Assembly: GCA_030674455.1 (NCBI GenBank)
Contig: JAUSGQ010000044.1
Span: 13,080 to 77,079 of the forward strand
Length of the DNA: 64,000 bases
Source: a bacterium
GTDB lineage: Bacteria; Patescibacteriota; Minisyncoccia; Phycocordibacterales; UBA2100
Direction of reading: 5' to 3'
Shown one piece after another: positions 1-64,000 of this stretch; position 1 is the first letter of the stretch; each line of letters opens with the position of its first letter. Position numbers and translations under genes: made by a program. Under the pieces are notes generated by a model. That model saw only the letters and a list, made by a program, of their open reading frames with translations. It did not search any database and had not been told where the DNA came from.

Positions 1-48
1 GCGTCAATATATTATTCGACATAATGTTGTATTTAGAATTTATTAAAA

Positions 49-77
49 CCTATAACCTGACACCTATAACCTAAAAC
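49..77 (-). promoter_or_regulatory. AGGTTATAGG-type tandem leader motif before a probable rpsR start at the window edge
   Basis: Plus strand: aacctataacctgacacctataacctaaaac. Confidence 0.4.
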
Positions 78-529
78 GGTATATCCTCCGGATTAATATC
101 GTCTTTCGGATACTCGATACCGTTTCCTCCGCTCGCCGCTTGCTCCTCGCCTCGGCTTGCTTGCCCTCCGCCTGTCGAAGGGGTGCCGGAACTGCCGCTT
201 CCTTTTGGTCCGAATTGTACCCGTTCGGCAATAATCTCCGTTCTATATTTCTTCTCGCCGCTTGTCTTATCGTCCCAATTGCGCGTCTGCAAACGGCCTT
301 CAATAAATGCGGAGCTTCCCTTCTTCAAATACTGCGCCACCGTATCCGCTTGTTTGCCAAATATAACAATGTTGTGGAACTCGGTCTGTTCCTGTTTCTT
401 GCCGTCGCGGTCGCGATATACGCGGTTCGTGGCAAGTCCAAAGTTTACGACATTCATGCCGGACGGGAGCGCTTTTAATTCCGGATCGCGCGTCAAGTTT
501 CCAAATAGTAATACCTTGTTGATGTACAT
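71..529 (-). CDS. ssb: single-stranded DNA-binding protein
   Basis: 152 aa. OB-fold N-terminus (LTRDPELK..), Gly/Ser-rich linker and acidic C-terminal tail ending DIPF. Lies between rpsF and a probable rpsR start at the window edge, matching the conserved rpsF-ssb-rpsR order. Confidence 0.9.
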   Translation of the reverse strand: MYINKVLLFGNLTRDPELKALPSGMNVVNFGLATNRVYRDRDGKKQEQTEFHNIVIFGKQADTVAQYLKKGSSAFIEGRLQTRNWDDKTSGEKKYRTEIIAERVQFGPKGSGSSGTPSTGGGQASRGEEQAASGGNGIEYPKDDINPEDIPF

Positions 530-533
530 ACGA

Positions 534-566
534 GTAGGTTTTAGGTTTTAGGCACTAGGCAATATT
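534..566 (-). promoter_or_regulatory. AGGTTTTAGG/CACTAGGCAAT leader motif abutting the ssb start
   Basis: gtaggttttaggttttaggcactaggcaatatt. Confidence 0.4.
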
Positions 567-592
567 AGAACTCAAAATATAAAAAGCAACAT

Positions 593-1141
593 CTATTCAG
601 ACGTGATGTCTTTCAGGGCTTTCTCCAAATCTTCCTCCGATACCGGCACGGCGCTTTCTTCAGTCGCAGCTCGGCGTGGAGTCGACTTTATCGTATCTAC
701 GCGTTTCACTTCCCGCAATGTCGGGGCCTTTATTTTCGCGCGCGTATCCTCGCGGACGGTCCTCCAAATGACAAAACGGAGAATGCTGGGGTTTGCTTTC
801 AAAGAGTCATTCAAAATGGCCACAATTGAAGCCGGTGCTTCAAACTTTATCCATCCGAAATAACCGCGATCATATTCAGTATATTTCTCTCCCACGCGCA
901 CAGACATGGGGTACGCAAGCTTTAAGAGACTCGGTGCTCCTTCAGCAATAAATGCGGCCTTTCCTGTGGACGACTCGATAACCTTGCGGACCTCACCAAC
1001 CGTTTTCTCTATGTCTTCCTCTTTTACCGTAGGAATGATGTGATAGCCGATTTCGTATATGCGCGGCTCGGCGGGAACTTCCTCAATAGGTAGCGTGGCG
1101 GCCAAATCCGCGTCTAATAGTGTTGTTTCTTCTGTAACCAT
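593..1141 (-). CDS. rpsF: 30S ribosomal protein S6 (long C-terminal tail); start trimmed to internal ATG (MVTEETT..)
   Basis: S6-like core (YEIGYHIIP.., GWIKFEAP..). Immediately upstream of ssb. The 278-aa ORF in the track has an implausible 96-aa N-terminal extension. Confidence 0.75.
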   Translation of the reverse strand: MVTEETTLLDADLAATLPIEEVPAEPRIYEIGYHIIPTVKEEDIEKTVGEVRKVIESSTGKAAFIAEGAPSLLKLAYPMSVRVGEKYTEYDRGYFGWIKFEAPASIVAILNDSLKANPSILRFVIWRTVREDTRAKIKAPTLREVKRVDTIKSTPRRAATEESAVPVSEEDLEKALKDITSE

Positions 1142-1155
1142 GTAGCCGGCACTGT

Positions 1156-1187
1156 AACATAGGCAATGGGCACTAGGCAATAGGCTG
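1156..1187 (-). promoter_or_regulatory. related leader motif upstream of rpsF (shares TTGCCTAGTGCC with the ssb leader)
   Basis: acataggcaatgggcactaggcaataggctg. Confidence 0.4.
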
Positions 1188-1248
1188 TACGAGATGAGTA
1201 CATCGGCGAATTCTGACGATATTGGTCGTGAGGTGTTAATAACTAGCC

Positions 1249-1280
1249 ATAAACACTCACGGTCGTGATAGTTTATGGCT
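1249..1280 (+). repeat. 30-bp palindromic direct repeat, left copy (ccataaacaCTCACGGTCGTgatagtttatgg); overlaps start codon of the PaaX-like gene
   Basis: Near-identical copy at 1912..1945. The CTCACGGYCGTG core recurs on both sides of the paralog at 43.1 kb. Confidence 0.6.
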
Positions 1281-1859
1281 ATGGGGAATATCGAACGAGA
1301 AGCGAGAAGAAAGCGAGTCCGCGGATATGTACAAAAAGCCGTACTCGCAACCATAGCGATATCAGGAGTGCTGCTTGTTACCATGGCTGCGCCGAATACG
1401 TTACAGCTCCTAAAATACGTGCCCGGCATCAGACGCTACCGTTTTAACCAGCAGGCAGAAACTGCCCTTAGTCGCCTTGCACAGAAGAAGTGGATTACAT
1501 TTGAGAGGCACAATGGAAAGCGATTTGCTCGCATTACCGAGGCCGGGAGACATGCGTTCATGGCAGAGAACCGAAAAAACAAATTGATACCTCTCATAAA
1601 AAGACGATGGGATAAAAGATGGCGAGTAGTTATTTTCGATGTCCCAGAAAAACGCAGAGACGTGCGCGACCGGCTACGCTCCATGATGCGCGAGTTTGGT
1701 TTTGAGCATTTGCAAGACAGCGTATGGGTATATCCTTATGACTGCGAAGATATGGTTGCGCTTCTCAAGGCGGAACTTAAAATCGGATTTTCCGTACTAT
1801 ATATGGTTGTTGAACAAATCGAGAATGAGAAATACCTGAAAGAGAGATTCGACTTGTAA
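1275..1859 (+). CDS. PaaX-like small regulator with N-terminal TM helix (paralog of 43159..43728)
   Basis: 194 aa. TM helix, winged-helix-like segment (..RFARITEAGRHAF), then the motif RRWDKRWRVVIFDVPE..R..LR..GF..LQDSVWVYPYD shared with PaaX C-domains. Clear paralogy to the second copy. Confidence 0.6.
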   Translation: MAMGNIEREARRKRVRGYVQKAVLATIAISGVLLVTMAAPNTLQLLKYVPGIRRYRFNQQAETALSRLAQKKWITFERHNGKRFARITEAGRHAFMAENRKNKLIPLIKRRWDKRWRVVIFDVPEKRRDVRDRLRSMMREFGFEHLQDSVWVYPYDCEDMVALLKAELKIGFSVLYMVVEQIENEKYLKERFDL

Positions 1860-1911
1860 CAATAAAACCTGAAACAAGGTATCAGCCCTTTTCCCCCCCC
1901 CATCCCACTAA

Positions 1912-1945
1912 CCACAAACGCTCACGGTCGTAAGTATTTGTGGTG
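1912..1945 (+). repeat. 30-bp palindromic direct repeat, right copy (accacaaacgCTCACGGTCGTaagtatttgtggt)
   Basis: Direct repeat of 1249..1280. Hairpin-capable (accacaaa/tttgtggt). Confidence 0.6.
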
Positions 1946-2114
1946 TCCCTAGCAACTAGGTATACGGAATTGCGGGATGAGTACATGGGTGATTTTTATA
2001 AAAAATTGCCCGACCGAAGCCGGGCAAATACTATCAGCAAGAGGTTGCAAAAAAATGCCCGACCGCACGTGCGCATATCGAGCATTTTGAAAGAGCAAGA
2101 ATAGCTCTTCTTCA

Positions 2115-2267
2115 CTATCTTCTGCAGGTGTCGATGAATACCAACACCATCCCAACCAGGCCGACCACCACCACCAAAACAGTCAGGAGCGCAAGCAACC
2201 GCCCCATAAACGTTGGGGCAGAGAAAATCAATAGGACCATGTCCCAAAACGGAAGAAACAATTCCAT
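2115..2267 (-). CDS. candidate small hydrophobic membrane peptide (~50 aa from MELFLPFW..)
   Basis: Two predicted TM segments in an otherwise empty 570-bp gap. No recognisable family, so weak. Confidence 0.2.
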   Translation of the reverse strand: MELFLPFWDMVLLIFSAPTFMGRLLALLTVLVVVVGLVGMVLVFIDTCRR

Positions 2268-2432
2268 AGCGCCTCCTGAGGATGTAAAAGAGCCGCTGTG
2301 ACGCGGCTCGGGGTTCATGTAATTGTAGAGGTTTCCCTACAAAAAGATTCCACAGCCCACGGCATAACCGCGTCCTATGGAAAGTTTTTGAGAGAGGCTT
2401 TGACCTGATCCTCTACTAATAAAATTAGACGC

Positions 2433-3287
2433 CTATTGTGATGTCTTGTCAATCGCGAAAACGCGCTTTGTATTAAACATTATTTGAGCACTTACCTTTT
2501 CCACATCCTCCCCGCGGATTCTCGCTATGGCTCGCACGACTTCCTGAACATACTGCGGTTCGTTGCGCTTTCCGCGGTATGGGACTGGCGTGACATATGG
2601 CGCGTCCGTTTCTGAAAGGAGCATGTCGAGCGGAGCATTTTTGACGACTTCGTCGTAATCATGGGTAAACGTTAGAACCCCTGTAAACGAGAGCGTGAAG
2701 CCGATATCAAGAAACTTCTTCGCGGTATTCCAGTCCCCAGCAAAAAAATGCACGTCTCCCTTAACTTTTGCATGCGCTTTTAATAATTCGAGTGCATCCT
2801 CGTATGCGTTGCCTACTTCGCCAAGGCTTCGAAGGCCAGGCCTGATATGGAGCATCAAGGGCTTCTTTAATGTATTTGCAAGATCAATTTGCTGGATGAA
2901 TGCGTCCTTCTGAACAGATTTGGTGCTTGCGTCCGAGCGATAGTAGTCCAGTCCGCACTCCCCGACCGCTATCACGCGCGGGTTCTTGCCCAGTGCTTCA
3001 TAGGCAGCCATGTCAAAGACTTCCCCGCGGGATGTAAACTCTTTTCCTCCAACACCCAATTCTTGTACATCGTGATACGACTTTGTCGTGTGGACGGGGT
3101 GGAGACCGATAATGGCATACACGTTGTCGTATCTCTCTGCGAGTGCCACCGCAGCTTTGGATGTGTCTAACTGAGTTCCGACCACATTCATTCCCACGCC
3201 CGCATCCTTCGCGCGCAGAATCACCTCTTCGCGGTCCTCGTTGTAAGCGACAAAATTCGTATGAGTATGACTGTCAAAATATTTCAT
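2433..3287 (-). CDS. tatD: TatD-family metal-dependent DNase/hydrolase
   Basis: MKYFDSHTHT.. N-terminus, GLHP, GECGLDY and SETDAPY motifs. Start taken at the internal ATG (3285-3287). Confidence 0.85.
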   Translation of the reverse strand: MKYFDSHTHTNFVAYNEDREEVILRAKDAGVGMNVVGTQLDTSKAAVALAERYDNVYAIIGLHPVHTTKSYHDVQELGVGGKEFTSRGEVFDMAAYEALGKNPRVIAVGECGLDYYRSDASTKSVQKDAFIQQIDLANTLKKPLMLHIRPGLRSLGEVGNAYEDALELLKAHAKVKGDVHFFAGDWNTAKKFLDIGFTLSFTGVLTFTHDYDEVVKNAPLDMLLSETDAPYVTPVPYRGKRNEPQYVQEVVRAIARIRGEDVEKVSAQIMFNTKRVFAIDKTSQ

Positions 3288-3295
3288 ATTTTGAT

Positions 3296-3345
3296 GAAGC
3301 TCCAAAATCCAAGCTCCAAATCTCAAACAAAAAGAATGCAAAACT
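3296..3345 (+). repeat. ~50-bp repeat copy 1 (gaAGCTCCAAAATCcAAGCTCCAAATCtcaaacaaaaagaat..)
   Basis: Near-identical to 4645..4700 and inverted relative to 3711..3760. Contains a tandem 13-mer AAGCTCCAAAWYC. Confidence 0.7.
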
Positions 3346-3710
3346 CATAACTTAGATAAAATGGAGCTAAAAATCTTTAATAACTCGATTGATTCTCTGA
3401 TTAAACCATCGCGCTCCACGCCAAGCTCTTCTGGTATCTGTTCGAACATTTGCAACCAATATCGCGTTTCTTTAGCTTCCTTTCGACAAATCTTTACGCG
3501 CATACCAAAGTCTTTTTTACTCAGAGACTCGTTGGCCTCGATATAATTCGCACCAACATATCCCGAAGAGCGAACCACTTGCTTTGCGTCTTCATTGTTT
3601 ACGATATCTCTTGGCAACTTTTTGATGAAACGTCTGACATTCAGCGCGAGAAGTCGCGTGCGTTCTTCTAAATCATTTTTGTATTGTTTATGTTCTTGAG
3701 GTTTATTCAT
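3345..3710 (-). CDS. four-helix-bundle protein (23S rRNA IVS-encoded protein / bAvd-like family)
   Basis: 121 aa. Family motifs such as QMFEQIPEELGVERDGLIRESIELLKIF, GYVGANYIEANES and RYWL. Bracketed by inverted copies of a ~45-bp repeat. Confidence 0.8.
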   Translation of the reverse strand: MNKPQEHKQYKNDLEERTRLLALNVRRFIKKLPRDIVNNEDAKQVVRSSGYVGANYIEANESLSKKDFGMRVKICRKEAKETRYWLQMFEQIPEELGVERDGLIRESIELLKIFSSILSKL

Positions 3711-3760
3711 TTTGAGTTTGTTTGGATCTTGGAGCTTGAGTTTTGGAGCTTCTACTTTAT
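3711..3760 (-). repeat. ~50-bp repeat copy 2 (inverted); forms the 5' leader of the four-helix-bundle gene
   Basis: Reverse complement reads gaagctccaaaactcaagctccaagatccaaacaaactcaaa followed by ATG. Confidence 0.7.
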
Positions 3761-4636
3761 TCAGGATGAATAAAGTAGCCCTATTGCAAGGAATGATACG
3801 ACAATCGCGAGTATTTTGCGAAGGTTGATGTGGTCTTTATACCACCATACGGAAAGGACGATTGGTATAAGAATATAGTGCGCATGGATGACATACACGA
3901 GACTGACGAGGCCGGTAGTTAATGCCTTAATAAGTGTATACGTGGCAACAGTACCGAGGGCTGCTGCAATGAATCCTAGGTAAACATCCCTTTTGTCGAA
4001 TGTGATTCCTTGGGAAAGTCGAGTCCCTCTCTGCTTTACGAGAATTGCCGCGGAAGATACCGTACCTGCAATCTGCGATATTCCCACAATGAATAAGGCG
4101 GCCGATTCATATGAAGTCGCTTGTTTAACGAAAATCACCGAAGTTGCCGTGAGAATGGTCGAGAGAACGACGAATATCATTCCCTGACGCAGGTTGTTCT
4201 GACGATGATGTTCGGCCGAAGAGATGAGAAGAAGAGGTACAAGAAAACTCGTCCCGATTCCAATGTATTGTTGAGTCGTAAGCGGGTCACGCAACAGCAG
4301 TACCCCTAATATTACGACTAGGAGCGGTCCTAGAACCTTATTTATCGGGAAATATATAACGCTATCGATATGTTTTAGAGCTTCAATACGAAAGTAATTC
4401 CCGATTCCGTGTAGCGCTCCGCTTGCCAGCGCAAAAATTCCTATAATGAGCCATGCGCTCGGCACATCAGAGTAAAGGAACAAAATAATGAAAACTGTTA
4501 TGGCAGAAAACCCGTACATCAAGAGTCCGTTGAAAGCCGAGTCCCTTTTTTCTTGCGCGACAACTTTCTGGAAGAATAACTGTATGCCGCCAAATATAGT
4601 GGCAGCAATTGTCCAATAAAATGTCGTTTGGTCCAT
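3761..4636 (-). CDS. EamA/DMT-family transporter
   Basis: 291 aa, about 10 TM helices in a two-fold EamA-like arrangement. Confidence 0.65.
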   Translation of the reverse strand: MDQTTFYWTIAATIFGGIQLFFQKVVAQEKRDSAFNGLLMYGFSAITVFIILFLYSDVPSAWLIIGIFALASGALHGIGNYFRIEALKHIDSVIYFPINKVLGPLLVVILGVLLLRDPLTTQQYIGIGTSFLVPLLLISSAEHHRQNNLRQGMIFVVLSTILTATSVIFVKQATSYESAALFIVGISQIAGTVSSAAILVKQRGTRLSQGITFDKRDVYLGFIAAALGTVATYTLIKALTTGLVSLVYVIHAHYILIPIVLSVWWYKDHINLRKILAIVVSFLAIGLLYSS

Positions 4637-4644
4637 ATTTTATT

Positions 4645-4700
4645 AAATCCCAAAATCCAAGCTCCAAATCTCAAACAAAAAGAATTCAAAACTCATAATT
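4645..4700 (+). repeat. ~50-bp repeat copy 3
   Basis: ccaaaatccaagctccaaatctcaaacaaaaagaattcaaaactcataat. Sits between the metG stop and the DMT start. Confidence 0.7.
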
Positions 4701-4717
4701 TCGAAGAAACGGAGTTT

Positions 4718-6223
4718 TTACTCTTTGCGCGGAAAGAGGTTCTCGGGCTTTTTATTCCTTTTTATTGCATCAAGAATCTTCTCACTAGTTGATGGCATGC
4801 AGGGAGCAAGAAGGTAAGCAATTGAAGCTACGTCCCTCACAAATACAGATAAAACAAGACGCCCAAATTGAGGATCTTGTTTAATGATTTTAAACGGTTC
4901 TTTTACGGATATAGCTTTGTCTAACTCTTGAATTCTATTCCATATACTATCCATTGCGCGACTTACCTCGAAGGTTTCGAGGGCTTGTTTATACTTTTTG
5001 ATATATTCCTCATCAACATAAACATTCATATCTGGTAGCTCAGCTGGACTATCGAGGTATTTCTCTGACAGGGCCATGACTCGAGACACAAAGTTGCCTA
5101 ATCCGTTAGCAAGATTGGCGTTGTAGGCTTCCTTAAATTTCTCCATCGTGAAATCGGAATCTTCGAACGGATGAATATGACGCGCGAGATAGTAGCGCAA
5201 AGCATCAGCGCCGTATTCATCCACTATCGCTATCGGGTCGATGACATTTCCGAGCGATTTGGACATTTTCTGGCCGCCGACATTAATGAAACCGTGAATG
5301 AGTATTTGTTTTGACGGGGGCAAACCGGCCGACATGAGCATCGCCTGCCACATCGCCGCCTGTTGCCGTATCTGGTCTTTCCCAGCCATTTGAATGCCGT
5401 TTGGCCGTTCAACTGTTCCCCAAAACTTGGTGAAGTTTGCCTCGTCGTCAGGCCACCCGAGTGTTGAAATGTAATTTATGAGCGCATCAAACCAGACGAA
5501 CATCACATGCCCTGGATCATCCGGAACTGGAACGCCCCATGGCATTTTCTTTTTGAGGCGGGAAATGCTGAAGTCTTCCAGTCCCGTTTCTACAAATTTC
5601 TTTATCTCGTTGAAACGAAAATCCGGCACTACCAAATCCGGCTGCTTCTTGTAAAGCTCAAGCAGCTCCTTTTGATACTTTGACCAGCGGAAAAAATAGT
5701 TCTCCTCGTTGATGAGTTCGATTTCAAGGTTCGGATGTATCGGGCATCGGCCGTCCACGAGTTCCGAATCCGTTTTTTCCAATTCGCACCCGACGCAATA
5801 TTTCAGCTGATAATTTTTCTTGTAGATGTCGCCTTTTTTGAGACATCGGCGCCAAAATTCCTGCGCCGCCGCTTTGTGGTCTGCATCGGTAGTGCGAATA
5901 AAGTGCAGGTCTGGATAGAGATTCAGCTTCTCTTTGAGATTCCGGAATTTGTCGGCGTACTCGTCCACATACTTTTGCGTGTTTTTCCCCTCTTCAAGCG
6001 CTTTGCGATGAATTTTGATTCCGTGTTCGTCCGTCCCAGTATTAAAGAAGACTTCGTCCCCGCAGAGCTTGTGATACCGCGCAGCGATATCCGCGTGAAC
6101 TATCTCAAGCGCGAAACCGATATGCGGTTCCGCGTTCACATATGGAAGGGTGGTCGTGAGATAAAAGTTTTTGCTTGCCCCGTTAGAGGCAGGTCGCGAC
6201 TGTGTAGATTTCTGTGAAGCCAT
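4718..6223 (-). CDS. metG: methionine--tRNA ligase
   Basis: HIGH-type motif (PHIGF), KMSKS, and zinc-knuckle cysteines. ATG at 6221-6223 (MASQKST..) preferred; the longer ORF to 6298 uses TTG. The N-terminus is encoded inside a duplicated inverted-repeat module. Confidence 0.9.
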   Translation of the reverse strand: MASQKSTQSRPASNGASKNFYLTTTLPYVNAEPHIGFALEIVHADIAARYHKLCGDEVFFNTGTDEHGIKIHRKALEEGKNTQKYVDEYADKFRNLKEKLNLYPDLHFIRTTDADHKAAAQEFWRRCLKKGDIYKKNYQLKYCVGCELEKTDSELVDGRCPIHPNLEIELINEENYFFRWSKYQKELLELYKKQPDLVVPDFRFNEIKKFVETGLEDFSISRLKKKMPWGVPVPDDPGHVMFVWFDALINYISTLGWPDDEANFTKFWGTVERPNGIQMAGKDQIRQQAAMWQAMLMSAGLPPSKQILIHGFINVGGQKMSKSLGNVIDPIAIVDEYGADALRYYLARHIHPFEDSDFTMEKFKEAYNANLANGLGNFVSRVMALSEKYLDSPAELPDMNVYVDEEYIKKYKQALETFEVSRAMDSIWNRIQELDKAISVKEPFKIIKQDPQFGRLVLSVFVRDVASIAYLLAPCMPSTSEKILDAIKRNKKPENLFPRKE

Positions 6224-6294
6224 GGGATTAGTCAGGTGAGAATGAGCAACTTGAGATTGGAAATTGTTTTGCGCGACCGCGGCCTCTAATGGGG
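6177..6294 (-). promoter_or_regulatory. start-codon-spanning inverted-repeat module, copy A (CCCCGTTAGAGGC...GCCTCTAATGGGG) at metG
   Basis: 13-nt arms ~85 nt apart. Downstream arm encodes SRPASNG of MetRS. Second copy at 50178..50293. Confidence 0.6.
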
Positions 6295-6300
6295 ACAATG

Positions 6301-7359
6301 TTAATCCTCATTACTGGCGAACTTACGCTTGCTCTCGACATCCTTGATAAATTCTTGGAGAGCACCGGCCATTGGTACAGAAAGAAGTATGCCTAAAAAG
6401 CCCGCCAATTTCGCCCCCACGATGAGCGCCAAAATAACGAGAAGCGGAGGAACACCGACCACGCGAGTTACGACCAACGGATAAATCAGATGATTCTCAA
6501 ACTGCTGGGCAATGATGTACAAAGCAACGGTCAGCAATCCGAGTGTTGCGCCCCCGTCGACAAATCCGATGATAATTGCGGGGACGGAAGCAAGCGTTGG
6601 GCCGAATACGGGAATAATCTCAAATACCGCAGCAACGACGGCAAGAAAGAGACTGTGCTTTACTCCCAAAATCGTAAGGCCGAGATAAATCAGGACTCCC
6701 ATAATAACCGCGAGGAGGAGCTGCCCTTGCATCCATAGTCCGATTTTGTGCTGGGAACGGTTCCAGAGATTTAGAACGTATGTCTCATATTTTCTTGGGG
6801 TGACAATGCGCAGGAAATCCGTTACCCCTGTCTCAATCACGGCAAAATAAAATGAGAGGACGATGATTAGAATGAATGAAAGAACTCCTCCGAATATTTT
6901 GCTGACCGCGCTGAATGCATTGCCGAACGTGTCGCCTAGATTCAACACGTTGCGCACGGTATCCATGATTTCGTTCGTGGCTGCGCTTGGCGTAGCGACG
7001 CCCAAAATCCGCGCATAGTCATCAAATGCTCCCACGCGGCTGAACGCCTCAAGATAACTCGGGAGCGAAGCGACGAACGTCGCCAAATCCTCCAATACTG
7101 ACGGCAAAAAGAAATAGAAAATCCCAAAAAATACGCAGAATAAAAGAATGTAAATGATTATGACGGAGAGAAGCCGAGGCACTTTCCGCTTTACCAATCC
7201 CCTGATACCCGGCTCCATCGCTGATGCGAACACTACGGCAGTCACAACGACAAGCACGAGGTCGCGCAGGTAAAACAAAAGCCAAGCTCCGACGAGCAAA
7301 ACAACGATTTTTATGACCGTACCAAGCGTTATGGAGATGTTAAGCGGTCGGGATTCCAT
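6301..7359 (-). CDS. AI-2E family transporter (PerM/UPF0118)
   Basis: 352 aa polytopic membrane protein with typical AI-2E topology and conserved C-terminal region. Confidence 0.8.
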   Translation of the reverse strand: MESRPLNISITLGTVIKIVVLLVGAWLLFYLRDLVLVVVTAVVFASAMEPGIRGLVKRKVPRLLSVIIIYILLFCVFFGIFYFFLPSVLEDLATFVASLPSYLEAFSRVGAFDDYARILGVATPSAATNEIMDTVRNVLNLGDTFGNAFSAVSKIFGGVLSFILIIVLSFYFAVIETGVTDFLRIVTPRKYETYVLNLWNRSQHKIGLWMQGQLLLAVIMGVLIYLGLTILGVKHSLFLAVVAAVFEIIPVFGPTLASVPAIIIGFVDGGATLGLLTVALYIIAQQFENHLIYPLVVTRVVGVPPLLVILALIVGAKLAGFLGILLSVPMAGALQEFIKDVESKRKFASNED

Positions 7360-7414
7360 TAAGGCAATCCTAGCACAATCACAAAATTAGGGCTAAAGCC
7401 CTGCAATGAATGCT

Positions 7415-7452
7415 GTCATCATGTAATGTCCGGCCGGACATTACATGATGAC
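7415..7452. repeat. 38-bp perfect palindrome GTCATCATGTAATGTCCGGCCGGACATTACATGATGAC
   Basis: Read directly from the sequence. Lies in the perM-glyS spacer with no U-tract after it. Confidence 0.7.
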
Positions 7453-7498
7453 ATGAAGATCCAATGTAATTCTTTCGACGTTATTCACTGCCTTGTTT

Positions 7499-7538
7499 CC
7501 TGTACCATTCACTGACAGGTGTCAATGAATGGTACAGG
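7499..7538. repeat. 40-bp near-perfect nested palindrome CCTGTACCATTCACTGACAGGTGTCAATGAATGGTACAGG
   Basis: 13-bp outer arms plus an internal TGACAGGTGTCA palindrome. Confidence 0.7.
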
Positions 7539-7584
7539 AATAGACAAAACTTCCGTTCTCCCATTCCATATCTCCCTAGCCTGC

Positions 7585-8934
7585 TTAATTCACTTTGATT
7601 TGTTGCTCAAGCTCTGATACCGAAACCCGCTCCTGCTTACCCGTGTCGCGGTCGCGCACCGTCACGGTATCATCCTCGAGTGTCTGGAAATCAATGGTGA
7701 TGCAAACAGGCGTTCCTATCTCATCCTGCCGGCGATAACGCTTGCCGATGTTGCCGTTGTCGTCCCACATGATTTGCGGGACATTTTTCTTGAGACTCGT
7801 GTATACTTCGCGTGCTTTCGCGACAAGTTCCGGCTTATTTTTCAGCAAAGGAAACACGGCCGCTTTCACCGGAGCTACGGCCGGATTGAATTTGAGATAC
7901 GTCCTTGCTTCCTTTCCTAATGTGTCCTCCGTATACGCCGTTTGAAGTACTGCCAATATAATCCGCTCGACGCCGAACGAAGGCTCAATGACATGAGGAA
8001 TGAATTTGCCTTCCCCTTCTTCCAAATACTTGAGTTCAACTCCGCTCGAAGCTTCGTGTCTTGATAAGTCGAAATCCGTCCGGTATGCAAGACCGAACAG
8101 TTCTTTGCGTCCGAACGGAAAATCAAATTCAAAATCAATTGTTCTCTTGGAGTAGTGCGCGCGGTCTTCGGGCGATACTTCCAGTTCGTGAATAGAAGAT
8201 TTTTCTACCCCGATGCTTTTTAGGAAACCGAGAGACTGCTCGCGCCATATTTCAAAGCTCTCTTTCCATTCTTTCTCCCGAACAAAATATTCAATTTCCA
8301 TCTGCTCAAATTCGCGCGCGCGGAAAACGAAATCACGCGGGGCTATTTCGTTCCTGAATGCTTTGCCTATCTGTGCCATGCCGAACGGAAGCTTCGGATG
8401 GAACGAGTCGATAATGTTTTTAAAGTTGACGAATATTCCGCCGGCTGTTTCCGGACGCAGGTACGACGTTGATGATTCATCCTCCGTTGGGCCGACGTAC
8501 GTCTTAAACATCATGTTGAATTGGCGTACTTCAAACTTTTCATTATCTGCTCCGCAATTTTCACAAACCCATTTTTCTTTTCCAGCCAAAATCTTTCCCA
8601 GCTCGTTTTTTTGATACTTAATGCTCACGTGGTCTGCTCGGAATCGCCTCTTGCATTTCTTGCATTCCACCACGGGGTCGGAAAATCCGGCCACGTGGCC
8701 GCTCGCCTCCCACGCCTTCTTTTGCATGATGATTGCCGCGTCGACTCCGTACATATCGTCGCGCTCCTGCACGAACATTCTCCACCAGAGATTCTTGATA
8801 TTATTTTTTAGTTCCAACCCAAGCGGGCCGTAATCCCAGAACCCCGAAAGCCCGCCGTAAATCTCGGAGCCAGGATATATGAACCCACGCCTCTTAGCGA
8901 GCGACACTATCTTTTCCATTGTGACTTCAGTCAT
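7585..8934 (-). CDS. glyQS: glycine--tRNA ligase (class II, GlyQS type)
   Basis: N-terminus RRGFIYPGSEIYGGLSGFWDYGPLG is diagnostic, plus class-II motifs. Confidence 0.9.
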   Translation of the reverse strand: MTEVTMEKIVSLAKRRGFIYPGSEIYGGLSGFWDYGPLGLELKNNIKNLWWRMFVQERDDMYGVDAAIIMQKKAWEASGHVAGFSDPVVECKKCKRRFRADHVSIKYQKNELGKILAGKEKWVCENCGADNEKFEVRQFNMMFKTYVGPTEDESSTSYLRPETAGGIFVNFKNIIDSFHPKLPFGMAQIGKAFRNEIAPRDFVFRAREFEQMEIEYFVREKEWKESFEIWREQSLGFLKSIGVEKSSIHELEVSPEDRAHYSKRTIDFEFDFPFGRKELFGLAYRTDFDLSRHEASSGVELKYLEEGEGKFIPHVIEPSFGVERIILAVLQTAYTEDTLGKEARTYLKFNPAVAPVKAAVFPLLKNKPELVAKAREVYTSLKKNVPQIMWDDNGNIGKRYRRQDEIGTPVCITIDFQTLEDDTVTVRDRDTGKQERVSVSELEQQIKVN

Positions 8935-8935
8935 A

Positions 8936-9045
8936 GCATTAGTATTCTGTATTTTGTATTCCGTATTCAGTATATTGAACTGGAACCTTTGAATCTCCTA
9001 GTGTGGCCATACTGAATACTGTATACCGAATACCGCATACTGCAT
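8936..9045. repeat. large imperfect hairpin of GTATTCN heptad repeats (..GTATTCAGTAT ... ATACTGAATAC..) upstream of glyS
   Basis: Left arm agtattctgtattttgtattccgtattcagtat; right arm atactgaatactgtataccgaataccgcatactgca. Related copy at 36322..36396. Confidence 0.6.
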
Positions 9046-9048
9046 TTT

Positions 9049-11034
9049 CTACCTAACTACCACCGATTCCGTCGAACTAAATCCCGGGTCGCTCATCAGA
9101 TTGGTCGTTACATCTCTAGCCGTTCGAGAAACATCCGCGCCTGTCGCGGCATCGGTTCCCGTAAATGAAATGTTCTGCAAGATTACTGGCTGTGTCCCTA
9201 TCTGGCTCGTGGAAGGGGTAAACCCTATGGCAATTGCCGCCTGCCTCGGAGGCGCGCCGTTCACTCCCACCCCCGGCTCTATGTCGCCGATATTCCACGT
9301 AACTGAACCGTCATCCCTGTTGAACGTGATTTTTTCCGAGAGCGGTAAATACATCGCTGGCCCGAGCGAACGGATGTAGCTGGGCATGACTGCCGTAAGT
9401 TTGGCGTCAGTTATCTTGCTCGTGGTGTTGGTCACGACAAAACGTATCGCATACGTGGTCTCTTTTCCTGTTTGCGGCGGAACGCTGCCCGAAGAGCCGA
9501 ATGGATTGTTATGGTAGTACCCTTCAGCGGCAATGCCGAGGTCGCTTGCCACTTTTATAGTTTTGGAAACCGTGGATTGAAGACTTTCCGAAACCCCCGA
9601 TTCCGAGAGGCGTTTGCCCGCGGCGTGGACCGTGATGCTCAAACTTGGTTCTCTTATTGTTTGTAAAATCTCGCTCGGCGGCATCTGGAAATTGAATCCT
9701 ACCGCTCCGCTACCTCCTCCCGCAACAATAGCTAGCGTTCCTGAAGTGGTCGTCTTGTCCCACAGAACTGCATTGTCGGACGAGCGGTAAAATCCATCGT
9801 TAGATTTTACGGTTGTACCGTCTATCTCGAGACCCGAGAGGCGCGCGACTATGACTGCGTCTCTAATCTCCGTCGTTAAATTATTCTTCCATAGGACCGA
9901 TACGCCGACGTTGCCGCCGGGAGTAACGACAACGCTTCCATCGTTAGACCCGTTCACAGAAAGTGAAAGTCCCAAAAACGGTTTTGATATCGTTACGCGG
10001 AACGGCGATTCCGAAAACACCGTATCTATTCCCGAACTGTCTTTTGCTTTGCGCGTGCCGGCGGCGACCCGAAAGACACGCTCGTCTCCCGACTCGCCGA
10101 TGAGTGTGCCGCTCAATGTTATGAGAACGGATTTCCCCGGCATGATGTCTCCAATCTCCCAGACCCCTTCTTTTGCCTGTCGCGGACTTGCAGAGGAGAA
10201 CGCAAAGCCGAACGGGTATCCGATACTAAGAATGGCGTCTTTTATCGGGGCTGTTGCGTTGGAAGTGACGGTCACGGTAAGAGATGTCGGCTGTCCCGAA
10301 ACAATTTCGGAATTCCCGTCAATCGTTATAGCGAGAGGACTCGAACTGAATACAAGGTCATAATCCTGCGATTCAGCGACAAAAACCGCGCTTGAACCCG
10401 TAACTCGATACTCAAGCTGGGCTTTTAGGTTGGCTTGTCCTCCTTCCGCGCCCGCAAATACAGCTCGTATCGGAACATTCACAACGCCTCCGGAATTAAT
10501 AACCCCGATGGAAATTCTCTGGCTCGGCATATCGGTCGAACTATTCGGCGACGAGCGCGTTCCCGGAGGATACAGAACGACGAGGTCGGCAAGTTCAAGC
10601 CCGGATTTATTCTGATTGGAGACAGTAATTTGAAGCGTCGTCGGTTCGCCTCCGGAAACGCGCGAGGGTCCGGAAATCGTTATGCCGATATTGCCTGCAG
10701 ATCCCTGCGAAGCGCCTCCTCCTATCGTGAAATAGTATGCAAGGAATCCCGCAACACCGATAAAAAATGCGATGAGAGCGATGCCGAGCCACCGCGCGAC
10801 ACTTCTCCACTCCAGGTACCGAGGGGCGACCGTAGTGCCTTGCAGTTGGGGTTCCTGCCGTTTCCAATCTTCAGGCACAGATATTCCATCGTCTTCAAGA
10901 ACGCGCCTTTGATGCTCCTTCAATTTTGGAGAAAGGGAGCGCGAATACATCGCGCGGCGCAGGCGATTCATTTTCTCTTCGTCATTCGGCATAGGGTCTA
11001 CCATGTACTCAATAATACCAGAAATTCCAGTCAC
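9049..11034 (-). CDS. large membrane-anchored extracellular protein (hypothetical)
   Basis: 661 aa. Cytoplasmic N-terminus and one TM (GIALIAFFIGVAGFLAYYF), then a ~560-aa Thr/Ser/Gly/Val-rich beta-type ectodomain. Confidence 0.5.
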   Translation of the reverse strand: MTGISGIIEYMVDPMPNDEEKMNRLRRAMYSRSLSPKLKEHQRRVLEDDGISVPEDWKRQEPQLQGTTVAPRYLEWRSVARWLGIALIAFFIGVAGFLAYYFTIGGGASQGSAGNIGITISGPSRVSGGEPTTLQITVSNQNKSGLELADLVVLYPPGTRSSPNSSTDMPSQRISIGVINSGGVVNVPIRAVFAGAEGGQANLKAQLEYRVTGSSAVFVAESQDYDLVFSSSPLAITIDGNSEIVSGQPTSLTVTVTSNATAPIKDAILSIGYPFGFAFSSASPRQAKEGVWEIGDIMPGKSVLITLSGTLIGESGDERVFRVAAGTRKAKDSSGIDTVFSESPFRVTISKPFLGLSLSVNGSNDGSVVVTPGGNVGVSVLWKNNLTTEIRDAVIVARLSGLEIDGTTVKSNDGFYRSSDNAVLWDKTTTSGTLAIVAGGGSGAVGFNFQMPPSEILQTIREPSLSITVHAAGKRLSESGVSESLQSTVSKTIKVASDLGIAAEGYYHNNPFGSSGSVPPQTGKETTYAIRFVVTNTTSKITDAKLTAVMPSYIRSLGPAMYLPLSEKITFNRDDGSVTWNIGDIEPGVGVNGAPPRQAAIAIGFTPSTSQIGTQPVILQNISFTGTDAATGADVSRTARDVTTNLMSDPGFSSTESVVVR

Positions 11035-11101
11035 GTTTGTTTTTAAACTGCATGCTAGCGATATATACTGAAGGGGAGTTTATCAGTATAGATTCAATAT
11101 T

Positions 11102-11479
11102 ATGGAAATTCTACGATTGGTAACAAAAGCGTTTGCGATAGTCTTTTCTTTCATCTGGATATTGAGTCTTGTGATTTTCTTGTCCCCCACTGTATACCCA
11201 CCTATTGTAGGATTGATTGGCGGAGGAGGTCCTAGTAGTGGCATAGGTCTCGCTGGGGCTGGCCCTATTCCTACATTACTGGTGATTATTGTCAGTTTTG
11301 GCTGGCCATTTGTTTTGCTGAGCTGGGGATTCCATGGTGTTGTGGACGGATGGATAAAGAAAAGAAATGGGATTGAGCCCGTGTCACGAAATTACAATCG
11401 TCGCGTTCTTCTTGATGTCATTTTCCTAATCGCTTTTGTAATATGCATGTTTTTTGTTTTCCGATTTGGATTTGTTTGA
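11102..11479 (+). CDS. small Gly-rich membrane protein (hypothetical)
   Basis: 125 aa with 3-4 TM segments. Divergent from the large surface-protein gene. Confidence 0.35.
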   Translation: MEILRLVTKAFAIVFSFIWILSLVIFLSPTVYPPIVGLIGGGGPSSGIGLAGAGPIPTLLVIIVSFGWPFVLLSWGFHGVVDGWIKKRNGIEPVSRNYNRRVLLDVIFLIAFVICMFFVFRFGFV

Positions 11480-11514
11480 GATTCTTTGCTTGAAATCTGG
11501 TGCCTATTCCCTGC

Positions 11515-12090
11515 CTATAAGTGTGTTTCTGAAATGGCCTGATTGATGGATGAAAGAAGCTTTTCGCGTACAAGTTCGGCCTCGCGCAAATGTTCATCCG
11601 CGTATGCCGTGTGTGTAAGAAGAGCGCTTTTTAGCGCTTCATTGGAAATATATCCGAGCGCATAGAGAACACGCGCAACGCACACAAGTTCTATGGTCGC
11701 CCACGCTTCGCACTTCTCCTGCGCAAGGGTGGAGCGCGCTTCGCACAAAATATCGAAAAGCCCTTTGTTCGCCTCCTCTCCCGCGACAAACCGCACGACA
11801 AGTCCTGCGATGCGCGCGAATGCCTGCATGCCCTTTATGTCTCTCACTTTTGAACTTCCTAAAGCAGTTGCTCCCGCCAGGCGCCAGCCCTGCTTTCCTT
11901 TGACGAGAGAAATGCTTGCGAAAGAATAATTCTGCAGAGCATATCGCATTTTAGATTTTACCGAGCGGATTCCTCTGCCCCGCGCTCGCACAAGCCCGAA
12001 GTCGCGCGTGTAGAGCGCGAGCACGCGGTCTGATTCTCCGATTTCGCGGCTTGCGAGCACCAGCGCGTCGGTGTGATACTTTTGGTACAT
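11515..12090 (-). CDS. recO: DNA repair protein RecO (short form)
   Basis: N-terminal OB-fold signature (DALVLASREIGESDRVLALYTRDFG). Confidence 0.6.
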   Translation of the reverse strand: MYQKYHTDALVLASREIGESDRVLALYTRDFGLVRARGRGIRSVKSKMRYALQNYSFASISLVKGKQGWRLAGATALGSSKVRDIKGMQAFARIAGLVVRFVAGEEANKGLFDILCEARSTLAQEKCEAWATIELVCVARVLYALGYISNEALKSALLTHTAYADEHLREAELVREKLLSSINQAISETHL

Positions 12091-12094
12091 GCGG

Positions 12095-12130
12095 AGCAGG
12101 TTATAGGTTTTAGGTTATAGGTTTTAGGGA
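12095..12130 (-). promoter_or_regulatory. AGGTTATAGGTTTTAGG tandem motif between ileS stop and recO start (overlaps ileS last codons)
   Basis: aggttataggttttaggttataggttttaggg. Confidence 0.4.
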
Positions 12131-15094
12131 AATCTTTGTATTCGTTGCTTTTTGGATAGCATCGAGATTTTTTTCGATAACAGCACGGTTTTCTTGCGCG
12201 ACCGTAATGGAAACACTCCCGCGTTCTCCCGCTCTCATCTTTGCCGCTTTGCGTGCGTCTTGCACAAGGCGCACGACATCCCGCACAATTCCCTCTTCCT
12301 TTAACTCCGGCGTAAGTTCAATATCAAGCGATACAACGGATGTCCCGCCATCAGAGCTTTCCAACACGACTTCTTTTACGTTGACTTCATCGGCAATGAG
12401 CGGCGCCACATCCTTCCAAAAAGGAATTTCTGCCCCTTTGTGCTTTATGGTGAGCTTTGCGAGCGGCTGGCGAACTTTAATTCCCGCTTCTGAACGCTGC
12501 ATCAGAGCCATCGTGACAAAACCTCTTGCGGCCATCATGACGGCTAAAATTGCGGGCGCATCAAAATCAAGTTTCGGCATTTCCGGCCACGACGCGAGGT
12601 GTACGCTCTCCTCGTCTTCTTCCTCGCGAACATCCTGGAACAAATGCTCGGCAAGAAACGGCATAGACGGAGCAATGACCCGCGAGAGCGTGTGGAGCAC
12701 ATATCGCAATGTTGCGAGAGCGGCCTTTTTGTCTGCTCCGTCCTCTTTAATTCGAACGCGCGAGCGGCGCAAGTACCAAACGGAAAGGTCGTCAATAAAA
12801 AGCGCGAGCGGACGCACCGCCTTGTCCAACTGATACTTTTCATATCCTTCGGTAGTTTCTCCTATCAAAGCCGCGAGGCGGGTTAGAATCCATCTGTCCA
12901 AAATATTCGTACTCTTATAGTCGCGCGGGGTATCGTTTTCATAAAGTTTATAAAACGCGAGTACATTATTGAGCCGTCCGATATTTTTCTTTGCGACTTC
13001 ATTCACTCCGCTTTCCGCAAAGCACAAGTTTTCGGCTTGCACGACTGGCGATGATAATAGATAGAGCCGTAACGCGTCCGCGCCGTATTTATCAACAACC
13101 TCCATCGGGTCGGGATAATTATTGAGCTTTTTCGACATTTTCTTGCCGTCTTCGGCCATGACGATGCCTGTCACGATGCAGTGCTTGAATGCCTCCTTGT
13201 CGAAGAGCGCGCCCATGAGTACGTGCTGGTAGTAAAACCACGCGCGGCACTGGTCCTGCGCCTCGGCGATGAAATCAGCAGGTACGCGTTTTTTTAACGT
13301 CGCTTCGTTTTCCTTCGGGTAGTGGAGAATAGCAAACGGCACCGAGCCGGAATCAAACCATGTGTCCAGCACATCAGGAATCCTCTTCATTTTTCCGCCA
13401 CACTCGCACGATACCGTAATCTCATCAACAACATCCTTGTGAAGGTCTGTAACTTTTGTCCCGCTCGCTTTTTCTAGCTCTAGAGCAGAACCGAAAACTC
13501 GCTCCGCTTTGCACTTTTCGCATCTCCATATGGGAATGGTATTTGCCCAAAAGCGCTGGCGTGAAATTGACCAGTCGCGCGCGCCTTTGAGCCATTCGCC
13601 GAACCTTCCATCCTTGATGTGCGCCGGAGACCATTCGATATTTTCCGCAGTTTTCAAGAGTTTGTCTTTGATTTTCGTGACCGCAACAAACCACGAGGAT
13701 GTGGCATAGTTGAGAAGCGGCGTATCACAGCGCCAACAATGCGGATATGAGTGCGTAATATTTTCTTTTAAAAAGAGTGTTCCATGTTCCTGCAAATATT
13801 TCAGTATCGCAATATCCGCGCCAAGCCGAACCTTATCGTCTTCAGATTGAGGTTTAACCTCAATTCCCGCGAAATCAGCCACTTCCGGCCTGAATGTTCC
13901 GTCCATATTGACATGCTGAACGAATGGCAAATTCTTTTCTTTGCCAAGGGCCATGTCGTCTTCACCGAAAGCAGGAGCGATATGCACGATGCCGGTTCCC
14001 GTTTCTGTCGTCACGAAGTCTGCGGCATAAACTTTCCAACCGTTCTCGCGATTCTTGAGCGATTCATCTTTTGAGTAGTAATCAAAGAGAGGTTCGTATT
14101 CAAGGCCGACAAGTGCGTTTCCTTTTATTTTTTGCTTTATCTCAAATCTTTCTGGCACTCTTTCAAGCGCAACAATGTACTGTTCATCGTCATTCAACGA
14201 CATTCCAACATTCTCAAGAATGTTGGAATGTTCCGAGGAAATGGCGGAGGTGAGCGCATATGTAATATCAGCTCCAACCGCAAGAGCAACGTTCCCGGGC
14301 AGAGTCCACGGAGTCGTCGTCCACGCGAGTAGGTACACTTCGCCTTTCAATCCGAGCTTTTCCGGATTCTTTACCTTGAACTTTACCGTCACGGAAATAT
14401 CCTTCACATCCTTGTACCCGTCAGCAACTTCGCCCTGGCTCAATGTCGTCTCACAGCGCGGGCAAATGTGCATCGAGCGATAACTTTCGTAAATAAGTCC
14501 GTCGTCATAGAGCTTCTTGAAAGCCCACCACTCGCTCTCCATGTAGGCGAAGTCCATCGTGCGGTATGGATTCTCCATGTCGGCCCATCGGCCGAAGCGC
14601 GGAATGATGCGCTCCCATTCGTGAATGAATGTGAATATGCGCTCTCGGCAGAGGTCATTAAATTTCTTCACGCCCATCGCTACGATGTCTTTCTTCGATT
14701 TTGTGCCTATTTCTTTTTCGACGATGTTTTCGATAGGAAGCCCGTGGCAGTCCCAACCCCACTGACGCTCGACGTGAAATCCCTGCATCGTTTTATAGCG
14801 CGGAATTACGTCTTTAACCGCGCTCTGCAGAAGATGCCCGTAGTGCGGAAGCCCTGTAGCAAAAGGCGGGCCATCATAAAAAACGTAGTCGCCCTTTGGC
14901 GCGCTTCGCTCAAGCGATTTCTTGAAAATGTCATTTTTGAGCCAAAACTCCAAAATAGTTTCCTCGCGCAACGCTGTCTCGGATTTCTTCCCTTGCCCTC
15001 CTGTAGCTTTACTGTGTCCGTCCGTAGCCTTGTGCGGAGGAGGAGCGGAGGAGGGCTCGCGCTTCGCAGTTTCGCTCTTTGGAACCTCTTTCAT
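12110..15094 (-). CDS. ileS: isoleucine--tRNA ligase
   Basis: 994 aa with HYGH, KMSKK and an editing domain. The ~45-aa low-complexity N-terminal extension may be upstream of the true start. Confidence 0.9.
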   Translation of the reverse strand: MKEVPKSETAKREPSSAPPPHKATDGHSKATGGQGKKSETALREETILEFWLKNDIFKKSLERSAPKGDYVFYDGPPFATGLPHYGHLLQSAVKDVIPRYKTMQGFHVERQWGWDCHGLPIENIVEKEIGTKSKKDIVAMGVKKFNDLCRERIFTFIHEWERIIPRFGRWADMENPYRTMDFAYMESEWWAFKKLYDDGLIYESYRSMHICPRCETTLSQGEVADGYKDVKDISVTVKFKVKNPEKLGLKGEVYLLAWTTTPWTLPGNVALAVGADITYALTSAISSEHSNILENVGMSLNDDEQYIVALERVPERFEIKQKIKGNALVGLEYEPLFDYYSKDESLKNRENGWKVYAADFVTTETGTGIVHIAPAFGEDDMALGKEKNLPFVQHVNMDGTFRPEVADFAGIEVKPQSEDDKVRLGADIAILKYLQEHGTLFLKENITHSYPHCWRCDTPLLNYATSSWFVAVTKIKDKLLKTAENIEWSPAHIKDGRFGEWLKGARDWSISRQRFWANTIPIWRCEKCKAERVFGSALELEKASGTKVTDLHKDVVDEITVSCECGGKMKRIPDVLDTWFDSGSVPFAILHYPKENEATLKKRVPADFIAEAQDQCRAWFYYQHVLMGALFDKEAFKHCIVTGIVMAEDGKKMSKKLNNYPDPMEVVDKYGADALRLYLLSSPVVQAENLCFAESGVNEVAKKNIGRLNNVLAFYKLYENDTPRDYKSTNILDRWILTRLAALIGETTEGYEKYQLDKAVRPLALFIDDLSVWYLRRSRVRIKEDGADKKAALATLRYVLHTLSRVIAPSMPFLAEHLFQDVREEEDEESVHLASWPEMPKLDFDAPAILAVMMAARGFVTMALMQRSEAGIKVRQPLAKLTIKHKGAEIPFWKDVAPLIADEVNVKEVVLESSDGGTSVVSLDIELTPELKEEGIVRDVVRLVQDARKAAKMRAGERGSVSITVAQENRAVIEKNLDAIQKATNTKISLKPIT

Positions 15095-15152
15095 CGCTCT
15101 ATCCTAGCAGAAAAACCGCTATTCTGCGGGTTTAACTCTTTTCTAACAGCCA

Positions 15153-15374
15153 TTATGCGACGACTGTCGAAACTGGAATGCCGGAGCGAATAGTTTTATT
15201 GATACTTTTGCGCGGCATCTGCGAGGAAACGAAAAGAATTTCGACGCCGAGTGCGCGGCCTTTTTTATCAACATCAACAAGAATTGAGTCGCTTATTTCA
15301 AGCGTTTTATAGACTTTCCCGTTCTTGACGCGAATATTCATGGCGTCAGCTTCTTTGTCGTATGTAGCTTTCAT
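15153..15374 (-). CDS. DUF2283 family protein (orphan)
   Basis: MKATYDKEADAMNIRV...DVDKKGRALGVEIL matches the DUF2283 pattern. No DUF4258 partner is adjacent. Confidence 0.5.
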   Translation of the reverse strand: MKATYDKEADAMNIRVKNGKVYKTLEISDSILVDVDKKGRALGVEILFVSSQMPRKSINKTIRSGIPVSTVVA

Positions 15375-15522
15375 AAGTAGTACGCGGTGATTATATATCC
15401 TATTTTGGTCAGCTCTCGCTATTGCAGTCTTTTGCAAAACACTAGCATAGAAAAGAGTGCGCAGAAAAACCGAAGTATGGTTAAATATCTCTTGTCACTC
15501 TTCCCAGCTTCAGCGAAAAGAA

Positions 15523-15580
15523 CCCTGTGGTTTTTAACGGTGCGGGTTCATCTTCCGTTAAAAACTACAGGGTCTTTGAG
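15523..15580 (-). terminator. possible terminator hairpin downstream of argS (ACCCTGTGGTTTTTAACGG / CCGTTAAAAACTACAGGGT)
   Basis: 18-bp stem with one mismatch; weak U-tract. Confidence 0.35.
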
Positions 15581-15586
15581 TACCTT

Positions 15587-17311
15587 TCACATCTTCTCCG
15601 GTGCGGAAATGCCCAGGAGCCACAGACCGTTCTTTAGCGTTGCGCGGACTGCGTCGACTATCGCGACTTTGTGCGGTGCTTCTTTTGTTCCGTCCAAAAT
15701 ATGGACCTGTGCGTACCAACTATTGAACGCACCTGCGAGCCCAATGAGATAATTCACGAGAAGATGCGGTTCAAGTTCGTTCGCCGCATACAAGACAACT
15801 TCCGGAAAGCGTGTGACAAGGCGAGAGACATCCGCCTGCGCCAAGGCTCCGGCGGACAAGTCATTCGGCCATGCCTTTATATCCAACTTTGGTTTTATTC
15901 CTTCCGCGTGCGCTCTTTCAACTACCTGCTTTGCCCGCGCGTGCGCATATTGCAAGTACGGCCCCGAATCGCCTTCAAGAGAAAGTGCGCGCTCACGGTC
16001 AAATATTATGTCTCTGCCCGATGCCTGCCTCAAGATTTGATACTTAATGGCGGATATTGCTATCTGCTCCGCGAGCTGTGCGGGATTGTCCGAGCGGCTC
16101 ACTTTAGCTCGCGCGGTCGCACGTTCCTTTAGCTCCTCTATAAGCGACTCGCCAGTTATCACAACGCCTGTGCGTGATGACATCTTGCCGGAAGTGAGCC
16201 GCATCATGCCGTGCGATACGTGCTTCACTTTTGACGCAAGTTCCGGCAAAACTTCGCCGAGCGCCGCTTTAACCACCTGGAAATATTCGTTCTGCTCGTT
16301 GGCGGTTATCGTTACGGATTCGTCAAACGGCCACTTTTCCGCTTTCATTTCCAAAAGGCCGAGCTCTTTTGCTTCGTATGTCGGCAATCCGCGCGAAGTG
16401 ATGAACACACGGGTGTGCAGGCCGTGCCTCTCGCCCTTAAAGACGATAGCGCCATCGCTTTCCGGAAATACGTCTTTATTGGCTCGCACAATTTCCATTC
16501 CTTTCGGCGCTGTTTCACCTTCAAAGAAATAAAAATCAAATTTTGTGCCAAGAGTCTTGTAGATTTCCTCGAAATGTTTGAGGGATGCCTCGCGTCCGGC
16601 GTCGTATATCGCGTTTATTTCTTTGTCGGAGCGGTCATAGATTTTTGAATTGAGCGCATCAATTTCCGATTTCACATTCGTGTCGCTTTCATACGCTTTT
16701 GCTCCTTCCGCATATGCCTTTCCCAAAACTTTGGCGTCATGGGCATCCCATCCGTTCTTTTGGATACTCCAAATTGCTTTTGCGACATGCGGGCCGACAT
16801 CGCCCTGATAATTCGCACGCTTCACCTCCGCGCCTGAATATTGCACGAGGCGCGAAATTGATTCGCCGATTGCATTGCTCATCAAATGCCCGATGTGGAA
16901 TTCCTTGAAAGGATTCGGGTCTGTGTACTCAACCATCACGCGCGAACCTTTTTGCGATTTATTCTTTCCCCATGCTTTCTCATTTGAAATCACTTCTTGC
17001 AAGACTGCGTTGATAGCGTCGGGCGTGAGACGAAAATTGATAAAACCCGGCTTCACGACTTCAACGCTTTTGACGCCGTCCAGTGTTCCCAATCCCGCAA
17101 CTATCTTTTCTGCAAGTTTGATGGGCGGCATGCCGATTTGCTTTGCATACTGCAAAGCCGCGCCCGTAGCATAATCACCATGCGAAAGCTCCTTCGGCCG
17201 CTCAAGCGACACATTTTCGGCAACAACTTTGATTCCGACCGTATCCAAAGAGCGCACAAGCCCTTTTCTGATTATTTCGGCGACCGACATATCGGAATTG
17301 TAACAGAACAC
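15587..17311 (-). CDS. argS: arginine--tRNA ligase
   Basis: Class-I HIGH (FHIGHLMSNAIGESISR), a DALR anticodon-binding C-terminus and an N-terminal Arg-tRNA add-on domain. The start may be MSVAEII (17290). Confidence 0.9.
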   Translation of the reverse strand: MFCYNSDMSVAEIIRKGLVRSLDTVGIKVVAENVSLERPKELSHGDYATGAALQYAKQIGMPPIKLAEKIVAGLGTLDGVKSVEVVKPGFINFRLTPDAINAVLQEVISNEKAWGKNKSQKGSRVMVEYTDPNPFKEFHIGHLMSNAIGESISRLVQYSGAEVKRANYQGDVGPHVAKAIWSIQKNGWDAHDAKVLGKAYAEGAKAYESDTNVKSEIDALNSKIYDRSDKEINAIYDAGREASLKHFEEIYKTLGTKFDFYFFEGETAPKGMEIVRANKDVFPESDGAIVFKGERHGLHTRVFITSRGLPTYEAKELGLLEMKAEKWPFDESVTITANEQNEYFQVVKAALGEVLPELASKVKHVSHGMMRLTSGKMSSRTGVVITGESLIEELKERATARAKVSRSDNPAQLAEQIAISAIKYQILRQASGRDIIFDRERALSLEGDSGPYLQYAHARAKQVVERAHAEGIKPKLDIKAWPNDLSAGALAQADVSRLVTRFPEVVLYAANELEPHLLVNYLIGLAGAFNSWYAQVHILDGTKEAPHKVAIVDAVRATLKNGLWLLGISAPEKM

Positions 17312-17934
17312 TACTGCAATATCTTTCGCGCGATGTTCCAGACATCCGCATCTACCTCCTCTTTCGTACGATTTGAATTCACAACGTGCGCACTCGGCCC
17401 GATTACCTTTGCGAACTTCTTAAAACCGCTTTGCACCCGTGCTTGGTATGCCCGGTCTTTTTCGTCAAAACGGTCTTTTTGCGGCTTACGGCCTGCACGG
17501 CGCTTCTCTGCCGCGAGAACCGGAATATCAAGGACGATGTATGCGTCCGGCTCAAATTTCCCCAAAACCGCTTTGCGCGCTTCCCAAAAAAGTTTCTCGA
17601 GTTCCGGATGTTTTTCGCCAACAATTTGAAAGGCAAATGTCGAGGAGTCAAAGCGATCGCAAATAACATCTCGGCCTTCGCGAAGCGCCGGTACAATTCG
17701 CTCCCGCATATGCTCCGCGCGCGCTGTCCAAAAAAGGAAGAACTGGGTTGCAACATCCGTGGTAGGAATAATGTCTCCCAAAAGCAGTTTCCGGATTTTT
17801 TCCCCGAGCGGCGTTCCGCCCGGCTCATGCGTAAGCACGGTTCCTTTCTTCATCCTCGCATGCAGAAGTTTCGCGTGAGTCGACTTTCCGCACCCTCCGA
17901 TGCCGTCTATCACAATGAATCTTCCCTTTCGCAT
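17311..17934 (-). CDS. tmk: thymidylate kinase
   Basis: P-loop IVIDGIGGCGKST and a DRF/LID region. Start trimmed to ATG 17932-17934. Confidence 0.85.
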   Translation of the reverse strand: MRKGRFIVIDGIGGCGKSTHAKLLHARMKKGTVLTHEPGGTPLGEKIRKLLLGDIIPTTDVATQFFLFWTARAEHMRERIVPALREGRDVICDRFDSSTFAFQIVGEKHPELEKLFWEARKAVLGKFEPDAYIVLDIPVLAAEKRRAGRKPQKDRFDEKDRAYQARVQSGFKKFAKVIGPSAHVVNSNRTKEEVDADVWNIARKILQ

Positions 17935-17985
17935 TTGTGGATTATGCGCTAAAGGCGAGTCGCGGTCGAGGCATAAGATATGCGT

Positions 17986-18062
17986 GTCATTGCGAGCTAT
18001 GCGAAGCAATCTAGAGGACTCTGTTGAATCATTCTGGATTGCTTCGCTGCGCTCGCAATGAC
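17986..18062. repeat. palindromic repeat family member a (GTCATTGCGAGCtatGCGAAGCAATC...GATTGCTTCGCtgcGCTCGCAATGAC)
   Basis: 77-bp near-perfect hairpin downstream of the 18081..18731 gene. Family members also at 26488, 30089, 40403 and a degenerate one at 31296. Confidence 0.7.
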
Positions 18063-18080
18063 AGCACGTCCGATTCGTTA

Positions 18081-18731
18081 TTATGACGTGATCCGTTTGA
18101 TTGCAGAAAAGGCGCGATCGATATCTTTGTCAGCAAAAATAGTGCTGAATTCTGTCCCGATAGACATGACTTCCACGAGACTGATGCCATCCTCCGCAAT
18201 CGCTTTCAAAATCGGGTAGTACAGCCCCGGCACATTTAAGCTCGGCTCCGGCAGGCGCATGGTAATGGCCGAGAGGCCGCCCACTCGTTTCAAATACTTC
18301 TGATTGTCGAACGATGCCACCACTTCTTTTTCAATCTCTTGGCTCACGATAAGAAGCGACTCGTAGAGTCCGCGTGAAAAGTTGAGGAACACGCCTTTTT
18401 TATTTTTTGCGATGCGCGAGATCTTTCCTAATACGCCGGATAGATCTGCCGAGTTCGGAAAAACGAACTGCACCAAATTCGAGCGCACCGTGATGTCGCT
18501 CATCTGTTTTAAAAATCGCGTTCCGTACGGAACAACTTTGTAATCTTTCGCTATCCGGTGGAGTGCCATCGCGATTGACCCTTCGGAAACTTCCTCAAGC
18601 AAGATTTTCTCCACTTCAGGTTTTATCCTGCGGGCGATTTGCGCGTTGTTGGCCAACCCCTCGGCCATCGCCTCGGCTAGGAAGGGCGACCGGTGGATTA
18701 TGCCTTCAACGACTTGGCTTACAGTTCTCAT
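18081..18731 (-). CDS. hypothetical protein (possible ACT-like regulatory domain at C-terminus)
   Basis: 216 aa, divergent from asd-lysC. The C-terminus ISLVEVMSIGTEFSTIFADKDIDRAFSAIKRI resembles aspartokinase ACT ends. Its start codon coincides with the end of MITE copy 1. Confidence 0.5.
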   Translation of the reverse strand: MRTVSQVVEGIIHRSPFLAEAMAEGLANNAQIARRIKPEVEKILLEEVSEGSIAMALHRIAKDYKVVPYGTRFLKQMSDITVRSNLVQFVFPNSADLSGVLGKISRIAKNKKGVFLNFSRGLYESLLIVSQEIEKEVVASFDNQKYLKRVGGLSAITMRLPEPSLNVPGLYYPILKAIAEDGISLVEVMSIGTEFSTIFADKDIDRAFSAIKRITS

Positions 18732-18871
18732 ACCCGGTTAGTACAATTTCGAATAATTCCTGCCGTAGATGCGCCAGCGAATATTTGGAAAGACTGCTTA
18801 ATCAATTTTCTTTTCATATGATGTTGATTTGTTCATAACAAGGCGATTCGAAATTGTCCTACCGGGCATAT
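18729..18871 (+). mobile_element. MITE copy 1 (gene-less derivative of the GIY-YIG TIR element) with CATA target-site duplication
   Basis: TIRs CCCGGTTAGTACAATTTCGAAT (18733..18754) and ATTCGAAATTGTCCTACCGGG (18846..18866). Flanking direct repeats CATA at 18729-18732 and 18867-18870. The interior keeps an MPGRTISNR... remnant of the GIY-YIG ORF. Confidence 0.8.
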
Positions 18872-18983
18872 CGTTACAATTATAACAAACTGGTACAATT
18901 CTGTCAATATTCTCAAGAAATTTGGCTAAAAACGCGTTCGGGCGCACTATTGCCTCTTCTTAATAAATAGTAGCTTAATTACT

Positions 18984-20081
18984 ATGGCAAAAACAACACA
19001 AAAACTTTCCGTAGGAATTCTCGGCGCCACCGGCATGGTCGGCCAGAGATTCATAACATTGCTTGAAAACCACCCATGGTTTGAGGTACGTGCGGTTGCC
19101 GCATCAAGGAGCTCTGCGGGAAAGACCTACGCGGAAGCGGTTAAGGGCCGCTGGAAATATCCGACGCCGATTCCTTCGAGCGTGCAAGACTTAATCGTCT
19201 ACTCCGCCCCCGACGACGTGGAGAAGATAGTGAATCATGTGGACTTCGTATTCTCGGCAATTGAAATGGACAAGCATGCAATCCAAACCCTTGAAGAGTT
19301 GTACGCTTCGCGCGGAGTGCCGGTAGTTTCCAACAACTCCGCTCACCGATGGACAGCCGATGTGCCGATGATACTGCCCGAAGTAAATGCGTCCCATCTC
19401 GCCATGATTCCCATCCAGCAAAAAAATCGCGGTTGGAAGACGGGATTCATTGTCGTCAAACCGAACTGTTCGGTGCAATCATATATTCCCGCGCTAGAGG
19501 CGCTCAAACGTTTTGGTCCGCAGAAAGTGATTGTTTCAACTCTTCAGGCAATTTCGGGTGCAGGAAAAACCTTTGAAACAATGCCTGAAATCCTCGACAA
19601 CGTTATTCCCTACATCGGGGGCGAGGAAGAGAAATCGGAAAAAGAACCGATGAAAATCTGGGGTAGCATTGTGAAAGGAAAATTCAAACTCGCTACCGCG
19701 CCGAAAATCTCGGCCACCTGCATCCGAGTTCCCGTTGCCGACGGGCACATGGCATCTGTCGCGGTTTCATTCAAAACAAAACCGACCCGAGACGCAATCC
19801 TTAAAGCGTGGCGAACATACAAAAGCCCGCTCTCGGGGCTCGGCCTTCCATCAGCACCTGAAAAATTCCTGACGTACTTCGAGGAAGATAATCGCCCGCA
19901 GACAAAACTCGATCGCGACATCGGGCGCGGCATGGGTGTCTCCGTCGGCCGTCTGCGCGAAGACCCGATACTGGGATGGAAATTTATTTCGCTTTCTCAC
20001 AACACCATCCGCGGTGCAGCAGGCGGAGCCGTCCTCGGAGCAGAACTCTTAAAAGCCAAAGGATACCTGAAAGCCAGATAA
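18984..20081 (+). CDS. asd: aspartate-semialdehyde dehydrogenase
   Basis: [14 protein letters not shown].. N-terminus and an active-site Cys region. Confidence 0.9.
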
Positions 20082-20089
20082 ATTAATGT

Positions 20090-21445
20090 ATGGAAAAAAC
20101 TCCCAGCAACATCGTCATAAAATTCGGCGGCACTTCGGTCGCTACCAAAGAAGCGGTCCACGCAATCATCGCGATAGTTAAACGATACCGGAAATCGAAT
20201 CCCGTTGTCGTTGTTTCCGCCCTTCGCGGCGTAACCGAAGGATTGCTCGGGCTTTCCAAATGCCCTAAAGCCCAGCTTCCAGGCCGTATTTCGGCTCTGC
20301 GTGCCATGCATCAAAAATTGGCTTCCGACCTCTTCCCTACAGATAAAGACGTGGCCGAGGTGATGGCATATGTGGATGAGCAGCTCGCCGCAACGGAAAA
20401 AGTCGCGCGCAAAGGACGATTCAATCCCGCAGCTATGGACCAGCTCGTATCCGCCGGAGAAATCATGTCGTCATTTCTCATCGCAAAAGCGCTTGAGACG
20501 AACGACATCGCGTCAAGGCAGGTAGTCTCGACAGAAATAGTTGCTACCGACGACAATTTCATGCAGGCGGAATTCCAACCGAAAGAGACGGAGAAAAATG
20601 CGCGGAGAATTCTTGCCCCGCTTATTCGCCGCGGCATCGTTCCTGTCGTTACCGGATTCTTGGGTTCAACAAAAAAAGGACAGACGACCACGCTCGGACG
20701 CGGCGGCTCTGATTACTCCGCATCTATAATCGGGCGCTCGCTAGATGCAAAAGAAATACAAATTTGGACGGATGTCGACGGAATCTTTACGGCCGACCCG
20801 CGCGTCGTTAAAAACGCGCGCATTATTTCCGACATATCGTACCGCGAGGCGTCCGAAATGGCCGCGTTCGGAGCAAAAGTCTTGCACCCGAGAACCATCA
20901 GGCCGGCAGTCGAAAAAAACATTCCCGTGCGCGTACTCAACACTTTTAATCTTAAAGCTTCGGGAACCCTGGTGAGCCCGCGCTCAACCGGAACGGGACT
21001 CAAAGCGATAGCGTTCAAAAAAAACGTTGTGCTCGTCAACGTTTACTCGGATTCAATGCTTTTCTCGCGCGGATTTCTCGCCCGCATGTTCGAGGTATTC
21101 GCACGGCATCAGATCTCAATCGATTTGGTCTCGGTCTCCGAGGTAAGCGTTTCTGTAACTTTAGATAGCAACAACGGACACCTTGATGCCGCGGTAAAAG
21201 AACTGGAAGCGTTCTCCAAAGTGAGCGTACACAAAGATAGCTTCGGGATGATATCGCTCATAGGAGAGGGAATCGCCTCTGCGCAGGATATAATGACGAA
21301 TGTATCCGCACAGTTTAGCCGTCATCGAATTCCCCTGCGGATGATCTCTATGGGAGCGTCTGACATCAATATCAGTTTGGTAATACCCGCGGCAGATGTC
21401 GTGCGCGCGGCCAACATGGTTCACGATGAATTCTTGAGAAACTAA
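20090..21445 (+). CDS. lysC: aspartate kinase
   Basis: VIKFGGTSV.. N-terminus and C-terminal ACT domains. Confidence 0.9.
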   Translation: MEKTPSNIVIKFGGTSVATKEAVHAIIAIVKRYRKSNPVVVVSALRGVTEGLLGLSKCPKAQLPGRISALRAMHQKLASDLFPTDKDVAEVMAYVDEQLAATEKVARKGRFNPAAMDQLVSAGEIMSSFLIAKALETNDIASRQVVSTEIVATDDNFMQAEFQPKETEKNARRILAPLIRRGIVPVVTGFLGSTKKGQTTTLGRGGSDYSASIIGRSLDAKEIQIWTDVDGIFTADPRVVKNARIISDISYREASEMAAFGAKVLHPRTIRPAVEKNIPVRVLNTFNLKASGTLVSPRSTGTGLKAIAFKKNVVLVNVYSDSMLFSRGFLARMFEVFARHQISIDLVSVSEVSVSVTLDSNNGHLDAAVKELEAFSKVSVHKDSFGMISLIGEGIASAQDIMTNVSAQFSRHRIPLRMISMGASDINISLVIPAADVVRAANMVHDEFLRN

Positions 21446-21448
21446 TTG

Positions 21449-21588
21449 TATGCCCGGTAGGACAATTTCGAATCGCCTCATATGACTATTCGCCATCACA
21501 TGAAAAGAAGATTGTTGGAGCGGTCGTTACAGATGTCCGCAGGTGTAACTACGGCAGAAATTATTCGAAATTGTACTAACCGGGTATG
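21449..21588 (-). mobile_element. MITE copy 2 (inverted relative to copy 1) with TATG target-site duplication; exactly fills the lysC-dapB spacer
   Basis: TIRs CCCGGTAGGACAATTTCGAAT (21453..21473) and ATTCGAAATTGTACTAACCGGG (21563..21584). TATG at 21449-21452 and 21585-21588; the latter contains the dapB ATG. Confidence 0.8.
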
Positions 21589-22326
21589 AACATTGCACTG
21601 CTAGGACATGGAAATATGGGGCTGGAGATCGAACGGCTTGTTCGGGCTTCCGGCACGCACACAGTTTCCGTAATAGGAATGGAGGAGCCAAGCGGCGCGA
21701 TAGATACAGCTGGCCTCAAAAACGCCGAAGTTGTAATCGATTTTACGTCGCCGGAAATAGTGATGAACGATATTCGCACCGTGGCAAAAGAGGGGAAAAA
21801 TCTCGTCGTGGGAACTACGGGATGGCAGGAACACCTGCCGGAGGTGGAAAAAATCGTTCGCGAGAGCGGAATTGGCCTGATTTACGGCCAGAATTTCTCG
21901 ATAGGCGCGAATATCTTTTTCCGCGCGGTAGCTCATGCGACAAAACTATTCTCTGCATTTAAAGACTACGATGTGTACGGTTTGGAAATTCACCATGCCG
22001 GGAAAAAAGACAGTCCATCGGGGACTGCCCTGCGGACCGCGCAAGAAATTCTGCAGAACTCAAGCACCAAAAAAATCCTAACGACAGGTAAACTCGACAG
22101 AAAAGTACGTCCGGAAGAACTGCACTTCGCGTCCGTGCGAGGCGGCGTGAATCCCGGATTCCACGAAGTGGTTTTCGACAGCCCCGCCGATGCGGTTACT
22201 ATTTCTCATTCCGCGCACAACAGGGAGGGATTTGCGCAGGGCGCTATCCTTGCGGCAGAATTCATTCAAGGGAAAAAAGGCCTGTTTACATTTGATGACG
22301 TGATGAAAGCTCATGGCATAAAATAA
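21586..22326 (+). CDS. dapB: 4-hydroxy-tetrahydrodipicolinate reductase
   Basis: NAD-binding N-terminus (IALLGHGNMG) and HHAGKKDSPSGTA motif. Confidence 0.9.
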   Translation: MNIALLGHGNMGLEIERLVRASGTHTVSVIGMEEPSGAIDTAGLKNAEVVIDFTSPEIVMNDIRTVAKEGKNLVVGTTGWQEHLPEVEKIVRESGIGLIYGQNFSIGANIFFRAVAHATKLFSAFKDYDVYGLEIHHAGKKDSPSGTALRTAQEILQNSSTKKILTTGKLDRKVRPEELHFASVRGGVNPGFHEVVFDSPADAVTISHSAHNREGFAQGAILAAEFIQGKKGLFTFDDVMKAHGIK

Positions 22327-22327
22327 T

Positions 22328-23218
22328 ATGACTAAACTTCTGCTACAAGGCGCACTGACTGCAATCGTAACGCCGTTCACAAAAAGCGGCGCGGTGGATT
22401 TTCCCGCGTTCCGAAAATTGCTTAACCGACAAGTGAATGCCGGTATTAACGGCATCGTGGTGTGCGGCTCAACCGGCGAAGCCGTCACATTGAACGACAA
22501 AGAGTACGCTGCGGTAATTAAATTCGCGGTGAAAGAAGTCGGCGGCCGCGTACCCGTGATAGCGGGTGCCGGTTCGAACAACACGGCACGGGCAATCGAG
22601 CTCTCGAAAATCGCGCAGGCGCAAGGCGTTGTGGGGCTTTTGCACGTTACTCCCTTCTACAATAAACCGACGCCGAACGGCTTGGTCGCGCATTACAAAG
22701 CTATATGCAATGCCGTTCCCCTTCCCGTTATTCTCTACAACGTGCCCGGCCGCACCGGTTCAAATGTTTTGCCCGAAACCGTTATCCGAATTGCCAAAGA
22801 AGTCCCCGGTATGATCGCAGTGAAAGAGGCGTCCGGAAATATCAGCCAGATACGGGATATTATAAAAGGCGCTCCGCGCGGATTCACCGTGCTCTCGGGA
22901 GATGACGCCTTGACGTATCCTGCGATGAAGCTAGGTGCCTCGGGCTGCATCAGCGTCGTCTCGAACGAAGTGCCCGAAGAATTTACCGAGCTTTGCCAGA
23001 GTGCCTTAAGGGGCGACTGGAAAAGAGCGCGGGCACTCCATCTTCGGCTTCTGCCGCTCATGGACATTAATTTCATCGAATCGAACCCGCTTCCCGTTAA
23101 AGCCGCACTTTCCATGATGGGGCTTATCGAGGAATCTTTCCGGTTGCCGCTTGTACCAATGGAAAGCCGGAACAAACCGAAACTGAAAAAATGCCTGCAA
23201 AGTTTGGGGCTACTATAA
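22328..23218 (+). CDS. dapA: 4-hydroxy-tetrahydrodipicolinate synthase
   Basis: AIVTPF...GIVVCGSTGE; typical DapA length. Confidence 0.9.
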   Translation: MTKLLLQGALTAIVTPFTKSGAVDFPAFRKLLNRQVNAGINGIVVCGSTGEAVTLNDKEYAAVIKFAVKEVGGRVPVIAGAGSNNTARAIELSKIAQAQGVVGLLHVTPFYNKPTPNGLVAHYKAICNAVPLPVILYNVPGRTGSNVLPETVIRIAKEVPGMIAVKEASGNISQIRDIIKGAPRGFTVLSGDDALTYPAMKLGASGCISVVSNEVPEEFTELCQSALRGDWKRARALHLRLLPLMDINFIESNPLPVKAALSMMGLIEESFRLPLVPMESRNKPKLKKCLQSLGLL

Positions 23219-23415
23219 AGAAATTGTTATGCGCGAAGCAAATTACAAGTTCTTTACCCGCCCAAATTTCCAGCTCCAATCTGGTATGCACGGAACAACG
23301 TCTTCAGAGACCCATCTACACAGATTGCCGAAAGCAATGACATTAGCGGAAGCAGGAAATTTAGGCGGGTCTAAGATTTATTAAGCTCGCTTCGCTTACT
23401 AATTAAATCTAAGAC

Positions 23416-24612
23416 ATGGCAAAAATTAATTCGCGGTACCAAAAAGTCTCGCAGGGATATTTCTCCACCGAGATTGCAAAACGGGCCAAACCGTTCTTAG
23501 ATTCGCACCCCGGCGCGGAGATTTACCGGCTCGGAATCGGCAACACGACAGAAGCAATCGTCCCTTCTGTCATAGAGGGCCTTCGCAAAGGAGTCGAAAA
23601 ATTGGCCAAAACAGAGACTTATACGGGGTACGGAGATGAGCAGGGCGATTCACGACTGCGCGAAGCAATTTCCAAATGGTACGCAAAACGAGCGGTGAGC
23701 GTAGAGCCCTCGGCAGTTTTTGTAAGCGACGGCGCAAAGAGCGACTGTGCCAATATTCCCTCTATATTTTCCGATGACGCCGTCGTGGCCGTGAGCGACC
23801 CCGGATACCCGGTACATCGGGAAGCCGCTGTGATATCAGGAAAGAAAGTTGTCTCTATGGAATGCCTGGAGAAAAATAACTTCATGCCGACGATGCCCGA
23901 GCGTGCTGACCTGCTATACATTTGCAGCCCTAATAATCCGACTGGGACGGTCGCCACAAGAAAACAATTAGAGTCGTTCGTCGCATACGCAAGAAAAAAT
24001 AAAGCGATAATAATTTTTGACGCCGCCTATTCTGAATACGTTAGCGACCAAGCACTACCGCGCAGCATCTACGAGATAGAGGGCGCGAAATCGTGCGCCA
24101 TAGAAATACAGAGTCTTTCTAAAGCCGCCGGCTTCACGGGAGTGCGCTTGGGTTGGACTATCGTGCCGAAAGAGCTGCAAACCGAAGACGGCGCGGAAGG
24201 AATGTTGAATAGGTTCTGGTCGAGGAGGCAGACCACGATGTTTAACGGCGCTTCAAACATCGCGCAGGAAGGAGGACTTGCCGTTCTCTCCCCAAAAGGA
24301 CAGCGCGAGACGCACGAACAAGTCGCTTACTACATGGAAAACGCCCGCATCATACGAGAGGGACTTAGCGCCGCAAAAATGACGATACATGGAGGCGTAG
24401 ATGCTCCATACATCTGGTTGCAATGCCCTCGAGGCCTTTCCTCGTGGGAATTCTTCGACGAGCTACTCACGAAAGCACATGTTATTGCAACGCCGGGGAT
24501 AGTTTTCGGCAAAGGCGGCGAAGGCTACATGCGCATATCTGCATTCGGCCACCGAGAAGATGTAGAGAAGGCAGTACATTCAATACGGAAAAACTTTGGT
24601 ACTATTGCTTAA
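23416..24612 (+). CDS. dapL: LL-diaminopimelate aminotransferase
   Basis: 398 aa fold-type-I aminotransferase. The N-terminus INSRYQKVSQGYFSTEIAKR resembles DapL ([20 protein letters not shown]). Operon context with dapA/dapB/lysA. Confidence 0.75.
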   Translation: MAKINSRYQKVSQGYFSTEIAKRAKPFLDSHPGAEIYRLGIGNTTEAIVPSVIEGLRKGVEKLAKTETYTGYGDEQGDSRLREAISKWYAKRAVSVEPSAVFVSDGAKSDCANIPSIFSDDAVVAVSDPGYPVHREAAVISGKKVVSMECLEKNNFMPTMPERADLLYICSPNNPTGTVATRKQLESFVAYARKNKAIIIFDAAYSEYVSDQALPRSIYEIEGAKSCAIEIQSLSKAAGFTGVRLGWTIVPKELQTEDGAEGMLNRFWSRRQTTMFNGASNIAQEGGLAVLSPKGQRETHEQVAYYMENARIIREGLSAAKMTIHGGVDAPYIWLQCPRGLSSWEFFDELLTKAHVIATPGIVFGKGGEGYMRISAFGHREDVEKAVHSIRKNFGTIA

Positions 24613-24618
24613 ACACTT

Positions 24619-25854
24619 ATGAGCAAAGTACCATTCACAAAAACGCAGATTGCGGAGCTGATTAAAAAATACCCGACTCCTTTTTATATTTATGAGGAGG
24701 CCGGAATCCGGCAAGCTACGAATGACCTAGCGCGAAGTTTCTCATGGAATAAGGGATTCAAGCAATATTTCGCGGTGAAAGCTACTCCCAATCCGAGCAT
24801 TTTAGAAATCCTAAAAGAAGAAGGCTCCGGAGCTGATTGCAGTTCACTGCCGGAGCTTCTGCTATCGAAGAAAGTTGGAATTACAGGCGAGAACATTATG
24901 TTCACTTCCAACGACACGCCTGCTGAAGAGTTTGTAAAAGCACGCGAACTGGGAGCGATAATCAACCTCGACGATATACGGCACATAGAATTCCTTGAAA
25001 AAAACGCGGGACTGCCGGAGCTCCTTTCCTTCCGCTATAACCCGGGAACTTCGCGGAAAGGAAACGCCATTATCGGCAACCCGGCCGAGGCCAAATTCGG
25101 AATGACGAGAGAGCAAATATTGGAATCGTATGCGATTGCGAGGAAAAAAGGCGTGAAGCGCTTTGGTCTGCACACGATGGTCGCCACTAGCCAGCTGCAG
25201 ACAGAGTATCTGGTGATGAACGCAAAAATGCTTTTCGCATTAGCCCACGAGATACGAGAGAAAACTGGGGTGGAGTTTGAGTTCATTAACCTCGGCGGCG
25301 GGCTTGGTATTCCCTACCGGCCTGAACAGAAAGCCATAGATATCAAGGCAATATCGGCCGGTGTCCGCGAGGTGTACGAGGAAGCGGTACAAAAAGGATT
25401 GATGCCGCCTGTAAAGATATTCACGGAATGTGGACGATACATTACCGGTCCGTATGGATATCTCGTCTCTACGGTGCGGCACATGAAAGAAACATATAAA
25501 AAATATGTCGGGCTTGATGCATGCATGGCAAATTTGATGCGTCCGGCACTCTATGGCGCGTATCACCACATAACTGTTCTCGGGAAAGAAAACATGCCAT
25601 CGAATAATACGTACGACGTGGTGGGTTCGCTTTGCGAGAATAACGATAAATTCGCGATTGACAGAAAACTGCCCGAAATGGAACCCGAAGACATCGTGGT
25701 ATTCCACGACGCAGGCGCGCACGGCCACGCCATGGGCTTTAATTACAACGGCAAACTGCGCTCGGCGGAATTCTTGCTGTCGCCGAGTGGAGAATTCAAA
25801 ATGATCCGCCGAGCGGAAACATCAGACGATTATTTTGCTACGCTGAGCTTTTAG
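24619..25854 (+). CDS. lysA: diaminopimelate decarboxylase
   Basis: 411 aa fold-III PLP decarboxylase. Last gene of the lys operon. Confidence 0.9.
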   Translation: MSKVPFTKTQIAELIKKYPTPFYIYEEAGIRQATNDLARSFSWNKGFKQYFAVKATPNPSILEILKEEGSGADCSSLPELLLSKKVGITGENIMFTSNDTPAEEFVKARELGAIINLDDIRHIEFLEKNAGLPELLSFRYNPGTSRKGNAIIGNPAEAKFGMTREQILESYAIARKKGVKRFGLHTMVATSQLQTEYLVMNAKMLFALAHEIREKTGVEFEFINLGGGLGIPYRPEQKAIDIKAISAGVREVYEEAVQKGLMPPVKIFTECGRYITGPYGYLVSTVRHMKETYKKYVGLDACMANLMRPALYGAYHHITVLGKENMPSNNTYDVVGSLCENNDKFAIDRKLPEMEPEDIVVFHDAGAHGHAMGFNYNGKLRSAEFLLSPSGEFKMIRRAETSDDYFATLSF

Positions 25855-25894
25855 CTTCTATTCAGGCGTGAATGCCGTTAGTACCGCGAACCAT

Positions 25895-26152
25895 TTACGA
25901 ATACAATTCCGAATGGGTTCCGATGTTAACAAACACGACAACGTCGCCTCGTTGCTTGAATATGGCTCGGTAGTCGCCGGTCACGTTGATGCTTCTGCAA
26001 CCCGGATAGGCGCGTTCGACCGAATGATTATTGAGAATCGGATGAAATGGCGTATTTCGGAAAAGATTTTTCCGCTCAACGAATTTTACACGCACGTTCT
26101 TCGGCATTTTCTTAAACCTTTTGAGAAACAACCGATGAAGGATAATCTCCAT
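25895..26152 (-). CDS. type II toxin, RelE/ParE superfamily
   Basis: 85 aa. C-terminal ...GDYRAIFKQRGDVVVFVNIGTHSELY matches the RelE/StbE pattern. Lies immediately downstream of the antitoxin gene. Confidence 0.75.
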   Translation of the reverse strand: MEIILHRLFLKRFKKMPKNVRVKFVERKNLFRNTPFHPILNNHSVERAYPGCRSINVTGDYRAIFKQRGDVVVFVNIGTHSELYS

Positions 26153-26158
26153 GTACCC

Positions 26159-26434
26159 TTAAATCGAGAGCAGGTAATCGTCCATTGCTTTCGAGTTCTT
26201 GAAGGACACAAGATTCTTTCCCTTTTTTATATCGCGCAGTGCGGCGCGAATTTCCCGAGCCGTCTTCGCGTTGAAATGCTCTTCACTTGCAATATCGACA
26301 GTGAGGCGGCCTTCGGCGTATGCTTTCGTCGCAAGTTTCAATACGGATGCAAAAGGAACGCCTTCGCGCTTGGCGCGGCGCATCGCCTGCGATTTTACGG
26401 CAGGGTCAACCCGAAACATTACTTGAGTAGTCAT
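26159..26434 (-). CDS. type II antitoxin, RelB/DinJ-like
   Basis: 91 aa. N-terminal RHH-like segment (VMFRVDPAVKSQAMRRAKREGVPFASV). 6-bp gap to the toxin gene. Confidence 0.65.
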   Translation of the reverse strand: MTTQVMFRVDPAVKSQAMRRAKREGVPFASVLKLATKAYAEGRLTVDIASEEHFNAKTAREIRAALRDIKKGKNLVSFKNSKAMDDYLLSI

Positions 26435-26487
26435 ATGTGTATCTTATACATATCTAAAAGATATGTCAATCAACCAAAAAGTTCGAG

Positions 26488-26565
26488 GTCATTGCGAGCA
26501 ACGCGAAGCAATCCAGTGGATTGTACAAATTACTCTAGTTTGCTTCGCTAAGCTCGCAAAGACGG
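26488..26565. repeat. palindromic repeat family member b (GTCATTGCGAGCaacGCGAAGCAATCC...TTTGCTTCGCtaaGCTCGCAAAGAC)
   Basis: Directly downstream of rplK. Confidence 0.65.
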
Positions 26566-26590
26566 GTACGAGAACTATCGCTAAGCTCCG

Positions 26591-27013
26591 TTATTCGGTC
26601 GTGATACCCATCGAGCGCGCAGTTCCGGCGATGATTTTCTTTGCTTGTTCCAAATTATTCGCGTTCAGGTCTTCCATCTTCTCTTTCGCGATGTCTTCCA
26701 CTTGCTTGTTGGTGAGCTTCCCTACCTTGTTGGAATGCGGCTTGTCGGAACCCTTTTCGAGACCGGCGGATTTGAGAATCAAGCGAGATGCCGGCGGCTT
26801 CTTGATTATGAAATCAAACGAGCGGTCGCTGTAAACCTTCATTAATACGGGAAGGATGCTTCCGGCCATCGCCTTGGTCTTTGTGTTGAACTGGTTGACG
26901 AATTCGCCGATGTTGACGCCCGCAGGCCCCAAGGCGGTTCCCACTGGCGGAGCAGGAGTCGCGGCACCTGCCGGAATCTGAAGCTTTATGATTTTTGTTA
27001 CTTGTTTGGCCAT
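26591..27013 (-). CDS. rplK: 50S ribosomal protein L11
   Basis: [35 protein letters not shown].. Confidence 0.9.
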
Positions 27014-27192
27014 GTTAGATTTTGTTACGAGCGAAGCGAATTAGAAAATCTTACACCCAGCACCTTTTACGCCTAAAAAGCTGTTTGAACGATGATAATA
27101 CTTTGAAAATCTGTTTTGGGCAATGTGGTTCATAGTGAAGTTAAAGGTGCTGGGTAGTGAAAAATATACTTACTTCGTTCGTTATTTTTCTA

Positions 27193-27738
27193 CTATACCC
27201 TCTGCACCTGGTCGGCTTCGAGTTCGACTGGCGTCTCTCTTCCGAACATCGGAACTAACACCTTAACCTTTCCACGCTCTTCGTCAATCTCCCCCACTTT
27301 TCCTTCCAAATCTTTAAAAGGTCCGTCGATTATTACCACCGCATCGTCGAGTGCGAGATCAATCGCGTGGCGCACCGTGTCGCCGTCGGTCCGCTTCAAG
27401 ATTTTGTCCACCTCTTCTTGCGAAAGCGGGACCGCCTGATTTGCCGTGCCGACGAATCCGGTAACCTGCGGCGTGTTGCGGACAACGCTCCATGCATCGT
27501 CGGTGGCTATCATGTCCACGAGGACGTAGCCGGGGAAAATCTTCTCCTTCACCTCCGTCTTGCGGCCGTTCTTTATCTTTATTTTTTTTTCCGTAGGAAC
27601 TACGACGGAGAATATTTTGTCTTTCATGCCGAAGGAATCAATGCGCTGCTTTAGGTTGCGGGCTACCGCATCTTCATAGCCGGAATACGTGTGGATTGCG
27701 TACCATTGTCTTTCAGAACCGTGTGTTTGTTTGGACAT
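27193..27738 (-). CDS. nusG: transcription termination/antitermination factor NusG
   Basis: NGN domain (WYAIHTYSGYEDAV) and KOW (GKVGEIDEERGKVKVLVPMFGRETPVEL). Confidence 0.9.
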   Translation of the reverse strand: MSKQTHGSERQWYAIHTYSGYEDAVARNLKQRIDSFGMKDKIFSVVVPTEKKIKIKNGRKTEVKEKIFPGYVLVDMIATDDAWSVVRNTPQVTGFVGTANQAVPLSQEEVDKILKRTDGDTVRHAIDLALDDAVVIIDGPFKDLEGKVGEIDEERGKVKVLVPMFGRETPVELEADQVQRV

Positions 27739-27740
27739 AG

Positions 27741-27775
27741 GGGTAGGTTATAGGTGTTAGGTTACAGGTTATAGG
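27741..27775 (-). promoter_or_regulatory. tandem AGGTTAYAGGT motif abutting the nusG start
   Basis: gggtaggttataggtgttaggttacaggttatagg. Confidence 0.4.
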
Positions 27776-27778
27776 AAA

Positions 27779-28060
27779 TTACGGAGTGGTTGTGTCGGAG
27801 GTTGTTGCCGCTGCAGGAGTTGTAGTCGAGAGATTGATATTATCAATCGTAACTGCCGGAACGTTTGCTACAGGCAGGGTTTCTAGCACGCTGCGCAATC
27901 CGGTAGTAAAAATGTAGTCAAAGAGGCCGAGGTATAGAGCAATGAAAACGGAAAGCAAAATGACGATTATCGTATACACGATGGTCTGAAGCTGCGTAGG
28001 CCAAGCCACGTGCCGTAATTCCCCGCGCGTATCTTTGAGGTACTGAAAGAAGGATGACAT
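27779..28060 (-). CDS. secE: preprotein translocase subunit SecE (with Thr-rich C-terminal tail)
   Basis: 93 aa. TRGELRHVAWPTQLQT followed by a TM helix. Position upstream of nusG-rplK. Confidence 0.7.
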   Translation of the reverse strand: MSSFFQYLKDTRGELRHVAWPTQLQTIVYTIIVILLSVFIALYLGLFDYIFTTGLRSVLETLPVANVPAVTIDNINLSTTTPAAATTSDTTTP

Positions 28061-28105
28061 AGGTTACAGGTGCTAGGTTTTAGGGAATAGGTTATAGGTT
28101 ATAGT
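28061..28105 (-). promoter_or_regulatory. tandem AGGTTAYAGG motif abutting the secE start
   Basis: aggttacaggtgctaggttttagggaataggttataggttatag. Confidence 0.4.
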
Positions 28106-28130
28106 AAATTCGTCAAAACTCTCCCTAATC

Positions 28131-28150
28131 AAAAACCCCTCGCGGGGTTT
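28131..28150 (-). terminator. Rho-independent terminator (ccccgcgagggg + U-run on minus strand)
   Basis: GC hairpin 28136..28147 adjacent to an A5 run on the plus strand. Confidence 0.5.
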
Positions 28151-28214
28151 AAATACATGATAATCCAATGATGTTTAAAGTCAAGGGACAAAAAGTACTA
28201 CCATTGAGAACCAT

Positions 28215-28248
28215 TTAAAAAAACGTGGGGCAGATCCGGCTGCCCCAC
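28215..28248 (-). terminator. Rho-independent terminator (gtggggcagccggatctgccccac + U8)
   Basis: Perfect 9-bp GC-rich stem followed by 8 U on the minus-strand transcript. Downstream of the 28280..28618 gene. Confidence 0.7.
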
Positions 28249-28279
28249 ACAAAATCCCTGCCTGACCCGACGACCCTGG

Positions 28280-28618
28280 TCAGCGTCCGAACCCTGCTTT
28301 CAGCTGCACTGATTGTTTTTCTTTCTCGAGTGTCTCGAGTTTTTTGTCGATGATGGCCGCAGTTGAACGCACTTTGCGCGCCCATTCGGGCTCATGCATG
28401 CTCGTCAGCTTTCGAGCAACTTCGTGCAACCTATTGCTGGCCGGTTCGAGTTCCTCCGCCGTGAATTTCGCATGCTTTAGGGTTTCACACGCTTCGGTGA
28501 TGGTTTGCCCAATTCCGACCCTAACATCAACCGCGCTTTCGATAGCAGCGATTGCCGTACCTGTGACGTCGTCTGGCATAATTCCTCCAATAAGGACCAG
28601 TGGAAACACTTGCACCAC
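28280..28618 (-). CDS. hypothetical protein
   Basis: 112 aa, ordinary composition. Followed by two tandem terminators on its own strand. No recognisable family. Confidence 0.4.
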   Translation of the reverse strand: MVQVFPLVLIGGIMPDDVTGTAIAAIESAVDVRVGIGQTITEACETLKHAKFTAEELEPASNRLHEVARKLTSMHEPEWARKVRSTAAIIDKKLETLEKEKQSVQLKAGFGR

Positions 28619-28799
28619 GATATTCTGTGGCTTAAATTCACTCTATCAGCGGCAATTTCTGTGTCAATGTTGGGATAGTAAAAAAGCCGCCTCGCTATCT
28701 TCAATAGATAAACGCTCGAATTTCCCATCCCAATACTTAGTTTTTTAACTAAGTATTGGGATTCATAACAATGTAAATCTCCGAGGACTACCCTCGGAA

Positions 28800-29987
28800 T
28801 CAGACCACCCCGAATTTCTTGCCTACTTTTGTGAATTCTTCGACTGCCTTTTCAATATCTTTCTTTGTATGCGCGGCGGAGATTTGCACTCTGATGCGCG
28901 CTTTGCCTTTGGGGACGACGGGGAACGCGAAGCCGATGACGTAAATTCCTTCGTCAAAAAGCGCCTTCGCCATTTCAACCGCTTTCTTTTCATCGCCGAG
29001 CATTATGGGCGTTATCGGGTGCTGGGCGTTTGGTACGGCAAAACCATTCTTTTTCATCAAGTCGCGGAAGAGTTTCGTATTCTCCCACAAACGCTCGCGG
29101 AATTCCGCGTGCTTTTTCAGGTGATTGATTACGAAAAGAGATGTGCCGGTAACTGCCGTGTCCAGAGAATTTGAGAACAGGTATGAGCGCGAGCGATTGC
29201 GCAGATAATCGGCCGCCTCCGCGCGCGTGGCGATAAATGCTCCACCAGCGCCTCCGAGCGCCTTGCCGAATGTTCCAGTCACAAAATCCACGCGCCCGAC
29301 TACGCCGCAATGCTCCGGCGTGCCGCCGCCGTTCTTCCCCATCACACCCGTGGCATGTGCGTCGTCTACCATGACGAGGGCGTCGTATTTATCCGCAAGG
29401 TCGCAAATTTCTTTTAGCGGCGCGATGTCGCCGTCCATGCTGTAGACGCCGTCGGTCGCAACAACGCGCAGGCGCTTGCCACTAGACGCCTTAAGTTTTT
29501 CTTCCAAGTCGGCCATGTCCATGTGCTTATAGACCGCTCTCTCCGCTTTTGAGAGGCGCACCGCATCAATGATAGAGGCATGGTTCAGCTCATCGCTGAT
29601 GATTACATCCTGCTCGCCGAAGAATGTCTGAAAAAGTCCGACATTCGCCATAAAGCACGAAGAATACAAAACGGCATCTTCCGTGCCGACGAGTCTTGCC
29701 ACCGCGCTTTCCAAATCTTTGTGGACGGTTTGCGTCCCGCAAATAAATCGCACCGAGGCAAGTCCGAATCCCCACTTTTTAACTGCCTCTTCGGATGCTT
29801 TTTCCAAAAGTTCCGTGCCGGCTAGTCCCAAATAGTTATTCGCGCAGAAGTTCAGGTATTTTTTCCCGCCGACAGTTATCTCTCTGCCCTGCGAAGATTC
29901 GAGCACGCGCTCAACCTTATATGTGCCATTTTCCTTCGCGGCGGCAAGTTCAGCATCAAGAATCGGCTTCAATGTCTTGTACATCAA
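28800..29987 (-). CDS. kbl: glycine C-acetyltransferase (2-amino-3-ketobutyrate CoA ligase)
   Basis: 395 aa alpha-oxoamine synthase with ..NFCANNYLGLAG.., a PLP-lysine region and a GKALGGAGG motif. Confidence 0.8.
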   Translation of the reverse strand: MMYKTLKPILDAELAAAKENGTYKVERVLESSQGREITVGGKKYLNFCANNYLGLAGTELLEKASEEAVKKWGFGLASVRFICGTQTVHKDLESAVARLVGTEDAVLYSSCFMANVGLFQTFFGEQDVIISDELNHASIIDAVRLSKAERAVYKHMDMADLEEKLKASSGKRLRVVATDGVYSMDGDIAPLKEICDLADKYDALVMVDDAHATGVMGKNGGGTPEHCGVVGRVDFVTGTFGKALGGAGGAFIATRAEAADYLRNRSRSYLFSNSLDTAVTGTSLFVINHLKKHAEFRERLWENTKLFRDLMKKNGFAVPNAQHPITPIMLGDEKKAVEMAKALFDEGIYVIGFAFPVVPKGKARIRVQISAAHTKKDIEKAVEEFTKVGKKFGVV

Positions 29988-30088
29988 AAAATACTATCAC
30001 AGTATTTTTTGATGTACCAATTAACGCCCCTCACTTGGCGGTTGAACCGCCAAGTGACTTATCTTCCACAGATACGCCTTAAACTCCT

Positions 30089-30128
30089 GGATTGCTTCCC
30101 GCCACGCTATGCTCTCGGTCGCAATGAC
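30089..30128. repeat. palindromic repeat family member c (half element GGATTGCTTC...GGTCGCAATGAC)
   Basis: Shares AACTCCTGGATTGCTTC with member d. Preceded by the hairpin CACTTGGCGGTTGAACCGCCAAGTG (30031..30057). Confidence 0.55.
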
Positions 30129-30149
30129 GAGCGCTAGTTGGGAATGATA

Positions 30150-31244
30150 TTAGTTTGTCGTAAACGTTAAGTTATCTCCGCGAACCGTGCCGGAGGCATT
30201 TTGCGCCACGGTGCGGTAGTAATACGTAGTTGAAGCTGTAAGACCCGATATGCCGGCTGAAACTGAAACCGTGGTTGCGCCTGCTCCGGCCGACCGGTGC
30301 GGCGTCGATTTCAACGAGGCAGAAGCGAGAAGCGAATCCGTGCTGTATTCAAACCAGTACGTCGTCTGACTGCCGCTCGGATTAACCGTACCGCGCACGG
30401 TCGCCGAGCGTGTCGAAATAGAACTTGCGACCTGCGTCGTTACTACAGGAGAAACGGCGGCGGCGGGACCCGATGTCTTGAACGTAAGTATCGCGCCGTT
30501 CACGGTGCCGAATTGATTCTGTGCATTGAGGCGATAGTAGTAAGTCGTGGCAGGGTCGATATCGGCAATCGCGGCAGATGCCGAAATAATCGCGCCTCCG
30601 TTACCGATTGATGTGAGGCCGGTCGTAAAGCCAAGGTTGCCGTCTTTTCCATACTCAAACCAATACTGCGTCGTCGATTTATTAGGAGTCACATTTCCCG
30701 CCAAAGTGGCGCTTGTTCGTGTTATCCCGCTCGCAGATAATGTCTTTACCGTCGGGACACTTCCCACAGGAGGAGGATTGCTGTTGGTATTGAAGCCGAA
30801 TGTCGCGCCGTTTGCAGTGCCGTACGCATTATTCGCGCTTAAGCGGAAATAGTAGAGCGTGCCCGTGCGCAATCCCGTGATGTAGCCCGGAGAAGCAATT
30901 GATTGATAACCGGAGCCGATGGTCTGCGACGCGGTTTTCGCTCCGAGAGCTGTTGATACCCCATATTCATACCAATACGTTGTTGCGGCGCCGTTCGGCG
31001 TTACCGTTCCCGTTACAACCGCGGTTGAATTGGACGGTACCGCATCGGCTTTTGTAACGACAGTGGGAGCGCTCGCGGTCGGAGCGGAAGGAATGGGATT
31101 TGTGTTCCCATCAGTACTGGTATTGACGGTGGTCATAGGGGTCTCAACGGTATCCGAACCCGGGGCGTTCATCGTAAATAGATAATATCCGCCTATCAAA
31201 ATAACGGCAGCCAAAAGCACGCCGATTATAAGATTCTTATTCAT
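30150..31244 (-). CDS. secreted/anchored protein with three tandem FN3-like repeats
   Basis: 364 aa. Signal anchor, then three ~95-aa repeats each carrying T.YW(F/Y)EYG ... T.YY(Y/F)R..A.N..GT..G...TF.T. Confidence 0.7.
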   Translation of the reverse strand: MNKNLIIGVLLAAVILIGGYYLFTMNAPGSDTVETPMTTVNTSTDGNTNPIPSAPTASAPTVVTKADAVPSNSTAVVTGTVTPNGAATTYWYEYGVSTALGAKTASQTIGSGYQSIASPGYITGLRTGTLYYFRLSANNAYGTANGATFGFNTNSNPPPVGSVPTVKTLSASGITRTSATLAGNVTPNKSTTQYWFEYGKDGNLGFTTGLTSIGNGGAIISASAAIADIDPATTYYYRLNAQNQFGTVNGAILTFKTSGPAAAVSPVVTTQVASSISTRSATVRGTVNPSGSQTTYWFEYSTDSLLASASLKSTPHRSAGAGATTVSVSAGISGLTASTTYYYRTVAQNASGTVRGDNLTFTTN

Positions 31245-31570
31245 ACATTTGTTAATTGATTAATAATTGTGAGCTAATAAGCCTTTTCGGGAGCGAGTCG
31301 AATCACGCTTCGCAAAAGCGCTCGCATCATTGCATTTCCCTGCTGAAGCAATGATGAATCTTCATGAATTGGGTTCACGGATACTTCATCATGTGTCCTT
31401 TAGGATAAATGAAGTTTTGCATGAAGTGCGATTCTTTAAAGAAAATATTAAACACCCGAATAATCAAGTAAAAACGAGGTATTTTAAGACTTCACAATCC
31501 TTCATGATAAATTCATGTAGCCATAGTACACTGTAGCAATATTCAGTTTCTTAATGCTTTTTACATATTT

Positions 31571-32266
31571 ATGCGTCTTTTAATCGACGAGGATGAGGAG
31601 TCATTGGCAAAAAACCTGAAGCGGTTGCTTGAACTCAAGGGTTTCGCCGTCGATTGGCTCACAACCGCCGAAAAGGCGCGAACGCGGATAATGCTTTATA
31701 GGAATGAATATGGGGCAATACTTTTGGACCTTACACTTCCCGGAATGAGCGGCACGGAACTTACAAAGAGCGTACGGGCCGAAGGCGTGACGACACCCAT
31801 AATAATCCTGACTGGAAAAAGCGAAACGCAATATAAGATAGAGCTCTTAAACAGCGGCGCCGACGACTACGTCGTGAAGCCCTTTTCGTCTGACGAACTG
31901 ATAGCGAGAATCTCTTCGGTAGTGCGGCGACCCGTCCAGGAAATCCCTATCGTGCGAACTGTAGGCCAGCTTTCCATAGATTCGTCAGCGCGTCGCGTTA
32001 CTGCGAGCGGCACGCACTTAACGCTAACGCTCAAAGAGTATTCGCTTCTGGAATGTTTTATGCGCCGACCCAACGAAATCTTAACGCGCGAGGATCTCTC
32101 GAATCAGATATGGGACTTTAATTCCCTCACGATGAGCAACGTACTGGACGTACATATGAAGAACCTGCGCAAAAAAATAAGTTCGGCAGCCGGCAATGCC
32201 GCGAGGTTTGAGACCGTCCGCGGCGTGGGGTATCGCCTCGTCTTATCGCAGGACGAATATGCTTAA
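31571..32266 (+). CDS. OmpR-family response regulator
   Basis: Receiver plus winged-helix (..RFETVRGVGYRL). Ends in ATGCTTAA overlapping the kinase start. Confidence 0.85.
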   Translation: MRLLIDEDEESLAKNLKRLLELKGFAVDWLTTAEKARTRIMLYRNEYGAILLDLTLPGMSGTELTKSVRAEGVTTPIIILTGKSETQYKIELLNSGADDYVVKPFSSDELIARISSVVRRPVQEIPIVRTVGQLSIDSSARRVTASGTHLTLTLKEYSLLECFMRRPNEILTREDLSNQIWDFNSLTMSNVLDVHMKNLRKKISSAAGNAARFETVRGVGYRLVLSQDEYA

Positions 32267-34352
32267 AACCACGGCTTTTTCCACGATAACTTTTCCCATT
32301 TCATTCATCCGTTCAATCCCGCGCAGGCGCCTTCTTTTAGGTTCTCTTATTTTCTCGGCGTACCTCGTGGCGGCGGGCATCGGATTGCTCCTGCACCCTG
32401 CTGGCACGCTCCAGACCATCATCTGGCCGCCTACGGGCATCGCGCTTGCGGCCTTCGCGCTGTATGGCTACCGATTTTGGCCGGCCGTGGCGCTTGCGGT
32501 GCTTATCACCAATCTCTGGACCGGAGAATACTTTCTTTCCGCGCTCGGCGTCGCGGCAGGAAACACACTTGGTCCGCTTCTTGGAGCATTGGTATTGAAA
32601 CGATATTTTGGCTTCCTTCCACGAAGGATACGTTTGCGCGACAGCGTCGGCATTTTGGCCGCCGCATGTCTCTCCCCGCTAGTGACCGCCGGCATTGCGG
32701 CTGCGAGCCTGTGGCTGACAGGCGCTTTCGATAAAGAAAGTGTCGCCGCTACATGGGTCATGTGGTGGATAATTGCCGACGCTCTAGGCATACTCGTCTT
32801 CGGTTCGATGTTCATCAACTGGCTCATGCCGTCCCTCTATTCGAGAACAAAAAAACAATATCTTGAACTTGCGTGCGTACTCATTGCGACGGCGGTTGCC
32901 GCGTACTTTATTTTTTGGTTGCCGCAGAACCGTTTTTCCTACTATATATTTATCCCGCTTGGGTGGGCGGCACTTCGTACCGGACCGCGCGGCACATCGT
33001 TCGCCGTAATGCTTGCGGCCGCTATTTCGTCATGGGGGACGCTTGCCGGGTTTGGGCCGTTTGCCCACCTGAATGTTCTCTATCTTCAGGGATTCCTCAT
33101 CATAATGACAGTTCTGCCGCTCTTTTTCAGCGCTCTTGTTGAGGAAAACCGAAATAACGCAATGGCGCTCACCAAACACGTCAATGACCTTGAACGCGCG
33201 CTCTACAAAATAAGTTCCGAGGATGAAGCAAAAAAGGAATTCATAGCGATTCTCGCGCATGAATTGCGAAATCCCTTGTCGGCGATTTTGAGTTCGGTCG
33301 AGCTTCTTAAATTGCAGGGCACTGGCGCGTCAGACAGCCCGCAACAACTCCAGATGATAGACGAGCGAGTGCGCTCCATGGCAATCATTCTTGAGAACCT
33401 GTTGGATATTTCCCGCATATCGCACAATAAATTCAAGCTGGATAAAAAAGTCATCGCGCTCTGTGATGTTATTGAACGTTCCGCTTCAACACTTCAAACC
33501 GCCATGCATGCGCGTAAACAAACGCTATCCATTACCAAACCACCCGAAAAAATATACATAGAAGCGGACGCTACTCGCTTTGAGCAGGTAATCAACAATC
33601 TCCTTTCTAACGCGATTAAATACACCGCTCCCGGCGGCGCCATCGAAATTGTAATCACGCGCGAGGACGCAACCGCTGTCATCCGCGTGCGCGATAGCGG
33701 AATCGGTATCCCGCAGACCATGTTGACGCGCATCTTTGAGCCGTTCTTCCAGATCAACCGGGCGAACCGTACATCGGCCGGCCTCGGAATCGGACTCTCG
33801 CTCGCGCGCCAACTCGTGGAAATGCATGGCGGAACGATAGAAGCGGTAAGCCAGGGTGAAAGCAAGGGTTCTGAATTCATTGTGCGCTTGCCGATTATCG
33901 TGCATCCCAACTTAGAGCCCGCCACCGACACAAAAACATTGGGTGCGAGTCCTAATCGCACAGTGCGGCAGGCTAAGAACTCCTTAAGAATTCTGGTCGT
34001 CGATGACAACGAACCTGCCGCTGAATCGCTCGGACGATTGCTCTTTCTTCGCGGCCATACGGTCGAAGTCGCATTCAATGGGGCAGAAGCAATAGAAAAA
34101 ACGCGCCGCTTGCGGCCACAGGCCGTGATATTGGATATAGGATTGCCGGATATGGACGGGTACGCTGTCGCGCACATGATAAGGCGCAGCAAAGGTCCGC
34201 AGCCATTTCTCATAGCGCTTACCGGCTACGGGCAACGCGAAGATAAAGAACAGGCGCGAAAGGTCGGATTCGACAGGCATCTCACTAAGCCCGTCGGTCT
34301 TAAGGAGGTGGAAGCGGCGCTGCGAAAAATGCCACGAACCAGCGAGGACTAA
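32259..34352 (+). CDS. hybrid sensor histidine kinase (MASE1-like 8-TM sensor, HisKA, HATPase_c, C-terminal receiver)
   Basis: IWPPTGIALAAFALYG.. MASE1-like N-terminus, H-box ILAHELRNPLSAI, N/G boxes, then a REC domain (ILVVDDNEPAAESL..DIGLPDMDG). Confidence 0.85.
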   Translation: MLKTTAFSTITFPISFIRSIPRRRLLLGSLIFSAYLVAAGIGLLLHPAGTLQTIIWPPTGIALAAFALYGYRFWPAVALAVLITNLWTGEYFLSALGVAAGNTLGPLLGALVLKRYFGFLPRRIRLRDSVGILAAACLSPLVTAGIAAASLWLTGAFDKESVAATWVMWWIIADALGILVFGSMFINWLMPSLYSRTKKQYLELACVLIATAVAAYFIFWLPQNRFSYYIFIPLGWAALRTGPRGTSFAVMLAAAISSWGTLAGFGPFAHLNVLYLQGFLIIMTVLPLFFSALVEENRNNAMALTKHVNDLERALYKISSEDEAKKEFIAILAHELRNPLSAILSSVELLKLQGTGASDSPQQLQMIDERVRSMAIILENLLDISRISHNKFKLDKKVIALCDVIERSASTLQTAMHARKQTLSITKPPEKIYIEADATRFEQVINNLLSNAIKYTAPGGAIEIVITREDATAVIRVRDSGIGIPQTMLTRIFEPFFQINRANRTSAGLGIGLSLARQLVEMHGGTIEAVSQGESKGSEFIVRLPIIVHPNLEPATDTKTLGASPNRTVRQAKNSLRILVVDDNEPAAESLGRLLFLRGHTVEVAFNGAEAIEKTRRLRPQAVILDIGLPDMDGYAVAHMIRRSKGPQPFLIALTGYGQREDKEQARKVGFDRHLTKPVGLKEVEAALRKMPRTSED

Positions 34353-34355
34353 ATG

Positions 34356-35570
34356 TTAGTAGGAAACGGAGGAAGTAGGTGAGGAAATGGGAACAACGAG
34401 AGGAAATGAAGTTCTGCCATTAACGTCGGGCGAATTCTCAGCGTCAGTGCTCGTTTCGCTATTGTTGGTTCTTTCGGAATTCCCGGATGTTGATGTGGTG
34501 AGCGATGCCTTTTCTTTCGATTGTTCGGGAAACTTCTCATTCCCGTTTCCCTTTCGCAGCTTGTTGTTGTCGGAACCATCCTTGTTCGGCTCGGTAATAA
34601 GCAATCCGGTGCTTTTGTGAATGCGGGAGCTGGTCTGCAAGAGAACATGTATCTTTTCCGTGTCGGAAAGGGCGTTTTGGAACGCGCCAAGCGCCTGCGG
34701 CTCTGCGTCAATGCCGAGGAAATTCTCTCCGGCCGAAATCGTGGCGCTCGCATGCGCGAGATTCTGCGCGATAGTTTCTGCAGACGAAGAGGCAAACGCG
34801 GCATGGACTTCGCCCGATAATTTCACAGAGTCATCCAATCCTTTTTTTGCGGCATCGCGCATACGAGCCACCGCCTCTGCTTTAGCTGCGGTTGTTCCCG
34901 ATTCTGCGCGCACCTGCGCACGTACCAATATGGAGGACACGCGTTCGCGTTCCGCTTGAACGGATGAAGCGAGCGTGCTGGCGGATCCACCTTTCGCGCT
35001 CCCCACTTCAACGAGAACGCGCTCGTATTCGGAGAGTTGGGCTTCAAAACGGACTGCCGCCTCGGCGCTTCGGCCGGGGCTTGTTTCCGACCGTTGTCCC
35101 ATATTATCGCTCGCTTTGCGCGCATGCTCCTCGAAACTTGCCCGCAGTTCCAGCTCCGTATTTTCATCCAAGCGGCCTTGTGCGGCAAGCGTTGCGGCCT
35201 CCTTCAAGCGCTCGCCTGCAACGCTCATCGCCAACTCTTGTTTCGCATCCGTAGATATGGCAAGCGCTTCTTTTAGAGGCTCATTCACCTCCGTCTTTAT
35301 CGCATACAGAACATCTCCCGGAAGCGCACTGCGGGCGGCATAGGAAATCCCGGCTGAAGAAGCAAATACCGCAAGTGCCAAAACGGCGGCAACCGGTCGA
35401 AGCAGGCTGAAACCCCAGAACGATATCTCCGCAGACACTTCTGTGGGTGTACGCAGAGGCTTCATAGCCATGTATTCGCGGAGCATGCCCTTCATTTTTT
35501 CGCGCTCCGCGCGCGTGAGAGAGATGTTTTCTCCGGACTTTTTGATGTATGTGTTGAATTTGTTATTCAT
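34356..35570 (-). CDS. putative anti-sigma factor (DUF5667-like, single TM, coiled-coil/Ala-rich ectodomain)
   Basis: Immediately downstream of the ECF sigma gene, with the topology and composition expected of an anti-sigma partner. Confidence 0.5.
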   Translation of the reverse strand: MNNKFNTYIKKSGENISLTRAEREKMKGMLREYMAMKPLRTPTEVSAEISFWGFSLLRPVAAVLALAVFASSAGISYAARSALPGDVLYAIKTEVNEPLKEALAISTDAKQELAMSVAGERLKEAATLAAQGRLDENTELELRASFEEHARKASDNMGQRSETSPGRSAEAAVRFEAQLSEYERVLVEVGSAKGGSASTLASSVQAERERVSSILVRAQVRAESGTTAAKAEAVARMRDAAKKGLDDSVKLSGEVHAAFASSSAETIAQNLAHASATISAGENFLGIDAEPQALGAFQNALSDTEKIHVLLQTSSRIHKSTGLLITEPNKDGSDNNKLRKGNGNEKFPEQSKEKASLTTSTSGNSERTNNSETSTDAENSPDVNGRTSFPLVVPISSPTSSVSY

Positions 35571-35579
35571 ACTTGATAT

Positions 35580-36110
35580 TTATATTTGACAGAGTGCGCG
35601 CAATTTTGCGATTCCACGATGCAGACGCACGGAAACGACATTTTCGGAAACGCCGATTGTCCTGGCGATTTCTCCGATGGAAAAATCATCAATGAAACGG
35701 AGCGTGACAGCGACGCGATACTGCTCGGGCAATTCCGGTATGTGCGAACGAATTTTCTCAACCAATACTCGTTCGTCAATGCGCTCCTCGTTTTCGCGGC
35801 CGTCATCATTTGAGAGAAGCGCCTCCACAGCCGGCGCGCTCGCCTCATCTTCAAGCATTTCATCGAGAGAAACGGAATATTTCTTACGGTATTCATCGAT
35901 AATGAGATTGTGCAGGATCCGATAGAGGAAACTTTTGTAATGTGCGACAGTGCCTCCTCCCCTAAGATAATTCCATGCTTTGAGAAATGTTTCTTGAGTA
36001 AGGTCATACGCACGTTCTCGGTCACCGATACGGAATGATGCGTGCCGAAACAATGCATCGGCATTTGTGTCGAACGCTTCAAGTAAGGCCCGTTCCTCTT
36101 TCGTTTCCAT
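35580..36110 (-). CDS. ECF-subfamily RNA polymerase sigma factor
   Basis: Sigma-70 region 2 (..YDLTQETFLKAWNYL..) and region 4 HTH (FSIGEIARTIGVSENVVSVRLHRG). Start trimmed to METKEE (ATG 36108-36110). Confidence 0.8.
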   Translation of the reverse strand: METKEERALLEAFDTNADALFRHASFRIGDRERAYDLTQETFLKAWNYLRGGGTVAHYKSFLYRILHNLIIDEYRKKYSVSLDEMLEDEASAPAVEALLSNDDGRENEERIDERVLVEKIRSHIPELPEQYRVAVTLRFIDDFSIGEIARTIGVSENVVSVRLHRGIAKLRALCQI

Positions 36111-36228
36111 TGTCGGGTCCTGCCACTTAAGACGCGGTGGGAAGAGACTTCTTACCCGCGCTCTAACCGGAAGGTAGAAGCATAGTACATTACGCTCTCC
36201 GACGCGGAAAGCTCCGCGAGACAAATTT

Positions 36229-36267
36229 AAAAAGCCCGTGAATCCAAGGTCCTAAGGATTCACGGGC
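36229..36267 (-). terminator. Rho-independent terminator (gcccgtgaatcc..ggattcacgggc + U5)
   Basis: 12-bp stem followed by a U-run on the minus strand. Separates the RR2-HK2 operon from the sigma gene. Confidence 0.65.
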
Positions 36268-36321
36268 TTATATGTATAAGACGACCGGGTGCGCGGCAAC
36301 TTACCGGGAATCTGGAATCGG

Positions 36322-36396
36322 TATTCTGTATATAGTATTCAGTATGCTTTTTCTGCATTTATACTGAATACACGATACTGTATATACACGATACTT
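36322..36396. repeat. second GTATTCAGTAT...ATACTGAATAC heptad hairpin, upstream of the ECF sigma gene
   Basis: ggtattctgtatatagtattcagtat...atactgaatacacgatactgtatatacacgatact. Confidence 0.6.
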
Positions 36397-36691
36397 CGCT
36401 AGCATTTGCGCCGGAGGCCGCGCGCCCCGTAGGACTGCACGGCCTCCGACTCACATGATTAGTTTCCTTGTTCGCTCGCAACTCGCTTCATCTCCAACAA
36501 TAGGAGAAAGTGCGTCGTGCATATGGACCTTTATATTATTCTAGTAACCATGCGCGCTCATGGAGTCCCGGTGGACCGCAGTGTCAGGCACTTTTTGGCC
36601 GTTTTATAGACACTGCGGACGGGACTTGCGCAAAGAACGTCTATATCAATAGTACGTATTGAAGATGAGGCCTTTATGAAGTTGACGGTTA

Positions 36692-37900
36692 TCAGGCTTT
36701 ACGACGTACATTGTGCGAGTAGTCAACGGCTATTTCGCTCGCTGTGTCGTTTTCATCACGCACGGAATCTCTTATGCCTACAAACTGTTTTCCCGCAGGG
36801 AACAAGATGGTGACAGTAGTGCCGCGCCCCTCGGCGCTCCTGACGGTAATTTTCCCGTTGTGGAGTTTTACGAGTTCGGAGACGATTGCCAAGCCCAATC
36901 CGCTTCCGCCGTTCCCGCGGGTTCTTGATATATCCACCCGATAGTACGGCTCAAAAATACGGAACAAATTCTTCCGCGCGATGCCTGTCCCCGAATCCTG
37001 CACAGTAAATTCTATATAATCCGGATATACCGGTTCCACGGTGATTAAAATGCGGCCGCCGCGCGATGTATAGACGATGGCGTTCTTGACGATGTTCATG
37101 GCAATCTGCTCGAGCGCGGCCGGGTTTCCGTGAACGCTCCGGCGCTCGCTCATGCGTTCCGTGAGCTCAAGTTGTTTTTGCTGCGCAAGCCCGGTAAGCT
37201 TGCCCATTACCCTTTGGATAACATTACCCAAATCCACGTCGCTGAATTCTATCCGCTCCGGACGAATGGAAGCGGAGAGCGAGAGCAGGTTGTTTATTAT
37301 CTCCGAGATTCGGTCCAATTCTTCCACCGTACTCTCAAATGTCTTTCTGGACTCCGTCGTTATATCCACAGACATGAGGGCGACTTCGGTATTGGTTTTG
37401 ATGATAGAAAGAGGGGTTCTAAGCTCGTGGGCAATATTGCCGATAAAACGCTTCTGCGATTCGAGTGCGTCGCGCGTTGGTTGTAGGGCGATGCGCGCGA
37501 TGACGTAACCAAAGATAAGCGTGATGCCTATAATGGCAAAGGCTGCGATCGCAACAGTGCGCGAGCGCAGCGAGCTCAGCTGCGCCGTAATCGCATCTCC
37601 TATGGAAATAGGCGTTGCGTCCGGAGCGAGCGCCTTGCTGATACCCTCGGTGACCGCGACTGAAACATCTCGATAGAGAGTGCCTGCGATCGCCGCGAGA
37701 ATAAGAAATATAATGCAGGCAAAGCCGATTTGGAGCGCAACCACGCTCACCTCTGTGCGAAAAAACGGGTCAAAGCGGTAGCTATGTGCAAAGCCGGTAA
37801 CCAATCCCGCGAATCGTTTCCAATAAGCGATCAGAGTCTTCCCCAAGCTTTCGACGAAGGTTTTTGACATGGACATCAACGACATTACTAAATCCCGCAT
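36692..37900 (-). CDS. sensor histidine kinase (2 TM, HisKA, HATPase_c)
   Basis: H-box IAHELRTPLSII, N/G1/G2 boxes. Start uncertain: the ORF overlaps the upstream regulator by ~90-119 nt, and an internal alternative start is possible. Confidence 0.8.
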   Translation of the reverse strand: MRDLVMSLMSMSKTFVESLGKTLIAYWKRFAGLVTGFAHSYRFDPFFRTEVSVVALQIGFACIIFLILAAIAGTLYRDVSVAVTEGISKALAPDATPISIGDAITAQLSSLRSRTVAIAAFAIIGITLIFGYVIARIALQPTRDALESQKRFIGNIAHELRTPLSIIKTNTEVALMSVDITTESRKTFESTVEELDRISEIINNLLSLSASIRPERIEFSDVDLGNVIQRVMGKLTGLAQQKQLELTERMSERRSVHGNPAALEQIAMNIVKNAIVYTSRGGRILITVEPVYPDYIEFTVQDSGTGIARKNLFRIFEPYYRVDISRTRGNGGSGLGLAIVSELVKLHNGKITVRSAEGRGTTVTILFPAGKQFVGIRDSVRDENDTASEIAVDYSHNVRRKA

Positions 37901-38453
37901 AATTAAAATCCCAAAGATGAGTAAGTAGATCCTCCCGATTCACGACCTGATTCGGGTGGCGCATGAAATACTCCAAGAGGCTGAATTCCTTAAGGGTTAG
38001 TAAAATGTTGCGCCCCGAGCGCGTTGCCCGCCGCGTGCCGGGGTCGAGTTCGATATCCGCAACATGCAATATTTCCGGCAGGCTGTCGGAAGGTCTGCGC
38101 AAAAGCGCGCGTACGCGCGCGGAGAGTTCTTCGAAAGAGAACGGCTTGACCAAGTAATCATCCGCGCCCGCCGAAAGCAAAGTTACTTTGGTGTCCGTTT
38201 CCGCGCGTGCGGTCAAGACCAAAATCGGAAGCGTGATGTTCCGCGAACGCACTTCCCTGCATATTTCAAGTCCGTCCATGGATGGGAGCATAAGGTCAAG
38301 AATAATCAGGTCATAATCGCTACGATGCAGCGATATTCGAGTCAATGCTTTCTTGCCGTCCTCCACGATATCGACGGCATATCCCCCAATTTCAAGTCCG
38401 CGTTTTAGTGCGTCCGCAAGCTTTTGTTCATCTTCAACGACCAGTATCTTCAT
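37782..38453 (-). CDS. OmpR-family response regulator (paralog of 31571..32266)
   Basis: MKILVVEDEQKLADALKRGLE.. receiver and wHTH (..IRGIGYRL). Confidence 0.85.
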   Translation of the reverse strand: MKILVVEDEQKLADALKRGLEIGGYAVDIVEDGKKALTRISLHRSDYDLIILDLMLPSMDGLEICREVRSRNITLPILVLTARAETDTKVTLLSAGADDYLVKPFSFEELSARVRALLRRPSDSLPEILHVADIELDPGTRRATRSGRNILLTLKEFSLLEYFMRHPNQVVNREDLLTHLWDFNYAGFSNVVDVHVKNLRRKLGEDSDRLLETIRGIGYRLCT

Positions 38454-39018
38454 AATTTATGCGTTTCCCCGGACTAAATAAAAATATCCGCTGTAATGCA
38501 ATCATAAAGCGGCGATAGTGAAGTTTTCATGAGTACACTCGGTATTAGACGCGTGGCACGCATGTTGCTTACAGTTGTCAGTCAGTTGTCCAGTTGTCAA
38601 TTCACATTTTCTCCATGGTCAGTAATAGATACTGTACGCATGCGTCTTCCGTAAGTAAGCCAGATAAAAAAGAAGAACGCATATGCCTATGAAACACATT
38701 AGCGAATTTCTTGTCATTCGAAGACGCGAACTTGAAAGAGTCCGCCAGATTTCTTTGTTCGATGCGACTCCCGAAAAAGGAAGCGTTGAGTGGGGTACCT
38801 TTAATTCTCTGCGCGATGACACAATCGACGGTTATCCTGTACTCATCTCACAGAAGCCCATCGTAGTTGCAGAGCCGCACCACATATTGCGCATTGTGTA
38901 TCCTCGACCAAAGCAGGCTTAAAAAAACAATCCGCTAGGAGGCGACTTGGGGGTTGAACCGCCAAGTGAGAACCTACAAGTCAAAGAGCGGTAAGAACTT
39001 TCCTTCTCGAGCGTCTTC

Positions 39019-40356
39019 ATGAGTATGATGTCCACGATAGCCTTACTCTTAGCATCTGTATTTATTGCGGCTTCGGGTGCATATATAGTAAACGCGCAAA
39101 CGAGCAGCGTCTCATCTTCTTTGCAGGGTGCGGTATCGAGTAGCAACCCCGCGCGACCGTGTAAAGCACTCGCTATCGGCCTGCGTTTTGGCATGCGCGA
39201 CCAAGCGCCCGGTGGAGATATTGAATATCTTCAGAACTTTTTGATACAGGAAGGCTACCTCAATGTGAATGCTACCGGATTTTTCGGCCCACTAACATTT
39301 CGCGCAGTCACAAACTTTCAGGCAAGTAATGGAATATCGGCTATAGGACTTGTCGGCCCCATGACGCGCGCCGCCATCAATGCGCGGCGCTGCGGAAATC
39401 CTCCGCCCTTTTCCTCGGTAAGTATCTCTAACATCAACCCTTCATCCGGAGCGGTCGGCACGGTAGTAACCATCACGGGTTACGGGTTCACGAATGACAA
39501 CACAGTTAACTTCGGCTATGGCGCAATTGTGCATGTCCCCATCGCAACGAACGGCATTCGACAAACGCTTGTCTTCAGCGTCCCTGAATCGCTGACGCCT
39601 GCTTGTTTCTACAGCGCGCCCCGCTGTCTCTTGCCTACGCGGCAAACCTCACCCGGCGCTTACAATGTTTCCATAACAAATGGAAACGGAACGAGTAACG
39701 CATTCACGTACACCGTGACAGCGCCTGGCGTCCCGGCCCCAAACATCTCGTCCATCACTCCAAGTTCCGGCCCCACAGGAACTTTGGTCACGCTTTCAGG
39801 TTCCGGGTTCAGCAGTAACGACATCGTGCTTATTGACGGAGGAATGATTACTGCTAATTCGATCGGAAGCAATCAGATTTCTTTCATTCTGCCGGAAAGC
39901 GTCGGACCGTATTGCCCAACCGGCTTTATGTGCGCGATGTATATGCGCCTCCTTACTCCCGGTATGTATCAAATCTCGGTGAAAGATACCGCGAGCGACA
40001 AGACGAGCAATAGCGTTGCGTTCACAATCACACCTAGGAACACAGCAGGCGGCATTTCGATAAGCGGAATTGACGGGCCTCCGGTACTTTCTCTGGGAAT
40101 AACCGGAACCTGGACGGTACGAGCTTCCGTGCAAAGTAATTTCTCCGGCAATCTCCGCTACAGTGTCGTGTGGGGTGACGAAAACATCTACGCGGTTGGG
40201 ATTATGGCGCCACGCGTCGAAACCGTGCAGACGTCCGCATCATTTACGCACAGCTACCAGCGCACCGGAGTATATAGCCCTACGTTCACAGTATCCGACG
40301 AGTTCGGACACTCGGCGACAGTAAGTTCTTCCGTAAGTGTGACGCCTCTCTATTGA
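39019..40356 (+). CDS. secreted protein with peptidoglycan-binding domain, two IPT/TIG-like domains and a C-terminal PKD-like domain
   Basis: Signal peptide; PG_binding_1-like DIEYLQNFLIQEGYL..GFFGPLTFRAVTNFQ; ISNINPSSGAVGTVVTITGYGF and ISSITPSSGPTGTLVTLSGSGF. Confidence 0.7.
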   Translation: MSMMSTIALLLASVFIAASGAYIVNAQTSSVSSSLQGAVSSSNPARPCKALAIGLRFGMRDQAPGGDIEYLQNFLIQEGYLNVNATGFFGPLTFRAVTNFQASNGISAIGLVGPMTRAAINARRCGNPPPFSSVSISNINPSSGAVGTVVTITGYGFTNDNTVNFGYGAIVHVPIATNGIRQTLVFSVPESLTPACFYSAPRCLLPTRQTSPGAYNVSITNGNGTSNAFTYTVTAPGVPAPNISSITPSSGPTGTLVTLSGSGFSSNDIVLIDGGMITANSIGSNQISFILPESVGPYCPTGFMCAMYMRLLTPGMYQISVKDTASDKTSNSVAFTITPRNTAGGISISGIDGPPVLSLGITGTWTVRASVQSNFSGNLRYSVVWGDENIYAVGIMAPRVETVQTSASFTHSYQRTGVYSPTFTVSDEFGHSATVSSSVSVTPLY

Positions 40357-40402
40357 TAGACCGGCCGGCGACAAATCTTATACCATCTCCAAGTAGCCTT
40401 TC

Positions 40403-40490
40403 GTCATTGCGAGGAATGAGGAGGAACGACGAATGACGAAGCAATCCAGGGTAACCTTCAGAACTCCTGGATTGCTTCGCTTCGCTCGAC
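40403..40490. repeat. palindromic repeat family member d (GTCATTGCGAGG...GAAGCAATCCAGG...CCTGGATTGCTTCGCTTCGCTCGAC)
   Basis: Sits between two convergent genes. Confidence 0.65.
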
Positions 40491-40503
40491 TCGACGAGTG
40501 TGA

Positions 40504-41148
40504 TTAAAACGTGCTTCTTCCGTCCCCCGTCAGGGGAATTTCGTCGCCCAAGTATTTCGGCTTCCTGTCTACCATCAAATCAATGATTGCTTTCTCGTTC
40601 GCAAGAATTTCACGCACATAGTTTTTTGAAAGCGAAGGCTCGGAATTGGCTTTCAGGCCGTAGGTTTTGAGCCCAAGTGAGCGCGCCAGAAAGATGGCTC
40701 TCGGCAGATGAAACGATTGGGTAGCGATAATGAGGGAATCTGCTCGAAAAATCTCGCGCGCGCGGTACATCGTGCTGTATGTGTCGAATCCCGCATGGTC
40801 AAGAAATATATCTTCATCCGGAATACCGGCCGCGAGAAGATACTTCCGAACGGGATTTACTTCGTTGTGGCTCACCGTGCTGTTGTCGCCCGAAACAAGG
40901 ATTTTGGAGACTTTTCCTGCCCTATATAAAACTACGGCAGTATCCGCGCGGTCTTTAAAAATAGGAGATAGCTCGCCTTTTGAGCTGACGGCGGCTCCCG
41001 GAATAACCGCGGCCTGCGCACTCGGAATACCTTCGGCGGATTCATACACGTATGGTTTGGAGGCGGCGTAAATATACGCATTGACTAAAAGAACGCTTAG
41101 CATGAGCGCAATCGATGCTCTTGCCAAGAATGAACATATCGGTGTCAT
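40504..41148 (-). CDS. SanA/YdcF (DUF218) family protein
   Basis: N-terminal TM plus a DUF218 core (..VLYRAGKVSKILVSGDNS..). Confidence 0.65.
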   Translation of the reverse strand: MTPICSFLARASIALMLSVLLVNAYIYAASKPYVYESAEGIPSAQAAVIPGAAVSSKGELSPIFKDRADTAVVLYRAGKVSKILVSGDNSTVSHNEVNPVRKYLLAAGIPDEDIFLDHAGFDTYSTMYRAREIFRADSLIIATQSFHLPRAIFLARSLGLKTYGLKANSEPSLSKNYVREILANEKAIIDLMVDRKPKYLGDEIPLTGDGRSTF

Positions 41149-41202
41149 ACGGCAAAAATACCACTATGACACGTGCGCGGATAGAGGCCTATTCCCTGAG
41201 GC

Positions 41203-41706
41203 CTATTCCCTGATGAAGTCCGCATTTATAATCGGCTCTGAACCTCCTCCAATAAGTTTTCCCGTTACTTTTATGATATCGCCGGCGGTGATGTCTGAAA
41301 GTTCTGCTTTTTCGCCCTTCTGTGAAAAGATTTTTGTATACTTTTCGGTTTGCACTGTCCACATGAAACGCTGTCCGCCCCAATTTTGGCCGATGCGAAT
41401 GCGCTTGCCTTCAATCGAAAGCACCTGCGCACCGCGCAAAAGAACGAGGCCATTGTTCGCGATATGCATTTCAAGCATCGGAGCATTGGCGGATGAGGTT
41501 GCTCCCGTTGCCGGAGAATCAGATGCTGTCGCCCCCACCGAAGAAACAAAACTTGCTTTGTCGGAGCGCGCGCGTGAAAGAGCCTTATCGTTAATATTAA
41601 AGAAAAGTAAGCCGGTAACAGTGAGAAGATACGCAATAGAAAGTGCCGAGACTGAAAGTGTTTTGCCCGATAAGCCGTACCTTTGTATTGCCAAATTCAT
41701 GTTCAT
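41203..41706 (-). CDS. hypothetical exported/anchored protein
   Basis: 167 aa. N-terminal TM/signal and a Ser/Ala/Thr-rich linker; no recognisable family. Confidence 0.4.
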   Translation of the reverse strand: MNMNLAIQRYGLSGKTLSVSALSIAYLLTVTGLLFFNINDKALSRARSDKASFVSSVGATASDSPATGATSSANAPMLEMHIANNGLVLLRGAQVLSIEGKRIRIGQNWGGQRFMWTVQTEKYTKIFSQKGEKAELSDITAGDIIKVTGKLIGGGSEPIINADFIRE

Positions 41707-41833
41707 ATAAAAATATTTTTGTGGCTGTCTCTCATGTATACAATGTCACGATGAATCAATCGTGAAATCAACTGCCGTTTTCGGCAATTTTTGGTAGGAG
41801 TTTTTCTTCTGAAAGCTTTCTAAACCAAATTTG

Positions 41834-43036
41834 TTAGCCGTTCACCTTAAATAGTATCTTCGGATTCGATTCCATCGCCTTTTCAAAACTCTGCGGCGTG
41901 AATTTATGGAAATCCAATATTGTTCCCTTCCCTTTTTTCAGAATAACGTTCCATATCGCGTCCTGGACGCCGTTTGATTTGTCGGAAAGCACGCGCTGTG
42001 CAATTTGCCATGTGCGGAAAATGCGGCGGCCGATAATGCCGTGGATTGTGAGGCCCCGCACGATTACGTTGCGCGAGAAATTCGGGATTGTAAACTCGCC
42101 ATCCTTTATGCCGAAGGCGACAACATCTCCGCCGCGACGCGTGGAAAGAATACAGTTGTTGAGCGATGATGGCGGTCCGGCCATTTCCATTGAGATGTCC
42201 ACCCCTTTGCCATAGGTTAGCTCCATTATTCGGTCAACAACTTTCGCATCGGCTTCCCAGCCGTGAACTTTCTTGCTCTTTTCGATGAGAATTGTTTCGT
42301 GCGCGCCCAACTGTTTTGCCATTTTTAGGTTTTCTTTGCTGATGTCTATTGCGATGACCTTGGCCGCGCCGAAATTGCGCGCGAGAAGAATGGAGAAAAG
42401 TCCTACGGGGCCGCACCCGAAAACCGCCGCGCGCTGCCCGCGGAAATCGACGCATGTCGTCGCGTGTACCGCGTTACCGAGCGGGTCAAAAATAGAGCCA
42501 ATCTCCGGGCGAATTCTTCTTTCATCAATTGCCCAGAGATTCCTCGCAGGGATTTTTACATATTCCGCAAAAATTCCGTCTATTGAAATTCCCAGTATCG
42601 CTTCATTGAGGCATACGTGCCCCTCGCCGATGCGGCATTGGTAGCATCGTCCGCAGGTCACGTGCGAATCGCCGGATACCAAACTCCCAACTTCAATCTT
42701 GGCGGGATTCTTTTCGTCAGGGTCGTAATACAAGCGCTCGACCATCGAGCCCACCTTGATGACTTCTCCCAAGAATTCGTGTCCCGTGATGCGTGTGGTT
42801 TTTTTCTCGCGTTTCAGAGAGTCGTGAACCATGTCTTTGAACGCGGTACGGTACCAGAGCCCGCGGTCGGAACCGCACACTCCCGCGTAACGGATTTTCA
42901 GGATGACAGAAAGCGCGTCTTCCGGATTCTTCTTCTCGTCCAAAACGGGCATTGGAACATCCCGCATCACAAACCCGCGGCTACCGTCCCACGCGTCCTT
43001 TTTGAGGTCTATTGTTAGTGCTCTAACCTTTTTCAT
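41834..43036 (-). CDS. tdh: L-threonine 3-dehydrogenase (zinc MDR family)
   Basis: GVCGSDRGLW, GHEFLGEV, CGRCYQCRIGEGHVC zinc site and Rossmann GCGPVG. Start trimmed to MKKVRAL (ATG 43034-43036). Confidence 0.8.
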   Translation of the reverse strand: MKKVRALTIDLKKDAWDGSRGFVMRDVPMPVLDEKKNPEDALSVILKIRYAGVCGSDRGLWYRTAFKDMVHDSLKREKKTTRITGHEFLGEVIKVGSMVERLYYDPDEKNPAKIEVGSLVSGDSHVTCGRCYQCRIGEGHVCLNEAILGISIDGIFAEYVKIPARNLWAIDERRIRPEIGSIFDPLGNAVHATTCVDFRGQRAAVFGCGPVGLFSILLARNFGAAKVIAIDISKENLKMAKQLGAHETILIEKSKKVHGWEADAKVVDRIMELTYGKGVDISMEMAGPPSSLNNCILSTRRGGDVVAFGIKDGEFTIPNFSRNVIVRGLTIHGIIGRRIFRTWQIAQRVLSDKSNGVQDAIWNVILKKGKGTILDFHKFTPQSFEKAMESNPKILFKVNG

Positions 43037-43125
43037 ATATGTACACCGCAGACTAACAGAAAATAGGAGAACAGAAAAGGTTGCGGCAGATTGCCGATCC
43101 GTAATCCGTTGCATTACATCCGTTC

Positions 43126-43146
43126 CACAATCCCTCACGGCCGTGT
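43126..43146 (+). repeat. direct repeat, left copy (caatccCTCACGGCCGTG) overlapping a -10-like TATAAT 8 nt before the ATG
   Basis: Repeated at 43745..43766 and related to 1249/1912 through the CTCACGGYCG core. Confidence 0.55.
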
Positions 43147-43158
43147 ATAATCGTTGAC

Positions 43159-43728
43159 ATGGGTAAATTGGAGTCCGAGTTCCGTTTGGAACGGCGAAAA
43201 GGATATGTGCGCGATGGCCTTCTTCTCGCCCTTGGGTTATCCGGTGCAATACTTTTTCCGTCCATAGCACTCGCTACACTCCAAATCATCGGTATAGCAG
43301 ACAGAAATAAACGCAAGTTCAGTTACCAGATAAAAAATGTTGCTTCCCGCTTGGCCAGTCAAGGTCTTGTTCGATTCAAGAACAAGGGATTTATCGAACT
43401 GACTGAAAGTGGACAGCGAGAATTTCACCGTTTAGAGCTGGAAATGGTACTGCGTTCCAACGTACGGCGAAAATGGGACAAAAGGTGGCGCATGGTCATA
43501 TTTGACATCCCGGAACGCTACCGGAATATCCGCGACAAACTTCGAGTGACACTTCAATCCTATGGATTTCACCAACTTCAACAAAGCGTTTGGATTTTCC
43601 CATACGACTGCGAGGACGTGGTTACGCTTCTGAAAGCTGATCTGGGTGTTGCTGGCTCGGTATTGTATGCAATAGTCGAGAAGCTCGAGAATGATTCGCG
43701 CCTTAAGCAGGAGTTCGGACTTCGGTAA
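43159..43728 (+). CDS. PaaX-like small regulator with N-terminal TM helix (paralog of 1275..1859)
   Basis: 189 aa. RRKWDKRWRMVIFDIPERYRNIRDKLR..GFHQLQQSVWIFPYDCEDVVTLLKADL is close to collinear with the first copy. Confidence 0.6.
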   Translation: MGKLESEFRLERRKGYVRDGLLLALGLSGAILFPSIALATLQIIGIADRNKRKFSYQIKNVASRLASQGLVRFKNKGFIELTESGQREFHRLELEMVLRSNVRRKWDKRWRMVIFDIPERYRNIRDKLRVTLQSYGFHQLQQSVWIFPYDCEDVVTLLKADLGVAGSVLYAIVEKLENDSRLKQEFGLR

Positions 43729-43744
43729 CGATGTCAACAATCCC

Positions 43745-43775
43745 TCACGGCCGCGAGGGATTGTTGACACGAGAG
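43745..43775 (+). repeat. direct repeat, right copy, palindromic (caacaatccCTCACGGCCGCGagggattgttgaca)
   Basis: Perfect 13-bp inverted arms around CACGGCCGCG. Same CTCACGGCCG core as the upstream copy. Confidence 0.55.
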
Positions 43776-43801
43776 TTGCACTGCGCGCTTTGCTCGCCAC
43801 G

Positions 43802-46180
43802 TTATGCTTTGTTATCCCTTTTGGCAAGATAGGACGCAAGGCCGCCCGGGCGCGAATATGCAAATACATTTTCGATTCCTGCATCTCTGGCAAGTACAAT
43901 CACTGCTTCAATTAGGCGCTGAGAGACTGGCGCATCGTCGTGAATGCGCACATCACCTTTAGGCTCCGGGTATTGCAGAAGCATGTTGTATCCGAGAGAA
44001 CTTTTGTCTTCCGGCCGGCCATTCGGGATGAGACCGACGAAATGTGCGCCTTCCGAAAGCCCCGCCTTCGGCTTTTGGTGGAATTTAAAAACGGCATCCT
44101 GCGGAACGTACGCGAGCACTTCTTTTTCCGAGGGCCGTCTACAGGTGCCGATGCCTATCCCATCGGCCATTTTAGAAACTTCCGGCACCGGCCTCGGCCT
44201 ATAATCAGCACTGCAGATTGAAATGCAGACGATATTTTTTCCCTGCGGAGCTAATACTTTCGGCGTAAGGAGTTCATCGTAGGTGATGCCGAGCAATTCT
44301 TTGCCCGAGAGGTCGGTGCGCACGAGCGCGATCTGCCCGGCGATGTGTTCGGCACTTGGCCGATGGGTTGGCATCGGCACCTGTCGACGGTCCGCGGCAA
44401 GAATAATGACCTGCTTCGGGATATTTTTTTCATACGCGGTCTTTTCCGCCATGAGCGGCTCCCAGCAGTGGTTGTAAAGTTCGTACGATTCCTTAACCCA
44501 TCGCGAATACCGATGAAGCACCGTGAAGCGATACTCCGGAGTTTTAAACAATCCATAGATCGATTCAAAGCTCTCGTATGGAAGCTGCTGTTTAAGGATT
44601 GTACGCTGAACTTTTCCCGTCGAGGTCGTCGGGAGTTCCGCGACAGTCATCGAAGTGATGTACTTCGGCGTTTCGTATGCGCTCAAGTACGGCGTACCGC
44701 ATAAAAGCGCCAATTTGAGCCGTCTTTTGGCGGCATCAGTATCAACTCCCTCTTTCCACGAAATCACGGCGCCGCATTCCTCGCCGTAGCGCTCATCGGC
44801 TACCGACACAACGTGAACCTGCGCGATGTCGGAAGATATTTTCTTGAGAGAATTTTCCACGGCAATCGGCGAAATGTTGATGCCGCCTTTGATGATAATT
44901 TCGCGCTTGCGCCCTTTGAGATAAAAATACGGCCTCCCCTCCTCAATGCGGAAATAGCCGATGTCGCCCGTCAAAAAATATCCGCGTGCCTCTGTAGGCA
45001 GGTCGCAAAACGCAGGCTCGCCGCCGACATACCCTTCCATCAAGGCTTCGCCTTTGACGATGATTTCTCCTTCTTCTCCCTCCCCCTGGAATTTCCCATT
45101 CTCATCTGCAATGCGCACATCCGCCCACGACATCGGAGCGCCGATCGAGTTTTCTTCCACGAGACGTTCATACAACTCTTCCGATAGTCCCATCGGCACG
45201 CCCGTCACGCGAAGCGCAGTTTCCGTCTGCCCGTATCCCTGATAGAGCGAGATGCCGAATTTCTTTCTGAATTCTTGCACCGTGCTGGCGATGACGGGAG
45301 CCGAACCTATCTGTATGCGCGAGAGAACGACATTTTTTCTCACCGCTGCGTATTCTTCCTCGCGGTTCAACTGGTCAAAGAGAATTGACTGCACGATAGA
45401 TGTAATCGTCGCGGAGGTCGCGGCTATCTGCTGCCAGAAGTGCGAGTTAGAGTATGCTGGTGGAATCGCGATGGAGCCGCCGGCAAGCAGCATCGCGAGG
45501 CAAAAGGTCGTTGAGTTAATGTGGTGCAGCGGGAGATTGACCAGGAACCTGTCTGTCTCGGTAATTCGAAGCCACTCGCCAATAGCCTCCGCATTGACGA
45601 TGAGATTCTTGAGCGAGAGCTTCGCACCCTTCGGATGCGCCGTCGTGCCGGAAGTAAATAAGACGAGAGCTTGATGCGAAAGCCCCGTTTCCCAAACAAC
45701 CTCTGTATCCTGCTTTTTAGGAAAGTCTGAAAATTCTTTGATATTCACTCCGCTTAAATGCGATTTATCTGCGTCTTTGAGCAAGCCTTTCTGTGCTACT
45801 AGTACTTTCGCACCGTTCAGTTTGATTTTGTATGCGTGCTGTTCGCCCGTGTCGCGTTTCGTGTCGAGCGGAATAGTAATGATTCCGGTACTCCACGCCG
45901 CCCACGAGATTATGAGAAGTTCGGCAGAATTCTTGAACGCGAGCGCGGCCCTGTCCCCTTTGCGCAGGCCCAATTCAGACAGATAGGAGGCAGCTGATTC
46001 CACTTCTTTAGCCAGCTCCCCAAAATTTATTTCACGCAGGATTTTCCCGGTCTCATCGCAACTCACAAGAGCTGCGCGAGAAGGATGCATTTGAGCAAGA
46101 TGTGCGATATGTTCGTGCAGACTTTTGATGCGTTTTTCGTGCATGTGGCTTACTTTACTCTTGAGGCCTCTTGCGCGCAA
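43802..46180 (-). CDS. acyl-AMP ligase (AMP-binding superfamily) fused to a ~280-aa C-terminal domain of unknown function
   Basis: 792 aa. TSGTTAHPKG, GYGQTE and ..TSTGKVQR.. adenylation motifs occupy the first ~510 aa. The remainder has no recognisable motif. Confidence 0.7.
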   Translation of the reverse strand: MRARGLKSKVSHMHEKRIKSLHEHIAHLAQMHPSRAALVSCDETGKILREINFGELAKEVESAASYLSELGLRKGDRAALAFKNSAELLIISWAAWSTGIITIPLDTKRDTGEQHAYKIKLNGAKVLVAQKGLLKDADKSHLSGVNIKEFSDFPKKQDTEVVWETGLSHQALVLFTSGTTAHPKGAKLSLKNLIVNAEAIGEWLRITETDRFLVNLPLHHINSTTFCLAMLLAGGSIAIPPAYSNSHFWQQIAATSATITSIVQSILFDQLNREEEYAAVRKNVVLSRIQIGSAPVIASTVQEFRKKFGISLYQGYGQTETALRVTGVPMGLSEELYERLVEENSIGAPMSWADVRIADENGKFQGEGEEGEIIVKGEALMEGYVGGEPAFCDLPTEARGYFLTGDIGYFRIEEGRPYFYLKGRKREIIIKGGINISPIAVENSLKKISSDIAQVHVVSVADERYGEECGAVISWKEGVDTDAAKRRLKLALLCGTPYLSAYETPKYITSMTVAELPTTSTGKVQRTILKQQLPYESFESIYGLFKTPEYRFTVLHRYSRWVKESYELYNHCWEPLMAEKTAYEKNIPKQVIILAADRRQVPMPTHRPSAEHIAGQIALVRTDLSGKELLGITYDELLTPKVLAPQGKNIVCISICSADYRPRPVPEVSKMADGIGIGTCRRPSEKEVLAYVPQDAVFKFHQKPKAGLSEGAHFVGLIPNGRPEDKSSLGYNMLLQYPEPKGDVRIHDDAPVSQRLIEAVIVLARDAGIENVFAYSRPGGLASYLAKRDNKA

Positions 46181-46865
46181 TTATCAGAAGACCGGTTCCG
46201 AATGGCAACGAAATGAATCTTATGAGCATAGATTCAATTTTTACAACAGCGAAAAAAATCGCGTTGAGTAAGCGCGGCATCCTCAAAGAGCTGTCGCCTG
46301 ACCTTCCCAAGAGGCGCATGAGCGCGGCAGGAATGAAAAGCAGCATGTTCCAGTAACTCGCGTATTCAACTTCAAATCCGGCGTCATTCAATACAGCGCG
46401 CATTGAGGCTTTCGTATACCTTCGGAAATGATGGTGGTTAACATCATGAATGCCCCAGAGAAATTGGAACGCGGGCACTGTTATTGCGAGGTGGCCGCCG
46501 CTCTTTAGCGCCCCGTGGGCTTTTACCAGAAACTCCCTGTCATGCTCGATGTGTTCAACAACATCAAATAGCCCTATCAAATCGTACGCTCGTCCCAGTG
46601 CCTCGCTTTCAGTTGATAATGCACGCAGATAGCCGCGCTTGCTGGCGGCTTCTCGCGCTTCCGCATCCGGCTCGTAGGCATATATATTCTTTCCGATGCG
46701 CGAAAGGTCTTTATACATTCCTCCGTAACCCGCGCCGAAATCAAGAACATCTTCTGCCCGCTTCGCGCCGCACTTCGCAAGCCCGGCGTGAATTGCCGCG
46801 GCACGGCCTCGGTACCACCAGGATTTCTCCATGTCACTCAAAAGTTTAAAAGCGTTTCTCTCCAT
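46155..46865 (-). CDS. class I SAM-dependent methyltransferase
   Basis: VLDFGAGYGG motif I. The start ATG lies inside the left terminus of the GIY-YIG element. Confidence 0.8.
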   Translation of the reverse strand: MERNAFKLLSDMEKSWWYRGRAAAIHAGLAKCGAKRAEDVLDFGAGYGGMYKDLSRIGKNIYAYEPDAEAREAASKRGYLRALSTESEALGRAYDLIGLFDVVEHIEHDREFLVKAHGALKSGGHLAITVPAFQFLWGIHDVNHHHFRRYTKASMRAVLNDAGFEVEYASYWNMLLFIPAALMRLLGRSGDSSLRMPRLLNAIFFAVVKIESMLIRFISLPFGTGLLIIARKRPQE

Positions 46866-47172
46866 ACCCGGTTAGTACAATTTCGAATTATTCCGTCCGT
46901 AATAATCTTTCAATCGCTTTGCAAGAAAGCGACGGCCTCCCGTGGTTTTGAAATATTGTTCTCGACGTTTTGCGTCAACCAGAGAACGACATGCTTCGTA
47001 GTACGCAAGTATAAAAGGCCGTCGTGGTGCTGTGGCAAAACTTTTACCCTGCTGGTGTTGATCCATGCGCTTTCGCAGATCACTCGTATATCCAATATAT
47101 TGCTTATAGTCTTTCATACTCTGCAAGACATAGACATAATAAAAGCGATTCGAAATTGTCCTACCGGGCATA
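46863..47172 (-). mobile_element. TIR-bounded GIY-YIG element (autonomous-looking copy): 22-bp terminal inverted repeats, 4-bp CATA target-site duplication, single 99-aa GIY-YIG gene
   Basis: TIR-L CCCGGTTAGTACAATTTCGAAT (46867..46888), TIR-R ATTCGAAATTGTCCTACCGGG (47148..47168). CATA at 46863-46866 and 47169-47172. The first 8 codons of the GIY-YIG ORF (MPGRTISN) are encoded by the TIR itself. Confidence 0.8.
46872..47171 (-). CDS. GIY-YIG nuclease family protein (YhbQ/UPF0213-like)
   Basis: YYVYVLQS..YIGYTSDLRKRMDQHQQGKS..RRPFILAYYEAC..AKRREQYFK matches the GIY-YIG motifs. Confidence 0.8.
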   Translation of the reverse strand: MPGRTISNRFYYVYVLQSMKDYKQYIGYTSDLRKRMDQHQQGKSFATAPRRPFILAYYEACRSLVDAKRREQYFKTTGGRRFLAKRLKDYYGRNNSKLY

Positions 47173-47174
47173 TA

Positions 47175-47876
47175 TTATTTTGAAATTACGTTTCTAATTC
47201 TAAACATGGCCCGTAAAGCACCGACACTGTCACGCAAAAGAACAAGTTTGCTTTTCCTGTCTTCGAACCGGTGTTCATTCCAATGAACCGGCACTTCTTT
47301 GATGCTAAGCCCTGCACGTTCAGCGCGCGCAAGAAATTCCATATCAAGGAACCATCCCTTTTCCGTACAGCCCGCAAGGATTTTTCTCCCTCGCGCATTC
47401 ATTATCTTCAGCCCGCACTGGGTATCTTCCACACTCCTCACCCCTACTATCATCTTTCTCAATATGTTGAATGCCTTGGATGACAGCGTTCGAAATGCGC
47501 CGCGCTTAACCATCGTGGTTTCGATAAGGCGCGAACCGATTGCAATATCAAAACCGCTCTTCTCTACCAACGGGAGAAGGTTCAGGATGTCTTCGGGGTC
47601 TGCGGAAAGGTCGGCATCAATAAATCCGAAAAAATCAGCGCCAGAATGGCGCGCGGCAGCGGCGACAGCCGCTCCCTTTCCCCGTATAGGGATTGATAAG
47701 ACGGATACGCCTGGAATGCCCTTTGCGGCGCTTGCCGTACCGTCCGTTGAATCATTGTCGGCAACAATGACAGCAACATCCTCGCCTGTTTTTTGAAGTA
47801 CGCGCAGTACCGCGCCCGCAGATTCCGCAATAATGCGCTCTTCGTTGTAAGCGGGAATGCAGATTTCAATGGCCAT
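47175..47876 (-). CDS. family 2 glycosyltransferase (polyprenyl-phosphate sugar synthase-like)
   Basis: CIPAYNEERIIAESA..VADNDSTDGT..IDADL; DPM1-like GT2. Confidence 0.85.
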   Translation of the reverse strand: MAIEICIPAYNEERIIAESAGAVLRVLQKTGEDVAVIVADNDSTDGTASAAKGIPGVSVLSIPIRGKGAAVAAAARHSGADFFGFIDADLSADPEDILNLLPLVEKSGFDIAIGSRLIETTMVKRGAFRTLSSKAFNILRKMIVGVRSVEDTQCGLKIMNARGRKILAGCTEKGWFLDMEFLARAERAGLSIKEVPVHWNEHRFEDRKSKLVLLRDSVGALRAMFRIRNVISK

Positions 47877-49386
47877 AATGTTTCCTCATTCGTTTGACTA
47901 GCTCATGAGCCCCTGCGGCTGCGAGAATTAGAAGATACGGCTCCGCAGGAATCCGGTACCGCGAATTGGACATGGGGCCGGTAAGCGCCGCAAAATACGC
48001 AACTAACACAAATAACAGAAGTATCGCAAAATCTCTGCGGCGCAATACGGTAGCAACAAGCGCCAAAAGCGTAATGCAGAGCCACCAAAATATTTCCAGC
48101 GCTATGGGCGAAAGATTCCGCACAGCACTGATAAATGAACTCGCACTTTCGGGATGGCGAATTTTCCGCAACGAATCAAGGATTGAGAGCGTTACCGGTG
48201 CATAGAAACCCTCATTATCGCGCAGCTGTCGTTCGATTTGCTTATATGAAGCAACACTGCTGGATATAAAAAACGGTATCGTATTCACCGTATGAAAATA
48301 CGCGTATCTCACAGGGTCGCGCATGATGTAGTAAATGGCAAGTTTTCCTTCATAGTTATCGGAGTCCTTTCCCGGTGGAGTTATCTCAGCGAGCCTTTTT
48401 GCCACGTCCGTATCAACAACAGAAAACACGGGATCATTAAAATGTCTCATGGCGAGAATCGCTGGCAATTGCTCGGGAGTCCCCGCAAGAGTTCTCCACG
48501 CAAGAAATCCGCGTACGTTGTTTATTAGAAGATTATGTCCGCCAAGAGGAGATATTTCGAAAGATTCGAACTGCGAGTAGTTGCGCGCAATCCACGGGGT
48601 CACGATGACCGCAAATCCTAAAATGCACGCGATAATGACTTTCAGCCGAGAAACTTTTTCGCTCACTACTGTCGGATCCGCCTTTTTCGAAGCCATCGGG
48701 TTCGACGAGCTCACCGTGAACCATTCGCGTAAAAGGTACATTGCAGGAAATACAAACACTAGAAATTGCGCGATTGGTCGGATCATCGTTATCGCGCCAA
48801 GCAGAAGCCCTACAAGCCCCCACCGAGCGATTCCTTTTAATCGAGATTGTTGGCCTGCCTGCCTCGCTCCGCTTGGCGTAGGCAGGAAAAATGCGAAATA
48901 GACTATGAATATAAGAAGAGAGCTAAAAAGTCCGTCAGTCATAATTGCGGAATCCGTAAAAACAGCCATGGGGTCTATCGCGTATGCGAGCGCTGGCACA
49001 AGCGCATACGCACTCGGCACAAGAGTGCGCGCCATTCTATAGATAAGTACCGCGGCATATGCAGAGAGGATAATTTGCAGGATGACAATGGGCGCCATGC
49101 TTCCGGTGAGAGCCTTCGTTGCCGCAAGCAAGGCGGGATATCCTGGAGGCGCGGCGTGCAGGGGTACTCCCTTCGGGTTTTCATAGGCGTGAAATTCTAG
49201 AAGGTTGTCGGCCCAGAGCGCGTAATATGAAGAGTCGCCGGACACGACCGGGTACGGATGCGCGGCGGGATTCGTGCTCGCGAGCGATGAGAGATATCCG
49301 AAAGACAGCAGGCGCGCGCATATGGCGAGCACTACAAGGATAACCACAATCGCAGACTCATTTGATACGCGCTCAAATAATTTCAT
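47866..49386 (-). CDS. GT-C family membrane glycosyltransferase (ArnT/PMT-like)
   Basis: 506 aa, >10 TM with a large periplasmic loop. Overlaps the GT2 gene as in polyprenyl-P-sugar donor/transferase pairs. Confidence 0.6.
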   Translation of the reverse strand: MKLFERVSNESAIVVILVVLAICARLLSFGYLSSLASTNPAAHPYPVVSGDSSYYALWADNLLEFHAYENPKGVPLHAAPPGYPALLAATKALTGSMAPIVILQIILSAYAAVLIYRMARTLVPSAYALVPALAYAIDPMAVFTDSAIMTDGLFSSLLIFIVYFAFFLPTPSGARQAGQQSRLKGIARWGLVGLLLGAITMIRPIAQFLVFVFPAMYLLREWFTVSSSNPMASKKADPTVVSEKVSRLKVIIACILGFAVIVTPWIARNYSQFESFEISPLGGHNLLINNVRGFLAWRTLAGTPEQLPAILAMRHFNDPVFSVVDTDVAKRLAEITPPGKDSDNYEGKLAIYYIMRDPVRYAYFHTVNTIPFFISSSVASYKQIERQLRDNEGFYAPVTLSILDSLRKIRHPESASSFISAVRNLSPIALEIFWWLCITLLALVATVLRRRDFAILLLFVLVAYFAALTGPMSNSRYRIPAEPYLLILAAAGAHELVKRMRKHYGH

Positions 49387-49395
49387 ATAGATGCG

Positions 49396-50223
49396 CTACA
49401 TTCTTCCATGATCATCCTCAATGCGCACGATGTCGTCCTCGCTGAAATCTCCGTAGGCAACTTCTACAACGACCCCACCGTACTTGGAGAACAGCCTGTG
49501 TACCTGCTTTTTCACGACCCGGAAGACTTCGCCTTTTTTGAGCGCGACCGTCCGCTTTCCGGAAGAATCATGAACAATCGCGGAAGCATCGCCTTCCACG
49601 AGCAACCACCACTCCTCGCGGTTATGGTGGTACTGCAGGCTCAAGCGTTGCGCCGGTTTTATGTAGATTGTTTTCAGGTTCCACCCTTCTCCGTTATCCC
49701 ATCCGTAATATTCACCCCACGGGCGCACCGTCTTGGATGCGTGGCGGCGCGAAGCCTTAATCATCCACGACGACGATTGCACTTTGCCGCCCTCGCCGAC
49801 GTTGAAAACCATTCTTGTGCCGAGCTTTTTGCATGTGGCTACTTCCGGTATGTTGCTTTTGAATCGGTCCCCGCCGTTGGCAAAAACAGCCGGCTTCAAT
49901 TTCTCTATCGCACGGCATACGCTCGTATCAACATCCCCCTTTTTGTGGTCGGTAATCACCACCTTATCTACAGTGGGCAACGAGCGCAGGAGTTCGGCCC
50001 GCTCTTTCTGCGGCATGAAAACAAATCCCTTTTTTGCCTTCAGCCAATGGTCATTATTGAGTATCACCACGAGTCTGTCGCCGAGCTTTCGGGCCTCCTT
50101 GAACATGCGGATGTGTCCGATATGCAGCGGATCAAAGCCACCGGAAACGGCTATCCAGCGAGTTGAGTTCTTCTTCACCCCGTTAGAGGCAGGGCGCGGT
50201 CGTTTTGATTCTTTGGTATTCAT
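49396..50223 (-). CDS. cytidylyl/adenylyltransferase (HIGH nucleotidyltransferase) fused to a cupin domain
   Basis: IAVSGGFDPLHIGHIRMF (HxGH), then a C-terminal cupin (..LQYHHNREEWWLLVEGDA..). The N-terminus MNTKESKRPRPASNG is encoded within the duplicated inverted-repeat module. Confidence 0.7.
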   Translation of the reverse strand: MNTKESKRPRPASNGVKKNSTRWIAVSGGFDPLHIGHIRMFKEARKLGDRLVVILNNDHWLKAKKGFVFMPQKERAELLRSLPTVDKVVITDHKKGDVDTSVCRAIEKLKPAVFANGGDRFKSNIPEVATCKKLGTRMVFNVGEGGKVQSSSWMIKASRRHASKTVRPWGEYYGWDNGEGWNLKTIYIKPAQRLSLQYHHNREEWWLLVEGDASAIVHDSSGKRTVALKKGEVFRVVKKQVHRLFSKYGGVVVEVAYGDFSEDDIVRIEDDHGRM

Positions 50224-50293
50224 ACTGACATCAATAGTATTGATACGTTGCCGTTCTTAAGATATGTAAGTGCGGCCGCGGCCTCTAACGGGG
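50178..50293 (-). promoter_or_regulatory. start-codon-spanning inverted-repeat module, copy B (CCCCGTTAGAGGC...GCCTCTAACGGGG) at the cytidylyltransferase-cupin gene
   Basis: Same arms with a diverged spacer. Downstream arm encodes RPRPASNG. Confidence 0.6.
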
Positions 50294-50372
50294 TTCATAT
50301 GAGGATTAAGATATCACACAACGAATCAAGAATGTACGAGGCAACCCCTGGGACTCCCCTGATAGTATCGCG

Positions 50373-51116
50373 TTATGATAAGCGCTTTATTTCATCGTCA
50401 AGAAACGCGAGAGTCTCCTCTTTGAGTATGTGCCGAACCTTTTGGAATTGATCGGGCAACAAAAGCACGTTGAGATCTTGGGTAATGATAGCGTCAGTAA
50501 CATGGCTCGAAATAAATGTGCGGAGCTCTTTCAAATATTCCAGGGCCGGCACTCCGCGCCGGTCCTGCAACACACCGCTGTCATAGGAGAAACCGTTCAG
50601 AAAGAAATGGTGGATGTCGTAGACATCACGCCCCGCGATGGAGCCGTGCCGCTCGTACCGATCCACGAGTGCAACGAGCTTGTGTGCAAACATTGTCCCA
50701 ATCGTCTGGCACGAAAATACTCGGTCAATATCCGCGAGTCGCACCTTCTCGATTTTATTGGCAGTACTCATGAGTGTCGTCGCCTCAAACTTAAGCGTAT
50801 TGCGCCTATGCTCGCCCGCCGGATACTTTAAGAAATATTGCGGCACCTCTTTGCTTGCGTCTTTCACGGTAAGCCCAATATCGGAAAAAGATTTCTCCAG
50901 TCGCTTTCGTATCGCGATTGTTTCATCCGCACTTCCGATATAATCAAAATCAAGGTCAACCGAAAAACGGTCGAGAAAATCGCGCATTGCAGCGCACGTC
51001 CCGCCTTTAAAAACGAGTACTTTCGTGAGGTTCGCGTCATCAGCGACTGCGCGCAGGACTCGGAACATCCACGCCTTGTGTATCGCGTCTTTTTTGTCGG
51101 GAAGGATCAGTGTCAT
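50373..51116 (-). CDS. AbiEii/AbiGii-family nucleotidyltransferase toxin (DUF1814)
   Basis: FKGGTCAAMRDFLDRFSVDLDFDY matches the GGT...RFSxDxDF signature. Confidence 0.7.
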   Translation of the reverse strand: MTLILPDKKDAIHKAWMFRVLRAVADDANLTKVLVFKGGTCAAMRDFLDRFSVDLDFDYIGSADETIAIRKRLEKSFSDIGLTVKDASKEVPQYFLKYPAGEHRRNTLKFEATTLMSTANKIEKVRLADIDRVFSCQTIGTMFAHKLVALVDRYERHGSIAGRDVYDIHHFFLNGFSYDSGVLQDRRGVPALEYLKELRTFISSHVTDAIITQDLNVLLLPDQFQKVRHILKEETLAFLDDEIKRLS

Positions 51117-51123
51117 ACGTTAT

Positions 51124-51723
51124 TCATATATTCTTGTTACGCGTAATTACGTATCCGACATCTTTTTGTATACGATTCACCTCGCTCCAATCAATATGTG
51201 CAGACGCATCAAAATGATACCGCGGATTGAAGTGCAGCATATCAGCAATTGCGCGCAGAGAAGACGCGATGCGTACACTTCCCGCGCGCTCTATTCCCGT
51301 CTCATTGAATAGGTATATGTCCCTCAGACGGCGTGAACGGAAATTATGCCCGGCGAGCCTGAATTGCCTGCTTACTGAACTCACGAGTGTGACACGCAAC
51401 ACCTGCTGTTGAATGATGCCGGCACGTGAAAGAACAGTCTCCGTACTCACATAACAAAATCCGTGTATCGCCTTACTTCCGATAAGAAGCGGGTCAAGCG
51501 CGTGATGAGGTTTTATGGAATAGAGGCCGTTTTGCAAACGAAACAAGAGTCCCGCTCGCGCATAGCGTGAGAGTATCGTGTGGAGCGTGTTTACGTTTGT
51601 GATTCCCCAGATAACAGCCGCGTCGCGAGCATGAAATACTATCTCGCCCATGCGGGCCAGTGCGGCAAATCGAGCATCCACAGCAGATGATTTGGGAGGT
51701 ATGGTGTGTTTTCCTGTACGCAT
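51124..51723 (-). CDS. AbiEi-family antitoxin/transcriptional regulator
   Basis: 199 aa immediately upstream of the AbiEii gene. FHARDAAVIWGI..LSRYARAGLLFRLQNGLY matches the AbiEi N-terminal wHTH. Confidence 0.6.
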   Translation of the reverse strand: MRTGKHTIPPKSSAVDARFAALARMGEIVFHARDAAVIWGITNVNTLHTILSRYARAGLLFRLQNGLYSIKPHHALDPLLIGSKAIHGFCYVSTETVLSRAGIIQQQVLRVTLVSSVSRQFRLAGHNFRSRRLRDIYLFNETGIERAGSVRIASSLRAIADMLHFNPRYHFDASAHIDWSEVNRIQKDVGYVITRNKNI

Positions 51724-51851
51724 GTGTACAGATTACCATAACGTTTCTGCCTTGCAAGGCGTAATCGTGCCTTGAACAATATCTTTACCGTGTACTTTTA
51801 AGAAAGAATCCGGCAAAGGGAATGCTCTTGAGCTTACGCGCGCACGCGTCC

Positions 51852-52685
51852 TTACGGCAAAATGAGCACGATTGAGGCACCGAGCATAAGCACGAGAAAG
51901 AGCTTGATGAGGATATGGCTCTCGTGAAAATAAATCCTGCCGGAGATGAGCGACCAGGAGACTTCCCCAATGCGTTTCAAGGCAGTGATGATGGAAGCCG
52001 CGCCATAGAGGTATGCAAAGCTTATGAGTACGGCGGCTATACCAATCGTGAACGATTGCGCAAAGAATCCTACTTTGCGAAAAGCGCGGAAAGAATTCTC
52101 CTTGAGCACTAAAAGATTGTAAAAAAAGAGTAAGATAAGCATGATGAGGTAGGCCAAGAACTGTTCCGCTTCCAGAGAGTTGTAGTGCGTGATGTCATAT
52201 TTGAATAAAGATAACGTAATGGCGGCGCCCACCGTGAGTACTGCCACAAGGAACGCGCCTCGTTTATCTATGCCTTTACTGAATGCTAAAACTACGATTA
52301 CTGCGCAAAATAATAGAATGCCCGCGAGTTGGCTCGGGGATATAGCGTATCCAAGAAATATATCAATCGCGAGGAGAAGAGGTATCGTCCCGCTATGAAT
52401 GAAAGAAAAAGTCGAGCGGTCCGCGAGAGCGATGGCCTTAAGTCCGACGATAAGAATGGCAAACTCTAATATGATCCTTGTCCCAAATACCGGAAGCGAC
52501 TCGAGGGCGAAAACAAAATTACCGCTATACAATATAATGGACAAGAAAAATAACGTTACAAAAAACAAATTGAGAAAACCGGCTGTGTATACGCTTTCTC
52601 TGCGGTCCGATATTCCCTTTTTCGTGAAAACGCTTGAAACCTCTTCAAAGAAAGTCGCGCTTAGGATTAGAACGAGCGTCAGCAT
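51852..52685 (-). CDS. polytopic membrane protein (EamA/DMT-like; putative sugar/nucleotide-sugar transporter)
   Basis: 277 aa, about 9-10 TM. Confidence 0.5.
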   Translation of the reverse strand: MLTLVLILSATFFEEVSSVFTKKGISDRRESVYTAGFLNLFFVTLFFLSIILYSGNFVFALESLPVFGTRIILEFAILIVGLKAIALADRSTFSFIHSGTIPLLLAIDIFLGYAISPSQLAGILLFCAVIVVLAFSKGIDKRGAFLVAVLTVGAAITLSLFKYDITHYNSLEAEQFLAYLIMLILLFFYNLLVLKENSFRAFRKVGFFAQSFTIGIAAVLISFAYLYGAASIITALKRIGEVSWSLISGRIYFHESHILIKLFLVLMLGASIVLILP

Positions 52686-52714
52686 ATCTTAGGTAGTCTG
52701 AAAACCGATTGTGG

Positions 52715-54253
52715 TTACGCGCGCACCTTTGATGCGATGAGGCCAGCGAATGCCGAAAGTTGTTTTTCCCTTTCGGCTCCCCCGCCAAACTCCCAAATAT
52801 TGAGCATGTCCGCTTTCACGGAGTCTTCAAATATCGCGGCAACAAAACGAACGAGTGCATCCTCGTCAAAGGTAAAGTTCACGAGCTTCTCTCTCACAAG
52901 CGCCGGCAACTCTTCCGGCGTACTCGAACGCGTAACCGAAGGCAGTGCATTGTAGAACACGTTGCCGAACGTGATGACCGGCTTCCCGAAAAGCGCCGCT
53001 TCCCATCCTGCGGTTCCAGCAACCAACGTAACGAGCGCTGCGCGCGCAATCACGTCAAATCCAGAAATCTCCGGGCGGATGAGCATTACGTTTGGGATTT
53101 TCTTTATTTCTTTGTAAAAACGGCGGGGACGAAAGGACACCATCTGCGGATGTTCCTTGACGACGAGCTTCATTCCCACGGGAAGAGATTGCGCAACACG
53201 GCGGATTAAAACAACCTGGTCGATATCGAACCGGGCCATAAGAAGAAGATTCAATTCAGGCTCCAGATGAAGCGGGTAAAACGCAAACGGGTGGGAATAA
53301 TTCCAATCATCATACAAATCGTCGAATCCAATCAAGTTGCGTGTTTTACGTCTCATGGCGTCACGGATAAAATTCCATGGACGAATGGTTGAGTAATCGC
53401 CGCGCGCCTCTCGGTTGTTCCACCACTCTCGAGTCATCTCGAGAATCCAACCAAGCATGGGCGCGAACTTTTGTGGTGCGAGAAAACTGAAGTGCTGGCG
53501 GCGCGTGAATTTCCTTCGAGCCGGCTCATGTACTGCGGAGTAGACGCGCGGCCTCTCTCGAAATTCACGAATAAAGCTTCGTGCGTCCTCGAAATGCGGG
53601 ATGGTTTCAGTCGGCTGTTTTTGATGCTTCTCCACGAATGATTCAACGAACGTGAAGCGGTCGTACCACTCCGAAACAAGTGCACGGTTGCGAATACACG
53701 GAAACCCCATGATAAAGATCCGAACATCCATCTTTTTTGCAATGTGGTGAAAAAGAACCGTACACATTGCGCCGGGAGGCGAAGAAAAGAGGAATGTGGG
53801 TTTTTCCTTCTCAAGAAAAACAATTATCGCTTTCGCGTAGCATTGGAGCATTTTCAGCATATCTTCGTGGCTGTAGTGTGGCGTATCGTGCGGATATTCG
53901 CGAACGAGTTGTCCAAAGCGAATTACCCGATCCACATTTATATACGGCCACAGATTGGGCATTCCATATTCACGCTCCAGCCATTGGAGATACGCCCAAT
54001 CTATAACTTCGTCCCGATAGCGGCGCTGTATGTCCTCGTCGAGGAGAAGCTCCGAGTAAGAAACGTCTTTTTGCCGCAACAGAAATTTGAGACTCGTCCT
54101 TGTAGAGACAAGAGCGCAAAACTCTTCAATACCGTGCTCGCGTCGCAGAATTTTTACGATATCGTGGCCCACATACGCGAAGCGGCGTTGTAGAATGAGA
54201 CAAGCTTTTATTCTTCTGTGTGGAGTATTCATATCGTATGAAGACGCGTGCAA
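52715..54253 (-). CDS. capsule polysaccharide biosynthesis protein family (KpsS/KpsC-like); candidate transferase for the nonulosonic acid
   Basis: 512 aa with overall resemblance to PF05159-type proteins. Context next to the NulO genes. Assignment is tentative. Confidence 0.5.
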   Translation of the reverse strand: MHASSYDMNTPHRRIKACLILQRRFAYVGHDIVKILRREHGIEEFCALVSTRTSLKFLLRQKDVSYSELLLDEDIQRRYRDEVIDWAYLQWLEREYGMPNLWPYINVDRVIRFGQLVREYPHDTPHYSHEDMLKMLQCYAKAIIVFLEKEKPTFLFSSPPGAMCTVLFHHIAKKMDVRIFIMGFPCIRNRALVSEWYDRFTFVESFVEKHQKQPTETIPHFEDARSFIREFRERPRVYSAVHEPARRKFTRRQHFSFLAPQKFAPMLGWILEMTREWWNNREARGDYSTIRPWNFIRDAMRRKTRNLIGFDDLYDDWNYSHPFAFYPLHLEPELNLLLMARFDIDQVVLIRRVAQSLPVGMKLVVKEHPQMVSFRPRRFYKEIKKIPNVMLIRPEISGFDVIARAALVTLVAGTAGWEAALFGKPVITFGNVFYNALPSVTRSSTPEELPALVREKLVNFTFDEDALVRFVAAIFEDSVKADMLNIWEFGGGAEREKQLSAFAGLIASKVRA

Positions 54254-54272
54254 GAAACGATTCCTATTTGGA

Positions 54273-55067
54273 TTACCAGGTGGTTTGGCCGCCGTCCATG
54301 ATGAGCGTTTGAGCCGTCATGAAGGCAGACGCATCGCTCGCAAGAAATACGAGCGCTCCATGATATTCATCCGGGCTCGCGGGGCGGCCGAGCATATTTC
54401 GTCCCTTGAGTTTCTCCAAAAGTTCGGGAGTAATTTCTTTGAAATTGACCGCGCCGAGGCATAATGCGTTGACGCGGACATCCGGTGCGCCCACGGCGGA
54501 GAAATACGATGCCCATGCGCGCGTGAGGCCTAAAAGTCCGGTTTTGACCGTTGGGTATGCGGCCGACTTGAAACGCCCCGCCGGATACTTGGAGTGATTC
54601 GGAGCTGTGATACCGGAAGTAGAAGAAATTTGTATGACAGACCCTTTCTTCTGCTTTATCATGATAGGTGCCACCGCCTGTAGAGAATACTGCGCACCAG
54701 AGAGGCCAACACTAATCTCCTTCTCCCACTGCGCTTGTGGAAATTCCGGATATGCTTCCCAGCCCGCTTCGCCTTCTTTCGGCAGGGGCGGGTCAATGAC
54801 AGCGTTATTTACAAGAATATCAATGCGGCCCGAATCTTTGATGACCTGCGAGACGGCGCGAGCAATCTGTTCCGGCTCCGTGATATCAACATCAATGTGT
54901 GTCGCTACTTTCGCGAGCGCATCCGAACGGACTGTATCAAATGAATACACAGTGGCGCCCGCTACGCTCAATGCTTTTGCATGCTCAATGCCAAGACGCC
55001 CGTCGCCGCCTGTCACAATTGCGACGCGTCCCTCCAGTGAAAAAAGATTTTTGATTTTGTTTGTCAT
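54273..55067 (-). CDS. SDR-family oxidoreductase
   Basis: VAIVTGGDGRLG, NNAV, and a catalytic Y..K region. Start trimmed to ATG 55065-55067. Confidence 0.8.
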   Translation of the reverse strand: MTNKIKNLFSLEGRVAIVTGGDGRLGIEHAKALSVAGATVYSFDTVRSDALAKVATHIDVDITEPEQIARAVSQVIKDSGRIDILVNNAVIDPPLPKEGEAGWEAYPEFPQAQWEKEISVGLSGAQYSLQAVAPIMIKQKKGSVIQISSTSGITAPNHSKYPAGRFKSAAYPTVKTGLLGLTRAWASYFSAVGAPDVRVNALCLGAVNFKEITPELLEKLKGRNMLGRPASPDEYHGALVFLASDASAFMTAQTLIMDGGQTTW

Positions 55068-55165
55068 GATATTTCTAAATCTCAACCATAGTATACGCCG
55101 AAGGTCTCCGGTGCCAATGCTTTTCCAACTTGCCACGAGAGGAGTTAGTAGTAGAGTGTGACGAT

Positions 55166-55951
55166 ATGGAAAATAAAGACCTTAAAAAGATCTACGAAAA
55201 AGCCTATAAAAAAGGAGAAAATAAGCACTTTACCAATCTTATCGAGGGACTTCATTCCGAGGAGCGCGAGATTCTTAATGCAACACAATGGAAGGGTAAG
55301 AAAGTGCTGGATGTGGGATGCGGGACAGGTCTCTTTGTACATGAAGCGGCAAAACGCGGCGCGTTTGTGATAGGGCTCGACTACGTGCCACAGGCAATCG
55401 AAATTGCCAAGCGAACACACAAACATCCCAATATTGAATTTCGTTGTGAAGATATTCATAAAACAATCAACAAATATAAGGGGCGGAAATTCGACGTGGT
55501 GGTGTCTGTGGGAACGGTAGAACACTTGGATAAACCATTCGCCATGCTGAAACTTTTCAAACAGATTGTTAAGCCTCGGGGAGAAATCATTTTTACTTGT
55601 CCCAACTGGATAAACCCCCGCGGACTCATACTCCAGACCATGCGGTACTTGTTTGACGCGCCCATCACACTTGCCGATCTGCATTATTTTTCTCCAAGAA
55701 TCTTTGAACGGTGGGCAGCAAAAAATAAACTGCAACTGCGTTGGAAGACCTTTGATACGTCGTGGGGTGCGGGAGACATGCTTTTGCGCGATCTTAAGCG
55801 CCGGCTTCCCAATGTGCTGCGCGATATGGGACTGAAGAATGACCGGGGCATAAAGAATTTCCTTAAATGGCTTAAAGACGAAGCTCTTCAGGTCCCGTGG
55901 ACAGGGAAATATGTGGGAGTGAACACGCTTTACCACGTGAAGAAGAAATAG
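55166..55951 (+). CDS. class I SAM-dependent methyltransferase
   Basis: VLDVGCGTGLF. The ATG at 55166 is preferred over the TTG at 55130. Confidence 0.8.
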   Translation: MENKDLKKIYEKAYKKGENKHFTNLIEGLHSEEREILNATQWKGKKVLDVGCGTGLFVHEAAKRGAFVIGLDYVPQAIEIAKRTHKHPNIEFRCEDIHKTINKYKGRKFDVVVSVGTVEHLDKPFAMLKLFKQIVKPRGEIIFTCPNWINPRGLILQTMRYLFDAPITLADLHYFSPRIFERWAAKNKLQLRWKTFDTSWGAGDMLLRDLKRRLPNVLRDMGLKNDRGIKNFLKWLKDEALQVPWTGKYVGVNTLYHVKKK

Positions 55952-56026
55952 CTTCTGCGTTTGCCATGCGATTTGACCGTTGTCTCCGCCAGTAATAACG
56001 GCAAGCGATCTTTGAGCGGAAATAAA

Positions 56027-56845
56027 TCAGAGGCATTCTTCGATATATTTTTTATACTGCGCATTAAGCGCCAGCTCTCCCCCGTCTTCTTTCCGCGCGC
56101 CTTGCAAGATAAGAGGTCTCCGGTAGCCGATATCACGCAGAGCATTCAGCGCGGCGGGAAGGTCTGCGCACCCTTCTCCAAATGGTACCGACGTGCTTTC
56201 CTCATTAGGGTCTGTATTAAGTAAACGGTCTTTAATGTGAACTCCAGCTATTTTTGTATTGAGCAGCCGTATTTCGTCCACCACAGGGAATCCGCACGCA
56301 AACTGATTGCCCAAATCATAATATGACCCGAACGCAGAAGGGGTTTCAGATTGCATAATAAAATCCAAGACGGTCTGCGCAGGAAGCTCTGCCTCTATAC
56401 CAAGGGTGATGCCAAGCTGTGCGGCATGCCTTGCCGCGGGAGCAAGAAGTTCATGCGCGCGCTTCCATGTTGCGTCAGGCAAGATTCCAAGTTTCTTCTC
56501 ATGAAAGAACGACACTAGTATTACTTTCGCGCCAAGGTCCGCCGTCGCGTGGACAATGTCGAACAAGTCTTTCGCATACCCATCTTCCGGCACGTAGTAA
56601 CCGTGAACAGAAGGAATGGCAATGTGAGTCGTATCCCTAATCTCGCGCAGTCGGGTACGCCCCGCTTCTGTCATAAGAGGGTGTTCGCGCAAACCTTTCG
56701 GGCGCATTAGAAGTTCGATTGCGCCCAGCCCGATCTCGCGCGCATCGCTGAATTCCTGCTCCCAATTATCTTTGGGAAAAAACTGTATGCCGCGTCCGCT
56801 GCTCGGCGTGAGCCTTCCCTGCAATATACCTATGAGCGGTTTCAT
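56027..56845 (-). CDS. sugar phosphate isomerase/epimerase (xylose-isomerase-like TIM barrel)
   Basis: 272 aa with AP-endonuclease-2/XylA-like barrel motifs. Confidence 0.7.
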   Translation of the reverse strand: MKPLIGILQGRLTPSSGRGIQFFPKDNWEQEFSDAREIGLGAIELLMRPKGLREHPLMTEAGRTRLREIRDTTHIAIPSVHGYYVPEDGYAKDLFDIVHATADLGAKVILVSFFHEKKLGILPDATWKRAHELLAPAARHAAQLGITLGIEAELPAQTVLDFIMQSETPSAFGSYYDLGNQFACGFPVVDEIRLLNTKIAGVHIKDRLLNTDPNEESTSVPFGEGCADLPAALNALRDIGYRRPLILQGARKEDGGELALNAQYKKYIEECL

Positions 56846-56846
56846 A

Positions 56847-57512
56847 TCACCGCGGTTTTGTACCAGTGCCGAGGATCATTAGCTCGCGCGACCAACGGAT
56901 AAACTTATTTCTGTGGAGTTTCTTAACAGGCCCCAAGAGTTGCAACAATTTTGACACGAACATGATCGACGGGTAGCGCCAAAGAACCGGCAACTGGTAA
57001 AAAAGCATTGCCTGCACATCTACAACTTCCATAATCCGCAGAAGGTCGCGCATGCCCCGAATGGTGAACGGACGCTGATGCGTGTGATCGTCCCAAAAAA
57101 TATACATCTGCGTGTACCAGTCGGGCGTGAGGCATATGAGCCTGCCACCGGGTTTCAGCACACGCAAATTCTCTGCAATAAAATGTTCGGGGTTAGTGAC
57201 GTGCTCTATAACTGATTTTGAAAAGACAATATCGAACGTCCCATCTTTGTACGGGAGCGGCTCGTACACCAGATCAGCCGCAGTGAAAGTAACTGAGTTA
57301 GGAAAATGTCCTGCCCTCTCGCGATCAACACCATGCACAATAAGCCCCGCTCCCGCGAACGCTTCGGCAAAATCGCCCCGCCCACAGCCGATATCAAGAA
57401 TGGTCATGCCATCCTTGAGTTGAAACATCTCTTTAAGATGCAGCGCGAGTTCGTTTGGGTAATCCGTTTTTGGCCGTGCGGCGTGCGAATAAATAGTCTC
57501 AAGGTAACTCAT
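56847..57512 (-). CDS. class I SAM-dependent methyltransferase
   Basis: ILDIGCGRGDF. Confidence 0.8.
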   Translation of the reverse strand: MSYLETIYSHAARPKTDYPNELALHLKEMFQLKDGMTILDIGCGRGDFAEAFAGAGLIVHGVDRERAGHFPNSVTFTAADLVYEPLPYKDGTFDIVFSKSVIEHVTNPEHFIAENLRVLKPGGRLICLTPDWYTQMYIFWDDHTHQRPFTIRGMRDLLRIMEVVDVQAMLFYQLPVLWRYPSIMFVSKLLQLLGPVKKLHRNKFIRWSRELMILGTGTKPR

Positions 57513-57528
57513 ATATTAAGTTTTAATA

Positions 57529-58479
57529 TTAAGCTTTTTTAGGCCAGCGCGCAGGGTCCACTTCTCCTGGATCTTTAATAGCCAGAGCTTTGAGGGCGTC
57601 GACCGCGTCTTTCGAGAGCGGGCCTTTTTCCATCGCGGCACATGCGGCCTCAACGTGCGCAACATTTGACGTTCCGATGAGAGACACCGCTATCGCCGAC
57701 TCCGACAGCGTATAACGAAGGGCGAGTTCCGGCAATGTTATACCCGCATCATCCGCTATTTTCTCCGCAACCGCGACCGCCCACTTCAGTTTGACAAGAT
57801 TTTCTGGAAGATGATTTGCCTTACCTGCAAACGCCCCTTTCAAGTACACGGAGCGATTGACGACGCCTACTCCCCGTTCCACAGCTCTCGGAAATATTCG
57901 CGCAGACATGCGCTGGTCGGCAATGCTGAATGCGACCTGCACAACATCAGCCCAATTGCGTTTCATCAAGGCGAGCGGCGGCTCTTCTCCGCGGGTGGAA
58001 GCGCCGGAAAAACGGATTTTCCCCTCCGTCTTCAGCTTCCCAATAATCTCTTCCAAAATCCCTTCTTCAATCTGCTCTGCGGAGGGTCCGTGCAAAAGAA
58101 GTAGCGGCAGTATTTCAATTCCCAATGTTCTTAAACTTCCTTCCACCTGTTCAAAAATCTTCTTCTCCATCTGCGCCGGGGTAAGGACTTCTCCATCCTC
58201 AAGGAATTTTGCGCACTTGGTGCATACGACGACGCGCGGGTCTTTTAATATGCCGGATTTCCCTATCCTATCCTCCGCAAGGCCGTAGTAATTTGCGGTA
58301 TCAAAGAAAGTAACCCCAAGTTCCACAGCAGTTTTCAAAAGTTTTATTGCGTCGGCCTCGCTCGGAAGCTCCGGCACTCCGAGTCCGTAGGCAAATCCGA
58401 TTTCCGCGGTTCCGAGTCCGAGACGCGACACCGCAAGGCCGGTTTTTCCCAGTGTTCCCTGCGTACGTGCGACTGTCAT
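57529..58479 (-). CDS. aldo/keto reductase
   Basis: GLGTAEIG, ..FFDTANYYG... Start trimmed to MTVARTQ (ATG 58477-58479). Confidence 0.8.
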   Translation of the reverse strand: MTVARTQGTLGKTGLAVSRLGLGTAEIGFAYGLGVPELPSEADAIKLLKTAVELGVTFFDTANYYGLAEDRIGKSGILKDPRVVVCTKCAKFLEDGEVLTPAQMEKKIFEQVEGSLRTLGIEILPLLLLHGPSAEQIEEGILEEIIGKLKTEGKIRFSGASTRGEEPPLALMKRNWADVVQVAFSIADQRMSARIFPRAVERGVGVVNRSVYLKGAFAGKANHLPENLVKLKWAVAVAEKIADDAGITLPELALRYTLSESAIAVSLIGTSNVAHVEAACAAMEKGPLSKDAVDALKALAIKDPGEVDPARWPKKA

Positions 58480-58506
58480 TGGCCTATCATAGAAGAAAAC
58501 GCGCCA

Positions 58507-59808
58507 ATGACAAACCGGAATGAATACCGTACAATCGCCCATATGGCGATTAAAACAAAATATCGAAACATCAGGGCCGATTTCAAACTGCGCGAAACTC
58601 CGCTCTTTAAGAAGCTCGTCTCGCTTGAGCCTGCTTCAACCAAAAACACGCTGCCAATCACGTGGGCCAAGGCGAAAGATTTCTCTGTCTGGGACGACAA
58701 GGGCAACAAATGGATAGATATGACCTCCGGCATCTTCGTCGCAAACGCAGGACACGCTAATCCCAAAATAAAAGCGGCTATCAAAAAACAGCTTGATAGC
58801 GATCTTCTGTTCGCATACAACTACCCGACAGAAATAAAAAAGAAATTTATAGAGAAACTGCTTGCCATTTCACCAAAACATTTCAACGCGACAACACTGC
58901 TTAACTCTGGCTCGGAGGCAATGGACACCGCCTACAAGCTCATCAAACTCTATGGCAATAAAACGGGGAAGAAGTATGTCGTGAGCTTCACGGGCAACTA
59001 CCATGGCCGCGGGCTAAGCAACGAATTGATTTCCGGCGGACCGAAAAGCGCAGCGTGGGCGGGCGTTACGGATTCGGACATCGTATTCTTGGATTTTCCT
59101 TACGATATGAAAGCAGAGTTTGATTACAAGAAACTTCCGCAAGGCACGGATATCGCTGGGTTCGTCATAGAGACATTTCAGGGCTGGGGGTGCTGGATGT
59201 ACCCGAAAAAATTCCTGCGCGACTTATACACCTTTGCCAAAAAGAACAAGGCGTTGGTCTGCTTCGATGAAATGCAGTCGGGCTTTTACCGCATGGGCCC
59301 GCTTTACGGATACATGACCTACGGCGATTTCAAGCCGGATATTTTGGGTCTGGGAAAAGGCATCTCCTCTTCTCTTCCGCTGTCCGCCGTACTGTCTAGG
59401 AAAGAATTGTTTGATATCGACAAGAATGCCGACCTTCACGGCACGCACTCCGGAAATGCCTTATGCGTAGCGGCCGGACTCGCTAACTTGGAATTCTTGA
59501 GTTCGCACGAGGAAATCGCGCGGCGCAAAAAGACTTCGGCAATTTTTGAAAAAGAATTGCTGGCGCTGGAAAAGTCCCCGCTCGTTCGCCAAGTCAATGT
59601 AAGCGGGCTCATCGCCGGCATTATTTTTGAGGACAAAGAAGATTCAATGGCTATCGTGCGCGAGTGCGTTAATCGCGGCGTACTCGCGATGCTCATTCCG
59701 CGCAACTCCATCAAGCTAGCGCCTCCGATGACTATCACGCCACAGGCGCTCACGGAAGCCATGGGTGTCCTTCGCGAAGCGATAGCGAAACGCGAAGCGA
59801 ACGCCTAA
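58507..59808 (+). CDS. class-III PLP aminotransferase
   Basis: GSEAMDTAYKLIK.., DEMQSGFYRMG and GKGISSSLP motifs. Start could be 58543. Confidence 0.8.
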   Translation: MTNRNEYRTIAHMAIKTKYRNIRADFKLRETPLFKKLVSLEPASTKNTLPITWAKAKDFSVWDDKGNKWIDMTSGIFVANAGHANPKIKAAIKKQLDSDLLFAYNYPTEIKKKFIEKLLAISPKHFNATTLLNSGSEAMDTAYKLIKLYGNKTGKKYVVSFTGNYHGRGLSNELISGGPKSAAWAGVTDSDIVFLDFPYDMKAEFDYKKLPQGTDIAGFVIETFQGWGCWMYPKKFLRDLYTFAKKNKALVCFDEMQSGFYRMGPLYGYMTYGDFKPDILGLGKGISSSLPLSAVLSRKELFDIDKNADLHGTHSGNALCVAAGLANLEFLSSHEEIARRKKTSAIFEKELLALEKSPLVRQVNVSGLIAGIIFEDKEDSMAIVRECVNRGVLAMLIPRNSIKLAPPMTITPQALTEAMGVLREAIAKREANA

Positions 59809-60539
59809 GAGAAATTCTTTTTCAGATAGTCGTATATCTCCCACGAACCATTCTTGAGCGTGTATTCCGCGAATGCGAAGTCTTCTTGCTTGTCTATCTC
59901 GCCGGTATCTGGGCTTACAAACGCGAGAATTTTATTGCCATGCATCACGTGTGTCTTTTGTATAAAATCTGTCCTCAAAACATCCACGTACCCGTCTGGC
60001 TGATAGACCGGCGGAAATGTCTGGCGTGGCAGATTCCAATATTCCGGTCGCGAGTCCTGCGGGAAAAGTCCCGTAAAATATCCGTCTTTAATACCGAATA
60101 GTTTAAACGGCGACTCGCGAATTTCGTGGCCTGAGCGAAGAGAAGTCGCATCCTTATGCTCTGTGAGCATTTCTATTGCACTATCGATGTCATTCGGTTT
60201 GCGCAGAGGAGTCGTCGGCCGCAAATGCACTAAATATTCCGGAACTTGGTTCTCATTCTCCTTCAACCACTCTATCGCATGCCGGACAAATTCAATGTCG
60301 GGAGAATCATCGCGCGCAAATTCCGCTGGACGCATGAATGGTGTTTCTGCGCCAAAACTTCTGGCAACTTCGGCCATCTCTTCGCTATCGGTGGAAACAA
60401 TAACACGTTCTACTTTCTTTGAGAGTTTAGCAACAGCTATTGAATACGCGATAAGCGGAAAACCACCCAAAAGGGCGATGCTTTTTTTGGGCAATCCTTT
60501 CGAGCCGCCACGCGCCGGAATGATTGCGAACGCATTCAT
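59805..60539 (-). CDS. acylneuraminate cytidylyltransferase family (CMP-nonulosonate synthetase), copy 1
   Basis: AIIPARGGSKGLPKKS.. N-terminus typical of NeuA/PseF/LegF. Confidence 0.8.
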   Translation of the reverse strand: MNAFAIIPARGGSKGLPKKSIALLGGFPLIAYSIAVAKLSKKVERVIVSTDSEEMAEVARSFGAETPFMRPAEFARDDSPDIEFVRHAIEWLKENENQVPEYLVHLRPTTPLRKPNDIDSAIEMLTEHKDATSLRSGHEIRESPFKLFGIKDGYFTGLFPQDSRPEYWNLPRQTFPPVYQPDGYVDVLRTDFIQKTHVMHGNKILAFVSPDTGEIDKQEDFAFAEYTLKNGSWEIYDYLKKNFS

Positions 60540-61495
60540 TTTCGGCGCAACTTCTTGATAACATCAACTTCTTCTGGATGAATATTCTTTTCTCCGTCGC
60601 CGAGAGAGATATGATGCTCGCGAATCCAGCGGCATAAGCTCAAGAACGGCCCAGGTTCCACTGAACTTGCCTGGTCACTCCCCCACATCCCGCGCTCAAG
60701 CGTGAGATGTTTTTCTACAAGCACGGCACCCATAGCGACCGCGGCAAACGTCGGCACAATACCTGAGTCATTTCCGGAGAAACCGACTGGGACATTAGGG
60801 AATTCTTTCTGAAGGGTGTGTATTCCGCGCAAGTTAATCATCGAGAGCATGCGCTCCGATTCAGCCTTAGGATACACGCCAGTACACTGAAGCACGACAA
60901 GGTCGTTGGTACCTAGCACTTCAACCGCATGCCGCACCATGGCGAGGTTGCTCATTCCTGTTGAAAGAATGACCGGGCGGCCCTTTGAGCGTATGTGCCG
61001 AAGAAGCCCGTCATCGGTGAGCGATGCGGATGCGATTTTGTATGCGGGCGGGTCGAACTCCTCAAGAAAATCGACGGCTTCCTCGTCCCACGGCGAAGCG
61101 AACCACAAAATACCTTTCTCTTTGCAATAGCGGTCAATCTCCGCGTACTCTTCCTTGGTGAACTCAAGCGCATACTTCTGGTCGCCATTTCGCGTATCTT
61201 TGAAATCGCTCGCCTTGAGTCGCTTAACCGACTCTTGCGGAAGAACACCGCGCGCGATTGCGTTTTCTATTATAAATCGCGGTACCTCGCGCGGCTTGTC
61301 GCGCTCCCCCGGCGAGAAGACAATATCAACTGTCCGCTTCTGAAATTTCACCGCGTCAGCTCCTGCCTCAACTGCTTTATCTATGAGTTTCTTGGCAATC
61401 TGTATATCGCCGTTGTGGTTTATGCCGAGTTCGGCAACGATAAAAGCCGGTTCAGAATGGCCGACGACTTTATGCGCGATTGATACTTTTGCCAT
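60536..61495 (-). CDS. N-acetylneuraminate synthase family (NeuB/PseI/LegI-like), copy 1, short C-terminus
   Basis: PAFIVAELGINHNGDIQIAKKLID..ADAVKFQ TIM-barrel core. At 319 aa the SAF domain looks truncated or absent. Confidence 0.8.
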   Translation of the reverse strand: MAKVSIAHKVVGHSEPAFIVAELGINHNGDIQIAKKLIDKAVEAGADAVKFQKRTVDIVFSPGERDKPREVPRFIIENAIARGVLPQESVKRLKASDFKDTRNGDQKYALEFTKEEYAEIDRYCKEKGILWFASPWDEEAVDFLEEFDPPAYKIASASLTDDGLLRHIRSKGRPVILSTGMSNLAMVRHAVEVLGTNDLVVLQCTGVYPKAESERMLSMINLRGIHTLQKEFPNVPVGFSGNDSGIVPTFAAVAMGAVLVEKHLTLERGMWGSDQASSVEPGPFLSLCRWIREHHISLGDGEKNIHPEEVDVIKKLRRK

Positions 61496-61579
61496 ATGCG
61501 AAAGGCTTTCATTATACCCCGCCTCGTATTCTTTGGAAACTTATTGTTCATGAAACTTATTTCAAATCCAGAATAGCGG

Positions 61580-62260
61580 TCACACGTCCTTGCGGCGCAG
61601 TATTTCTTCAACTTTCGCAAAATCTTCAGGATAATCAACGTCAATGTTCTCATCTGACTCCATGAGAAGCACCCGCGCATGGTCAGCGACTAGTTGTTTG
61701 CGCACAATGGATGCGCGAGTCATATAGATGGCGCCGTTCTCCTTGAACAGAGGATGTTGGTACTGGCTGTTTACGAGCTCAATCGGATACAGCCGTTTCC
61801 ACGCATCGCCCTCTTGTATCCAGTAGTGGCCCTTATCGTAATGCCCGCTTATGACCGAATCGGCGTCCGTCTTGACTGCCAGCGCGATAGCCTGCTCAAT
61901 ACGCTCGCGCGATAAGAGGGGGGATGTCGGATAGAGTAAGAGTACATAGTCCGGCTGGTATCCTTCTTGCGATTTAAGCGTATCGAGAGCGTGCATGAGC
62001 ACTTCCTGGGACGTCGCTGCATCCGTAGTGAGTTCTTGTGGGCGGAGAAATGGAACCTCAGCGCCATAACGTTCGGCGACTTTTTTTATCTCCTCGGACT
62101 CGGTAGTGACAATTACACGGCTCACTCCCCGTGCAGATTTCGCTGTCTCAATGATGTACGCCATCATCGGCTTGCCACAAAGGTCTTTCAGGTTCTTGCC
62201 GGGAATACGCGTTGAGCGCGCCTTAGCCGGAATAACAACGAGTACGGAATGGTTTGTCAT
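61580..62260 (-). CDS. acylneuraminate cytidylyltransferase family, copy 2
   Basis: VVIPAKARSTRIPGKNL.. N-terminus. Confidence 0.8.
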   Translation of the reverse strand: MTNHSVLVVIPAKARSTRIPGKNLKDLCGKPMMAYIIETAKSARGVSRVIVTTESEEIKKVAERYGAEVPFLRPQELTTDAATSQEVLMHALDTLKSQEGYQPDYVLLLYPTSPLLSRERIEQAIALAVKTDADSVISGHYDKGHYWIQEGDAWKRLYPIELVNSQYQHPLFKENGAIYMTRASIVRKQLVADHARVLLMESDENIDVDYPEDFAKVEEILRRKDV

Positions 62261-62273
62261 GATATGCCCAATG

Positions 62274-63323
62274 TTACGCTATCAAATTGCGTCGCAAAGG
62301 GGTTGCACGCGCAATGTCGCGCGCAGCACGCTTCCCCATTATAAAACGATAGAACTTGGGAGCGAGCCCGTTGCCAGGGCGGATTGAGCGCACGTTCTCT
62401 GGCGTAAACCTTTCACCTTTTTTGATATCTTTCACGACAAAAAGCGATTTGCGAAAAACAATATTCTTTTTCTCGTCCGTGCTTTGTTTATATGAAGGTT
62501 TGCCGAGTGCCGCTTCTACTAATCGTACCGAGCTTACAAGAGAGGCAAATTCCTTCGGCTCAAGAGAGAAGCTTGAGTCCGGCCCTCCATCTTTCCGTCG
62601 TAACGTAAAGTGCTTTTCTATAATGGCGGCGCCAAGAGCAATTGCGGCAACCGCAACATTAGTGCCGAGAGTGTGGTCAGAGAGTCCAACTTGCACGTTA
62701 AAACGCTTATGCATGTCGGAAATGGTAGAGATGTTCATGTCGGTTGAACTTGCCGGATATGCACTCACGCAATGCAAAAGAATGATGTCCTTGGTCCCGA
62801 ACCTCCGTAACGTCTTCATGGCCAGCCGGATTTCTTCAACAGACGCCATTCCGCGCGACATGATGACAGGCTTTTTTGTTTTCCCGATTCTCTCCAATAA
62901 GGGAATATCCACTATCTCAAATGAGGCGACTTTGTACACAGGATTATCTAATGTCTCCAAGAAATCGACTGCCGTCGTATCGAACGGCGTAGAAAAGCAC
63001 ATGAGTCCGCGTTTTTTTGCATGAGCAAATAAGTCTTTGTGCCACTTCCATGGTGTATGCGCCTCTTCGTACAAATCATAAAGTGTACGGCGCTTGCCAT
63101 TCCACGTAACCATAAACGGCTTCGTGTCAGAATCTATCGTGAGCGTATCCGGCGTGTAGGTTTGAAGTTTTATTGCGTCAGCGCCCGCCAGTGCGGCAGC
63201 GTCTATTATTTTAAGCGCCCTTTTAATGTCGTGATTATGATTGCCGGACATCTCCGCAATGATAAGCGCAGGTTCTCCCGACCCAATAATGTGCTTGCCA
63301 AGCTGTATATTTGTCGTGCGCAT
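62274..63323 (-). CDS. N-acetylneuraminate synthase family, copy 2 (with SAF domain)
   Basis: PALIIAEMSGNHNHDIKRALKIID..ADAIKLQTY plus a C-terminal SAF (..VVKDIKKGERFTPENVRSIRPG..). Confidence 0.85.
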   Translation of the reverse strand: MRTTNIQLGKHIIGSGEPALIIAEMSGNHNHDIKRALKIIDAAALAGADAIKLQTYTPDTLTIDSDTKPFMVTWNGKRRTLYDLYEEAHTPWKWHKDLFAHAKKRGLMCFSTPFDTTAVDFLETLDNPVYKVASFEIVDIPLLERIGKTKKPVIMSRGMASVEEIRLAMKTLRRFGTKDIILLHCVSAYPASSTDMNISTISDMHKRFNVQVGLSDHTLGTNVAVAAIALGAAIIEKHFTLRRKDGGPDSSFSLEPKEFASLVSSVRLVEAALGKPSYKQSTDEKKNIVFRKSLFVVKDIKKGERFTPENVRSIRPGNGLAPKFYRFIMGKRAARDIARATPLRRNLIA

Positions 63324-63326
63324 AGG

Positions 63327-63977
63327 TTATTTTGACCCTCCTCTCTTGGAGATATTGATGATATAGGTGTGTCCGCGATGAGTAAAGAATGCCGGATACC
63401 GCTCATTGTCAGCGACTCGCAACTGATTGAAAAGCTCCACTAAAGATTTGTTCGGGTCCAACTCGCTGTCTTTGGGTGTTCGCTTCGGGTAGAAGCTCTC
63501 ATCGCCCTTTTGCGGCGTGCCAACGACATCGGGATATCTGTCTGCAAACCATAGCGCAAGCTTGATAATAGCTTCCCCTTCCTTTTGCCGCATTTCATCA
63601 ATGAGTTCATGTCCCTCAAAAAGAATTGTCGCAGTCGCGTATACTTCTCCGGCATCAACTTCATCGGCCGCTTCAAATAGCGTGAGCGTAATTTCATTCT
63701 TTCCTTCCAAAACTTGCCAGCTAAGAGGAGACCATCCCTTGCCCTGCGGTAAGGCGCTCGCGTGTATAACGACGCTGTGCGTATTGCGATTCCGAAAGTC
63801 TTTTTTTATGAGATGTTCGCAACTGAGAAAGAAAACGATATCACCCTGCGGAATATCCTGCGGACTCAATACATTAACTACCTCGTGACCGCGTTCGCGC
63901 AACTGACGGGCGAGCTCCTGCCCATAGGGCACGGCCCAGCTTCCGGGATTGTCTATAAGTATCGATATTTTTGCCAT
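63327..63977 (-). CDS. formyltransferase (Fmt/PurN N-terminal-domain family); probable sugar N-formyltransferase
   Basis: 216 aa with ..HASALPQGKGWSPLSWQV.. N10-formyl-THF transferase motifs. Sits at the head of the glycan locus. Confidence 0.7.
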   Translation of the reverse strand: MAKISILIDNPGSWAVPYGQELARQLRERGHEVVNVLSPQDIPQGDIVFFLSCEHLIKKDFRNRNTHSVVIHASALPQGKGWSPLSWQVLEGKNEITLTLFEAADEVDAGEVYATATILFEGHELIDEMRQKEGEAIIKLALWFADRYPDVVGTPQKGDESFYPKRTPKDSELDPNKSLVELFNQLRVADNERYPAFFTHRGHTYIINISKRGGSK

Positions 63978-64000
63978 GATTGTTATTTGAAATTGTACGT

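Follow-up and report, generated by a model that had tools for sequence, protein, structure and literature searches.

What kind of genetic unit is a 302-bp stretch of DNA that ends in inverted repeats, is flanked by a short direct duplication and has a 99-aa GIY-YIG nuclease as its only gene, and how can it occupy the start codon of another gene? The unit lies in a 64-kb stretch of bacterial DNA (64,000 nucleotides; hereafter, the window), and a preliminary description of it suggested an undescribed class of miniature mobile element. The observations in that description are confirmed overall, and its interpretation is supported, with qualifications. It overlooked the central feature: the duplicated bases hold the host gene's start codon, and element and host gene run in the same direction.

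The 302-bp Element

All parts of the long element are read on the minus strand, and arm to arm it occupies 46867..47168. The 5' arm (E5, CCCGGTAGGACAATTTCGAAT, 47148..47168) encodes PGRTISN and is nearly invariant in 131 copies, and the 3' arm (E3, ATTCGAAATTGTACTAACCGGG, 46867..46888) encodes NSKLY and a TAA stop. The terminal repeats first described at the ends of this unit are arms of 21 and 22 nt. Ungapped complementarity between 46868-46888 and 47148-47168 is 86% over 21 nt; allowing a one-base bulge, 20 of the 21 positions pair. The arm 21-mer occurs six times in the window (0.00 expected from shuffles). The one additional base in E3 relative to E5 creates the stop codon, which varies between copies as TAA, TAG or TGA and is always retained.

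The direct 4-bp duplication of the preliminary description is likewise present at both flanks, as CATA on the forward strand. Read with the element, it is TATG. The upstream copy (47169..47172) lies 3 nt past the stop of a GT2 gene (47175-47876) and supplies the ATG of the nuclease ORF (46872..47171). The downstream copy (46863..46866) holds the ATG at 46865..46863, which is the start codon of the host gene, a class I methyltransferase of 236 aa (46155..46865, minus strand; Pfam PF13489, 1e-17). The first eight codons of the nuclease (MPGRTISN) had been assigned to the repeat; this stands, with the amendments that the ATG belongs to the duplicated TATG and that the last six codons (NSKLY and the stop) lie in the other arm.

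The GIY-YIG Nuclease

The sole ORF encodes, as first described, a GIY-YIG protein (Pfam PF01541, residues 11-79; E=3e-14; 53.5 bits, cut-off 22.6), and no second Pfam or NCBIfam family was found in it. The catalytic residues of the superfamily (two Tyr, Arg, His and Glu) are present; none of 37 family members departs from Y14, Y25, G27, R35 or E71, and H39 is conserved in at least 90% of them. Family proteins are 93-99 aa long and share the N-terminus MP[GS]xTxSN. The absence of a DDE, HUH, serine or tyrosine recombinase from the element, also claimed earlier, was borne out by profile searches, which returned GIY-YIG only (DEDD is absent as well).

An AF2 model (pLDDT 82.9) gives a single domain with the alpha/beta GIY-YIG fold. 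Its best fold matches in the PDB are the UPF0213 protein 1zg2, Slx1 (query TM-score ~0.6, model versus PDB) and I-TevI. By sequence, 1zg2 (E=1.3e-5, 34% identity) and 1ywl (E=1.2e-4) are the nearest PDB entries, at 30-34% identity, values at which UPF0213 and the neighbouring Ssn clade cannot be told apart; no Ssn structure was found by structure and sequence comparison with the PDB. TIGR01453 scores 18.4 bits, below its cut-off of 56, and a plasmid search for Ssn-type relatives gave Bacillus subtilis yazA as its sole match (40% identity, E=8e-4). The nuclease probably belongs to an SLX1/UPF0213/Ssn-like branch of the GIY-YIG superfamily.

Between family members the nuclease has a dN/dS of 0.05-0.2 at pS 0.5-0.8, while the arms remain essentially identical. 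These values show strong purifying selection on the protein.

A Family of Long and Short Copies

By collecting arm pairs no more than 400-600 nt apart, we obtained 50 paired copies from genome contigs and 108 from metagenomes of Kaiserbacteria/Patescibacteria (~160 in total), 131 of them with full flanks. The copies measure 130-137 bp or 300-303 bp, plus one of 163 bp. The 300-303-bp class recurs in L033 and at seven metagenome loci, and a genome as a rule has a single long copy; the ~133-bp form outnumbers the ~302-bp form roughly 14 to 1. Short and long copies have the first ~30 nt and the last ~40-60 nt in common, and the short copies make up one size class. Judged by these shared ends, the short form is evidently a common internal-deletion derivative of the coding copy, and it occurs at more than 100 different loci, on functionally unrelated genes.

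Selection also preserves the pairing of the arms. Of the 21 arm positions, 20 are Watson-Crick pairs in at least 127 of the 131 copies; stem position 6 is T-A in 79 copies, C-G in 51 and mismatched in one. Homologs in other Patescibacteria, down to 58-68% protein identity, retain arms in which the changes are compensatory; of six such homologs, four lie directly on a downstream start codon. A look-up of protein clusters gave no names for distant homologs. P0013, found on 24 contigs, proved to be a single locus upstream of rnc recovered from many samples and not a set of separate insertions.

Insertion on Start Codons

The window holds two short derivatives. The first (134 bp, 18733..18866, minus strand) has TATG flanks at 18867-18870 and 18729-18732 (CATA/CATA on the forward strand) and precedes a gene of 216 aa (18081..18731, minus strand). 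The second (132 bp, 21453..21584, plus strand), flanked by TATG at 21449-21452 and 21585-21588, lies between an aspartate kinase gene ending at 21445 and dapB (21586..22326, plus strand). In all three window copies the downstream duplicated ATG is the host start codon (methyltransferase, 46865; 216-aa gene, 18731; dapB, 21586).

The same holds for the family: in ~97% of the 131 full-flank copies, the duplicated TATG holds the start codon of a co-oriented downstream gene. The occupied genes, essential ones among them, include rplB, rplV, rplX, rplO, rpsK, ftsZ, topA and mraY, all long ORFs opened by the downstream ATG. Gene starts are thereby enriched: of the YATG sites in the window at which coding is not disrupted, only ~32% are gene starts.

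The flanks of the 131 copies are TATG/TATG in 80, CATG/TATG in 25 and 5-nt YATGA duplications in 12; three non-ATG copies also have 4-nt duplications, with the perfect pairs TGTA/TGTA and GTAA/GTAA. The 25 copies mismatched at the first base (C on the left, T on the right) are not predicted by a simple staggered-cut model. In every copy with C before the downstream ATG, C also stands upstream. In the inverted copy L087, both ATGs are preceded by T, which marks the T as target-derived and not element-borne. An IS200/IS605-like reading, in which the element brings its own ATG, inserts 3' of an ATG and duplicates nothing, was rejected on L087, the three non-ATG 4-nt duplications, the 12 YATGA duplications and the upstream C rule.

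Orientation follows the gene. The 18.7- and 21.4-kb copies, 2.7 kb apart, point in opposite directions, each with its own gene, so a replication-strand bias was rejected. Orientation by gene and not by replication strand speaks against a single-strand mechanism of the IS200/IS605 type that is tied strictly to the lagging strand.

Predicted Translation Through the Copies

The preliminary description had recognized the 18.7- and 21.4-kb copies as derivatives with the same repeats and duplication, correctly, and had called them gene-less, which they are not: both retain translatable mini-ORFs. In the 18.7-kb copy, mini-ORFs span the distance from the upstream ATG to a TGA overlapping the host ATG. 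In the 21.4-kb copy, ORF1 encodes MPGRTISNRLI and a stop, and ORF2, from an overlapping ATGA, runs to a TGA that shares bases with the ATG of dapB.

A ribosome path free of intervening stops, from the upstream ATG to the host ATG, is present in 43 of 47 short copies from genomes (9.1 expected) and 50 of 69 from metagenomes (10.5 expected), counts in which independence is overstated because the copies are related by descent. Among copies in which +1 is the sole frame open at the 3' end, 26 of 30 have A as the host +4 base, which makes a TGA; among the others, 10 of 43 have A there. The open path points to translational coupling between element and host gene, and selection keeps the short copies translatable.

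The arms would form a stable stem that sequesters both ATGs. Upstream of the 18.7-kb copy, a predicted sigma-70 promoter (18879..18907, minus strand) matches the consensus at 12 of 12 positions. The end of its -10 box and the upstream ATG are 9 nt apart, which makes the predicted transcript nearly leaderless. Within the long copy, no promoter-like site was found on the element's own strand.

Evidence That the Family Has Moved

Between the window genome and MFKT01 there are orthologous sites at which one genome has a copy and the other has none, and this holds in both directions. The site occupied at 18.7 kb is empty in the L020 ortholog of the 216-aa gene (65% aa identity), and the gene start codon at 23416..23418 (plus strand) is empty in the window and bears a short copy in its MFKT01 ortholog (L020, minus strand, 7387). 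Similarly, the empty start codon of a response-regulator gene at 31571..31573 (plus strand) has an L035 ortholog (71% aa identity) with a short copy. Reconstructed empty sites are colinear with natural ones, which hold a single TATG. In another genome a different subfamily is found at the same scpB start codon, and in L258 two elements stand in tandem on TATG.

The earlier claim that the family has moved and is no chance palindrome is thus upheld, and the comparison of empty sites contradicts an ancestral palindrome held by all relatives at the same sites. The presence/absence polymorphism is one between species: the species that supplied the empty sites are all 65-80% identical in protein sequence, and neither strain-level polymorphism nor an excision product was found. 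Metagenomes yielded no exact empty site for the dapB locus; in exact-protein look-ups of the window host genes, contigs broke inside an arm or there was no record.

Two further candidates were set aside. Phage carriage was rejected, as the seven viral-contig matches are chance 16-mers with neither the CCCGG terminus nor a partner arm. Cruciform resolution as an excision route was dropped by reasoning, as it yields hairpin-capped breaks and not excision.

A Proposed Mechanism

On balance, we favor the reading that the copies form a small family of selfish DNA elements of Patescibacteria (the window genome appearing Kaiserbacteria-like) that lives on start codons and consists of the GIY-YIG nuclease and its arms. 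Both forms lie within a 4-nt, occasionally 5-nt, duplication, almost always YATG and serving as the host start codon. The host promoter and initiation signals would stay at the upstream ATG, where they would now start the nuclease ORF or one to two remnant mini-ORFs. Translation would end either at the stop codon in the 3' arm, which precedes the second ATG by 6 nt, or at a TGA that overlaps this ATG; re-initiation there would yield the host protein unaltered. Ribosome traffic would melt the ~25-bp mRNA stem that the arms otherwise form.

For mobility, the nuclease would recognize the arms, paired or individually, by analogy with Ssn nucleases and the hairpin repeats of their own genes; it would cut YATG targets and the junction of arm and flank, and host ligation or repair would finish the move. 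An excised circle would carry the E3|E5 junction ...AACCGGG[TATG]CCCGGTAGG... Copies not translated through would be removed by strong selection, and some target preference may add to the bias. We infer that the nuclease itself is the mobilizing enzyme; that the element has no ligase or recombinase gene counts against nuclease-driven mobility, and we know of no GIY-YIG enzyme that catalyzes strand transfer.

A bolder form of this proposal is possible, if rather doubtful. The family would then be a new class of DNA transposons of prokaryotes in which a bare SLX1/Ssn-like GIY-YIG hydrolytic nuclease is the only enzyme, cutting at arm/flank boundaries and YATG for the host ligase to seal, with active homing to start codons, expression by termination-reinitiation and, at ~302 bp, the smallest known autonomous mobile element. 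The 4-nt, non-palindromic TATG cohesive end alone would fix orientation, and the element would take over the host transcription and translation-initiation signals and hand the ribosomes back.

Alternative Explanations

The nuclease might instead be a domesticated Ssn-type system, that is, a host-serving, site-specific single-strand DNA nuclease whose recognition sites are the dispersed arm pairs (e.g., sites through which these DNA-scavenging bacteria limit or shape the recombination of incoming DNA, the role proposed for NTS/SsnA in Neisseria); the repeats would have spread earlier and be maintained now for that role. We consider this unlikely. Insertion sets differ reciprocally between related genomes, different subfamilies are found at the same site, copies are stacked in tandem, and the common deletion derivative is found at >100 loci; together, these observations indicate continuing spread. 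A host function would also leave start-codon placement and selection for translatability unexplained, even though it suits the strong purifying selection on the protein, the usual single long copy per genome and the age of some insertions, which different species have in common (L026/L100, 93% aa identity; L048/L099, 80%). The precedent itself fits well: a ~94-aa single-domain GIY-YIG protein with its own hairpin repeats at the gene, dispersed copies in the hundreds, and an influence on natural transformation. The published SRM consensus, HGTCWYN(0-2)YYVSBRHN(0-5)WNVSBRGN(0-2)RNCYNB (PMC11893778), is absent from the window (0 matches in 64 kb versus 0.6 in shuffles).

It is quite unlikely that the family is an ordinary MITE moved in trans by a conventional (e.g., DDE) transposase encoded elsewhere, with the GIY-YIG gene as a passenger or addiction module. 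Terminal inverted repeats with a 4-nt duplication are the signature of DDE cut-and-paste, perfect 4-nt duplications at the rare non-ATG copies are what a staggered cut and fill-in predicts, and GIY-YIG chemistry is hydrolytic only. Yet no transposase is present in the ~160 paired copies (~133 bp, ~302 bp and one of 163 bp, from arm pairs at most 400-600 nt apart). The start and stop of the ORF are embedded in arms that show compensatory changes down to 58% protein identity, which is hard to square with a captured passenger, and the arm variants of short copies agree with the long copy of the same genome.

Homing-type spread, in which the nuclease cuts empty YATG start sites and repair primed by short ATG-proximal homology copies the occupied locus, seems improbable to us. 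It requires extended flanking homology, absent between different host genes, and the 99-aa, single-domain protein has no I-TevI-like DNA-binding domain. GIY-YIG enzymes are the classic homing endonucleases, and such a route would account for the fixed target, the precise junctions and a rise in copy number without excision, but neither the target-site duplication nor the non-ATG 4-nt duplications are homing signatures.

An immobile ancestral regulatory leader or translational attenuator hairpin common to many genes would explain why placement is always at gene starts and why a stable stem sequesters both ATGs, and can be dismissed given the reciprocal presence/absence at orthologous sites, the same deletion derivative on functionally unrelated genes, a nuclease ORF under purifying selection and the absence of any Rfam match across the whole window, hence of a known ribozyme, intron or leader.

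Significance

If, as in the selfish-element reading that we favor, the nuclease mobilizes the family, this is the smallest autonomous DNA element described (~300 bp, one 99-aa protein), a nuclease class is added to TIR/TSD transposition, and the idea raised in the Ssn paper, that units of the form repeat-ssn-repeat are mobile or once were, becomes directly testable. Life on start codons would be one route by which a parasite survives in genomes that are ~90% coding, as it gains expression for free and host expression is restorable by translational coupling; occupancy reaches ribosomal-protein genes, ftsZ and topA. In practice, copies break short-read assemblies, and in CPR genomes they yield spurious small ORFs and mis-called starts; several per cent of genes are affected. 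Nuclease and arms co-vary across lineages, and such pairs are candidates for nucleases specific to a sequence or a structure.

Comparison with Known Systems

The closest published system is Ssn/SRM, compared here through the published description of Ssn. Ssn nucleases are small, single-domain GIY-YIG proteins whose genes are flanked by hairpin repeats; the proteins bind these repeats and cut beside them (Chenal et al., Nat Commun 2025, PMC11893778). They are defined by cd10448 as the top CDD match or by a tblastn E<1e-10 to Neisseria meningitidis SsnA, and cleave only single-stranded DNA, beside the repeat (PMC11893778). In Neisseria, NTS/SsnA has a proposed role in the recombination of incoming DNA, and natural transformation is affected (PMC11893778). 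The authors remark on the IS-like repeat-gene-repeat layout, suggest that the units are, or were, mobile elements, and draw an analogy with IS200/IS605 and REP/RAYT-type elements (PMC11893778).

Both systems pair a single-domain GIY-YIG protein of ~94-99 aa with dispersed repeats at either end of its gene, and in both nuclease and repeats co-vary between lineages. The folding of the repeats differs: here they are the arms of a single long-range inverted repeat and would form a hairpin with each other across the gene, whereas in Ssn each is a self-contained hairpin of 20-50 nt. In addition, the arms overlap the ORF ends, 4 nt of target are duplicated, and a defined deletion derivative exists. 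The copies are on start codons, gene-oriented and translatable, and the hosts are Patescibacteria. The term "undescribed class" in the preliminary description needs qualifying, as a related published system exists.

The best sequence and fold matches of the 99-aa protein are to UPF0213/YhbQ and SLX1. SLX1, which cleaves branched and stem-loop DNA in a structure-selective manner, needs SLX4 and a RING domain. The UPF0213 genes (Escherichia coli yhbQ, B. subtilis yazA) are, to our knowledge, single-copy genes of housekeeping type with no flanking repeats reported.

Bacterial MITEs (Correia/NEMIS, ERIC and RUP) have inverted repeats, a short target duplication, high copy number, internal-deletion derivatives and a long transcript hairpin, and the present element resembles them in its terminal inverted repeats, short duplication, copy number, deletion derivatives and foldable transcript. 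It differs from MITEs and IS in that its sole enzyme is GIY-YIG and not DDE, HUH, serine or tyrosine, and in its start-codon target with fixed orientation. An autonomous form of ~302 bp is, as far as we know, far smaller than any IS.

The Rickettsia palindromic elements (RPE), reportedly described by Ogata et al. in 2000 as ~100-150-bp repeats inside expressed genes of reduced genomes and compatible with translation, are likewise palindromic repeats tolerated by translation. RPE are in frame within the coding sequence and become part of the protein, whereas here a separate upstream ORF has its own stop and the host protein is unchanged; we know of no cognate enzyme for RPE.

IS200/IS605, REP/RAYT and IStrons rely on HUH Y1 transposases with covalent intermediates and have subterminal hairpins, no target duplication and a bias to one replication strand. 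The likeness lies in very small size, DNA hairpins, a fixed short target and silent insertion (by splicing in IStrons; here probably by translational coupling). In contrast to IS200/IS605, our element has no HUH protein, has terminal inverted repeats and a 4-nt duplication, and has opposite copies 2.7 kb apart.

Homing endonucleases such as I-TevI and the Seg proteins have a separate DNA-binding domain and act at one conserved allele with long flanking homology. The element shares with them a GIY-YIG core in a selfish unit that spares host gene function, but it has a bare catalytic domain and occupies dozens of unrelated host genes.

The nuclease-encoding copy and its derivatives

The long copy, a 302-bp element at 46867-47168 on the minus strand, is bounded by a 21-nt inverted repeat (46868-46888 pairs with 47148-47168), whose arms, one base being bulged, read CCCGGTTAGTACAATTTCGAAT and ATTCGAAATTGTCCTACCGGG on the plus strand. 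CATA is present at both ends. The single sizeable ORF inside (46872..47171, minus strand, 99 aa) encodes a protein that a profile search assigns to Pfam GIY-YIG (3e-14); codons 1-8 lie in one arm, and the last five codons and the stop in the other. Six matches to the arm 21-mer, allowing up to three mismatches, make up three pairs in the window (0.00 in shuffles); short copies are found at 18733-18866 and 21453-21584. The preliminary description had reported the repeat, its CATA flanks, the ORF with its identity and arm overlap, and both derivatives, and all of these hold; its observation is real and its reading largely right, and the biology is richer than it described.

What it overlooked is that a co-oriented host gene starts at the second ATG of each window copy. 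Read from the 5' arm (E5, CCCGGYAGGACAATTTCGAAT) to the 3' arm (E3, ATTCGAAATTGTACTARCCGGG), all three copies have the form xATG-E5…E3-TATG, and their hosts are a methyltransferase gene (start 46865) for the long copy, a 216-aa gene (start 18731) for the 18.7-kb short copy and dapB (start 21586) for the 21.4-kb short copy. The long copy lies 3 nt past the stop of the upstream glycosyltransferase gene, and thus at an operon junction; within it, nothing on the strand of the element resembles a promoter. A sigma-70 promoter at 18879-18907 (minus strand; 12/12 match, TTGACA-17-TATAAT plus TG extension) ends 9 nt before the upstream ATG of the 18.7-kb copy, which implies that a transcript begun there would be nearly leaderless. 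At several other insertion sites in related genomes, a -10-like box stands at the same distance.

Distribution and mobility

Dozens of copies matching a 16-mer from the arms turned up in assemblies of Candidatus Kaiserbacteria and of other Patescibacteria; all other matches were due to chance. In the genome set 50 copies have E5 paired with E3, 48 of them being 131-136 bp long and the other two 302/303 bp. Scanning metagenomes brought in 108 further non-redundant copies: 98 are short, 7 are long, one measures 163 bp, and in two the 5' arm could not be detected. There are at least 14 copies in the sampled parts of the related genome MFKT01 and three in the 64-kb window. Of the genome-set copies, 49 have an ATG following E3, and in all 49 it begins a host ORF, the genes including rplB, rplV, rplX, rplO, rpsK, ftsZ, topA, mraY, and aminoacyl-tRNA synthetases, and the element is co-oriented with its host gene in all copies except one.

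The claim that the family has moved is borne out by orthologous gene starts (65-80% protein identity) that carry the element in one genome and lack it in a second; the presence/absence differences sought at orthologous loci are thus found between genomes. The pattern is reciprocal: the gene at 23416 is empty in the window and filled in MFKT01, and that at 18731 is filled in the window and empty in MFKT01. Insertion sets also differ between MFKT01 and its relative MFKV01; the scpB start codon is occupied by a different subfamily in each, and the two subfamilies have unrelated arm sequences and the same termini and layout. Other subfamilies occupy start-codon sites in the same genomes (L039, reverse strand, upstream of the scpB ortholog; L030 4140-4272; L054 6448-6579), with arms CCCAGCAGTGAAATGTGCC…/…GGCACATTCTACTGACTGGG and …ACAATTTGGCAT/ATGCCAAATTGT…; one of them takes a site that the main subfamily occupies in a related genome. 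Some insertions are old and common to two species (L026/L100 and L048/L099, for instance). Since the short copies form a single size class and all resemble the long copy over the same end regions, they descend from one deletion derivative that spread, not from independent decay.

No polymorphism within a population was found. Two metagenome contigs with exact copies of the window's methyltransferase and 216-aa genes (L128 and L129, Logan SRR13727527) stop inside the arm, 26-27 nt upstream of the host ATG; short-read assemblies are broken by the repeat.

Target duplication and movement

Among 131 copies with full flanks, the upstream/downstream pair is TATG/TATG in 80, CATG/TATG in 25, and ATGA/YATG in 12, the last being a 5-nt YATGA duplication where the TGA of the upstream gene overlaps the ATG; the other 14 are singletons, including ATGG/YATG (2). 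Three copies off ATG are still duplicated (TGTA/TGTA, GTAA/GTAA, TGTT/TGTC), T precedes both ATGs in the sole inverted copy (L087), and a C before the downstream ATG is always accompanied by C upstream. These observations reject the alternative that the T or ATG is the element's own and that nothing is duplicated. Empty sites reconstructed by removing the element and one TATG are colinear with natural sites of other genomes, with a gap-free junction, and those natural sites have one TATG. The flanks are thus a genuine 4-nt target duplication.

We know of no way for a hydrolytic nuclease alone to join strands. Two schemes are workable. In one, cuts would leave 4-nt TATG cohesive ends on element and target, which host ligase would seal; orientation would be set, and tandem stacking permitted, by the non-palindromic overhang. 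In the other, blunt excision would be followed by a staggered target cut and fill-in, with selection setting orientation. The near-invariant TATG fits the first better and the non-ATG duplications the second; the one-directional C/T mismatch (25 copies) is a simple fit to neither. A lagging-strand, IS200/IS605-like route is unlikely, given the duplication and an orientation that follows the gene.

Residence at start codons

YATG occurs 917 times in the window, both strands counted; 48 of these sites are gene starts and about 102 are wholly intergenic. If YATG insertion were random and gene-disrupting copies were then lost, the expected gene-start share would be about one third, versus about 97% observed. 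One possibility is an insertion mechanism that recognizes more than YATG; strong counter-selection of untranslated copies is another, as an unmelted 25-bp RNA stem might block or destabilize operon transcripts. The base preceding the upstream ATG is never A; in the hairpin this base would pair with the G of the host ATG.

The derivatives had been called gene-less, and they do lack the nuclease gene, but their mini-ORFs from the upstream ATG are kept translatable. In copies of 134 nt, a single 43-codon ORF extends from the upstream ATG to the arm stop, which lies 6 nt short of the host ATG. The 133-nt copies have an ORF1 (MPGRTISNRLV) whose TGA overlaps the ATG of ORF2, which ends at the arm stop, and in 132-nt copies the TGA of ORF2 overlaps the host ATG. 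Relative to shuffling of the variable centre, a translatable path is present in 43/47 genome copies versus 9.1 expected (maximum 20 in 5,000 simulations) and in 50/69 independent metagenome copies versus 10.5. Of 30 copies in which the +1 frame alone stays open at the 3' end, 26 have A as the fourth host base, which completes TGA; of the others, 10/43 have A there. Because the central peptide is unconserved, selection acts on read-through and not on the product.

Folding of the arms together with their flanks gives a stem of ~25 bp in which both ATGs are hidden, and E3 has no Shine-Dalgarno-like motif. The simplest reading is termination-reinitiation: host signals would initiate translation at the upstream ATG, and ribosomes would be handed on to the host ATG, melting the stem on the way.

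Nuclease and arms as one unit

Homologs at 58-68% identity in other Patescibacteria have the same plan, ATG-CCCRG-arm … arm-CYGGG-(T)ATG of the next gene, and their arm differences are compensatory. Four of these distant copies lie directly on a host start codon (rplF-rplR in a Sungbacteria genome, yidC-jag, before folD, and one more). A fifth (L258 2034-2554) is a head-to-tail array of long GIY-YIG copy, TATG, ~200-nt short copy, TATG, and host gene, the short copy's arms differing slightly from its neighbour's. The sixth (L257) is located in an A-rich spacer with no start codon nearby, and uses an internal ATG.

The arm-encoded N-terminus MP[GS]xTxSN is conserved family-wide and the catalytic Y14, Y25, R35, and E71 are invariant; long copies have dN/dS of 0.05-0.2. 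Their arms are almost identical despite synonymous differences of 0.5-0.8 per site, so the arms are constrained as nucleic acid, over and above what they encode. At stem position 6, 79 copies have T-A, 51 have C-G, and one is mismatched, and the one-base bulge and G·A mismatch are kept in 128/131. The in-frame stop arises from this bulge, with TAA, TAG, and TGA variants all seen. The nuclease is thus part of the element. Its homologs form a large family, with 4,996 clusters (50% identity) at E<=1e-3 and 734 at E<=1e-10; its predicted fold (pLDDT 83) comes closest to those of UPF0213 proteins and of the nuclease domain of the structure-selective enzyme Slx1.

Other repeats in the window

Long hairpins at 7414-7453, 43732-43769, 58474-58512, 17985-18063, and 26488-26563 start with TGTCA and end with TGACA; one is a perfect 20+20 palindrome and two have 31-nt arms (GTCATTGCGAGC…GCTCGCAATGAC). 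Terminators are one possible reading of these hairpins, a second repeat family another. A 36-nt inverted repeat (44125-44160/44365-44400; 83% complementary, 204 nt apart) lies within the C-terminal part of a 792-aa AMP-binding-enzyme ORF (43802-46180, minus strand), perhaps as an in-frame palindromic insertion; it did not recur among the loci retrieved. Intergenic inverted repeats at 8941-9041 and 36322-36384 are GTATTC/GAATAC-rich, and L039 has a comparable run ahead of a gene. Rfam gave no family at threshold, and no tRNA, across the 64 kb.

Comparison with known systems

Literature on GIY-YIG proteins with MITEs, TIR/TSD, Patescibacteria, or start codons yielded nothing nearer than the Ssn family, the closest published system (PMC11893778). 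Ssn proteins are single-domain GIY-YIG nucleases of ~94 aa that cut single-stranded DNA beside hairpin repeats, which flank ssn genes and are dispersed in hundreds of copies; its authors point out that the arrangement is IS-like and has a parallel in IS200/IS605 and REP elements (PMC11893778). As far as it was read, that paper reports no target duplications, deletion derivatives, repeat/ORF overlap, start-codon residence, or Patescibacteria, and its SRM repeat consensus has no match in the window (PMC11893778). The 5' GTCAT of the TGTCA hairpins resembles the oriented 5' part of the Neisseria NTS, but these hairpins do not match the SRM pattern.

The suggestion of an undescribed class therefore calls for qualification: a related system with an IS-like layout exists. 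There is a substantial chance that this is a new transposon class. We regard the element as an Ssn-like nuclease-plus-repeat selfish element with IS/MITE architecture, its likeness to Ssn being one of protein type and layout.

Follow-up and report, generated by a model that had tools for sequence, protein, structure and literature searches.

Minimal inverted-repeat elements with a GIY-YIG nuclease gene lie on host start codons in CPR bacteria and likely form a family of transposable elements

The 64,000-nt stretch of DNA analysed here (hereafter the window) contains three copies of one inverted-repeat element, namely two gene-less MITEs of ~133 bp and one copy of 302 bp (Table 1). Each copy ends in ...TTGTACTAACCGGG followed by TATG, whose ATG is the first codon of the host gene, and TATG is present at both flanks in all three. 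The string TTGTACTAACCGGGT occurs exactly three times in the window, at 18732-18746 (-), 21571-21585 (+), and 46866-46880 (-), with an ATG after each occurrence, and an nhmmer-type search of the window revealed no degenerate further copies. The full-length copy has its left TATG 3 nt past the stop codon of a glycosyltransferase gene (47175-47876), while copy 2 follows the lysC stop (21445) and precedes the dapB start (ATG at 21586), flanked by TATG at 21449-21452 and 21585-21588. The product of the gene next to copy 1 has no Pfam match. Upstream of this copy, the -10 box of a putative consensus promoter ends 9 nt before the left-flank ATG, so that the MITE would be transcribed as a leader of the downstream gene. 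Between positions 18000 and 22000 of the window, no Rfam covariance model matches at E<=1.

Table 1. Coordinates of the element copies, their host genes, and associated features in the window
Feature	Position	Strand	Description
Host gene of copy 1	18081-18731	-	216 aa; start ATG 18729-18731
Copy 1, MITE	18733-18866	-	134 bp; minus-strand TATG flanks 18867-18870 and 18729-18732
Sigma-70-type consensus promoter upstream of copy 1	18879-18907	-	TTGACA, 17 nt, TATAAT, with TG; 12/12 matches; function inferred
Empty target site, TATG at lysC start	20089-20092	+	lysC ORF 20090-21445
Copy 2, MITE	21453-21584	+	132 bp; nhmmer E=9e-34
dapB, host gene of copy 2	21586-22326	+	246 aa; Pfam DapB_N and DapB_C
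Host gene of copy 3 (methyltransferase)	46155-46865	-	236 aa; Pfam Methyltransf_23
Downstream (right) duplicated-target TATG of copy 3	46863-46866	-	ATG 46863-46865 is the methyltransferase start codon
Copy 3, full-length element	46867-47168	-	302 bp; nine 300-302-bp copies with the same ends elsewhere
Right inverted repeat of copy 3, ATTCGAAATTGTACTAACCGGG	right end 46867	-	
GIY-YIG nuclease ORF	46872-47171	-	99 aa; only ORF of the 302-bp copy
Left inverted repeat of copy 3, CCCGGTAGGACAATTTCGAAT	left end 47168	-	
Upstream (left) duplicated-target TATG of copy 3	47169-47172	-	

The full-length form (~302 bp) is occupied end to end by a single ORF, the inverted repeats supplying its first 8 and last 6 codons. 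These repeats are 20-22 nt long, are distinguished from each other by a single-base insertion plus one or two substitutions, and are conserved in more than 130 copies, including nine other copies of 300-302 bp with identical ends found in public data. The left end, ATG followed by CCCGGTAGG, begins the nuclease ORF on the minus strand; the start codon itself (47169-47171) is outside the element, within the upstream copy of the duplicated target, and the TAA (46872-46874) is inside the right repeat, 6 nt upstream of the host ATG. Start codon, promoter, and Shine-Dalgarno sequence are all missing from the element itself. With terminal inverted repeats, a target-site duplication, many unrelated loci, and presence/absence polymorphism, it fits a class II inverted-repeat transposon/MITE in these respects, but not in encoding a transposase of a known class.

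Sequence and structure comparisons place the nuclease close to the UPF0213 and Slx1 proteins. It matches the Pfam GIY-YIG profile PF01541 over residues 11-79 with 53.5 bits (cut-off 22.6; E=3e-14), and among PDB profiles the UPF0213 proteins 1zg2 and 1ywl come first, then SLX1. The AlphaFold2 model (pLDDT 80) has the GIY-YIG alpha/beta fold, with UPF0213 BH0048 and Slx1 as the top Foldseek matches (probability 1.00) and I-TevI and UvrC matching weakly. Across 35 homologues, Y25, G27, R35, H39, and E71 never vary, and conservation of Y12/Y14 is 90% or higher; by our own column assignment, these positions correspond to the motif residues (Tyr of GIY, Tyr-x-Gly of YIG, Arg, and a catalytic Glu). 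The gene is under purifying selection, with a median Ka/Ks of 0.09 (8 copies). The codons encoding the repeats are nearly invariant, silent positions included, and the residues that they encode (1-7 and 96-99) are predicted to be disordered in the AlphaFold2 model. The strict criterion for Slx1 is not met, as the 99-aa protein is single-domain and lacks the C-terminal PHD/RING-type zinc finger. According to Pfam, the GIY-YIG ORF stands alone in the element and no transposase of a known class (DDE, DEDD, HUH, Ser, Tyr, Cas1) is encoded, nor does any other ORF or transposase adjoin any copy.

Whether the pattern exceeds chance was examined in public genomes and metagenomes by a scan for the repeat core CCCGGTN{0,1}AGKACAATTTCGAA, leaving the flank unspecified. 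This exact-match scan is biased toward intact copies. It yielded 136 unique sites, 129 after flank clustering, of which 127 were testable. At 109 of the 127, a start codon at +1 after ...CCGGGN opens at least 80 codons; six further sites open short ORFs of 46-68 codons, and one has an ATG immediately after CCGGG. About 115 of these independent sites (~91%) are thus exactly on the ATG start of a host gene in ultra-small (CPR) bacteria. Six or seven others are located 6-51 nt upstream of a start, and only ~5 (4% or less) are unrelated to a gene start. Not one of the ~127 copies is reversed, the left end is never on a gene start, and no insertion is found in the middle of a gene. By eye, two of the short-ORF host genes resemble those of ribosomal proteins L29 and L33. 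The host genes include essential ones (rplR, yidC-jag, dnaG, lysC, dapB). At 49 of 86 sites, an ORF in the same direction ends no more than 40 nt upstream, and at 34 of these no more than 8 nt, indicating operon-internal junctions. Non-coding DNA makes up 8.5-14% of the surveyed loci, and intergenic spacers are often 1-8 nt.

Gene starts in this survey were called from ORFs without curated annotation, and the null model is crude and depends on a home-made gene caller. In these loci, called gene starts represent 3.9% of all YATG and 32% of the YATG outside called genes, and a start-codon share of 20-32% would be expected from non-genic YATG, versus 86-91% observed (binomial P = 3e-32 for 109/127 vs 0.35). 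Chance is rejected as the explanation by these counts, and we consider the near-exclusive start-codon position and the fixed orientation as established.

The target logo defines the site as YATG, with T at -1 in 65% of cases, C in 33%, and A or G almost never. The information is confined to these four positions, with almost none outside apart from a mild A/T enrichment at -11 to -5. The duplication is 4 bp long, or 5 bp at ~10% of the sites. In this latter class (YATGA/YATGA), the extra A is the fourth base of the host gene in 10/10 cases, and the left ORF is just 3 codons long and still tolerated. Rare duplications lack an ATG (GTAA/GTAA, TGTA/TGTA, TATA/TATA, TACG/TACG, CATA/CATA). At about one third of the sites, the first duplicated base differs, with C in the left copy and T in the right one. 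About nine pairs of occupied and empty orthologous sites were identified. The empty sites carry a single YATG at the start codon, which shows that the paired YATG at the flanks arises from true duplication of the target site. In metagenome contig L109, for example, the orthologue of the copy 1 host gene starts with a single TATG; conversely, its lysC start carries a 131-bp MITE where the window has the empty TATG. The YATG preference, the duplication, and the empty sites are thereby demonstrated. About 45 sites have the palindromic target CATG, at which the orientation is also always the same; a 4-bp target cannot account for this.

These data bear on the claims of the initial annotation. On re-examination of the sequence, it was correct that one specific end abuts the host ATG in all three copies, that this ATG belongs at once to the duplicated TATG and to the start of 18081-18731, dapB, and the methyltransferase gene (the duplication being proven by the empty sites), and that the other end begins a nuclease ORF. 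Its claim that the insertion positions are non-random was also upheld: copies at TATG sites unrelated to starts and in random orientation would have refuted it, and the survey found the opposite. TATG as the target was right only in part, since C is also accepted at -1. As for start codons being targeted, the position is supported, while active targeting versus the survival of harmless insertions is unsettled. The initiation context that the element donates to the downstream gene is small: it often brings the preceding T and an in-frame TAA 6 nt upstream, but the ATG beside the host gene duplicates the host's own, and no Shine-Dalgarno sequence or recognisable promoter is brought.

Shine-Dalgarno donation in particular is rejected, as neither the right end nor the targets show a G-rich signal, the target logo included, and the genomes lack enrichment of such motifs upstream of genes (Shine-Dalgarno-like 4-mers, 11% vs 11% random). 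A scan of 18600-21700, covering the MITE copies 1 and 2, for an outward promoter in the right end gave one weak 9/12 site at 18718-18747 (+), whose second hexamer is in the right-end repeat of copy 1; it reads into the element, away from the host gene. By eye, the right end contains only TACTAA at -12 to -7.

The MITEs outnumber the full copies by ~120 to 9, share their ends, and are of uniform length (~133 bp). Their interiors are not derived from the nuclease gene and vary between genomes while being alike within one genome (81% in the window), which we read as MITEs propagating as MITEs. In-situ deletion of full copies is rejected as their origin because the interiors do not align to the gene and the length is uniform; with it, the explanation of the start-codon bias by the spread of expressed copies only is lost. 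A larger insertion sequence with the same ends was also considered and rejected, the pairs of ends 1.6-2.0 kb apart being neighbouring small elements. Nested or tandem copies are too few to provide a neutral-target comparison. The MITE folds as a strong predicted hairpin including both AUGs (z = -3.5 and -4.2). According to the model, a folded transcript would bury both AUGs in a ~27-bp stem, the consequence of which for the host gene is not established. Apparent compensatory changes are expected of inverted repeats in either role, as DNA sites or as RNA.

The layout ATG-repeat...repeat-(N)ATG-gene is conserved across diverged subfamilies, in which the two repeats co-vary (variants ...ACAATTTCGAA, ...ACAACTTCGAA, ...ACAACTTGGAA, and CCCAGTACTACAACTTTGA). 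In distant subfamilies, the nuclease stop is 27-45 nt upstream of the host ATG. Relatives are found in other CPR lineages, and full copies occupy unrelated loci in different genomes: between a glycosyltransferase and a methyltransferase gene, at the dnaG start, between rplF and rplR, between yidC and jag, and between fpg and its downstream gene. Related GIY-YIG genes with flanking repeats occur in other phyla and hint at a much larger unrecognised family; the profile of the 99-aa family matches 16,867 clusters at E<=0.001, although ordinary UPF0213 genes may account for most of them.

Taken together, these observations seem to support most favorably the reading that CPR/Patescibacteria harbor a family of minimal transposable elements, bounded by inverted repeats, which dock on start codons (probability ~0.7). 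Within this group, the window is most similar to Candidatus Kaiserbacteria. In this model, the element would integrate at YATG and duplicate it. Owing to the absence of its own start codon, promoter, and ribosome-binding site, the nuclease is expressible only at a real start codon with the left end pointing upstream. The upstream ATG copy and the host initiation signals would start translation of the nuclease, while the downstream ATG copy would restore the start of the host gene and leave its ORF intact, the element becoming an additional cistron of the operon. In the Kaiserbacteria-type subfamily, to judge from the host ATG 6 nt past the in-frame TAA, the host gene may be translated by termination-reinitiation. 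Such translational coupling between nuclease and host gene is inferred, and it is rejected as a universal feature: the ORF from the left ATG ends within 20 nt of the host ATG in only 39% of MITEs, and with the distant stops of some subfamilies, coupling cannot be the general reason why insertions are tolerated.

The nuclease is likely to be the mobility enzyme, although this is an inference and neither transposition nor catalysis has been demonstrated. It would cleave with a 4-nt 5' stagger at YATG, both where the element ends and in the target; excised elements would then carry overhangs from the donor flank, which would account for the C/T asymmetry of the flanks. Against this role, transposase activity is not known for any GIY-YIG enzyme, and these enzymes hydrolyse DNA without strand transfer. 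A trans-acting transposase encoded elsewhere also remains possible, as it cannot be excluded from 8-kb loci.

The restriction to start codons can be explained in several ways. We lean, at slightly less than even odds, toward a mixture of YATG specificity with strong loss of other insertions in these compact, Shine-Dalgarno-less genomes. Ranked below it, and judged less likely than not, is an additional active preference for gene starts, in which the machinery would recognise starts and their direction beyond the tetranucleotide, making the pattern mechanistic rather than selected. Such sensing could rely on the structure or melting of DNA where transcription or translation starts and would suit a structure-specific Slx1-type nuclease; the nearest structures are indeed branched-DNA nucleases. 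Active targeting is supported by a start-codon share that stays well above the 55% expected even with half of the intergenic DNA constrained, by the common orientation at the palindromic targets, by the same bias in MITEs, which require no expression, by the mild A/T enrichment upstream, and by six off-target insertions with non-ATG duplications whose right end still faces a gene, 6-17 nt upstream of its start. However, the target logo is nearly free of information outside YATG, start codons carry no known mark at the DNA level, and more than half of the sites are operon-internal without room for a promoter, so that a transcription-start signal cannot be general. Conversely, pure survivorship, where YATG is hit at random in an orientation set by the tetranucleotide and selection removes whatever is not exactly on a start codon, is conceivable. 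The scarcity of non-coding DNA, the tiny spacers, the absence of mid-gene insertions, and the exact restoration of the host ORF are all consistent with it, and the exclusion of A/G at -1 indicates real sequence specificity. Yet intergenic non-start YATG outnumber YATG starts by ~2:1 (crude count) and hold at most 4% of the copies, a tetranucleotide cannot fix the orientation at palindromic CATG, and insertion sequences of other bacteria usually accumulate in intergenic DNA.

Two further alternatives concern the nature of the element. The GIY-YIG gene could be a passenger or a domesticated host gene, the repeats being moved by another enzyme or serving as REP/RAYT-like regulatory repeats. In favor of this, many bacteria encode UPF0213/YhbQ-type proteins by ordinary single-copy genes, full copies are far fewer than MITEs, and the MITE hairpin with both AUGs could modulate translation. 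We nevertheless find this unlikely: the nuclease ORF begins and ends with codons formed by the repeats, which co-vary with the nuclease from one subfamily to the next, full copies are at unrelated loci without a second ORF or transposase beside them, the unconserved MITE interiors argue against a sequence-specific regulatory RNA, and Rfam gives no match. A free-standing homing endonuclease gene of the T4 seg/mob kind, whose product cleaves the empty allele at a single cognate site so that repair copies the gene in, would also be a GIY-YIG gene between host genes that apparently relies on host translation signals, and T4 mobE overlaps the nrdA stop (PMC2988022). It is all but ruled out by the diversity of the host sites, more than 100 of which have only YATG in common, and further disfavored by the terminal inverted repeats, the target-site duplications, the non-autonomous derivatives, and a 99-aa single domain without a DNA-binding domain for a long homing site. 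Returning to the start-codon-docking transposable element, a bolder and less likely version is possible: the 99-aa Slx1-like nuclease would be the sole protein of an unrecognised class of DNA transposons, the smallest autonomous one known (~0.3 kb), sensing gene starts and their direction instead of merely persisting there, and the element would have dispensed with a promoter, a ribosome-binding site, and a start codon to dock actively on host starts.

Several known systems share part of these features. Bacterial MITEs such as the Correia elements of Neisseria (PMC10969869) also have 100-150 bp, terminal inverted repeats of ~25 bp, a short duplication, many copies near genes, and hairpin transcripts, but they descend from insertion sequences with DDE-type transposases and are not bound to start codons, whereas here the parent is a 302-bp GIY-YIG element and ~91% of the copies are on an ATG start. 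The 2024 review of prokaryotic MITEs (PMC10969869) contains neither "start codon" nor "GIY". The seg/mob genes of T4-like phages are also small GIY-YIG genes squeezed in among those of the host; they frequently lack an initiation region and may depend on translational coupling for expression (PMC2988022). Unlike the element, each has a single cognate site and spreads through break repair; they encode 200-300 aa with DNA-binding modules, and lack inverted repeats, duplications, and MITEs. IS200/IS605 elements are likewise very small and insert beside a specific tetra- or pentanucleotide in a fixed orientation. They differ by their HUH Y1 transposase, subterminal hairpins, absence of duplication, and size of ~0.7 kb or more, and the present element fails their criteria with no HUH domain, a 4-5-bp duplication (at off-target sites too), and terminal inverted repeats. 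In REP/REPIN-RAYT systems, a small nuclease gene is also flanked by inverted short repeats that are dispersed as many gene-less copies. RAYTs, however, belong to the HUH enzymes and keep a stable locus, and REPs are downstream of genes; here, the full copy itself occupies different loci in different genomes and the copies are on start codons. Rickettsia palindromic elements (~150 bp) are palindromic and spare host ORFs (PMC10969869), but they insert in frame within coding sequences and add a peptide, while the host protein is unchanged here. Finally, the UPF0213/Slx1 proteins are the best sequence and fold matches, UPF0213 having the same single-domain size, and YhbQ and YazA belong to the Slx1 family (PMC7017083). 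No mobile role is described for them, in contrast to a protein whose termini are encoded by element repeats, and Slx1 has a C-terminal zinc finger and requires its partner Slx4 (PMC7017083), neither of which the element nuclease has.

The phrase "GIY-YIG transposase" was not found in the literature searched, nor was any description of a comparable start-codon element in searches on GIY-YIG with inverted repeats, MITEs, and CPR; to that extent, the start-codon element appears categorically new. If the nuclease moves the element, it would add an enzyme class to the transposases and lower the size limit for an autonomous mobile element to ~300 bp; IS200 measures ~700 bp. The layout represents a distinct strategy of harmlessness, a seamless extra cistron that returns the start codon to the host; it differs both from introns and inteins, which are spliced out, and from insertions placed in spacer DNA. 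The element may also serve as a handle on how start codons are defined in Shine-Dalgarno-less bacteria and on whether a process at the DNA level can find translation starts. For the annotation of CPR genomes, the copies shift or obscure true gene starts. Gene callers set a wrong start for the nuclease itself, as seen at one surveyed locus (L171).

The window contains three occurrences of the 15-mer TTGTACTAACCGGGT (18732-18746, -; 21571-21585, +; 46866-46880, -), each directly followed by ATG. All three sites belong to one repeated unit bordered by imperfect inverted repeats, with CCCGGTAGGACAATTTCGAAT as the left end and ATTCGAAATTGTACTAACCGGG as the right end, and the three copies, two gene-less MITEs and one full-length element, carry TATG on both flanks. 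An nhmmer search modelled on the short form found no fourth copy in the window. The initial annotation had claimed that the right end abuts an ATG in every copy, that this ATG lies within a TATG duplication and is the start codon of a host gene, and that the other end begins the nuclease ORF. This description of the sequence was accurate in every detail. A perfect TTGACA-17-TATAAT promoter precedes copy 1 by 9 nt.

Element copies and associated genes in the window, and loci of more distant nuclease homologues
Feature	Position	Strand	Description
Copy 1 (MITE)	18733-18866	-	134 bp
Copy 1 host gene	18081-18731	-	216-aa ORF; first codon is the ATG after the right end
Copy 2 (MITE)	21453-21584	+	132 bp
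Copy 2 host gene, dapB	21586-22326		DapB_N and DapB_C; first codon is the ATG after the right end
Copy 3 (full-length)	46867-47168	-	302 bp
Copy 3 host gene, class I methyltransferase	46155-46865		first codon is the ATG after the right end
Nuclease ORF	46872-47171		99 aa; opened by the ATG before the copy 3 left end; Pfam GIY-YIG, E=3e-14
L168, Sungbacteria			between rplF and rplR; repeat CCCGGTAGTACAACTTCGAA
L169, metagenome contig			between yidC and jag; repeat CCCGGTAGTACAACTTCGAA
L170, metagenome contig			between two unannotated ORFs; repeat ...ACAACTTGGAA
L171, Liptonbacteria-type			after T2SSF gene; repeat CCCAGTACTACAACTTTGA
L174, metagenome contig			after fpg; repeat CCCAGTAATACAACATCC

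The nuclease ORF spans the whole element, its codons 2-8 (PGRTISN) coinciding with the left repeat and its closing NSKLY and TAA with the right repeat. The repeats differ by one base (CCCGGT-AGG vs CCCGGTTAG), and it is this difference that places an in-frame TAA at the right end. The element has no internal start codon; the nuclease takes its ATG from the upstream target copy, and at the right end the nuclease stop is followed by CCGGGT and the host ATG. After insertion, the nuclease ORF is driven by the host initiation context, while the host ORF is restored behind it. A first search returned 330 nuclease homologues, with MPGRTISN and NNSKLY kept in those at least 70% identical. Among eight full copies the median Ka/Ks is 0.09, with Ks near saturation, and the DNA of the repeat-encoding stretches hardly varies, indicating that the protein and, independently, the DNA ends are under selection. 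The family profile matches the UPF0213 proteins BH0048 (E=5e-11) and EF2693, followed by SLX1. The AlphaFold2 model (pLDDT 80) predicts a GIY-YIG fold, closest to UPF0213 and to the branched-DNA nuclease Slx1-Slx4, with the repeat-encoded residues 1-7 and 96-99 predicted to be disordered.

To find empty sites, the unoccupied form of each insertion site was rebuilt and searched against all loci. This identified orthologous empty sites in loci L112, L106, L145 and L109 of the repeat-core scan, plus four places in L008; in the window, the lysC start at 20089-20092 is an empty TATG, and the same site in L109 holds a 131-bp MITE. Each empty site has a single YATG (Y = C or T), the start codon of the orthologous gene, which shows that the flanking repeat arose by true duplication of the target site. 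This is further supported by rare off-target insertions that duplicate other tetranucleotides (GTAA, TGTA, TATA, TACG, CATA), and by a 5-bp duplication, YATGA, at about 10% of sites, where the extra base matches the host's fourth base in 10/10 cases. Integration at YATG with target duplication is thus shown.

To survey insertion sites, GTDB (one genome per species) and JGI metagenomes were scanned with the repeat core only, leaving the flanks free. This gave at least 167 loci, and the named genome records are nearly all CPR/Patescibacteria MAGs, mainly Candidatus Kaiserbacteria; three matches in other phyla lack the flanks and are due to chance. Pairing of ends left 136 unique insertion sites, or 129 once downstream flanks were clustered, with about 120 sites of 130-137 bp and nine of 300-302 bp. 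Among 127 testable sites, the right end is followed at +1 by an ATG opening at least 80 codons in 109, and by one opening a short ORF of 46-68 codons in six, two of which resemble L29 and L33 by eye; in one site the ATG is immediately 3' of CCGGG. Another 6-7 lie 6-51 nt upstream of a gene start, the right end still toward the gene, and only about five, intergenic or at gene 3' ends, bear no relation to a start. There is no mid-gene insertion among the 127 sites, and in no copy at the surveyed sites does the left end meet a gene start. The near-absolute position at start codons and the orientation are thus shown, and the case that would have refuted the initial annotation, TATG copies unrelated to starts and in random orientation, is not met. 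As a null, a crude gene caller applied to the reconstructed empty loci counted YATG at 555 gene starts, at 1159 intergenic non-starts and 12,441 times within genes. Insertions fall on gene starts in 86-91% of cases, whereas such starts form 3.9% of all YATG and no more than 32% of the non-genic ones (P about 3e-32 against 0.35). This null is rough, ignoring RNA genes and constrained promoters, but a large excess persists even with the intergenic class halved.

The target logo (97 sites) confines information to YATG, with T 0.65, C 0.33, A 0.01 and G 0.01 at -1; A/T is slightly enriched at -11 to -5, and a Shine-Dalgarno signal is absent. In the Kaiserbacteria-type loci L001-L167 and the window, SD-like 4-mers are found upstream of 11% of ORF starts and in 11% of random 15-mers, and many ORF starts follow a -10-like box by 7-9 nt or the preceding stop by 1-8 nt, suggesting that these organisms use leaderless or coupled initiation. 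A co-directional ORF stop lies within 40 nt upstream at 49/86 sites, and within 8 nt at 34, so most insertions occupy tight operon-internal junctions; at 16 sites the insertion faces a divergent gene.

At the approximately 45 palindromic CATG targets the right end always points toward the gene, and the same orientation recurs in off-target insertions, which also sit shortly upstream of starts. The tetranucleotide alone therefore cannot explain the start-codon bias. Selection may act as a filter removing all other insertions, a reading to which we assign a probability of roughly 0.45; active targeting, in which the machinery senses gene starts, appears a little less plausible, and the data do not separate the two. 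Both acting together, or something else, remains possible. Expression dependence was ruled out as an explanation for the MITE positions. Translational coupling was rejected as a universal one, since only 39% of MITEs fit and, in other subfamilies, the stop is 27-45 nt upstream. Where the duplication is 5 bp, the left ORF has only three codons, yet these insertions are tolerated.

The MITEs keep conserved ends, whereas their interiors hardly exceed shuffled sequence in likeness (0.45 against 0.375) and show no alignment to the nuclease gene. Their unrelated interiors, the constant length of 131-136 bp and the 81% likeness of copies 1 and 2 rule out in-place deletion remnants, and they represent an old lineage moving as MITEs. 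Folding of the MITE RNA gives a stem of about 27 bp in which both AUGs lie (-47 and -42 kcal/mol; z = -3.5 and -4.2). In 28/88 MITEs the ORF that opens at the left ATG reaches the TAA 6 nt before the host ATG after 42-44 codons; in about 35 it stops after 11 codons.

The GIY-YIG protein is likely the mobility enzyme, an inference resting on its being the sole ORF, on its termini being the repeats, on their co-variation, on purifying selection and on no other transposase being seen near any copy; its enzymology is unproven. One clue to the chemistry is that at 34-38 sites the duplication opens with C on the left but with T on the right. The reverse is never seen, and C is found on the right only where it is also on the left (10/10). 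Comparison of L008 (empty, CATG) with the occupied L155 (left CATG, right TATG) shows that the right-hand T does not come from the target. Such an asymmetry is what would be predicted, by inference only, if 4-nt 5'-staggered cuts excised the element with donor-flank overhangs, which would anneal to a similarly cut target. The mismatched 5' base at the top-strand nick of both junctions would then be replaced from the bottom strand, the left keeping the target base and the right the donor base. This model leaves the off-target perfect duplications unexplained, and these would need fill-in.

The element resembles inverted-repeat transposons with MITEs in its behavior, the free-standing GIY-YIG genes of T4 (PMC2988022) in depending on host translation signals, and IS200/IS605 in small size and oriented tetranucleotide targeting, but it fails a defining feature of each. 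To our knowledge there is no GIY-YIG transposase, and none was found in the literature searched. Neither an inverted-repeat element encoding GIY-YIG nor a start-codon-specific bacterial element is described there, although most subscription journals were outside its scope and a prior description is not fully excluded. The element is likely a new kind of mobile element, pending proof of its enzymology.

More distant nuclease homologues were examined in their contigs. In L168-L171 and L174 both ends have changed in concert, and all retain the layout ATG|repeat...repeat|(N)ATG-gene. At 1820-1870 of L174, a right end, one TATG and a second left end follow without a gap, possibly a second insertion at a regenerated target, as expected if every insertion restores its target. 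The public nuclease gene call of L171 (1478-1503) begins at an internal ATG, with the repeat-encoded N-terminus MPSTTTLT upstream in frame, and the same cause has probably led to wrong starts or ends in several database homologues of 81-94 aa. With more than 4,400 members, a further subfamily ending in ...SYLTG, the same right repeat in another frame, extends over Bacteroidota, Cloacimonadota, Thermodesulfobacteriota and CPR. In the only locus examined, L176 (1181-1465), the gene is bordered by a perfect inverted repeat of 15 bp, TTTACCCTGTTAAAT, akin to that of CPR; the nuclease has its own internal ATG, 8 nt into the left repeat, and is located after a 23S_rRNA_IVP-family gene between two stretches of about 40 nt that are about 75% alike. 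A sister MITE subfamily with ends CCCGGTAGTACAATTTGGCA...TGCCAAATTGTACTAACCGGG and TATG next is found in L025 and L040 (e.g. L040 minus strand, 7052-7182), sharing genomes with the main subfamily.

The window holds other repeats. Tandem 7-nt units TAGGTTA/TAGGTTT cluster at 35-73, 535-553, 12097-12129, 27744-27776 and 28060-28106; TAGGTTATAGGT has 17 matches at up to 2 mismatches, against 1.8 expected, a count reached in 0/100 shuffles. By appearance, the clusters might be iterated binding sites of unknown function. A second palindromic repeat, GTCATTGCGAGC...GCTCGCAATGAC, with 31-nt arms 87% complementary and a 17-nt loop, is found at 17985-18063 and 26488-26520. In the former, the left arm overlaps the 5' end of a listed TTG-start ORF (17311-18009, -) and the right arm terminates 17 nt ahead of the copy 1 host gene stop. 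This palindromic repeat, which has no relation to the GIY-YIG element, may be REP-like. The family GAAGCTCCAAAATCCAAGCTCCAAATCTCAAACAAA has direct and inverted copies at 3290-3378, 3717-3752, 4638-4726 and 11471-11503, and near-identical palindromes CTCACTTGGCGGTTGAACCGCCAAGTGAG at 30030-30057 and 38945-38970 could be shared terminators or another small repeat.
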